Shown here one piece after another: positions 1 through 32,000 of a stretch of 32,000 bases of DNA. The translations under genes and the position numbers were made by a program. The stretch is taken from NCBI GenBank assembly GCA_049276655.1, contig JBASWV010000010.1, forward strand, positions 91,757-123,756, read 5' to 3'. The notes under the pieces are model-generated. The model had not been told where the DNA came from. It made no database searches and saw only the letters and a list, made by a program, of their open reading frames with translations. Within the stretch, counting starts at the first letter, position 1. Each line of letters opens with the position of its first letter. The DNA comes from Candidatus Nitrosotenuis sp. (GTDB lineage: Archaea > Thermoproteota > Nitrososphaeria > Nitrososphaerales > Nitrosopumilaceae).

Positions 1-803
1 GGTTTTTCCCAAGTAAACTCGGGGTCGCTGTAAACAAAGTTCCCATATTTTGGCAGCGCATCGATCTGGACCTGGCTTTGTGCAGGACCCATTATCTCAA
101 TCCACCCACTGTTAAAGTTCTCAGGGACTAGGTTTATCTCGTCGTTGTCGTCGTCGCCATTTTCGGTGTCCCAGAGGTTTCCGGTAAAGGGATCCACCGC
201 CAGCCCAAAACTGTTTCGAATCCCCATGGCATAGTACGGGCCTGGCGGGTCGACTCGCAGTATTACACTGGTGTCGTTTTTCCAATCGGTTTCTCTATTT
301 TGCAGCCTCCCATAGTTGCCATTGTCGCCAATCACAGCATAGACTTGGCCGCCAAAGTTTGTCATTGCGCCGCCGTTGTGGTAATAATTGTCACTTGGGA
401 GTGTTTTTAGTAAAACCGGGTCTACAAGTTCATCGCCGTTCCACGAATACTTGTAGATGCGATTTTCGATGGCATTTCCGCCGTCATTGTCAGCCGCAGT
501 AAAATAGACATAAACTGTATTTCCTACAGATGTGATGCCAAGCATCCCACGTTCGCCGTCCTTTGCTACTGCAACGTCTAGGACAGGCCTGTCCTGTAAA
601 ACTCCGTCACGTACGAGGCGCACCTGGCCGTTATAGCGCTGTAAAACCAAAATGTCGTCGCCAACAAAGGTCATCGATGTCGGGTTTTCAGGAATTTTGG
701 GCACAAATACCTCGAGCACTAGACTCTCATCATTGATTTGCGTCTCTGCAAACGCCGGCACAAGGCCAAACGAGACTGCCACAATGAGGAGAAAAATCCG
801 CAT
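1..803 (-). CDS. PQQ-dependent sugar (glucose/sorbosone) dehydrogenase family beta-propeller protein; N-terminal part only, 3' end runs off the window
   Basis: My own minus-strand translation from ATG (complement of 801-803): MRIFLLIVAVSFGLVPAFAETQ... (signal peptide), then ...PTSMTFVGDDILVLQRYNGQVRLVRDGVL...GERGMLGITSVGNTVYVYFT...YAMGIRNSFGLAVDPFTGNLWDTENG. This matches the SGDH-family pattern. The frame stays open to position 1. It is absent from the ORF track because it has no stop in the window. Confidence 0.65.
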   Translation of the reverse strand, partial: MRIFLLIVAVSFGLVPAFAETQINDESLVLEVFVPKIPENPTSMTFVGDDILVLQRYNGQVRLVRDGVLQDRPVLDVAVAKDGERGMLGITSVGNTVYVYFTAADNDGGNAIENRIYKYSWNGDELVDPVLLKTLPSDNYYHNGGAMTNFGGQVYAVIGDNGNYGRLQNRETDWKNDTSVILRVDPPGPYYAMGIRNSFGLAVDPFTGNLWDTENGDDDNDEINLVPENFNSGWIEIMGPAQSQVQIDALPKYGNFVYSDPEFTWEK

Positions 804-884
804 TACCCAGTATCAACGCCCCTAGATTAAAAATCCACTCACAATCGTTATAATCACAATCACGTTATCGAACTCTGAAAAGAC

Positions 885-1709
885 TTGAAGTTTGTCGGTT
901 CTGGCAAGGTAAAAGACGTGCACGACCTTGAGGACGGGACACTTCTTTTCAAGTTCAGCGACAGGGTCTCGGCATATGATGTCAAGTTCCACGACCCGAT
1001 CCCAAACAAAGGCGAGGTCTTGTGCAAGTTTGCCGAGTTTTGGTTCAACAAACTCCCAATACAAAACCACTTTGTAAAGACCATCTCAAAAAACGAGATG
1101 GTCGTCAAAAAAATGCAGATGATCCCAGTAGAGTGTGTGGTAAGGGGATATTTCTACGGGAGCCTGATATCGCGCTGGAAGGCAGGACAAGTTACACTGC
1201 CTGACGGGACAAGGACTGAGATTGCGGCAAAGCTTCCAGTGCCAATCTTTGATCCGACGACCAAGGCCGAGCACGACGAGCCAATCGACAAAAACGTTGC
1301 CGTGTCCAGGGGGCTTGTGACTGAAAAAGAGTTTGCATGGCTTGAATCAAAATCAATTGAGATTTACAATCTGATGTCCGATATCGCAGGTACTGCTGGA
1401 TTCATACTTGCCGATCTAAAACTAGAGTTCGGAAAGCTAGACGGGCAGATGGTTCTTGGCGACTCTATCGGCCCAGACGAATACAGGATGTGGCCAAAGG
1501 ATGCGTACAGGGTGGGAAAAATCCAAGAATCATACGACAAGCAAATCCTCAGGGACTGGCTCACTGCAAACGGATATCAAAAACAGTTCGATGATGCACG
1601 AAGCCGCGGCGAAGAACCGATTGCACCATCCATCCCGCACGAAATAATTCAGAAAATGTCCGAGCGTTACGTAAGCTCTTACCAAAGAATCACCGGTAAG
1701 CCGCTCTAG
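885..1709 (+). CDS. purC: Phosphoribosylaminoimidazole-succinocarboxamide (SAICAR) synthase
   Basis: 274 aa. GSGKVKDVH...FSDRVSAYDV N-terminus and LADLKLEFG motif are typical of PurC. TTG start; TTATAAT box at 848-854. Confidence 0.9.
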   Translation: MKFVGSGKVKDVHDLEDGTLLFKFSDRVSAYDVKFHDPIPNKGEVLCKFAEFWFNKLPIQNHFVKTISKNEMVVKKMQMIPVECVVRGYFYGSLISRWKAGQVTLPDGTRTEIAAKLPVPIFDPTTKAEHDEPIDKNVAVSRGLVTEKEFAWLESKSIEIYNLMSDIAGTAGFILADLKLEFGKLDGQMVLGDSIGPDEYRMWPKDAYRVGKIQESYDKQILRDWLTANGYQKQFDDARSRGEEPIAPSIPHEIIQKMSERYVSSYQRITGKPL

Positions 1710-2014
1710 GCCGGAAATCCTAGTCTCAACTCTAATTTCGATTTTTCAAATCCTTGTTTTTGCCGTTTTTGCACCTATCTAACACCCTGGGCCGCCGGGG
1801 CTGCCAAAATTTTAAAATTTTCAACAATACTGGTATTGCTACTAACTATCTTGGTGTGGTATCATAATCATTCCACCGCAGCTAAATTATTGATAGCGTA
1901 AAAGCTAAAATTCGGGCCGCTATCAAATTTGTCGGAACGCAAAAAAATTGATGCGATTAGACAAAAAAAAGTGATGTTAGGATCTTTTAGCTGATCGCAA
2001 TATGTGCAGTTATC

Positions 2015-2533
2015 ATGTCAACCATACTAGAAAAACCAATCAAAATCAATCGAGTTGTTAGCATCTCAATTGAACAAGCCCGAGCATTGGAAGACCCGGC
2101 AAGAGCAAGAATTGTAGAGATTTTGTATCACAAACAACTCACCACAGAACAAATAGGGAAGGAGCTCCAAAAAACTGGCTACAACAAAGCAATAACCACA
2201 ATACGACACCACCTGGACATTCTCAAAGAATCTGGACTAATCGAGGTCGTAAAAATCGAAGAAGTCAGAGGAGCAATTGCAAAGTTTTACGGGACATCAA
2301 CTAAACTGATCTCAAACCAGTCCGCAAAAGACTTTGATCTAAAATATTCCTCAATGATAAAGACGACATCTGTAAAAATAGAAAAAATACTTGAAGGCAT
2401 AGCAAAAAAACCGGCACTGCAAAAAAAGTCAGAATCGCAATACAACGAGTTTGTACTGACCGAAATTGTAAACAGGGCCATGGCAAACGTACTTGAAAAC
2501 AAGGACTTTAGTGCCCAGAAAAAAATCAAGTAA
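2015..2533 (+). CDS. ArsR-family winged-helix transcriptional regulator with C-terminal extension
   Basis: ARIVEILYHKQLTTEQIGKELQ...TIRHHLDILKESGLIEVVKIEE is an ArsR/SmtB-type HTH followed by the wing. Confidence 0.7.
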   Translation: MSTILEKPIKINRVVSISIEQARALEDPARARIVEILYHKQLTTEQIGKELQKTGYNKAITTIRHHLDILKESGLIEVVKIEEVRGAIAKFYGTSTKLISNQSAKDFDLKYSSMIKTTSVKIEKILEGIAKKPALQKKSESQYNEFVLTEIVNRAMANVLENKDFSAQKKIK

Positions 2534-2951
2534 CTTCGATAACAAACAATCCTTTTGTTTTTGGATCTTGCAGTTGCTTTATCATCTCCCGCGGCATGTC
2601 GTCGCAAGCCTTGTCGCATCCTATGGCAAGAGTCCTTGGACACATGAACTTGCTTTTTCTGATCACAATGTCATGAGTATTTTCCAGCCTTAGATCTTCG
2701 TGCCCCCTGCCAGTGACTCGAAACGATTTTCCATTCACCGTAATTGTGATAGTAACCTGCGAGTCCGATCTGCGAATCTTCTTTTTCATCTTCTCTGGGA
2801 TCCCCTTACAACCGCAACCAGAAATGACCCCAATTATGCAATCTCCTTGCAGCGTGAGATCTGGCTCGGTTGTGATCTCAATCGTCCTTGCGTGGTATGC
2901 TCTTACATTTTTGTGGCCGTAAAACGGAATCTCAAATCGCACGTGAAACAC
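2526..2951 (-). CDS. DUF371 domain protein
   Basis: 141 aa. F..YGHKNVRAYHARTIEITTEPDLTLQGDCIIGV matches my recollection of the DUF371 signature (GH.N..A.H.TT.E.T....LT..GDCI.GV). Confidence 0.6.
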   Translation of the reverse strand: MFHVRFEIPFYGHKNVRAYHARTIEITTEPDLTLQGDCIIGVISGCGCKGIPEKMKKKIRRSDSQVTITITVNGKSFRVTGRGHEDLRLENTHDIVIRKSKFMCPRTLAIGCDKACDDMPREMIKQLQDPKTKGLFVIEVT

Positions 2952-2982
2952 ACAACTAGACTTAAATTAAACTTTCAAAGCA

Positions 2983-3726
2983 ATGAAAATTGAATTGCTT
3001 CCTTCTCAACAAGGTTATGACAGAGCTATTACGATATTTTCCCCAGACGGCAGACTCTACCAAGTAGAATATGCGATTGAAACGGTAAGGCGTGGCGCAA
3101 TTGCAGTAGGTGTAAAAAGCAAAGATGGAGTCATAATTGCAGTAGAAGAAAAGCCGCGCAAGCTACAAATTTCCGAATCAGCACATAAAATTTTCCAAAT
3201 CGATGAGCACATTGGATTTGCGGCCGCAGGTTACATCCCAGACGCAAGGAGCCAAGCAGACGCGGCAAGGTTCTTTGCGCAAAGCAACAGAATGATCTAC
3301 GACGAGGCAGTGGAGGTAGAAAGCGTCGCAAAACATCTTGCAGACCAATGCCAGCAGTTCACACAGTTTGGCGGTGCAAGGCCGTTTGGCGTAGCACTGA
3401 TAATCGGAGGCGTCGATTCGCAAAACTCGCTGTTTCTTACAGATCCAAGCGGCACATACATTGCATACGACGCAGTTGCAATAGGCGCAGGCTCTGATCA
3501 GGCAAATGATTTTCTTGAGAAAAACTACAAACCCGACATGTCAATTGAAGACGCATCTGCACTCGCAACGGCGTGCATCTATCTTGCAAGTGATCAAAAA
3601 GAAGGAACAGACCACATCAAGATGTCACACATCAAGATCTCTACAAAACAATTTGAAAAGGTAACTCAACAACAAATCACAAACTATGCAACTATTGGAA
3701 AAGAGAAATTCCCGCTACCAAGCTAA
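2983..3726 (+). CDS. psmA: Proteasome subunit alpha
   Basis: GYDRAITIFSPDGRLYQVEYA hallmark N-terminal motif; 247 aa. Confidence 0.92.
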   Translation: MKIELLPSQQGYDRAITIFSPDGRLYQVEYAIETVRRGAIAVGVKSKDGVIIAVEEKPRKLQISESAHKIFQIDEHIGFAAAGYIPDARSQADAARFFAQSNRMIYDEAVEVESVAKHLADQCQQFTQFGGARPFGVALIIGGVDSQNSLFLTDPSGTYIAYDAVAIGAGSDQANDFLEKNYKPDMSIEDASALATACIYLASDQKEGTDHIKMSHIKISTKQFEKVTQQQITNYATIGKEKFPLPS

Positions 3727-3735
3727 GTCATCTTA

Positions 3736-4548
3736 TTGAACATCTCAGTCGCAATCCCAGATTCCTGTCTTAAGGACGAGGCAACAAAACTAGACAAGTC
3801 TCGAAAGGTCTCCCTGATTGCAAGGACGTGTGCAATATTTGGCGTAAAGACAATTTTCATCTATGACGAGCACGGGGGCAACCCGGAAGACAGGCTTCTA
3901 TTGTCAACCATTCTGCGATATCTTGAGACACCGCAGTATCTGCGCAAGACGCTTTTTCCAAAAATCGACGACCTAAGATATGCCGGAATCTTACATCCAC
4001 TACAAATTCCGCACCACTCCCTTTCATCAAACATCAAGAGTCTCAAGGAGGGCGATATCAGGGAGGGAGCAGTAGTCTACTACAAGGGGAAAAAATTCCT
4101 CGACATTGGAATCCACCAAATGATTCCATACTATGGAAAAGAATATGACAAAAAACGGGTCACCGTCCAAATTAAGACAGTCCAGCCAAGTATCACCGTA
4201 AAAGAAATCTCTGAGAATCAGATAAAGCAGTATTGGGGGTACCGAGTAAAGGAAAGGCCGAGCCTAATCAACATACTCGAGGAATGGAACGGTTCCATAA
4301 TCATGACGTCGCGCAAGGGAAAGTTGGCATCACAAAGCCAAATTCAGGAATATGTGCGGTCTGACAGACCGATACTTCTTGTGTTTGGCGCCCCAGATCG
4401 CGGACTGTACGAAATTCTTGGCAACAAAATAAACATCAAAAACGCAAGGACCCTCAACTTTTTCCCAAATCAGGCAACAGAAACGGTGCGGCTAGAAGAA
4501 TCAATGCTTGGCATACTGTCCATTCTCAATTTTGCAAATTCAAATTAG
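3736..4548 (+). CDS. Putative SPOUT-superfamily RNA methyltransferase (COG2106/DUF171-like)
   Basis: 270 aa. N-terminus ISVAIPDSCL...KVSLIARTCAIFGVKTIFIYDE and C-terminus LLVFGAPDRGL...NQATETVRLEESMLGILSIL resemble the DUF171 SPOUT family. TTG start. Confidence 0.6.
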   Translation: MNISVAIPDSCLKDEATKLDKSRKVSLIARTCAIFGVKTIFIYDEHGGNPEDRLLLSTILRYLETPQYLRKTLFPKIDDLRYAGILHPLQIPHHSLSSNIKSLKEGDIREGAVVYYKGKKFLDIGIHQMIPYYGKEYDKKRVTVQIKTVQPSITVKEISENQIKQYWGYRVKERPSLINILEEWNGSIIMTSRKGKLASQSQIQEYVRSDRPILLVFGAPDRGLYEILGNKINIKNARTLNFFPNQATETVRLEESMLGILSILNFANSN

Positions 4549-4567
4549 GGCAAGCAAAAATCAACCT

Positions 4568-4678
4568 GTGAAAAGACAGAAGAACTTTCTTTTACTTGCA
4601 ATAATTCTCGGCATGGTTGGCGTTCTTATCGGTGGAGTTTCAATTTTTTTCTCGGTAACAAACATCGTAAAACCGTAA
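4568..4678 (+). CDS. Candidate 36-aa single-pass membrane micro-protein (unannotated small ORF)
   Basis: GTG start. VKRQKNFLLLAIILGMVGVLIGGVSIFFSVTNIVKP has a basic N-terminus plus one hydrophobic helix. It is below the ORF-track length cutoff. No homology evidence. Confidence 0.25.
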   Translation: MKRQKNFLLLAIILGMVGVLIGGVSIFFSVTNIVKP

Positions 4679-4695
4679 CTTTCGTTATCCCTAGG

Positions 4696-4703
4696 TATAT
4701 AAT
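4696..4703 (+). promoter_or_regulatory. TATA-like box (TATATAAT) for the ribosomal-protein operon
   Basis: Centred ~32 nt upstream of the rpl3 ATG (4731). This fits an archaeal TATA at about -26 from the transcription start and a very short leader. Confidence 0.45.
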
Positions 4704-4730
4704 GGGGTTAACAAATGTTTTCGATTATCT

Positions 4731-5723
4731 ATGGGTCATAGAAAACACAGCCAACCACGTCGTGGCAGTCTTGCGTATCTGCCTAGAGGACGTGCCAAAA
4801 GCATGGAGCCAAGAATCAGGACTTGGCCAGCTATTGTATCAGAGCAGCCAAAGCTGCTTGGTTATGCTGGATTCAAGGTAGGGTGCATCCAGATAGTAAG
4901 CATCGACGACAGGGAAAAGACACCAAACCACGGAAAGCAACTTGTGAGTCTTGGTACTGTGGTTGCAACCCCGCCAGTTTCTGTAATTGGAATCCGTGGA
5001 TACCGTAAGGACATCGACGGCTCACATGCGCTCTTTGATGTTTACAGCCCGGACATGCCAAAAGAAGTTTCACGATTAATCACATTAAAACCAAAAGAGG
5101 GAGGTCTTGACAAGGCAGAAAAACTCGTCAACCGAGTAAGCGAGCTTTTTGCTATAGTTGCAGTTTCTCCAAACACCGCCGGACTTGCGCAGAAAAAGCC
5201 ATACGTCTTTGAGGTCGCAGTACAGGGCGGAGACATTAAAGCACAGTTTGATTTTCTCAAGGGACACTTTGGGAAACAAGTCAAAGTGGAGCAGGTCTTT
5301 GATCTTGGTTCCAGCGTTGACGTCGCATCCATAACAAAAGGAAAGGGATGGGAAGGCCCAATCACCAGGTGGGGTGTCAAGAAAAAACAGCACAAATCAA
5401 GAAAGAGCGTCAGGGCGCTTGGAACACTAGGTCCAATCTCTCCATCAAGCATCATGTACACAGTACCACGTGCAGGACAGCGTGGATTCCATCAAAGAGT
5501 CGAATACAATAAAAGAATAATGATAATGAGTAACACAGATAAAAACGAATTCAAGATAAATCCTGCCGGTGGATACAAACACTATGGATTTGTAAATGGC
5601 GACTTTGTTGTTCTAAAAGGTTCTATCCCCGGGACATACAGGAGACTCGTCAAGCTCAGAAACCAGGCAAGAAACATCCCATCGAAAATCCTCAAGCCAA
5701 ACATTTTGGAGATTGTGGTATGA
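4731..5723 (+). CDS. rpl3: 50S ribosomal protein uL3
   Basis: MGHRKHSQPRRGSLAYLPRGRA... and WGVKKKQHKSRKSVRALGTLGP are archaeal L3 signatures. Its stop overlaps the rpl4 start (ATGA). Confidence 0.95.
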   Translation: MGHRKHSQPRRGSLAYLPRGRAKSMEPRIRTWPAIVSEQPKLLGYAGFKVGCIQIVSIDDREKTPNHGKQLVSLGTVVATPPVSVIGIRGYRKDIDGSHALFDVYSPDMPKEVSRLITLKPKEGGLDKAEKLVNRVSELFAIVAVSPNTAGLAQKKPYVFEVAVQGGDIKAQFDFLKGHFGKQVKVEQVFDLGSSVDVASITKGKGWEGPITRWGVKKKQHKSRKSVRALGTLGPISPSSIMYTVPRAGQRGFHQRVEYNKRIMIMSNTDKNEFKINPAGGYKHYGFVNGDFVVLKGSIPGTYRRLVKLRNQARNIPSKILKPNILEIVV

Positions 5724-6529
5724 AGGCGCTAGCATTTTCAACAACTGGAACAAAACAAGACGAAGTAGATCTACCACTTGTGTTTCAAACTCCGTTCAGA
5801 AAGGACCTGATTCACCGCGCATATGTCAACTTGGACTCGCATCACTACCAAAGGCAGGGCAGACACCCAACTGCTGGAATGGATGTAGTGGCAATGTCAA
5901 ACGACCCGCCGACAGGCCATGGGCAAGCAAGGGTAGCAAGAATTAGAGGTGGAGGCCCAAGGCGAGGACAGGCAGCGGGTGTGGCAATGGTAAGGGGCGG
6001 AAGGCAGGCGCATCCACCACTGTCGGGGAAAATAATCTACAAAAAACTAAACAAAAAAGAAAACCGACTGGCGCTATGCTCGGCAATCGCGGCCACCGCA
6101 TCAAAGCAAATCGTTGCGTCACGAGGACACATTGTGGACAAAATAGAATCATTTCCAATCATAGTTTCTGACGATGTTGAAAAAATAACAAAGGCAAAAG
6201 AGATCTCCGAGGTCTTTGATGCACTACACCTCTCAGAAGACATCCAAAGGCTGGAAAAACGCAAGGCTCGTTCTGGAAGGTCGGTAATCCGAGGACGCAA
6301 GACAAAGATAGGAAAAAGCATCCTGCTTGTTGCAAAGGATCCAAAATCACTATCAAAGGCATGCGGCTCGTTTATGGGAGTCGATGTAAGGGCCGCAAGC
6401 GACCTGTCCGTTCTTGACTTGGCTCCAGGCTCCCAACCGATTAGGCTAACTGTCTATACAAAGGCCGCATTAAACGAGCTTGCAAACATCAAGTCGCCAC
6501 ACCTTAATCTGATGGAGGCACTACAATGA
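5720..6529 (+). CDS. rpl4: 50S ribosomal protein uL4
   Basis: 269 aa. GHGQARVARIRGGGPRRGQAAGVAMVRGGRQAHP is a typical L4/L1e loop. Cluster position supports the call. Confidence 0.93.
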   Translation: MKALAFSTTGTKQDEVDLPLVFQTPFRKDLIHRAYVNLDSHHYQRQGRHPTAGMDVVAMSNDPPTGHGQARVARIRGGGPRRGQAAGVAMVRGGRQAHPPLSGKIIYKKLNKKENRLALCSAIAATASKQIVASRGHIVDKIESFPIIVSDDVEKITKAKEISEVFDALHLSEDIQRLEKRKARSGRSVIRGRKTKIGKSILLVAKDPKSLSKACGSFMGVDVRAASDLSVLDLAPGSQPIRLTVYTKAALNELANIKSPHLNLMEALQ

Positions 6530-6792
6530 ATACCACCGAAGCAACAAGAATAATCATACGACCCTACGTCACGGAAAAAACATTTTCGCTAATCGAAAAA
6601 GACAGCAGGATCTGCTTTATTGTAGACCCGAGAGCCAGCAAGCCCACAATCAAAGAGGCAATCAAAGCACTCTATGAGGAAGAAGCAGTCGACATAAACA
6701 CCGCAAAAACAATTTCCGGCAAAAAAGCGTTTGTCAAATTCGAATCAGTAGAAAAGGCAAGAGACCTTGCCACAAAGATAGGAATGCTATAA
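6526..6792 (+). CDS. rpl23: 50S ribosomal protein uL23
   Basis: 88 aa. IIRPYVTEKTFSLIE...ICFIVDPRASKPTIKEAIKALY. ATGA overlap with rpl4. Confidence 0.9.
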   Translation: MNTTEATRIIIRPYVTEKTFSLIEKDSRICFIVDPRASKPTIKEAIKALYEEEAVDINTAKTISGKKAFVKFESVEKARDLATKIGML

Positions 6793-6830
6793 TATGGACT
6801 ACAAAACTTCAATCCTAAAGGTGTCAATAA

Positions 6831-7226
6831 ATGGTTAAAGAATTTGACTACAGAGGAATCCCGCTGGATCAGCTACAGAGCATGTCGCTAGAGAAACTCT
6901 TTGAGATCTTCCCAGCAAGAGCACGAAGGTCCCTGACCAGAGGAATCACAGACGGCAAGCGCAAGCTCATCGAGGAAATAAAGATGGAAAAGGCTGGAAA
7001 ATCAAAAAACCCAATCAAGACACACATTAGAGATCTCATCGTCCTTCCATACATGGTTGGAATAACAGTTAACGTATTTTCAGGCAAAGAATTCGTGCCG
7101 GTCACAATCACGCCACAAATGATTGGACATTATATCGGCGAATATGTTAGAACAAACAAACGAGTCGTACACGGTGCACCCGGTGTAGGCGCATCGAGAT
7201 CAAGCCTGTACGTTCCATTGAAGTGA
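6831..7226 (+). CDS. rps19: 30S ribosomal protein uS19
   Basis: 131 aa. FDYRGIPLDQLQSMSLEKLFEIFPARARRSLTRG...GKEFVPVTITPQMIGHYIGEY. Confidence 0.93.
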   Translation: MVKEFDYRGIPLDQLQSMSLEKLFEIFPARARRSLTRGITDGKRKLIEEIKMEKAGKSKNPIKTHIRDLIVLPYMVGITVNVFSGKEFVPVTITPQMIGHYIGEYVRTNKRVVHGAPGVGASRSSLYVPLK

Positions 7227-7230
7227 TACT

Positions 7231-7689
7231 ATGCCGAACTTTGGTTACGCTTTTGCAAATTTTGACCCAACAAAACACGTACGTGCATCAGTACGGGAAA
7301 AAGACATCTCGCCAAAACATGCACGTGAAATCGCAGTGGCAATCAAAGGCCTGTCGATTGAAAAGGCGCGCGACTATTTGCAAGATGTAATCGCGCGAAG
7401 GCGAGCAGTTCCATTTAGAAGATACAAAAACGAGGTAGGCCACAGGTCAGACCCGGGAGTCATGTCCGGGCGTTACCCGCAAAAGGCAGCAAAAGAATTC
7501 ATCAAGACTTTGGATAACCTGGAGGCAAATGCCGAATACAAGGGCATGGATCTGGACAGACTCAAAATAATTTCCGCCTGTACGCACCGTGGAGTGGTCG
7601 TAAAGAGATTCACGCCGCGCGCAATGGGCCGTGCAACTCCGAAAAACAACACCCTGACACACATCGAGCTGGTGGCTCGGGAGTCCTAG
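7231..7689 (+). CDS. rpl22: 50S ribosomal protein uL22
   Basis: 152 aa. [39 protein letters not shown]. Confidence 0.92.
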
Positions 7690-7691
7690 AA

Positions 7692-8438
7692 ATGTCGTCA
7701 GTCAAAAACGTAATCAAAGACAACTACAACATGATGCTGCTCAAGGATTATCTGCGGGTGGCAATCAAAGAGGCCGGATTTTCACATGCAGAGATCTCAA
7801 AGACTCCCACCGGCACGAGAGTAGTCCTGCATGTCACAAGGCCTGGAATTGTCATAGGAAGAAAAGGAACCGGAATTCGAGAACTCACAGAAAAACTCGA
7901 AAAAGACTTTGGACTAAAGAATCCACAAATCGCAGTTAATGAAATCGCACAACCCGAACTAACGGCAAGCGTGATGTCAAACAGACTGGCGTCGCTAATC
8001 GAGCGCGGAACTGCGTTCAGACGTGCAACAATGTGGACTTTGCAGCAAATAATGAATGCAGGCGCAATGGGCGTACAAATCACAGTTTCCGGAAAGCTTA
8101 GGGGGGATCGTTCCTCGTTTGAGAAGCATTCACTTGGAATTCTTCCGCGCGCGGGTCACCACGCAAAAATTGTAGTGGACGAGGACAACGCGCACGTCTC
8201 AACACCGATGGGATACATCGGCGTCAGAATAAGAATAGCAAGAAAGGAAAGATTTGTACCGGAATTTGAGCTAATAGGAGAAAAAGAGGAAAAAGAGCAG
8301 AGGCGACTAGCAAAAGAAGCGGCAGACCGCGAGGAGGCAGAAAGAAAGGCAAGAACCGAAAGCGAGCTCATCAAACTAGCTGCAGAAAAAATCGAGAACC
8401 TAGACACGATGGAAGAAGTTGAGGAGCAATTAAAGTAA
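7692..8438 (+). CDS. rps3: 30S ribosomal protein uS3 with E/K-rich C-terminal tail
   Basis: KH-domain region [33 protein letters not shown]. The C-terminal ~50 aa are an E/K/R-rich, coiled-coil-like tail. Confidence 0.93.
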
Positions 8439-8439
8439 A

Positions 8440-8643
8440 ATGGCCAGATTAAAAATGAAGTCAATCAGAGAGCTAAACGAAGCAGATCTCAAAGACCGAC
8501 TAGAACAGTCACGAGTGGAGCTTGCTAAACTAAGGACCGACGCTGCAAAAGGGACACTCCGAAAGGAAAGCGGCAAAATTCGCGCAACAAGAAAGGAAGT
8601 AGCACGAATGCTCACAAGAATAAACGAGTTGAATAAAAAATGA
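8440..8643 (+). CDS. rpl29: 50S ribosomal protein uL29
   Basis: 67 aa. IRELNEADLKDRLEQSRVELAKLR is a typical L29 helix-hairpin. Confidence 0.88.
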   Translation: MARLKMKSIRELNEADLKDRLEQSRVELAKLRTDAAKGTLRKESGKIRATRKEVARMLTRINELNKK

Positions 8644-8894
8644 TAGGCAACATCATAAACCAAGAATTCATAGGGCTCCAGACCCAGGTAGTCGAGTCTG
8701 CAAACAAGGCACTGATAGGACTTTCTGGAAAGATAGTCGACGAAACAAAATTCATGTTTGTACTAGAGACACAGAATGGCACAAAAATGATCCCAAAACA
8801 GCACAACCACTGGAAGTTCGCAGAAACAAACCAAATCATTGATGGTGACGTCATCTCGAAAAGGCCAGAGGACAGAATAAAGGTGAAGGCATGA
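8640..8894 (+). CDS. rnp1: Ribonuclease P protein component 1 (Rpp29/Pop4 family)
   Basis: 84 aa. EFIGLQTQVVESANKALIGLSGKIVDETKFMFVLET...KMIPK. It holds the canonical archaeal position between uL29 and uS17, with ATGA overlaps on both sides. Confidence 0.75.
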   Translation: MIGNIINQEFIGLQTQVVESANKALIGLSGKIVDETKFMFVLETQNGTKMIPKQHNHWKFAETNQIIDGDVISKRPEDRIKVKA

Positions 8895-9196
8895 GCAAAT
8901 CGGTCGCAAAACAAGGCTATAGGGGAATTGTAATGGATAACGGCAAGCACCTAAGTGTCAGAGGAAAGCTATTCGAAGGCAAAGTAATGAGCGCAAAAAA
9001 CAAGAACACCGTAGTAATCCAGAGAGAAAACCCACTTTACATTACCAAATCAAAGCGATATGCAAGAAGCACAAGCACAATTCATGCATACAAGTCTGCA
9101 AAACTCGAAATCAAGGAAGGCGACATCGTAGTTGCGGCAGAGTGCAGGCCAATCGCAAAGTCCGTCTCGTTTGTAGTAGTGGAGGTCAAGTCATAA
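8891..9196 (+). CDS. rps17: 30S ribosomal protein uS17
   Basis: 101 aa. GKVMSAKNKNTVVIQRE...IHAY...IKEGDIVVAAECRPIAKSVSFVVVEV. Confidence 0.88.
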   Translation: MSKSVAKQGYRGIVMDNGKHLSVRGKLFEGKVMSAKNKNTVVIQRENPLYITKSKRYARSTSTIHAYKSAKLEIKEGDIVVAAECRPIAKSVSFVVVEVKS

Positions 9197-9197
9197 A

Positions 9198-9635
9198 ATG
9201 TCTGCTGGAAAAAGTCGTGCAGTATCTGCAAAGGGAGTCCAGGAATTCAGGCCGTATGTTACCAGAGCACTCCCGGTAGGAGCAAGAATAACCTGCGCAG
9301 ATAACACGGGAGCCAAGATACTTGAGATAATAATGGTAAAGCACACAAAGACTAGAACATCGCGATATCCGGCAGCAGCAGTAGGTGACTTTGTAAACGT
9401 CACAGTAAAGAAGGGGCCAGCAGAGCTGAGAAAGCAGATATTTGGCGCAGTGATAATTAGACAAAAATATCCGATTCGAAGACTAAACGGAATCCGCGTC
9501 TCGTTTGAAGACAACGCAGCGGTGCTTGTGACGCCGGAAGGCGAGATAAAAGGCACCGACATCAAAGGACCGGTTGCAGCAGAAGCCTCAGAAAAATGGC
9601 CAAGGGTAGCAAACCTGGCGTCGATGGTGGTATAA
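9198..9635 (+). CDS. rpl14: 50S ribosomal protein uL14
   Basis: 145 aa. LPVGARITCADNTGAKILEIIMV...IRRLNGIRVSFEDNAAVLV. Confidence 0.93.
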   Translation: MSAGKSRAVSAKGVQEFRPYVTRALPVGARITCADNTGAKILEIIMVKHTKTRTSRYPAAAVGDFVNVTVKKGPAELRKQIFGAVIIRQKYPIRRLNGIRVSFEDNAAVLVTPEGEIKGTDIKGPVAAEASEKWPRVANLASMVV

Positions 9636-9636
9636 A

Positions 9637-10179
9637 ATGAAGCCCTCTATAATCAGAAACAGAACAATTTACAACGCGTCATTATTTGCAAGGAGTAAGA
9701 TGATGTGCAGCCATCTCTCAAAAGAGCTGCAGCAAAAATACAACAAAACCAGCATCCGAGTAACGGAGGGCGACACGGTTCGCGTCATGCGCGGCGAGTT
9801 CAAGGGAGTGTCAGGAAAAGTTACACGAGTCTCAACTGAGAGAAATGGAATATCAATCGAAGGAATAAAAAAAGAAAAACTCAAAGGGGGAAATCTCGAC
9901 GTTTTCATTCATACCTCAAATGTCCTGGTGACTGATCTTAACACCGAGGACAAGTGGCGACAAAACAAACTGGAAGGAAAAAACCCCAAGCCTGCAAAGG
10001 AAGTAAAGCCAAAGGAGCAACCAAAGCCCGAGCCAAAACCGGAGCCAAAAGAGATCAAACAGCAAAAAGAAAAACCAAAAGAAGCAAAAAAACCAGAGCC
10101 AAAAAAAGAAACAAAGAAAGAAACCAAAAAAGAATCCAAGCCAAAAACAGTTAAACAATCCAAAAAGGAGGACAAGTAA
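9637..10179 (+). CDS. rpl24: 50S ribosomal protein uL24 with ~75-aa K/E/P-rich C-terminal extension
   Basis: KOW region VTEGDTVRVMRGEFKGVSGKVTRV. The tail is KPAKEVKPKEQPKPEPKPEPKEIKQQKEKPKEAKKPEPKKETKKETKKESKPK... Confidence 0.88.
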   Translation: MKPSIIRNRTIYNASLFARSKMMCSHLSKELQQKYNKTSIRVTEGDTVRVMRGEFKGVSGKVTRVSTERNGISIEGIKKEKLKGGNLDVFIHTSNVLVTDLNTEDKWRQNKLEGKNPKPAKEVKPKEQPKPEPKPEPKEIKQQKEKPKEAKKPEPKKETKKETKKESKPKTVKQSKKEDK

Positions 10180-10895
10180 TGCCACGGATAGCTGGAAGCA
10201 AGAAACTCAAAAGACAAATGGCCCCAATGTTCTGGGGCATCTCAAGAAAGAAGCCTAGATTTGTAACTACGGTACGACCAGGCCCGCACTCAAAGCACTT
10301 TTCGATACCGACTGCGGTATTTCTCAGGGACACACTAAAGCTGGTTACTAGTACGCGCGAGGCAGAATATGCAATTTACAACGGCAAGGTAAAGGTCGAC
10401 GGATTAAAAAGAAAGTCTGTACACCACGGAATAGGCCTGATGGATGTAGTCGAGCTGGACGGAATATCTGACGTCTATAGACTCGTTCCAAAGCAAGGCC
10501 ACATTTTAGAACCGATTAAAATCAAAAACAACGAAAAATCAGTAAAACTGGTCAAGGTGACAAGTAAGACCTCGATTAAAAACAAAAAAACACAGCTCGG
10601 GTTCCATGACGGCCGCTCACTAATCTCAGATATTGATGTCCAGGTGGGTGATTCGTGCCTGATGCAGGTTCCTGAGCAGAAAATCAACGAGGTGCTCAAA
10701 CTGGAAAAAGGCTCAAGGGTGCTTGTCACAAAGGGAGTCAACGCAGGACAGATTGCAGAAGTAAAGGACATCAAAGAGGGAACGTTTGTACTACCAAAGC
10801 GTGCCTTGCTGTCATTTGGGCAAAGAGAAATCGAGATCCCGGCAGAACTGGTTATGGTAGTGGGTAAAAAGGAGCCAATTATCCAAGTAGCGTGA
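10179..10895 (+). CDS. rps4e: 30S ribosomal protein eS4
   Basis: 238 aa. GSKKLKRQMAP.FWGISRKK..FVTTVRPGPH is the archaeal/eukaryotic S4e N-terminus. TAATG junction with rpl24. Confidence 0.92.
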   Translation: MPRIAGSKKLKRQMAPMFWGISRKKPRFVTTVRPGPHSKHFSIPTAVFLRDTLKLVTSTREAEYAIYNGKVKVDGLKRKSVHHGIGLMDVVELDGISDVYRLVPKQGHILEPIKIKNNEKSVKLVKVTSKTSIKNKKTQLGFHDGRSLISDIDVQVGDSCLMQVPEQKINEVLKLEKGSRVLVTKGVNAGQIAEVKDIKEGTFVLPKRALLSFGQREIEIPAELVMVVGKKEPIIQVA

Positions 10896-10899
10896 TACT

Positions 10900-11415
10900 A
10901 TGTCCGAACAACACGTAATGAAAAAAATTAGACTAGAAAAAGTCGTCCTAAACATGGGCGTCGGAAAATCTGGCGAAGCCATCGAGGTGGCAAAAAAAGC
11001 ACTAGATCAGATCACTGGCAAGAAATCTTGCGCCCGTGATGCCAAAGAAACCCAACGTGATTGGGGAGTAAGAAAAGGCGAACCAATCGGCGTTGCAGTG
11101 ACCATACGTGGCGAGGATGCGGCAAAACTTCTCAAAAGACTCTTTGATGCGGTAGGAAACAAAATCAAAGGAAGATCGTTTGACAATTTCGGAAACATTT
11201 CGTTTGGAATCAAAGAACACATCGACATACCTGGAATCAAGTATGACCCGCAGATTGGAATCTTGGGCCTAGAGGCGGCAGTCACGCTCACAAGACCTGG
11301 GTTTAGCATCCGAGTCAGAAGCAGACACAAGGCAAGCGTCGGAACCCACCACAGGATCTCAAAGGACGAAGCGATTGAATTTTTAACTAGTGAGTTTGGA
11401 GTTGCAATAGTATAA
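10900..11415 (+). CDS. rpl5: 50S ribosomal protein uL5
   Basis: 171 aa. [17 protein letters not shown]...[25 protein letters not shown]. Confidence 0.93.
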
Positions 11416-11591
11416 TGAAAGATCGTACTTACAAATACACCGGCAGAAAAGAGCACAAGTTCGGCAAAGGCTCCAGATGGTGCAAAAGATGCGGCGACTA
11501 TACTGCCGTAATTCAAAAATACAATCTCATGATATGCAGACGTTGCTTCAGAGAGGTAGCAAATTCGCTAGGATTTGCAAAATATAGGTGA
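11415..11591 (+). CDS. rps14: 30S ribosomal protein uS14 (zinc-binding type Z)
   Basis: Not in the ORF track (58 aa). My translation: [58 protein letters not shown], with a CxxC...CxxC zinc knuckle. TAATG junction with rpl5. Canonical position between uL5 and uS8. Confidence 0.85.
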
Positions 11592-11596
11592 GAAAA

Positions 11597-11989
11597 ATGC
11601 CGACAACTAATATCCTCTCAAATCTATTCAATACTCTGTACAATAACGAAGCAAGAAGAAGGACAGAATGCGTGATTTTGCCCACATCGAAACTTGCAAT
11701 CGAGGTGCTCAAAACACTCCAAAAACACAACTATGTCGGCGAATTTGAGCATGTGGAGGACGGACGAGGAGGAAAGTTCAAGATTAGGCTCTTGGCGCAC
11801 ATAACAAAATGCGGCGCAGTCACTCCGAGATTCAAGGTAAAAAAGAATGAATTTACAGACTGGGAGCAGCAATACCTGCCTGCATACAACCGAGGCATGC
11901 TGGTAGTGACCACAAACCAGGGGGTAATGTCGCACCACGAGGCAGAAAACAAGGGAATTGGGGGGTTCTTACTAGGATATGTCTACTAA
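11597..11989 (+). CDS. rps8: 30S ribosomal protein uS8
   Basis: MPTTNILSNLFNTLYNNEARRRTECVILPTSKL...GGFLLGYVY. I prefer ATG 11597 over the track's GTG 11588, which lies inside the rps14 stop region. Confidence 0.92.
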   Translation: MPTTNILSNLFNTLYNNEARRRTECVILPTSKLAIEVLKTLQKHNYVGEFEHVEDGRGGKFKIRLLAHITKCGAVTPRFKVKKNEFTDWEQQYLPAYNRGMLVVTTNQGVMSHHEAENKGIGGFLLGYVY

Positions 11990-12536
11990 GCAAGTCGAGA
12001 TTTTCCAAACCACCTTTGAGGTCCCGCAAAAAGTCAAAGTTTCACTAAACAAACACATGTTGCTAGTGGAAGGACCGCTGGGCAAAATCTACAAGAACTT
12101 TAAGAGAATCCCAGTCGAGCTCGAAGTCAAAGACAACAAAGTCACGATAAAGGCGCTCAGTACCAGAAAAAAGTATTATGCCATAGCAAACACGGCGTTT
12201 TCAATAATTCGCAGTCTGTGTGAGGGTGTGGTGGATGGATATACATTAAAAATGAAGGTAGTCTATGCCCACTTTCCGATAACTGTCAAGACAAAAGATG
12301 ATTTGGTACTAATCGAGAACTTTCAGGGCGAAAGGGCCCCACGGGTGGCAAAAATCCACGGCGCAACAAAAGTCGTGGCAAAAGGAGACGACATCACAAT
12401 CACAGGCCCTGTACTAAACCACGTGACCCAGACAGCTGCCGGCATACAATCTGTCACCAAGGTGAAAAACAAAGATCACCGTGTCTTTTTGGATGGCATC
12501 TACCTGTACCACAAGGCCAAAGGCATCGAAAAATAA
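11979..12536 (+). CDS. rpl6: 50S ribosomal protein uL6
   Basis: 185 aa, two-domain L6 pattern (VEGPLGKIYKNF..., VYAHFPITVK...IENFQGERAPRVAKI). Confidence 0.92.
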   Translation: MSTKQVEIFQTTFEVPQKVKVSLNKHMLLVEGPLGKIYKNFKRIPVELEVKDNKVTIKALSTRKKYYAIANTAFSIIRSLCEGVVDGYTLKMKVVYAHFPITVKTKDDLVLIENFQGERAPRVAKIHGATKVVAKGDDITITGPVLNHVTQTAAGIQSVTKVKNKDHRVFLDGIYLYHKAKGIEK

Positions 12537-12590
12537 TTTCCAAACTTCAAAGTAAGAATTAAATCGCATACATCTAGGTACAAACGTGTT

Positions 12591-12664
12591 GCCGCCCTAG
12601 CTCAGCGTGGTAGAGCGCCTGACTGTTAATCAGGGGGTCGTCAGTTCAAGTCTGACGGGCGGCG
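12591..12664 (+). tRNA. tRNA-Asn (anticodon GTT)
   Basis: Hand-folded cloverleaf. Acceptor GCCGCCC/GGGCGGC; D stem GCTC/GAGC; anticodon stem CCTGA/TCAGG with loop CT-GTT-AA; T stem GTCAG/CTGAC with loop TTCAAGT; discriminator G. No encoded CCA. AT-rich box GAATTAAAT lies ~30 nt upstream. Confidence 0.9.
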
Positions 12665-12671
12665 CCTAATC

Positions 12672-12693
12672 TTTCTAAACTCGAGTTCTGAAA
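12672..12693. repeat. 22-bp palindrome family, copy 1 (TTTCTAAACTCGAGTTCTGAAA, imperfect)
   Basis: Starts 8 nt after the tRNA-Asn 3' end. Shares TTTC.AAA.TCGA.TT..GAAA with the other three copies. Confidence 0.7.
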
Positions 12694-12752
12694 CATGGTC
12701 TTTTTGAAGTTGCCATCACGAGGCGTTGACGGCACAGCTTAATTTTTGGACA

Positions 12753-12774
12753 TTTCAAAATTCGAGTTTAGAAA
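12753..12774. repeat. 22-bp palindrome family, copy 2 (TTTCAAAATTCGAGTTTAGAAA)
   Basis: Lies ~90 nt upstream of the TTG start at 12866, followed by TATTG as in copy 3 (CATTG). Confidence 0.7.
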
Positions 12775-12865
12775 TATTGATCGTTGCAACCGTCTGGGTT
12801 TATTCTATTAGACCACTCCGATCTAATATCTGATCGCACATTAGGAGTAATGCAGGAGGTTTACA

Positions 12866-13114
12866 TTGGCCAGAACTAGGAGGGCCAATCGTTATTGCAT
12901 TGATTGCGGCGGTAGACTGACCTACTACCCACGACTTTCAAACCCAAAGGCGCCAAACGAACACCGTGTTTTGGTGTATGCGTGCCCAGATTGCACCAAA
13001 GACTTTGAAAAACCAAAACTCTTGTCAATAAGGCGAAACCAGGTAGAAGACCCGCTTGAGACGGTCGAAGTCGAAATACTTGAATCTCGGGAAAAACCGG
13101 CAATAGTTAACTAA
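12866..13114 (+). CDS. Hypothetical zinc-ribbon protein (CxxC...CxxC)
   Basis: 82 aa. RYCIDCGGRL...VYACPDCTK gives two Cys pairs. The TTG start is preceded by AGGAGGT (12854-12860), a good Shine-Dalgarno match at 5-nt spacing. Confidence 0.5.
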   Translation: MARTRRANRYCIDCGGRLTYYPRLSNPKAPNEHRVLVYACPDCTKDFEKPKLLSIRRNQVEDPLETVEVEILESREKPAIVN

Positions 13115-13513
13115 GTTTTGGCAAAAAACACCCACCCTTTTGAGACTTAACTGGCACTAAAAACAAGTCACCTGACGCCTAGGCCTGATCAGACATGGTC
13201 GGAGATTCTGCCAAAGTTTGGCAAAAATGGGGGGGTTTAGCTTTTCTTCGTAGCAAAAATAGTTTGGTCATCTTTAGCTGGGCAATGGGGGTGTTTTGGT
13301 GCTTGGCCACCATAGATACGAACAAACGTTAAACCCCCACTAAAAATCGGCATTTTTGAAAAAATCGCTTTACTCGTAAACTGGAGTTGTATGGGAGGGG
13401 GTTTAGCTTTTACGAATAAAACCAATCTGTGCTATATTTTTGAGAATTTATTGGATTTTTGAAGCAGAGCAAAAACATCGGGCCTAAAATGACGCATTCT
13501 GGGCGATTCGGGG

Positions 13514-14845
13514 CTAACTTTCGTATACGGATTTCATCATCTTGACCATCTCTTCTTTTGGTAGCTGGCCCATTATGTTGTAGACCTCGCCATCGGTGCA
13601 CAATCTCAGCAAACTCCCATTCACATTCTCGAATTCAGAAGAACCCACAAAAATTGTAATATTTCCATTGATTGGCTCTGCTGGCTCTAGGTTGTTCATA
13701 CAGTCTCGTCTGGCATCGTTCATGAGGTAATAATCAATCACAATTCCGCCTTTTTGGAAATATTCAATCCTCTTCTTGTAATGAGTGAGAAACTCTAGAT
13801 TTTCAGTCAAAATTCCAGTACGGTCATAACCAATGAGAACCTCATTTGTTGTTACCATGGCAGTGCATCCGTATTCGTACCCCTCTGGCAGGTAACTGGG
13901 AAACTTTAACTCCACACCAGTCTGTGAATAAATGGACTTTGCTTCGCTCATGCTCATGCACTGATCTGGTTTTTTGACCAGAACCGACCCATACAACTCA
14001 AAGGGCTGGACGGTGTATACGTATGGTATCTTTCCACCGGCGTAGTGGTTCCTAAAGTAATAGGTAAGCGACATGTTTGGCGGAATGGTGTAGCTATCTG
14101 GCGAATAACCCTCGTCTTTTTTTGGCTTTAGCATAGTGAAAACGAGTCTGACATCCTCGTCTAGCTGATTGCTGAATACCATTGTATCGTTAAAATCAAG
14201 ATAAGTTACAACGTCTGCATTGGACAGGATTGGCTTGCCTAGCTCATTTTTTGTTATGTTGATTTGGTTAAAGTCTTCGTACGGCGGAATCATGGGGTCA
14301 AAGTCTAGCTGAAAGAGGTACTGCATTCCCTTATAATCAAAAAAGCAGTTGTATTGAATCATCGAGTACGCCAAATCTGTACGTGTATTTCCATGCCTGT
14401 CAGCCGGCTCGATTATTTTTTCATCAAAGTCATACAAACCGAGATAGTTTATGGCTTCTTGCGGTAATATCTCAAAACGAGTCCCTTGTAACTGAAAACC
14501 TACCCCATAAGACGGGTCATACCAAGAATCATTTACCCTTTCTGCCTTCCGCAACGAGTCTACGAATTGTTTTGAAAAGCGTTGCACATAGATTTCATCT
14601 GATATCTCAAAGCACGTCCTGGACGCATCAAATTTGGCCGATTTGCTGATAACGACATCTACGTTTCGGCTGACAAGGTGTGTATATTTTGGATCATAGT
14701 TTTGTGTGTCTGCATGATTTGGATTTTCCATGATGGCGATGATGGTTACCAATAATGACAGAGAACCTATGGTCACAACCAGTCCATATTCGAATGGTTT
14801 CATGGCGCATCTAGTTTTCCTTGATTGAAAAATTCTTCTAAACAT
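13514..14845 (-). CDS. Hypothetical membrane-anchored extracellular protein (443 aa)
   Basis: Long clean ORF. The N-terminus has basic residues then a hydrophobic helix (YGLVVTIGSLSLLVTIIAI). No recognisable catalytic motif. The C-terminal FPSYLPEGYEY region vaguely recalls DUF4367-like domains. An alternative start is ATG 14803 (MKPFEYG...). Confidence 0.6.
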   Translation of the reverse strand: MFRRIFQSRKTRCAMKPFEYGLVVTIGSLSLLVTIIAIMENPNHADTQNYDPKYTHLVSRNVDVVISKSAKFDASRTCFEISDEIYVQRFSKQFVDSLRKAERVNDSWYDPSYGVGFQLQGTRFEILPQEAINYLGLYDFDEKIIEPADRHGNTRTDLAYSMIQYNCFFDYKGMQYLFQLDFDPMIPPYEDFNQINITKNELGKPILSNADVVTYLDFNDTMVFSNQLDEDVRLVFTMLKPKKDEGYSPDSYTIPPNMSLTYYFRNHYAGGKIPYVYTVQPFELYGSVLVKKPDQCMSMSEAKSIYSQTGVELKFPSYLPEGYEYGCTAMVTTNEVLIGYDRTGILTENLEFLTHYKKRIEYFQKGGIVIDYYLMNDARRDCMNNLEPAEPINGNITIFVGSSEFENVNGSLLRLCTDGEVYNIMGQLPKEEMVKMMKSVYES

Positions 14846-14913
14846 TCCTACTGTTCGAAGGCGACATCTTGATGTCCTGATTGCCTGTGTAGTTCGTGCC
14901 TAAAAATTACATA

Positions 14914-14935
14914 TTTCTAAATTCGAATTTAGAAA
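14914..14935. repeat. 22-bp palindrome family, copy 3 (TTTCTAAATTCGAATTTAGAAA, perfect palindrome)
   Basis: Its reverse complement is identical to itself. It lies in the divergent region between the 13514-14845 (-) and 14983-15210 (+) genes, ~20 nt upstream of the TATA-like TTAATTAAA at 14953-14961. Confidence 0.8.
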
Positions 14936-14952
14936 CATTGAAAAAAGATCAA

Positions 14953-14961
14953 TTAATTAAA
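14953..14961 (+). promoter_or_regulatory. TATA-like box (TTAATTAAA) for small peptide gene A
   Basis: Centred 26 nt upstream of ATG 14983, giving leaderless geometry. Confidence 0.4.
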
Positions 14962-14982
14962 CAGGAATCAGATTACCGATCA

Positions 14983-15210
14983 ATGGCTGGTAAAATACTT
15001 GGTCTAGTTGCAATAAGCGTCTTATTGTCTACTATATTGATCATGGCACTCTCATCCGATCAGGATGCGGAAGCAAAACCTTCAAAACAATCACCAAAGC
15101 ACAAGTTCAGCAAGTGGGCAAAAAACAAAGTCTGCGGCGACCAACTGTGTGATGGCATGCCAATCTACAAAGTAAAGCAAAAGATCGGCACGGGATCACC
15201 TCACAAGTAA
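14983..15210 (+). CDS. Small secreted/anchored peptide A, CGDxLC family (75 aa)
   Basis: MAGKILGLVAISVLLSTILIMALSSDQDAEAKPSK...KWAKNKVCGDQLCDG... I prefer ATG 14983 over the track's GTG 14896, which would translate through the palindrome and the TATA box. It is a paralogue of the 15300-15548 product. Confidence 0.55.
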   Translation: MAGKILGLVAISVLLSTILIMALSSDQDAEAKPSKQSPKHKFSKWAKNKVCGDQLCDGMPIYKVKQKIGTGSPHK

Positions 15211-15231
15211 TCCCGTCCTTAACTTTTATTA

Positions 15232-15253
15232 TTTCAAAATTCGAATTTAGAAA
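15232..15253. repeat. 22-bp palindrome family, copy 4 (TTTCAAAATTCGAATTTAGAAA)
   Basis: Sits between the convergent stop codons of peptide genes A (15210) and B (15300). Confidence 0.75.
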
Positions 15254-15299
15254 TATATTATTTTAAGACAGCAAAATAAATTAAAGAATCAGGTCTTGT

Positions 15300-15548
15300 T
15301 TATCTCGAAAAGCCCCTGATGACGTGTTCGCCTTTTCTTAAGCCAATCGTGGTATCGTTTATTGAGCAGAGCTCATCACCGCATACCTTGGAGGGAACTC
15401 TATTCTTTTTCCAAGTGCCGACATCCTTTAGATACTTGCCTTTGGCCTTTATTGCCTCGGCATCAGGCACTATTTCTAATGCGGCCACAATAGTTCCGGC
15501 AAGTAATATCCCTACAGAAAATATTGCAGCAGACATGAGTTTGTTCAT
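15300..15548 (-). CDS. Small secreted/anchored peptide B, CGDxLC family (82 aa)
   Basis: MNKLMSAAIFSVGILLAGTIVAALEIVPDAEAIKAK...TWKKNRVPSKVCGDELCS... It shares with peptide A a signal-like helix, DAEA, W.KN(K/R)V and CGD(Q/E)LC. A TATA-like TTTAATAAT (complement of 15571-15579) is centred 27 nt upstream of the ATG. Confidence 0.55.
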   Translation of the reverse strand: MNKLMSAAIFSVGILLAGTIVAALEIVPDAEAIKAKGKYLKDVGTWKKNRVPSKVCGDELCSINDTTIGLRKGEHVIRGFSR

Positions 15549-15584
15549 GATAAAAATACGCCGAATCTGGATTATTAAACCAAT

Positions 15585-15926
15585 CTAGGAATGAAAGTTG
15601 TGATCTTGGATCGCAACTTGTGATTTGTTTCTCCAAATTGTAGGCAATTTTTCTATTTTTTCGATTATCTCCAAGGCAAGATCGTTGTTTTTTTCCTGCA
15701 ACGCAACAGAAAAGTCGTACCCTAGCTTTATTGCTTCTGGCGACAGTTCTTTTAGGTTTTTGAGATCGAGACCTTCAAGCCTTATTCGTTCGCCAAGTGC
15801 ACACGTCTTCCAGTTATCTGATAGATCCCGGTGTTGTTGTGTTAGGCCTGACTGTAGCATAGCGCGCCACTGCACAAGTTCTAGTTTTATCAGCTGCTCG
15901 GTTTTTTGCGAGTAAAACACGCGCAT
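15585..15926 (-). CDS. Hypothetical protein (113 aa)
   Basis: ORF only, predicted helical. I recognise no motif. Confidence 0.4.
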   Translation of the reverse strand: MRVFYSQKTEQLIKLELVQWRAMLQSGLTQQHRDLSDNWKTCALGERIRLEGLDLKNLKELSPEAIKLGYDFSVALQEKNNDLALEIIEKIEKLPTIWRNKSQVAIQDHNFHS

Positions 15927-16014
15927 ACATTCCTGGTAGCGTGCCTAGCAATTCAACTTTTTGTTAATTCTAGTTTATCATGACTCTATTAAGAAATGAG
16001 GGCATATTTGCGAC

Positions 16015-16356
16015 ATGGAAGAGCTCCAGCTAAAACTATCAATATCAAAAAAGCCTACGGAGACGCAACTCCGAGCCATCGAGGACTGCTTTAAAGAAAT
16101 TCCCCTAGAGGAGATTCTATTGGGCTTGAAATTTGCGAAAAACCGCTGGTCGGCAAAGGACGCCGGCGTCCTCAAAGTCGGCCGCAAAAGCATAATCCAA
16201 AAAGAGGTTCACTCTGTCACAAATGAGCAGGCCCAATGGCGGCTGAAAAACTGGAAAATGATGATCTCAAATTATCGAAGGCGGGGCTACAGCTATCCGA
16301 CAATATCACGCATCAAGAAAATCCTGGTGGAAAAAAGCAAAAAGAAACCTAGATGA
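16015..16356 (+). CDS. Hypothetical basic protein (113 aa)
   Basis: ORF only. K/R-rich C-terminus (YRRRGYSYPTISRIKKILVEKSKKKPR). Divergent from 15585-15926. Confidence 0.4.
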   Translation: MEELQLKLSISKKPTETQLRAIEDCFKEIPLEEILLGLKFAKNRWSAKDAGVLKVGRKSIIQKEVHSVTNEQAQWRLKNWKMMISNYRRRGYSYPTISRIKKILVEKSKKKPR

Positions 16357-17005
16357 TTGATTCTCTTCTTTGAGCAACGCTCGTTGGTACACTAGCTGGC
16401 GGCTCTGGAATGTTTGCCTTGGTCTGGCCCTCTATGACTGCTGCCGCCTCTTCAAGAATCGCAAGCGTGTCTGCATTTGGACTGTATGTGGTCATTGCAG
16501 AGTCGGTATTATTCATAGATGAACCGTTTAGCACGTCGCCGAGCACTTGCGAGAGATTCTGCATAGACGATGTTGCCTCTGGCATTATTCCGCTAAGCGA
16601 GGCGCCTAGTCCCTTGATTACCGACATGCATGGGCTCAGTGTCACTACAATGTCGCCAAGCTCTGATACCGTGTTTAGTCTAAGCTGAATCTGCTCTAAT
16701 GCGAGTTTTGCGCTATTTACCATGTTGTGCATCTTTCTTATCTCTAAAAGCTCGTTTGCGTACGCCTTTGCATGTGCATGATTGTTTGATTTTTGCGCGC
16801 TGACTATTTTGTTGAAAATGTAATCATTTTTTTGCTTTATTTTTACCGCAATAGAATCCAGTTTTACTATTTGTAGCTGAAGGTTCTTTTGCGCTACGTC
16901 AATTTTGTTCTTGAGGGGGACGTCCGGTCTTACTCTGTCAAGTATCTTTTGTGAGAGGTTGTCTGACCGTCCCACGTCGCTCCATTTGTCGCTCAGTGAT
17001 CCCAT
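16349..17005 (-). CDS. cdvB: ESCRT-III (Snf7/Vps2-like) cell-division protein, CdvB family paralogue
   Basis: 218 aa. The core AHAKAYANELLEIRKMHNMVNSAKLALEQIQLRLNTVSELGDIVVTLSPCMSVIKGL...IMPEA is collinear with my recollection of crenarchaeal CdvB (A..YA.EI..IRKM...LA.E...L.L.TV.EL...L.P). TTTAAA box ~28 nt upstream of the ATG. Confidence 0.75.
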   Translation of the reverse strand: MGSLSDKWSDVGRSDNLSQKILDRVRPDVPLKNKIDVAQKNLQLQIVKLDSIAVKIKQKNDYIFNKIVSAQKSNNHAHAKAYANELLEIRKMHNMVNSAKLALEQIQLRLNTVSELGDIVVTLSPCMSVIKGLGASLSGIMPEATSSMQNLSQVLGDVLNGSSMNNTDSAMTTYSPNADTLAILEEAAAVIEGQTKANIPEPPASVPTSVAQRRESII

Positions 17006-17052
17006 CGTCCATATGTGCTAGAAAAATTAGTTTTAAACTAGTTTGTAACTAG

Positions 17053-17079
17053 GGCCCCTGTCACTGGGGTGACAAGGCC
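17053..17079 (-). terminator. GC-rich stem-loop between the thioredoxin-like gene stop and the cdvB promoter
   Basis: GGCC-CC-TGTCAC-TGGG-GTGACA-A-GGCC: a 6-bp perfect stem plus an outer GGCC/GGCC pairing. It lies 17-43 nt downstream of the stop at 17096 on the minus strand. The termination role is inferred only. Confidence 0.3.
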
Positions 17080-17095
17080 ATGCGGTTACACAACT

Positions 17096-18214
17096 TTAGC
17101 CAAAAGTAAACGTGTAAATCTCAAACCCTGGTTTTTTTACGCTGATCTGCAAGGTGTGCGGTTCTGACTCTTCCATTCTGACAAGATTGTAAAGCGTCGA
17201 CTCGGTTATCATTACCTTTCCGTCCGGTGATACGTCTGCACCGGCATATGCCGAAATAGGATTTCCATCAAGAAATATCTCAAGCTCTGATTGGCCTGCG
17301 GCAACTATGTTTACCTCTTTTGCAAAATATGGGAGAACGATTGTTCCAGTATCGGATGTAAGCACCATCCTGTCCGCAAGATTTTGCCACGTGCCGTCAA
17401 GATAAAAGAAGTTTCTTTCTAGTGTTTCTGGAATTGCATATGTGACGGTTTTTTCTGGTTGGAATCCTTCTTTGTTGCCAAGCTGGTCTCTGCCATACGC
17501 AAAATCATAACCAAAATACAGCTCCGGGGTTCTAGAGCCGTGTTCGAACTCTTTGATGTCTACCAACGTCTGCGCAGTTACAACATTTAGGCCAAGACTT
17601 GCCGCTCTTTCTGCCAAAAGATCTTGGATGACTTTTTCCGTCTCCTCGTAGTTGCCCTCACCTATGTGATCATATCTGATGTATCCTTCGTGATCTGCGA
17701 TGTATTTTCTTGGCCAATATCTGTTCTCAAAGGCGTCCCAGATTACTTTGTCGTTATCGAGTATCACTGGATATTTGATGCCGAATTTTTCTGTTGCAAT
17801 CCGTACATTGTTGATGTCTTTTTCAAATTCAAACTCCGGTGAGTGAACGCCTATTATCAAAAGGCCTTGGTCTGCATATTTTTCATTCCAAGCTACAATG
17901 TACGGAAGTGTTCGCTGGCAGTTTATACAACTGTATGTCCAGATGTCATAAAGGACAACCTTGCCTTTGATCTGTTCTTGCAGCTGTTCGGCGTCTGTGT
18001 TGATGTATCCAGCGATTCCCTCAAGCGCGGGCGCCTTTTTGAAGCGACTCTTGTCGATGTTAGGTAGAACCGAATCTCCCTGTATTGTCTGCGTCTTTGG
18101 GCTGCTTTCTTGGCCTATCTGCTCCTCAAGTGAGTTAAAATACAGACTGATGCCTGCGATGCTGCCTGCAATTATTACTCCCATGATTGCCGCCGTCTTT
18201 ATCTCTGATCTCAT
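17096..18214 (-). CDS. Membrane-anchored thioredoxin-fold (redoxin) protein with DipZ-like C-terminal domain
   Basis: VVLYDIWTYSCINCQRTLPYIVAWNEKYADQGLLIIGVHSPEFEFEKD...YPVILDNDKVIWDAFENRYWPRKYIAD has a CxxC redoxin motif and resembles the DipZ/ResA-like class. N-terminal TM helix. I prefer ATG 18214 over the track's TTG 18226. Confidence 0.8.
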   Translation of the reverse strand: MRSEIKTAAIMGVIIAGSIAGISLYFNSLEEQIGQESSPKTQTIQGDSVLPNIDKSRFKKAPALEGIAGYINTDAEQLQEQIKGKVVLYDIWTYSCINCQRTLPYIVAWNEKYADQGLLIIGVHSPEFEFEKDINNVRIATEKFGIKYPVILDNDKVIWDAFENRYWPRKYIADHEGYIRYDHIGEGNYEETEKVIQDLLAERAASLGLNVVTAQTLVDIKEFEHGSRTPELYFGYDFAYGRDQLGNKEGFQPEKTVTYAIPETLERNFFYLDGTWQNLADRMVLTSDTGTIVLPYFAKEVNIVAAGQSELEIFLDGNPISAYAGADVSPDGKVMITESTLYNLVRMEESEPHTLQISVKKPGFEIYTFTFG

Positions 18215-18218
18215 ATTA

Positions 18219-18950
18219 TCACCCAAGTAGCAAGTTGTTTAGTAGTGGAAAACTCGCAATCCTTGCAAGCTGGTTTGTCATGACCAAAACTCCAAGCAAT
18301 ATGATAAAGCCGCCCATAATTATGGAATAATACTTTAGGTGCTTGCTTAATGACCTAACGATACGCGTCATTCTTGAAAAGAATGTTCCCATCAGGATGA
18401 ATGGTATTCCAAGTCCGAGTGAATACGCAAGCAGTAGTGTAAACGACTGTCCTGGAGTTGTGGCTGCTAACGTAAGAATACTTCCCAAAATTGGCCCAAT
18501 GCAGGGAGTCCAACATGTAGCAAACGCCAAGCCGAACACAAATGATAACGGATAGCTTGCCTTGCCTCCCCTTGGCAAGAATTTTTTCTCAAAATTGAGC
18601 TTTTTTATTCTTGTTGACAATAGCATAAAGGCGCCAAATCCTATTATGATGACCCCGCCTACCTGGTTAAAGCTAGAAGTCAAGATGCTTGCGCTGCTTG
18701 CAAGGACGTTGTTCAAAATTATGCCAAATATTGAAAACACAACGGAAAACCCAAGAACAAAAAATATCGTATTTAGTAAAATATTGAGCCTGTTTGAAAG
18801 CAGATTGATCGATCCGTTGTTTCGCTGAAGCTCAGTTATGGTGGTTCCAGAAATGTATGCCAAAAATGCGGGGATCACTGGCAAAATGCACGGTGCAAGA
18901 AACGACCCCAGGCCAGCCAGTGCCGCCACTGCGATCGTTATCTCCGCCAT
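18219..18950 (-). CDS. ccdA: Cytochrome c biogenesis / thiol-disulfide electron transporter CcdA (DsbD family)
   Basis: 243 aa polytopic protein. LAPCILPVIPAFLAYISG and ATCWTPCIGPILGSIL are the two conserved Cys-bearing helices of CcdA/DsbD-beta. Confidence 0.85.
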   Translation of the reverse strand: MAEITIAVAALAGLGSFLAPCILPVIPAFLAYISGTTITELQRNNGSINLLSNRLNILLNTIFFVLGFSVVFSIFGIILNNVLASSASILTSSFNQVGGVIIIGFGAFMLLSTRIKKLNFEKKFLPRGGKASYPLSFVFGLAFATCWTPCIGPILGSILTLAATTPGQSFTLLLAYSLGLGIPFILMGTFFSRMTRIVRSLSKHLKYYSIIMGGFIILLGVLVMTNQLARIASFPLLNNLLLG

Positions 18951-19040
18951 GGCAATAGGCCTTGATTTTTTTATTTAATCATTGTTCCAAATTTTTCCCA
19001 ATTTGACATGCTTTTTATCTGACTGTTCTATGGATAAGTC

Positions 19041-19136
19041 ATGAACAAGAGATTCATAATTGTCGGCATAATGCTTGGGGTACTAGTCGCAATTGCATTC
19101 TACGTCGGCTCGCCAATGTTTCTTGGATTTGGCTAA
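19041..19136 (+). CDS. Candidate 31-aa membrane micro-protein (unannotated small ORF)
   Basis: MNKRFIIVGIMLGVLVAIAFYVGSPMFLGFG has a basic N-terminus plus one TM helix. It fills an otherwise empty 186-bp gap and ends 1 nt before the bioF stop on the opposite strand. No homology evidence. Confidence 0.25.
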   Translation: MNKRFIIVGIMLGVLVAIAFYVGSPMFLGFG

Positions 19137-20273
19137 TCACGACATTCCAAACCTTTTTCCCGCCTTTTCAAAAACATCCAGCGCGTAATCGATGTGGTCT
19201 TTTGAGAGCCATGCGGTGACCGAAACCCTTAGCCTTGCGCTGTTTTTTGCCACCGTTGGATACCTTATCGGCTGCACAAAAACGCCGCACTCGTACAGGA
19301 ACTTGCCAAACTCGAGCGCCTTTTTTTCGTTTCCTATTATTATTGGAATTATGTGCGTCTGTGATCTTATGTCATAGCCGATCTTCCTTAGTCCGCCAGA
19401 AAGGTAAGCCACGTTTTGACCCAGTTTTTTTCTCTTCTTTTCTCGGTTCTGGTTTAGTCTTTGCAGTGTGACTTCGACTAGAAACGAGGGGAGCGCAGAT
19501 GTATAGATAAAAGATCTGGCCTTGTTTATGCACAAATCTACAATAGGCTCTGAGGATGCCACGTACCCGCCAAACGAGCCCAAGCCCTTGCTAAGGCTGC
19601 TGATGTATACGTCGACTTTCTTTTCAACACCAAAATGGTTTGCAGAGCCCCTGCCGTCACTTCCCATGACAAAATCGCCATGGGCGTCATCTAGGATCAG
19701 GACGGCGTCGTTCTTTTCTGCTATCTCTGAAATCTGTTTGAGATCTGCAAGATCTCCATCCATGCTGAAGATCCCCTCGGTTGCGATGAACTTGGTGGTG
19801 ACTTTTTTGTACGTCTTCAGCTTTTTTGTCAAATCGCCCAAGTCGTTGTGTTTGTAGACTAGGATCTTTGCGCCGCTTAGCCTGCACGCCTCGATTATAC
19901 TCGTATGATTCAGCTCGTCGCTGAGTATGACGTCTCCGCTTTTTGCCAGTGCAGGTATGGCCCCGAGATTTGCCATGTATCCAGTTGGAAAGACCAGGGA
20001 CGACTCTTGGGATTTGTGCGCTGCGAGCCTTTTTTCCAGCCTCGCAAAGGAAGGATCGTTGCCAGAAACAAGCCTTGAGCTTGACTGAAACTGTTTTTGG
20101 GTTATTTTCGTCTTAGATAATCCGAGATAGTCGTTTGAGCAGAGGTTCAGCAGTTTTTTTGTGCCCATTGTTATGTTTGCGCCACTGACGGTGCTAGGCC
20201 GGAGCAATCGGTAGAGGTTTTCTTTTTTAAGCTCTTGCAGGATTTTGTCTGCAAAGCCGAGCTTAGGCTTCAA
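19137..20273 (-). CDS. bioF: 8-amino-7-oxononanoate synthase (alpha-oxoamine synthase family)
   Basis: 378 aa. NLCSNDYLGL, DDAHG and SLSKGLGSFGG (PLP lysine) motifs, within a bio cluster. TTG start overlaps the bioB end by 11 nt. Confidence 0.85.
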   Translation of the reverse strand: MKPKLGFADKILQELKKENLYRLLRPSTVSGANITMGTKKLLNLCSNDYLGLSKTKITQKQFQSSSRLVSGNDPSFARLEKRLAAHKSQESSLVFPTGYMANLGAIPALAKSGDVILSDELNHTSIIEACRLSGAKILVYKHNDLGDLTKKLKTYKKVTTKFIATEGIFSMDGDLADLKQISEIAEKNDAVLILDDAHGDFVMGSDGRGSANHFGVEKKVDVYISSLSKGLGSFGGYVASSEPIVDLCINKARSFIYTSALPSFLVEVTLQRLNQNREKKRKKLGQNVAYLSGGLRKIGYDIRSQTHIIPIIIGNEKKALEFGKFLYECGVFVQPIRYPTVAKNSARLRVSVTAWLSKDHIDYALDVFEKAGKRFGMS

Positions 20274-21237
20274 GGTTGATTCTTTTTATCATCTCGAGGT
20301 CTTTTCTCATCTCGTTTCCACCAAGTGTAAGATATCCTGCACTGATTATGCCATTTGCACCGCTGAGGAGCAGTTCTTGGCCGTCGTCCTGCAGGTGTAC
20401 CTCACGCCCCCCTGAAATCTTAATGATCGATCTTGGAAGTGCAAATCTGGTGACTGCGAACATTCGTAAAATCTCCTCAAATGGAATCGGTGTCTGAAGT
20501 TCAAGTGGTGTGCCTGGCATTGGTACGAGGAGGTTTACGGTAACTTCTTCTGGCTGCAGCCATTCCAGGTCTAAAATCAGCTCTAGTCTCTGAGCCCTTG
20601 TCTCGCCCATCCCGATTATTCCGCCGGTGCAAAGCTCAAGGCCTGCCTTTCGCGCAATCAACAGAGTATCAATTCTGTCTTGGTACGTGTGAGTCGTGCA
20701 AATCTTTGGGAACATCGACCTTGCGGTCTCTAAATTGTGATTGTACCGGCAAACCCCCAGTTCCTTGAGCCGTCTTGCCTGCTCATCTGTAAGAAAACCC
20801 AGACTGCACTCAAGATTGATGCCGACCTGGTCATTGATCATGGATATGGTCTTGCAGACCTCTTCAAAATCGGCCGGCGATGGCTGCCTCCATGCTGCTA
20901 CGAGGCAGTATGATTCCGCGCCTTCGTCACGTGCCTTTTTTGCCATTTTGACTATTTCTTCCGCCGGCAGCAGCTTGTAACTATCGATTCCTGTGTTGAA
21001 AAATGCGGATTGTCCACAAAACGCACAGTCTTCGCTGCAATAATTCTTTTTTATGTTTGCAAGCTGCTCGACGTCGACTTTGTTTCCATGAAAAGTGCGA
21101 GTTATCTTGTTTGCGGCGTCTGAAAGTCCCCTCAGGTCTGCTGTATCAATTAGTGCGGCAAGCTCATCTTTGCTGAGCTTTTTGCCGAAGATTACTTTGT
21201 CTTGGCATTCCAAAATGACGTTACGCCCAGAGCTCAA
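20263..21237 (-). CDS. bioB: Biotin synthase (radical SAM)
   Basis: CSEDCAFCGQS is a CxxxCxxC radical-SAM cluster motif. 324 aa. YNHNLET and downstream BioB-like regions. TTG start. Confidence 0.92.
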   Translation of the reverse strand: MSSGRNVILECQDKVIFGKKLSKDELAALIDTADLRGLSDAANKITRTFHGNKVDVEQLANIKKNYCSEDCAFCGQSAFFNTGIDSYKLLPAEEIVKMAKKARDEGAESYCLVAAWRQPSPADFEEVCKTISMINDQVGINLECSLGFLTDEQARRLKELGVCRYNHNLETARSMFPKICTTHTYQDRIDTLLIARKAGLELCTGGIIGMGETRAQRLELILDLEWLQPEEVTVNLLVPMPGTPLELQTPIPFEEILRMFAVTRFALPRSIIKISGGREVHLQDDGQELLLSGANGIISAGYLTLGGNEMRKDLEMIKRINLEA

Positions 21238-21260
21238 TAGATTCTAGCCAGATTTTACGG

Positions 21261-21268
21261 TTAATTAA
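21261..21268 (-). promoter_or_regulatory. TATA-like box (TTAATTAA) upstream of bioB
   Basis: Centred ~27 nt upstream of the bioB start (21237), within the 72-bp bioA-bioB spacer. It is embedded in a short inverted repeat CGGTTAA...TTAACCG (21258-21286). Confidence 0.35.
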
Positions 21269-21309
21269 GATTTCAATTGTTAACCGACTTGCAGGTAGTG
21301 GGTTTACAA

Positions 21310-22632
21310 TCAATTCATGCGCTTTGAGATGTTTTTGATGGTCTGTATTGTCCCGTCAAGCAGAAAATCTAGCTCCGATTCAGAGATTGCAAGTGGCGGC
21401 ACGAGCAGAACTATGTTTCCCAAAGTTCGCAGGTAGATTCTTTGTTTTTTCGCCTCCTCAAATACCATCTTATTTACAGATTTCTTAAAGGATACAGGCG
21501 TTTTTTTCTTCCTGTCAGATACGAGTTCTATCCCCATTAACATTCCTTTGAAACGAATATCTCCTACAAGCTGAATCTCGGATATCTCGTCCAGTCTTTT
21601 TTTAAAGACCTTTGAGGTTTTTTGGATTTTTCTGATAAGACCGTTCTTTTCATAAAGTTTCAGGTTTTCACTTGCCAGCGCGCACGCAAGCTGATTTCCC
21701 GTAAACGTGTGCCCGTGGAAAAAATGCCGCATCTGGGAATAACTTCCCAAAAAAGAGTCATAGATCTTTTTTGTTACGCCAGTTGTAGCAAGTGGTAGGT
21801 AGCCGCCAGTCAGCATTTTGCCGTGAGCCACAATGTCTGGACTACTCTTTTGTTTTTCGTATTCGACTAGCGAACCTAGCCTGCCAAAGCCCGTGGCAAT
21901 CTCATCTAAAACAAGCAATATTCCATATTTTTTGCATAGTTTGCATACTCTAGCTTGAAAACCATCGCGGTAAATGTTGACGCCGCCGGCAATCTGCGCG
22001 CCGCTTTCCATCACAAAAGCAGCTATTGTATCATTTGTGGAAAAAAGCCTCTCTATTTTTTCCAATCTCTCTGTCAGGTATTGTTCTTGAGTCGTCCTCG
22101 GCGGTATTCTATAGCTGTTTGCAAATGGGATCTGGATGGCCTTTGATAATTTTTTTTTGAACATGGAAAAAAATCCAGGCACATACCCGACTGACATTGC
22201 CCCAAAGGTATCCCCATGATACCCGTTTTGAAGCGTGGCAAACACAGTCTTGTTTTTTTCGCCGACGTTTTTCCAGTACTGGAGAGCTATTTTGAGCGAA
22301 ATTTCCATCGCCGTGGAGCCGTCGTCAGAAAAAAAAATTCTGTAAATACCGGGAAGGGTTTTTACGAGCGTTTTTGCAAGATCTTCTGCCGGCTCATTTG
22401 TTAAATTGAAAAGTGACGAATGTGAAATTTTATGCGACTGACGACGAATGACAGATATCAACTCTTTTTTAGAGTGTCCCCACACGTTACACCACATGCT
22501 TGCAACGCCGTCTAGCATCTTGTTTCCATTAGAATCTACAAGCCACATGCCATCACCCCTTACAATTTTCGTAAAGCCGTCCCATTCGCGCATCTGGGTA
22601 TAAGGGTGCCACACGTAGCTATTTTCTTTCAT
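21310..22632 (-). CDS. bioA: Adenosylmethionine-8-amino-7-oxononanoate aminotransferase
   Basis: 440 aa class-III aminotransferase. WHPYTQM, GYHGDTFGAMSV, LVLDEIATGFGRLG, and AHGKMLTGGYLPL with the PLP lysine. Confidence 0.9.
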   Translation of the reverse strand: MKENSYVWHPYTQMREWDGFTKIVRGDGMWLVDSNGNKMLDGVASMWCNVWGHSKKELISVIRRQSHKISHSSLFNLTNEPAEDLAKTLVKTLPGIYRIFFSDDGSTAMEISLKIALQYWKNVGEKNKTVFATLQNGYHGDTFGAMSVGYVPGFFSMFKKKLSKAIQIPFANSYRIPPRTTQEQYLTERLEKIERLFSTNDTIAAFVMESGAQIAGGVNIYRDGFQARVCKLCKKYGILLVLDEIATGFGRLGSLVEYEKQKSSPDIVAHGKMLTGGYLPLATTGVTKKIYDSFLGSYSQMRHFFHGHTFTGNQLACALASENLKLYEKNGLIRKIQKTSKVFKKRLDEISEIQLVGDIRFKGMLMGIELVSDRKKKTPVSFKKSVNKMVFEEAKKQRIYLRTLGNIVLLVPPLAISESELDFLLDGTIQTIKNISKRMN

Positions 22633-22706
22633 TGCGTGATTCTAACAAAACTCATTTTAATAATCAAGCGGTAAGGTTAATCAAGCAACCCCGCAGTGTT
22701 TTTGCA

Positions 22707-23384
22707 TTGAAATCATACTTTGTGACGGCAACCGATACCGAAATTGGCAAGACAACAATCACTGCAGGGCTTGCCTACGCGATAAAAAACAAGGGAATTG
22801 ACGTCGGCGTGATGAAGCCGTTTGCATGCGGCACGCCTCAAAAACACGGATTCAGGTCCAAAGACGCAGAAATCCTCGCAAGGGCAGCTGGTGTAAACGA
22901 TCCTGAAGACCTCATAAACCCCTGCTTTTTTCCGATTCCGGCGTCCCCATATGCCGCCTCAGGAAAAATCGGCGCAACAATTGACGTAGAAGAGGTTCTT
23001 GCAAAATTTGAAAAACTACAGGCACTGCACCAAGTGTTGCTAGTCGAAGGAATCGGCGGGATACTGACGCCAATTCTAAGGGAATATTGCGTAGCAGATC
23101 TCATCAAGGACATGAACCTAGATGCGCTAATAGTGACAAACTCAAAAATTGGAACTGTTAATCACACGCTTTTGACCTGTGATGCGTGCAAAAAACACGG
23201 CATAAGGATTCGTGGAATAGTCATTAACAACTTTGACTCAACCGGCTACGATGTCGTTGACCTGGCAAACGATCTCACGAATTTGAGTGGAGTCGAAGTT
23301 CTCTGCACAATTCCGCACCTTGGCGACCAAAGCAAGATGCCAAAGACACTGGCAGACAAGCTCGTCCCAAAGCTCATGTTTTGA
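22707..23384 (+). CDS. bioD: Dethiobiotin synthetase
   Basis: KSYFVTATDTEIGKTTITAGLA is a P-loop (GKT) right after the start; also LLVEGIGGILTPI. I prefer TTG 22707. The track's start at 22632 abuts the bioA start codon and adds 25 non-conserved residues. Confidence 0.85.
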   Translation: MKSYFVTATDTEIGKTTITAGLAYAIKNKGIDVGVMKPFACGTPQKHGFRSKDAEILARAAGVNDPEDLINPCFFPIPASPYAASGKIGATIDVEEVLAKFEKLQALHQVLLVEGIGGILTPILREYCVADLIKDMNLDALIVTNSKIGTVNHTLLTCDACKKHGIRIRGIVINNFDSTGYDVVDLANDLTNLSGVEVLCTIPHLGDQSKMPKTLADKLVPKLMF

Positions 23385-23922
23385 ATATTTTGAACCTTGG
23401 CCGTGGCTTTATTTCAAGAAAAAAATCGATACCGTCAAGCAATGAAGCAAACGACGATATGTTGTCAACATCAAAAGTCTTGTACGGCATTCCGAGATGA
23501 GTCTTTGAAACAACCCAAATGTTTTCTTTGTTTGGTTGAATGTTTTGTAGCTTACCGAGTCTTTCTGATATGTCTTGTTTGTTCGAGGTCTTTACAAAAT
23601 ACAGTATCAGTGAGTTTTCTGGTGCCGTGTCAAGAGTACGCGAGTCTGGGATTATCACGTCGACTTCGGTGTTTTTGATTGTTATCTTCCTCTGGCTTGG
23701 TATCAACGCATTAGTCAAAAGATAATGTGTGATGCTTTCGGCAAAGGCGCCAAAGTTTTCGTGCACATCGCCATCAAGTTTTGCTATTTCTGGGATGCAT
23801 TTGTGCAGGATCTCTGAAACTATTGCCTTTTTGTCTCCCGATGACAGCTCCTTTAAGATCCTTGATTCTGAGATCTCATCTATTTTGTGGTATATTATTT
23901 CCTTGATTGGTGAGGTTTCCAT
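23374..23922 (-). CDS. Hypothetical protein (~182 aa), directly downstream of HMG-CoA synthase
   Basis: ORF only. I prefer ATG 23922 (METSPIKE...), which lies 19 nt after the upstream stop. The track's start at 23997 overlaps the HMG-CoA synthase 3' end. The EVDVIIPD...LILYFVKTS pattern is weakly reminiscent of a PD-(D/E)xK-like strand arrangement, but no canonical motif is present. Confidence 0.5.
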   Translation of the reverse strand: METSPIKEIIYHKIDEISESRILKELSSGDKKAIVSEILHKCIPEIAKLDGDVHENFGAFAESITHYLLTNALIPSQRKITIKNTEVDVIIPDSRTLDTAPENSLILYFVKTSNKQDISERLGKLQNIQPNKENIWVVSKTHLGMPYKTFDVDNISSFASLLDGIDFFLEIKPRPRFKIFKT

Positions 23923-23941
23923 GGTATATACGAGTCTTAGT

Positions 23942-25336
23942 TTACTGGCAGAATGCGTATTTGCGCTCCCCTTTGCTTTCAGGGGCCTTTTCGACACTGA
24001 TTAGAACAAACTCTTCTTTGGCATCAAGGAGGCTTTCGGTTGGGCTTCGCTTGTTTTCATGAATCTCTTCATATTCTTCCAGTGAGAGCTTTTTTCTTTC
24101 GCCTATTTCTGCCTCTATGTTCATGTTTTGCACCATCTCCTTGTATGTGGGCTGGATTACACCGCTAAAGACCATTGCGCTGCTTCCGCTGCCATATGAA
24201 CCGAACCCGAACCTCTTTCCCGCTAGGTCTACTCCCTTTTGGAATTCAAACTCCAAGCAGCTTCTGAATCCTAGATACAGTGACGCAGTGTAAAGGTTGC
24301 CTATCATGGACGACGCAACAAGTGAGCTTGCAAGCTTGTCTTCATAGAATGCCTGGTACTCCTTTGTCTTTGTAAATAGTTTGGTGAACTGGTGATCCTT
24401 TGCCATGTATTCCTCGTCAGCAAGAATGGATTCGATCGTCCCTCGAGGATCCTTTGGCATCGGCTCTTCCATGCCTGTCTGCTCAATTATCCTCTTCCAC
24501 CTGGGCAGGTGCCTCCACTCTCTTCTTAGGAGGTACGCAAGTGCTTTCTTCCCCATGTTGCTGTATGGCAGGTGCATGCACAGGTAGTCGATATGATCTA
24601 GGATTGTCTCTCCTTCGTTGAGCTTAACTATTCCCGTCTCCAGCGCCTTTTTCTTGTATGCCTCAAATGCCTTCTTGACTTGAATCAGATACAGCAAATT
24701 GGAATACTGGCCATGGACTATTGGCGTTTCTTTGCCAAACGGCCTGTAAAAGTCATACTCGTTTTTAATCGACGTCGATGTAACCTTGGTATCGAACTGT
24801 AGCAAGCGCGGCTTGTCGTTTAGAAGCATTGCGATTGCGCCAGCACCCTGAGTGTACTCACCAGCAGAGCCAAGATCGTATTTTGCAATGTCTGATACTA
24901 CGACTATGGCGGATTTGCCCTCGGCCTCGCCGGCGCGAATCCAATTACAATTATCATATACAGCATAAGATCCAGATACACACGCAAATTTGCACTCGAT
25001 TCCGCCGCAGTGCTCAAACGAGTCAGCTCCGTAAACCTGCTCTAGCATGCCTATTACGTACGAGTTTAGCGCCTTTGACTCGTCAAGGGCGGACTCGGTA
25101 GCTACATACAGCCTTCCAATGTCTTGTGGGGAGAGGCTGTTTTTCTGCATCAGCTTTAGGCAGGCGTTTGCAGCAAGGCATGCCGGATCCTGGTTGGTGT
25201 CTACTATTGCCATTTTTGATATGCCCAGTCCCTGCTTGAGCTTGCCTGGGTCTAGCCCTCTGGCTACGGCAAAGTCAGCCGAGTCTACAAAGAGCCTCGG
25301 TATGTACACTGAGATGTCATCTATTCCTGCTGCCAT
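23942..25336 (-). CDS. Hydroxymethylglutaryl-CoA synthase (mevalonate pathway)
   Basis: 464 aa. GIDDISVYIPRLFVD..DFA.ARG.DP.K...GLG, ATESALDESKA and ECKFACVSGSY (catalytic Cys region) are typical of HMGCS. Confidence 0.88.
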   Translation of the reverse strand: MAAGIDDISVYIPRLFVDSADFAVARGLDPGKLKQGLGISKMAIVDTNQDPACLAANACLKLMQKNSLSPQDIGRLYVATESALDESKALNSYVIGMLEQVYGADSFEHCGGIECKFACVSGSYAVYDNCNWIRAGEAEGKSAIVVVSDIAKYDLGSAGEYTQGAGAIAMLLNDKPRLLQFDTKVTSTSIKNEYDFYRPFGKETPIVHGQYSNLLYLIQVKKAFEAYKKKALETGIVKLNEGETILDHIDYLCMHLPYSNMGKKALAYLLRREWRHLPRWKRIIEQTGMEEPMPKDPRGTIESILADEEYMAKDHQFTKLFTKTKEYQAFYEDKLASSLVASSMIGNLYTASLYLGFRSCLEFEFQKGVDLAGKRFGFGSYGSGSSAMVFSGVIQPTYKEMVQNMNIEAEIGERKKLSLEEYEEIHENKRSPTESLLDAKEEFVLISVEKAPESKGERKYAFCQ

Positions 25337-25358
25337 GAGCTCTCAGCTCTGAATTTTG

Positions 25359-25370
25359 AATATAAGGGTT
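25359..25370. repeat. Left copy of the 12-nt perfect direct repeat AATATAAGGGTT flanking the TnpB element
   Basis: Identical 12-mer at 26688-26699, and both are preceded by CTGAAT. On the minus strand it reads AACCCTTATATT, with TTATATT centred 26 nt upstream of the HMG-CoA synthase ATG (25336). Confidence 0.8.
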
Positions 25371-26687
25371 CTGTGCAATTTGTGAGATCTTACTTGTACA
25401 TGTTATTGGTGTAATCTGTTATGCGTGAGTCAACACTCAATGCATCAGATCCGTTTAATTCATGGGTATGAAAGATATTCATTGCCTATTAAATCCACAA
25501 GGCAGATCTTTGAACCAAATTCTGAGCAGACATACATGATGGAAACGTTTCGTCAGATGGTCAACGACTGCATCAGAATAGGATTGGGAAACAATTGTGC
25601 CACACTCAAAAAACTATCGTTGCTATCTTACCACAAGATGAAAAATTATGACATTATGTCCTATTACAAACTGACTGCGATTTCATATGCCTGTGGAAGA
25701 CTGGCTCAGAGAAAAAAAGATATCAAGAAAGGTAGAAATCCAAAGCCACCATACATAAAAAAACCCTTTCTGGTCTCATGTTATGGCTTTAAGATCAACG
25801 GAGTTCTATTGTCATTTCCAATCAGAAACAGAGAATTTGCAAACATCCTGTTAAATGATCATACCACAAAAACCATTTCAGACAAGTCTATCAAAGTAAG
25901 GTCTTTTACAATAACTCCAAATTCATTATCACTATCAATACAAAAAGAAGTAGAGCCATTCAAACCAGAAAAAACAATCGGAATAGACAGAAACCTCAGA
26001 AACGTTACCTTTGGAAACTCTGATAAAGTAATTTTAGTTAATACTGCAGAACTGCTCAAAATAAAAGAAAACTACAACCATGTAGCTGCAAGCATCAGAC
26101 GAGATGACTGGAGAGTCAGAAAGAAGATTAGGAGCAGACTTGGAATCCGACAGGCGCGAAGAATACAACAACGAATCCATAGGATCTCAAAATCCCTAGT
26201 TGAATATTCAAAAAAACAAAAGGCAATGATCATCTTTGAGGATCTGAATGGGATCAGAAGACTATACCGAAAGGGAAATGGTCAAGGAAGGAAATTCAGA
26301 AGAAAACTAAACTCATTGCCAAATTATGAACTTGAAAGACAGGTAACATACAAGGCTGACTGGGAAGGGGTTCCAGCAGGCCACGTAAATCCAAGATGCA
26401 CCAGCATGTTCTGTCCAAGATGCGGAGGGAAACTCCAAGAGGACAGGCAGAGACGTCGTGATTTGTGGTGCGGTAATTGTGAGAGATGGCAGGACAGAGA
26501 TGTCATAGCTGCCATGAATATTTCTCATAAGGGGTTGGTGAGATTAGCCAATTCTGAAGGCGATACAGGTGAAGCAATGAGTGGGAACCTGAATCCTGAA
26601 AAGGAACCAGTAATCCTCAGAGTCGATGTATCGAAGTTGATCACAGACTTGATATCATGATCAAGTTTGTCAGATTGACACTGAATC
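25371..26687 (+). mobile_element. TnpB-only IS200/IS605-family (IS1341-like) insertion; boundaries provisional
   Basis: A single tnpB ORF with no tnpA, bounded by 12-nt direct repeats. By eye it looks more AT-rich than the flanks. There is a weak terminal inverted similarity (CTGTGCAATTTG vs complement of CAGATTGACACTG). Confidence 0.6.
25425..26660 (+). CDS. tnpB: TnpB-like RNA-guided endonuclease / IS200-IS605 OrfB transposase-accessory protein
   Basis: 411 aa. RuvC-like motifs TIGIDRNLRN (D), AMIIFEDLNGI (E) and WQDRDVIAAMNI (D). Zinc ribbon CPRCGG...CGNC. Archaeal-type C-terminus PVILRVDVSKL. The start may be ATG 25440 rather than GTG 25425. Confidence 0.88.
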   Translation: MSQHSMHQIRLIHGYERYSLPIKSTRQIFEPNSEQTYMMETFRQMVNDCIRIGLGNNCATLKKLSLLSYHKMKNYDIMSYYKLTAISYACGRLAQRKKDIKKGRNPKPPYIKKPFLVSCYGFKINGVLLSFPIRNREFANILLNDHTTKTISDKSIKVRSFTITPNSLSLSIQKEVEPFKPEKTIGIDRNLRNVTFGNSDKVILVNTAELLKIKENYNHVAASIRRDDWRVRKKIRSRLGIRQARRIQQRIHRISKSLVEYSKKQKAMIIFEDLNGIRRLYRKGNGQGRKFRRKLNSLPNYELERQVTYKADWEGVPAGHVNPRCTSMFCPRCGGKLQEDRQRRRDLWCGNCERWQDRDVIAAMNISHKGLVRLANSEGDTGEAMSGNLNPEKEPVILRVDVSKLITDLIS

Positions 26688-26699
26688 AATATAAGGGTT
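26688..26699. repeat. Right copy of the 12-nt direct repeat AATATAAGGGTT
   Basis: Perfect match to 25359-25370; lies 28 nt after the tnpB stop. Confidence 0.8.
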
Positions 26700-26756
26700 A
26701 TCGGCTAACTTCATTGTAGTCATACAAATCTATCATAATTCGGGTAAATTCAGAAA

Positions 26757-27332
26757 TCAAGACTCTCTGATCCAGCCCTTTTTGATCTCTTCTCTGTCTT
26801 CTTTTCTGCCGATTCCTGTAGCATACCGCCACACAATTGGAGCATCAGTAGCCATCTCTGTTTTTATTTGAATGAGGGATTCTATCTCTCCTTCTAAGTT
26901 AGAGTCAGCCGTCTTGTGATATTGACAGAATTTGCATTTCGAATCCAGCGTAATCGGATTGGATTCGATTAACGGATATGCCTTGCACGCAAGGGGCCTC
27001 TGGTCGTATATCCTGCAGAGATAACCACCATGTGGGGATCTCCTATCCGAGTCCACATCCAAAAAATGACATGTGTTGCCGTCTTTTTCTTTTCCCATCA
27101 TTTGGTATGCGATTATTTTTTCGGGGCCGTTGGAATTCTGATATGCGACTCCGATCCGCGGAAGAATTGTCACATCGAGTCTATGTTTTTTTGCCAGTTC
27201 TGCTATCTTGTCTTTTTCTTCAGGTAAAATGAGCACTCCGACCTTGCCAAATCTCTTTGTTGGGTAATACTCGCGCTCTATACAGCACTGAGAACAGTCC
27301 TGTATGCAGTTAAACTCCATGATGCCAGTCAT
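26757..27332 (-). CDS. YkgJ-family (UPF0153) cysteine-cluster protein, putative Fe-S/zinc-binding
   Basis: N-terminal CIQDCSQCC (CxxCxxCC) and a later C...YLCRIYDQRPLACKAYP motif are characteristic of YkgJ/UPF0153. Confidence 0.75.
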   Translation of the reverse strand: MTGIMEFNCIQDCSQCCIEREYYPTKRFGKVGVLILPEEKDKIAELAKKHRLDVTILPRIGVAYQNSNGPEKIIAYQMMGKEKDGNTCHFLDVDSDRRSPHGGYLCRIYDQRPLACKAYPLIESNPITLDSKCKFCQYHKTADSNLEGEIESLIQIKTEMATDAPIVWRYATGIGRKEDREEIKKGWIRES

Positions 27333-27350
27333 GGCCTTGAGAAATATAAT

Positions 27351-28043
27351 CTAGCTTTTGGGCTCGCCTGATTCCAAAACATTCACGACCACATCGTATG
27401 GTTGTGCGCCTGGAATTTTCGCTATTTTGTTGTTTGGGCCAATCACAAAAAAGTCAGGAGTCCCTGTAAGGCCGTGTCCGTGCGTCCAGAGTGCTTGCCT
27501 GAATCATCGACTTGTATTTGTCGCCGGCTGTGCACTCAGAACTCTGCCGATGCCCAGCCATTGTTTTCACCATTCCAGTTGTTGTATGGTGCGTCGTGAT
27601 ATTCTCAGAATCTGCCTTGCTAGCTTGCACAATGCGCAGCATGAGCTGTGGTGACGGAGTCCTGACCTATTATGGTAAAGACGAACTTTGCTTTGCCAGT
27701 CGATATCGTTCTCGTAAATCTTATTGTCAGTTTCATGGAAGAACTTGTTGCAGTAAGAACACCAAGTCCCCAAACTCTACAATCGTGATTGGCGCGTCTG
27801 GCTCCAAAGGTACGGAGAGGCATTTTCATAAAATATTGACATGCTGACCTCTTGCTAGTCTGGCGTAACTTCTTGCTCTTGAGCATCTGATGGCTTGATG
27901 TCGCCTACTCTAAAGACGGTATCTGTCATGGCGTTCATGGTGAAGAACACCCTAAATATGATTGCGGAGGCAGTCCCCGCGCCGATTCCTAGGGATGGTG
28001 CGTGTATCAACAAGTGCCCACAAATCTGGATTAATTTAGTCAT
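27351..28043 (-). pseudogene. Decayed DsbA-like thiol:disulfide oxidoreductase gene (multiple frameshifts and in-frame stops)
   Basis: No single long ORF. Minus-strand fragments in three frames join into a collinear DsbA-like protein: TM anchor, ENASPYL, PDAPITIVEFGD, WCSYCNKFFHETDNKIYENDID, TGKAKFVFTIIGQDSVTTAHAAHCAS, QGRF, EYHDAPYNNWNGENNGWASAE, ECTAGDKYKSMIQASTLDA, GLTGTPDFFVIGPNNKIAKIPGAQPYDVVVNVLESGEPKS. In-frame stops at 27855-27857 (TAG), 27620-27622 (TAG) and 27605-27607 (TGA). Confidence 0.7.
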
Positions 28044-28137
28044 TTGTAGAATTGATTCATTCTGAAACGATCCGCAAAATTCTCAAGGCTTGCATATCAA
28101 GTGTAATCTAAATAAATCCGGCATATTTGTAAAACAT

Positions 28138-29187
28138 ATGAGAAAGGTCTTTGTCAACGGGTATGGCTCGATCGGCAGTCGCATCGCACAGTTCATCAAA
28201 GATGATCCTGAGATCAAGGTAATCGGGGTTGGCAAGTTTTCAGCGGACGAAAAAGTAAACGACGCAATCTCAAGAGGGTTTGACGTTTACGTTCCGCAAA
28301 AAAACATCGAGAGTTTCAAGAATTACAAAATAAAGGGCGGCATCGAAGACGCCATAGAAAACTGCGACATTGTTATTGACTCCTCGCCTGGCGGAACGGG
28401 CTATGAAAACAAAAAGACACTTTATGAGCCAAAAAACGTGATGGCGATATACCAAGGCGGCGAGTCTGTGTTTGGCGATGAACGCGTCTCTGACATTTTG
28501 TTTAACTCACGTGTAAACTACAAGGAAGCATTTGGGAAAAAACACGTCATGCAGGGAAGCTGCAACGTCACTGGAATGGGAAGAATACTCCAGCCGCTGC
28601 GGGAAAAATTTGGCTCCAAAATCGAGCGATTTGACGCCATACTTGTGCGAAGATGGGCTGACCTTGAGCAGACAAACAAAACCGTACCAGATACTATCGA
28701 GTGGACTGCAAACCCGCACCACCAAGATGACGTAAAGCATTACATGGGAAAAGAAACCCCGCTGTTCATCCAAGCAATAAAGGTCCCGACAAGACAGATG
28801 CATGTCCATATGATGAACATACGGTTCAGGGGAAACGCACCTTCACCGCCTGAAATTCTAGACCTCTTCAAAAACGAGTATGGTGTTGCGACACTCTGGA
28901 CTGCAAAAGGAACAAAGCAGATACGGGATGCCGCAGAGTCAATGAAGTTCAGCTTCAAAGACACCAACATGATACACATTCATGCAAACATTCTGGAGTC
29001 GATAGGGGACACAGTCAAGATGCTGTACTCCGATGATCAGACAGGGATAGTCATTCCAGAGAATCACCTGCTCATGCAGGCCATGCTGTTTCAAAAACCG
29101 TACGAAGACGCCTTTAAGCACACTGAATCGTTATTCCACATGGAAGAAAAGAAAAGGATGCTTGAAGAGTTTTTTGCCAGAAAATAG
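28138..29187 (+). CDS. gap: Glyceraldehyde-3-phosphate dehydrogenase, archaeal type II
   Basis: KVFVNGYGSIGSRIA (Rossmann), GSCNVTGMGRIL (catalytic Cys, SCN.TG) and ILVRRWAD. Collinear with archaeal GAPDH as I recall it. I prefer ATG 28138 over the track's TTG 28090. Confidence 0.8.
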   Translation: MRKVFVNGYGSIGSRIAQFIKDDPEIKVIGVGKFSADEKVNDAISRGFDVYVPQKNIESFKNYKIKGGIEDAIENCDIVIDSSPGGTGYENKKTLYEPKNVMAIYQGGESVFGDERVSDILFNSRVNYKEAFGKKHVMQGSCNVTGMGRILQPLREKFGSKIERFDAILVRRWADLEQTNKTVPDTIEWTANPHHQDDVKHYMGKETPLFIQAIKVPTRQMHVHMMNIRFRGNAPSPPEILDLFKNEYGVATLWTAKGTKQIRDAAESMKFSFKDTNMIHIHANILESIGDTVKMLYSDDQTGIVIPENHLLMQAMLFQKPYEDAFKHTESLFHMEEKKRMLEEFFARK

Positions 29188-30126
29188 CTAATTTCTTTCT
29201 CGCTCTACTTCGACAAAGATATGTTCCCTATTTGTATATGGAATTACTTGCATTATTTTTTGCTCGATGACATCAGTGATTGCTTCAATTTTGTCAGTAT
29301 CTAAATTATCAATCAAGTTGACCTGAATTCCAACCAGGATGTCTTCCGGGCCCATGTGCATCGTTCTCATCGTGATGATTTTGTTTACCTCTGGGATCTC
29401 TTGGATGGATCTTACGATTTTTTTGTACTCTCTTGTCGTGATGGACTCGCCAATAAGCAAGCCCCTGTTTTCTTTTGCCAAAAAGAACGCAAAGAACATC
29501 AATATACCTCCAATGAACAAAGACGCAATGGCGTCGTATACGGTGTTTCCAGTGACTTCGGACAAGAAGATGCCTATTGCCGCAACTATTATTCCAAGCA
29601 ATGCGGCCGTGTCTTCAACAACCACTGTCAATAGCGCAGTATCTTTGCTTTCTTTGAAATGTTCGACCATCGATGAAAATCTTACTTTTTCTCCCTTTTC
29701 CCGAATCTCCTTTGTAAACTGCTTTAGCGCCACCCTCAGTGCGTTTGCCTCAAAACAAAATGCGATTGCAAGCACGATATAGCTTATCTGTGAGTTTTCA
29801 ATGCGGTAAAATCCCTTATATAACGACGATACGCCTTGCTCAAGCGACAAAATGCCAGATATTCCAAATATCATCGTGGCCACAATAAATGACCAAAAGA
29901 ACAATTCCCTTCCATGGCCGAACTGGTGTTGGAAGCTCGCAGCCCTGGCACTGGTCTTTATCCCAAGCAATATCAGAATTTGATTGAATGTGTCTGATGC
30001 GGAGTGGTATGACTCTGCCCACATCGCGGCACTTCCGGTAAAGAGCGCCGCAATGAACTTGGTTATCGCTATGCCTAAATTTCCGAACAAGGCAGCATAG
30101 ACTGCCTTTTTAGAACCAGCTTTCAA
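29188..30126 (-). CDS. Cation diffusion facilitator (CDF) family metal efflux transporter
   Basis: 312 aa. GNLGIAITKFIAALFTGSAAMWAESYHSASD (TM1-TM2 signature), six TM helices, then a cytoplasmic C-terminal domain. Confidence 0.85.
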   Translation of the reverse strand: MKAGSKKAVYAALFGNLGIAITKFIAALFTGSAAMWAESYHSASDTFNQILILLGIKTSARAASFQHQFGHGRELFFWSFIVATMIFGISGILSLEQGVSSLYKGFYRIENSQISYIVLAIAFCFEANALRVALKQFTKEIREKGEKVRFSSMVEHFKESKDTALLTVVVEDTAALLGIIVAAIGIFLSEVTGNTVYDAIASLFIGGILMFFAFFLAKENRGLLIGESITTREYKKIVRSIQEIPEVNKIITMRTMHMGPEDILVGIQVNLIDNLDTDKIEAITDVIEQKIMQVIPYTNREHIFVEVERERN

Positions 30127-30201
30127 TTATCCGATAATTTTTCGCTGTTTGTTCTAATAAACTAATATTGTATTGTTCGTGCCTAACAAGACAAAATCCG
30201 T

Positions 30202-31539
30202 TTATCCACGTGGCGGAATTGCAAACCTGTTTGCTGGGTTGTTGTGATAGTCCACCGGAAGGCTAGAGTCTTTTTGCCGTCCTGTCAGAATTCCGACTAC
30301 GACATCGTCTTTTTTGATGATCTCTTTTTCAACCAGCTTTTTTATTCCTGCCGGGGTGGCACCTGATGCCATCTCGCAATCAAATCCGTTGAGGCCGACA
30401 ATGGACATGCCGTCAAGCATTTCTGCATCTGAAACCTTTTCGACAACGCCGTTTGTGTATTCTAGTGCCCTCAGTCCCTTGAGTATGTTTGCAGGCCTGC
30501 CTATCTGAATAGCCGTTGCCTTGGTCTTTGGCCGTATTCCTTTTTTGTCCAGATCTTCATAGTATTCTTTTATGAGCACGGTGTCTGGCCTGCCTTTATT
30601 CCAGCGCAGATTTGACTCGTTATACAGATCATAAAGTGTGCTTGCGCCTTCAGCGTTAATTACCGCGATTCTCGGAACTTTCTTAATCCATCCCCATTCA
30701 TACAGCTCCATTAGTGCCTTGCCACAACTAGAGGTGTTTCCAAGTGCTCCTCCAGGATAAACGATCCAGTCTGGCGCTTGCCAGTTTAGATACTCGATTG
30801 CTCGGTATGGGATTGTTTTTTGGCCCTCGAGTCTAAATGGGTTTACAGAGTTTACCGTGTATCCGTCTAGCTCTTTTGCATCTTTGAGTGATTTTGCAAG
30901 TGCGTCGTCAAAATTGCCCTGAACCTGAACGATTTGAGCCCCGAACTGGTATGCCTGACTGAGCTTTCCCGGCGCAATCTGCCCTGCCGGTATGTATACA
31001 TCGCACTCTATGTTCTCGTTTGCCGCAAACATCGCAGCGGCTGCTGACGTGTTTCCAGTAGATGCACAGATTAATTTTCTTGCGTCGATTAGTTTTGCGT
31101 GTGTGATTGCAGTCGCCATTCCGTTGTCCTTAAACGAGCCGCTTGGGTTGTAGCCCTCCGGCTGCAGCCACAAATTGTCATGATCCATTCCGATAAAGTT
31201 TGCAACCTTTGACATCTGGTATGGTTTTGACTGCCTTCCCTCCGCGCCGTCAAGTGACACCAAGTATTTTGAGCATTCCTCGCGGCTTGCAGTGTCTATT
31301 TGGCAAAAGTTAATGAGTTCTCTAAACCGCCATACCCCACTTTCATTAAAGATACTTCCTTGCGGGTTTCTTCTGTTGTAGAATAACTCCTTTAGCTCAG
31401 GTGATGGCGTTTTTTTGTATTTTACATCAAGTAAGTGGCCATGCTCACATTCGATGTTTTTTGAGCTTATTGGATACTCCAGCCCGCAGTATGGGTCTAT
31501 GCACTTTAGGTATGCGTTGCCCTTCAATCTAGATTGCAT
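30202..31539 (-). CDS. thrC: Threonine synthase (PLP-dependent, with N-terminal Cys-rich zinc-ribbon-like segment)
   Basis: 445 aa. NPSGSFKDNGMATAITHA (PLP lysine), ASTGNTSAAAA and GNFDDA are threonine synthase motifs. Confidence 0.88.
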   Translation of the reverse strand: MQSRLKGNAYLKCIDPYCGLEYPISSKNIECEHGHLLDVKYKKTPSPELKELFYNRRNPQGSIFNESGVWRFRELINFCQIDTASREECSKYLVSLDGAEGRQSKPYQMSKVANFIGMDHDNLWLQPEGYNPSGSFKDNGMATAITHAKLIDARKLICASTGNTSAAAAMFAANENIECDVYIPAGQIAPGKLSQAYQFGAQIVQVQGNFDDALAKSLKDAKELDGYTVNSVNPFRLEGQKTIPYRAIEYLNWQAPDWIVYPGGALGNTSSCGKALMELYEWGWIKKVPRIAVINAEGASTLYDLYNESNLRWNKGRPDTVLIKEYYEDLDKKGIRPKTKATAIQIGRPANILKGLRALEYTNGVVEKVSDAEMLDGMSIVGLNGFDCEMASGATPAGIKKLVEKEIIKKDDVVVGILTGRQKDSSLPVDYHNNPANRFAIPPRG

Positions 31540-31616
31540 TAAGACTGCTAGTTTAAATTTGAACCGCTAAAATCTCAGGCCAAGCTTTTTGAATGGTCTT
31601 GGATTAAACAAAGAAA

Positions 31617-31994
31617 ATGACCACATACGACGAATACCTAAGGGGGGTCCTCCAACAAATCGATGATTCGTATACCATTCTTTCAAATCTCAAGGACAAG
31701 CCAGGTGATCTGGAAATAATAAAAAGAGATCTTGCAAAAATATCCGGCCTTGCCCAAGCGCTTTCAAACAAGCTAATATCAAACAAGCAAGAATACTCTG
31801 ATTATCAGCATCTTCTTTTGCCACTTAGATTCTTTTTGGAAAATCATCACTTTTTTAGGGAGCTGGACACCATGTCGTCTTTATATTCAGATGATCCAAT
31901 GCGGCTCAAAAACATGCGACTGACCATACTTGATGCCCTTGACGAAAAGAATCTAATGGGACACATCAAGGCAATTCTAAGGGAGAGAACTTGA
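31617..31994 (+). CDS. Hypothetical helical protein (125 aa)
   Basis: ORF only; no recognisable motif. Confidence 0.4.
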   Translation: MTTYDEYLRGVLQQIDDSYTILSNLKDKPGDLEIIKRDLAKISGLAQALSNKLISNKQEYSDYQHLLLPLRFFLENHHFFRELDTMSSLYSDDPMRLKNMRLTILDALDEKNLMGHIKAILRERT

Positions 31995-32000
31995 GCGACA

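Follow-up and report, generated by a model that had tools for sequence, protein, structure and literature searches.

The window, i.e., the whole stretch of 32,000 nucleotides analysed here (Candidatus Nitrosotenuis sp., contig JBASWV010000010.1), contains a string of ribosomal-protein genes running from S17 to L6 and ending at a tRNA-Asn gene, from which a cluster of four palindromic DNA sites extends over 2.6 kb. The sites and the genes between them are as follows.

12591–12666 (+), tRNA-Asn (GTT), at the end of the S17...L6 gene string and a conserved anchor of the site array.
12669–12696 (no strand), site 1, ATC-TTTCTAAACTCGAGTTCTGAAA-CAT, 2 nt after tRNA-Asn and the most degenerate of the four.
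12750–12777 (no strand), site 2, ACA-TTTCAAAATTCGAGTTTAGAAA-TAT, 81 nt after site 1 (start to start).
12866–13114 (+), zinc-ribbon protein of 82 aa with a TTG start, the first gene of the segment bounded by sites 2 and 3.
13215–13425 (no strand), conserved non-coding element inside the site 2–site 3 segment.
13514–14845 (−), 443-aa gene with a weak DUF4367 match, lineage-specific cargo of the site 2–site 3 segment.
14911–14938 (no strand), site 3, ATA-TTTCTAAATTCGAATTTAGAAA-CAT, with a perfectly self-complementary 22-bp core.
14983–15210 (+), peptide A of 75 aa, with a signal peptide and a VCGDxLC motif, the only gene of the 318-bp segment bounded by sites 3 and 4.
15229–15256 (no strand), site 4, TTA-TTTCAAAATTCGAATTTAGAAA-TAT, between the convergent stops of peptides A and B.
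15300–15548 (−), peptide B of 82 aa, a paralogue of peptide A (35% identity).

The original prediction described four copies of a 22-bp palindrome confined to this stretch, and this observation is confirmed: the 22-bp cores lie at 12672–12693, 12753–12774, 14914–14935 and 15232–15253, with the sequences given at the time. The 22-bp pattern yields 8 matches in the window (4 sites on 2 strands), against 0.03 expected from 100 dinucleotide shuffles. A position-weight matrix built from 69 instances in ammonia-oxidising archaea (AOA) scores the four sites in the range of 34–42 out of a maximum of 45 (34, 38.5, 42.5 and 40.8 for sites 1–4, respectively) and finds no other site scoring ≥10 in the 32 kb. 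The tRNA-Asn gene was located with ARAGORN and supported by Rfam (67.9 bits), and the first core starts 5 nt after it (2 nt for the 28-mer), rather than the 8 nt first stated. The core of site 2 ends 91 nt before the zinc-ribbon start, that of site 3 lies between the divergent starts of the 443-aa gene (68 nt away) and peptide A (47 nt away), and that of site 4 lies 21 nt after the peptide A stop and 46 nt from the peptide B stop.

Two further points required correction. First, the conserved element is 28 bp rather than 22 bp, ATR-TTTCTAAAYTCGARTTTAGAAA-YAT, which reads as an 11-bp arm, a 6-bp centre and an 11-bp arm; the flanking T at −1 and A at +24 are 98% conserved although they were not part of the search pattern. 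Second, the stretch is only partly accessory. The zinc-ribbon gene (70–88% identical across Nitrosopumilales, with a conserved 5′ leader at about 12800–12865), a non-coding element of ~190 nt and the peptide genes are conserved in relatives. The non-coding element carries three copies of GGGGGTTTAGCTTTTACG (two direct, one inverted), has no Rfam match, and shows no covariation on either strand. The 443-aa gene has no tblastn match in any of the 120 loci fetched by the pattern scan (loci and contigs are designated L plus a number), including the other Nitrosotenuis locus, L038, whereas a 429-aa ORF occupies the matching place in the close relative L292, which is collinear with the window at 86% nucleotide identity. 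Sites orthologous to sites 3 and 4, together with the same site–gene–site unit around peptide A, are present in L038 and L292–L294.

Searching related genomes with the pattern, tabulating its positions relative to starts and stops and comparing orthologous loci had been proposed in advance as checks, with scatter at high copy through coding regions counting against a regulon. The scan returned at least 120 genome hits; of the 120 retrieved, 47 are AOA, each from a different genome, and together they span three orders. The near-identical sites in these genomes are always intergenic and always full palindromes, and half-sites never occur alone. Almost all fall in a handful of recurring contexts that are linked to one another in at least some genomes, namely L6/tRNA-Asn, a zinc-ribbon gene, a 113-aa gene with a weak ESCRT-III-like partner, and the biotin genes, although copies elsewhere in these genomes are not excluded. 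Site scores are all-or-none: in 355 kb, 91 sites score ≥20 and only 2 score between 8 and 20, with none in shuffled sequence. A site 3–8 nt after tRNA-Asn is conserved in about 20 Nitrosopumilales loci, and one lies 44 nt after it in a Nitrosocaldus locus. A tandem pair with 60–82 nt spacing recurs in 12 loci, but the spacer between the pair (about 44% GC) is not conserved.

Column conservation drops to background outside the 28 bp. This, together with the orthologous positions of the sites across orders and their low copy number, contradicts a MITE or REP-like repeat, which we consider very unlikely, even though the repeat is intergenic, lies near a tRNA and shares the window with a TnpB gene; the latter is 10 kb away and has no site near it. 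Chance is excluded by the shuffling analysis. An AU-rich RNA hairpin acting at transcript 3′ ends as a terminator or stabiliser, one of the alternatives first offered, is likewise not supported and is very unlikely. Many sites do lie 3–22 nt after a stop codon or a tRNA, and core positions 9 and 14 covary, with T–A and C–G enriched (odds ratio about 5). However, it is the primary sequence, not the pairing, that is conserved across orders, and asymmetric variants, such as A5/A18, are common and break the stem. Single-strand folding energies are only −0.8 to −5.3 kcal/mol, two of the four window copies fold no better than shuffled sequence, there is no T-run, and sites also occur in divergent promoter regions, where neither strand puts them at a 3′ end.

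The interpretation originally preferred, an operator of a dimeric transcription factor defining a small local regulon, is only partly supported. What holds is a dyad-symmetric site, recognised at the level of DNA sequence almost certainly by a dimeric protein, and a non-random placement. In this view, a conserved AOA regulator would control the zinc-ribbon gene, DUF2299, the 113-aa gene, the ESCRT-III-like gene, bioB and the secreted peptides, and viruses would copy the operator to tie their expression to the host regulator. In accordance with such a role, distances from a site to particular start codons are conserved (bioB 63–72 nt, the 113-aa gene 31–46 nt, DUF2299 67–69 nt and the zinc-ribbon gene 91 nt), a tandem pair lies upstream of the zinc-ribbon gene, and the outer half-site TTTAGAAATAT is TATA-like, a resemblance that was not put to a test here. 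Other sites have no promoter to act on, being located between convergent stops (PNPOx and a K-A-rich gene, peptides A and B, viral v86 and v75), 5 nt after the bioF stop, or directly after a tRNA, so that the placement relative to promoters points both ways and does not settle the matter. Sites sit just as often at convergent gene ends and directly after a tRNA as they do in promoters. The all-or-none scores, without weak or intermediate sites, also count against an operator, as does the carriage of the same site by two unrelated virus groups, at different genome positions within one viral family. In addition, a contiguous footprint of 28 bp is long for a simple operator, and no candidate regulator is universally adjacent. 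The ArsR-like protein at 2015–2533, suggested at the outset as a candidate, has homologues near the sites only in Nitrosopumilales loci and had no tblastn match in the soil Nitrososphaerales loci screened with the same query set; the zinc-ribbon gene is also near the sites only in Nitrosopumilales. The 113-aa gene, the universal neighbour, gives an all-helical model with no DNA-binding fold match. We regard the operator as possible but unlikely; if it proves correct, it would define a regulon conserved across the class and copied by viruses, which would also be new.

The site is also carried by two unrelated groups of viruses. About 50 circular viral genomes of 4.0–4.6 kb (~4.3 kb), with proteins only 35–100% identical, each keep one high-scoring site. 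None of the ten ORFs of the representative genome, L146, matches any Pfam or PHROG family, and thus there is no recognisable recombinase or replication protein. The site occupies different positions in different subgroups and is absent from a related virus that keeps its promoters. The second group is represented by the Nitrosopumilaceae spindle-shaped virus NMJ1, which has one copy and encodes a tyrosine recombinase. In the main group of small viruses and in NMJ1, the site lies in the divergent control region, as an operator would. No integrated copy of the small virus was found, as its capsid-sized protein never occurs on contigs longer than 12 kb, and tandem viral contigs switch variant away from the site and may be assembly artefacts.

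Segments lying between two sites are found inverted in several lineages, which an operator does not predict. The bioB–bioF segment is inverted site-to-site in L040 and in L211–L217 and L222, compared with about 40 other loci, and the breakpoints fall within L040 2376–2424 and 4582–4612. Also in soil AOA, the rec-bioA-bioD block (rec, recombinase) is flipped in L283, L285, L287 and L289, and bioD is flipped, with a new site at the junction, in L271 and L286. In the virus L124, the v146–v86 block between two sites is inverted relative to L144, L146 and L166. These inversions are rare and clade-level, no within-population switching was seen, and close relatives of the window are collinear. We note that short inverted repeats can cause inversions without a dedicated enzyme, and that active sites flanking essential genes such as bioBF should be hazardous.

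Binding of a host architectural or segregation protein, for instance at a centromere/parS-like or boundary element that episomal viruses borrow for stable inheritance or replication, is a further possibility. The clustering in one recurring neighbourhood, the indifference to gene orientation, the conservation across a whole class (as for parS in bacteria), the single copy on small circular viral genomes without any recognisable replication or recombination gene, and the nearby conserved non-coding element with G-string repeats would fit. However, no partition or initiator gene is nearby, genes converge on the cluster rather than diverge from it, and this model does not by itself explain block inversions ending at the sites. 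Nor is the cluster an archaeal origin recognition box (ORB) array: the AOA origin is reported to be next to ORB repeats and cdc6 (PMC5797428), neither of which is in the window, the tandem-pair spacer, where an AT-rich unwinding element would be expected, is about 44% GC and not conserved, and the site lacks the TCCA/TGGA core of known ORB elements. We consider an architectural or segregation site unlikely.

Our best explanation, to which we assign a probability of about 0.5, is that each copy is a dif/att-like core site for a host site-specific recombinase of AOA, which is closest to the third alternative of the original prediction, the footprint or ends of a recombination element. Two 11-bp inverted arms (ATRTTTCTAAA and TTTAGAAAYAT), each bound by one recombinase subunit, would flank a 6-bp centre (YTCGAR) where strands would be exchanged. 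The analysis itself demonstrates the sequence conservation across three orders, the recurring neighbourhood with arrays of 2–5 copies bounding small gene blocks, the carriage by both virus groups and the opposite orientations of blocks between lineages; the remainder is our inference. A host enzyme would bind the site and occasionally recombine two copies and, because the centre is itself palindromic, the outcome could be inversion or excision/fusion. Viruses would keep a copy so that the host enzyme resolves their multimers, or integrates them, as cer/psi plasmids and IMEX phages do with Xer in bacteria. In this window, the tRNA-proximal pair would be the ancestral anchor, with sites 3 and 4 delimiting two further blocks, the zinc-ribbon gene, non-coding element and 443-aa gene, and peptide A. 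The bound protein may also influence transcription of neighbouring genes, as resolvase-type proteins of Tn3 and gamma-delta double as repressors at res.

The enzyme is not identified. A XerA-type tyrosine recombinase fits the 11-6-11 geometry and the presence of the site in marine AOA viruses, although no recombinase is encoded in the window and the one tyrosine recombinase found next to a host site (L092) is divergent and not XerA-like. The alternative, in Nitrososphaerales, is a conserved, full-length small serine recombinase of the gamma-delta/Gin type (RVST catalytic motif; E 1e-16 to gamma-delta resolvase), which is encoded beside the bio cluster in 11 genome loci and 80 metagenome loci and has a site nearby in most of the roughly 90 loci long enough to show it.

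AOA are among the most abundant microbes in oceans and soils, yet they are genetically intractable and their chromosome biology is almost unknown. A 28-bp site that is invariant across the class and shared with their viruses provides a handle for finding the protein that binds it (XerA, a domesticated serine recombinase, or something new), a sequence-based way to link uncultured viruses to AOA hosts (the ~4.3-kb viral family had no other host signal), a possible landing pad for genetic tools, and an explanation for why gene blocks around the ribosomal-protein, biotin and ESCRT-III-like (p218) neighbourhood are shuffled between lineages. A more far-reaching and doubtful reading, which our data do not rule out, is that AOA keep a chromosomal array of dif-like sites as a cassette platform, analogous to pdif modules or an integron, which bounds housekeeping and accessory gene blocks next to the ribosomal-protein/tRNA-Asn locus, and that at least two unrelated AOA virus families exploit the same host recombinase through a copy of the site. 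These would be the first Xer-exploiting (IMEX/cer-like) elements described in archaea, and the first dif assignment for this class. The motif string was not found in the literature searched, and no dif sequence for Thaumarchaeota appeared in the papers examined.

Among known systems, palindromic operators conserved over long evolutionary distances, such as NrdR boxes or BirA bioO, share dyad symmetry, tandem pairs, conservation over large phylogenetic distance and, in soil AOA, a position upstream of bioB. They differ in that the AOA sequence is unrelated to the published BirA consensus (Rodionov 2002), the AOA sites also lie at convergent 3′ ends and on viruses, there is no graded site strength, and no cognate regulator was identified.

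Crossover sites of small serine recombinases (Tn3/gamma-delta res site I; hix/gix of Hin/Gin invertases) offer a second comparison, as the site can equally be read as a 26–28 bp palindrome of 12-bp half-sites plus TCGA, with a central CG dinucleotide; the geometry is compatible with, but does not by itself decide for, such a site, since the cleavage position is unknown. In Nitrososphaerales, the resolvase/invertase homologue is encoded beside a roughly 2.2-kb segment flanked by two sites, and that segment occurs in both orientations, as in the Gin/Cin arrangement. However, the recombinase gene is 280–650 nt from the nearest site, no homologue was found in the window or in the Nitrosopumilales loci examined, inversion is fixed per clade, no accessory sites or enhancer were identified, and the cargo is housekeeping (biotin synthesis) rather than a phase-variable surface gene.

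The third comparison is with Xer/dif chromosome-dimer resolution sites (archaeal XerA/dif) and the elements that exploit them, i.e., cer/psi plasmid sites, IMEX phages such as CTXphi, and Acinetobacter pdif modules. Whereas dif is normally single-copy, the AOA site is present in 4 copies in 2.6 kb here and in 2–5 copies per locus in other AOA, which have stayed at orthologous positions for very long times, and its arm matches the T. kodakarensis dif (PMC11840125) at only 4–5 of 11 positions in a hand alignment. Binding and cleavage by XerA were not assayed. For a location in the replication terminus region, genes converge on the cluster and the cumulative GC skew peaks at 12.5–13.5 kb, but this follows gene strand, and in the absence of a position relative to the origin it speaks neither way. 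On the other hand, conservation spans exactly 28 bp with two 11-bp inverted arms and a 6-bp centre, within the defined geometry of ~11-bp arms separated by 6–8 bp (PMC8371274, PMC2958812), and the site is near-perfectly palindromic, as expected for a single XerA. It contains TAA-ATTCGAAT-TTA (N = 8), within the TAA(N6–8)TTA hallmark described as the most conserved feature of archaeal dif sites and used to find them (PMC11840125). It is intergenic among converging genes and is carried by small circular replicons that encode no recognisable recombinase, and arrays of sites bound small gene modules, as with pdif modules.

All four copies of the palindrome are located where the original prediction placed them, and its degenerate pattern matches only these four places in 32 kb, against 0.03 expected from shuffled sequence; the observation is confirmed. 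A weight matrix, built later from 69 archaeal instances, scores the four sites 34–42 out of 45 and finds nothing else above 10. The window is the end of a thaumarchaeal ribosomal-protein gene string (S17...S8, L6) followed by tRNA-Asn, and downstream lie an 82-aa zinc-ribbon gene, a non-coding stretch, a 443-aa gene, two small secreted paralogues (peptides A and B), two 113-aa genes, a weak Snf7/ESCRT-III-like gene, thioredoxin/DsbD genes and bioF-bioB-bioA/bioD. Homologues of the second 113-aa gene identify the organism as a relative of Candidatus Nitrosotenuis. Nmar_0815, next to the CdvB gene Nmar_0816, is a plastocyanin, which leaves the ESCRT-III-like gene here unassigned among the three paralogues. 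The window features that bear on what follows, or were observed alongside it, are:

9637–10179, the ribosomal protein L24 homologue, which carries a long K/E/P-rich low-complexity C-terminal tail, the source of the A-rich tandem repeats at 10022–10150.
12800–12865, the leader of the zinc-ribbon gene, strongly conserved across 12 genomes, with an inverted repeat, TCTATTAGA...TCTAATAGA, followed by TGCAGGAGGT (Shine-Dalgarno-like) 7 nt before a TTG/ATG start.
12866–13114, the gene of the very conserved (70–88% identical) 82-aa zinc-ribbon protein, encoded at the end of the ribosomal-protein string, for which the leader suggests translational control.
13215–13425, a conserved non-coding element of ~190 nt (72–80% identical in more than 11 Nitrosopumilales loci), with three copies of GGGGGTTTAGCTTTTACG (two direct, one inverted) and an invariant TTTTTGAAAAAATC.
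14983–15210 and 15300–15548, two convergent paralogous small secreted proteins (signal peptide, A/K-rich linker, KxxVCGDxLC motif) with no family assignment, of which the Nitrosotenuis locus L038 has a third copy.
25425–26660, a TnpB-like gene (Cas12f1-like TNB domain, 411 aa) with no adjacent TnpA, which interrupts the region after HMG-CoA synthase and which the relatives L291–L293 lack at that place.

A search of other genomes, the check by which the original prediction had proposed to test the motif, shows that the element is larger and far more widespread than could be seen from the window alone. A scan of 185,579 species genomes with TTTCNNAANTCGANTTNNGAAA returned at least 120 stretches, of which 47 are from ammonia-oxidising archaea (Nitrosopumilus, Nitrosarchaeum, Nitrosotenuis, Nitrosotalea, Nitrosopelagicus, Nitrososphaera and Nitrosocaldus), many with 2–4 copies per 8 kb; copies elsewhere in these genomes are not excluded. 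Almost all the bacterial hits are single, and their sequences differ from the archaeal consensus. Alignment of the archaeal instances extends the conservation to 28 bp, A79 T98 R-TTTCTAAAYTCGARTTTAGAAA-Y A98 T79, beyond which it falls to background, so that this is a discrete site and not the end of a longer repeat, and a MITE is ruled out by the unconserved flanks. Half-sites never occur alone, and every 'half' found outside an exact match turned out to be a slightly degenerate full palindrome. The matrix scores are bimodal, with 91 sites scoring >=20 and two scoring between 8 and 20, whereas shuffled sequence gives none above 16.

Mapping of genes, tRNAs and sites in all archaeal loci gives a few recurring contexts, which are linked to each other in some genomes. 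In Nitrosopumilales, the order is S8-L6-tRNA-Asn-SITE(-SITE 60–82 nt later)-zinc-ribbon-p83-SITE-DUF2299-non-coding element-DUF4352-K/A-rich gene-SITE-(convergent) PNPOx-ArsR-PurC, and a second pattern is ...113-aa gene/ESCRT-III-like-SITE-thioredoxin-DsbD-bioF-bioB. In Nitrososphaerales, the order is bioD-bioA-serine recombinase-SITE-bioB-bioF-SITE-113-aa gene/ESCRT-III-like, with a further site just after L6, whereas Nitrosocaldales have L6-tRNA-Asn-SITE, SITE-radical-SAM gene and SITE-113-aa gene. In one complete but IS-rich Nitrosopumilus chromosome, two of the sub-neighbourhoods are 80 kb apart, so the single neighbourhood is a tendency and not a rule; in another locus, L065, the zinc-ribbon module is separated from tRNA-Asn, but the region is full of IS elements and does not provide a clean test. 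The position of the locus relative to the replication origin was not obtained. The sites lie in every kind of intergenic region, for example 3–8 nt after the tRNA, 5 nt after the bioF stop, between convergent stops, and between divergent starts.

This indifference to transcription bears on the reading preferred in the original prediction, an operator of a dimeric transcription factor, which is not the best fit; distances from sites to start codons are conserved and also fit a regulatory role, and we regard such an operator as possible but less likely than a recombination site. The related idea of a biotin (BirA-type) operator is rejected, because the window's own bio operon has no site. A core promoter, built on half-sites alone, is likewise rejected, because half-sites never stand alone and a related virus lacks the site but keeps the promoter-like AT-rich sequence. 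The 113-aa neighbour was considered as the binding protein and set aside, as its predicted model is all-helical with no fold match. An RNA hairpin is not supported: the sequence is conserved rather than the pairing, asymmetric variants are common, single-strand folding is weak (–0.8 to –5.3 kcal/mol, with two of the four window copies folding no better than shuffles), and there is no T-run. Core positions 9 and 14 do covary (odds ratio about 5); however, the sites are phylogenetically non-independent, and these two positions are the outer bases of the putative 6-bp centre. For the non-coding element at 13215–13425, an RNA gene was similarly rejected, as there is no Rfam match and no covariation on either strand; its orientation relative to L6 and the zinc-ribbon gene differs between genomes, and it may be a protein-binding DNA element.

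The site is also carried by viruses. A scan of IMG/VR gave 77 stretches, of which 52 belong to one family of 4.0–4.6 kb contigs from marine samples, many of them circular, as shown by the site repeating at both contig ends. Each of the 52 carries one high-scoring copy, often extended to CTTAAATG-site-CATTTAAG. The family of ~4.3-kb circular genomes (L121–L197, about 50 IMG/VR contigs, and L198–L210) is diverse, with about 10 small ORFs and proteins 35–100% identical. In the representative genome L146, none of the ten ORFs matches any Pfam or PHROG family, so there is no recognizable replication protein or recombinase, and its largest protein has no relative in the phage genome collection. No protein homology was found between the family and the window or other host loci, and the shared 28-bp site is its only link to hosts among the ammonia-oxidising archaea. 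No integrated copy was found: homologues of the largest protein occur only on contigs of 12 kb or less, and the several long contigs carrying viral genes are hetero-tandem arrays in which the switch between variants is not at the site, so that we treated them as possible assembly artefacts.

Within this family the site is not tied to one location. In the main group it fills the divergent v93/v146 region, whereas in a subgroup (contigs L131, L147, L166, L173 and L183) that region holds a different 27-bp palindrome, ATTCTCTATTCT-T-AGAATAGAGAAT (at L131 3371, L147 132, L166 1950, L173 2403 and L183 3194, and also at L207 3950–3980), and the site lies between the convergent ends of v86 and v75. 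One relative, L207, has no site at all. Contig L124 has two sites, and the v146-v86 block between them is inverted relative to L144, L146 and L166, with the alignments breaking at the sites. An unrelated virus, Nitrosopumilaceae spindle-shaped virus NMJ1 of the family Nipumfusiviridae, whose deduced hosts are Nitrosopumilaceae (PMC12451623), has one copy with a single mismatch in its 600-bp divergent control region, and encodes a 192-aa tyrosine recombinase and a D5-like primase-helicase. The source contig of NMJ1 (L298, IMGVR_UViG_3300024517_000020) is 61.6 kb, whereas the deposited virus record is 34 kb with open ends; the extra sequence could hold a host junction.

Rearrangements that end at the sites are present in hosts as well. 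In the Nitrososphaerales locus L040, the 2.2-kb bioB-bioF segment lies in the opposite orientation to that in loci L080 and L117, while both flanks are collinear, and the breakpoints fall within L040 2376–2424 and 4582–4612, that is, at the two sites. Eighty soil loci, fetched through the neighbouring serine recombinase, show three arrangements: the majority arrangement I; the inverted arrangement II, in a clade whose recombinase is 87–100% identical to that of L040; and arrangement III, in which the recombinase-bioA-bioD block is flipped. There are also variants in which bioD is flipped and a site appears at the new junction. The inversions are fixed per clade, with no sign of population-level switching, and 28-bp inverted repeats could occasionally cause inversions without a dedicated enzyme. 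In the comparison of sister loci for presence or absence of the sites, which the original prediction had asked for, the closest relatives of the window (86% nucleotide identity) are collinear with it and have the same sites. On a larger scale, comparison of window 885–16356 with loci L024, L011 and L295 shows that, relative to Nitrosopumilus, the whole block from DUF371/proteasome through the ribosomal-protein genes to tRNA-Asn and the sites appears inverted between the PurC-ArsR genes and the 113-aa genes, a large lineage-level inversion in the same neighbourhood.

Five properties need explaining together: a 28-bp, all-or-none palindrome; conservation across a whole class; positions indifferent to transcription; presence on small replicons that lack a recombinase; and location at the ends of inverted blocks. 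These are what the analysis observed, whereas the action of a site-specific recombinase on the site is inferred from them, as together they are the properties of a core site for such an enzyme. We give this reading a probability of about 0.5, since multi-copy, evolutionarily stable arrays are not what is expected of an active dif, no integrated virus was found, conserved site-to-start distances also fit a regulatory role, and inversions could occasionally arise without a dedicated enzyme; a binding site for an architectural or segregation protein is possible but somewhat less likely than a transcription-factor operator. The motif string returned no papers in a literature search, and none of the dif, mobile-element or ammonia-oxidising archaea papers we read describes it: those on XerA/dif cover Thermococcales, Sulfolobus and haloarchaea but give no thaumarchaeal dif, and the thaumarchaeal mobile-element survey does not mention the site.

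With regard to the enzyme, we could not decide between two candidates. The 11-6-11 layout and the TAA...TTA hallmark match published descriptions of archaeal and bacterial dif sites, although the tyrosine recombinase beside a site in host locus L092 is divergent, with no PDB match. The same 28 bp can equally be read as a res-site-I/hix-like site, with 12-bp halves around a central CG, and in the Nitrososphaerales loci sampled a full-length resolvase/invertase homologue with an intact RVST motif (Resolvase + HTH_7, 197 aa, 65–100% identical; L040 4995–5588 and homologues in L003–L117 and L211–L290) is fixed between bioA and bioB, conserved like a housekeeping gene rather than a mobile-element gene. 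This serine recombinase was not found in the window or in the Nitrosopumilales loci examined, and its wider distribution was not assessed. A dual role, in which the recombinase also acts as a repressor, as at Tn3 res, is possible. Carriage by small circular replicons parallels the cer/psi sites and IMEX phages of Xer systems. In sum, the mechanism would be a form of Xer/dif exploitation or of serine-recombinase sites, with the unusual features of a chromosomal array bounding housekeeping blocks, conservation across the class, and use by two virus families.
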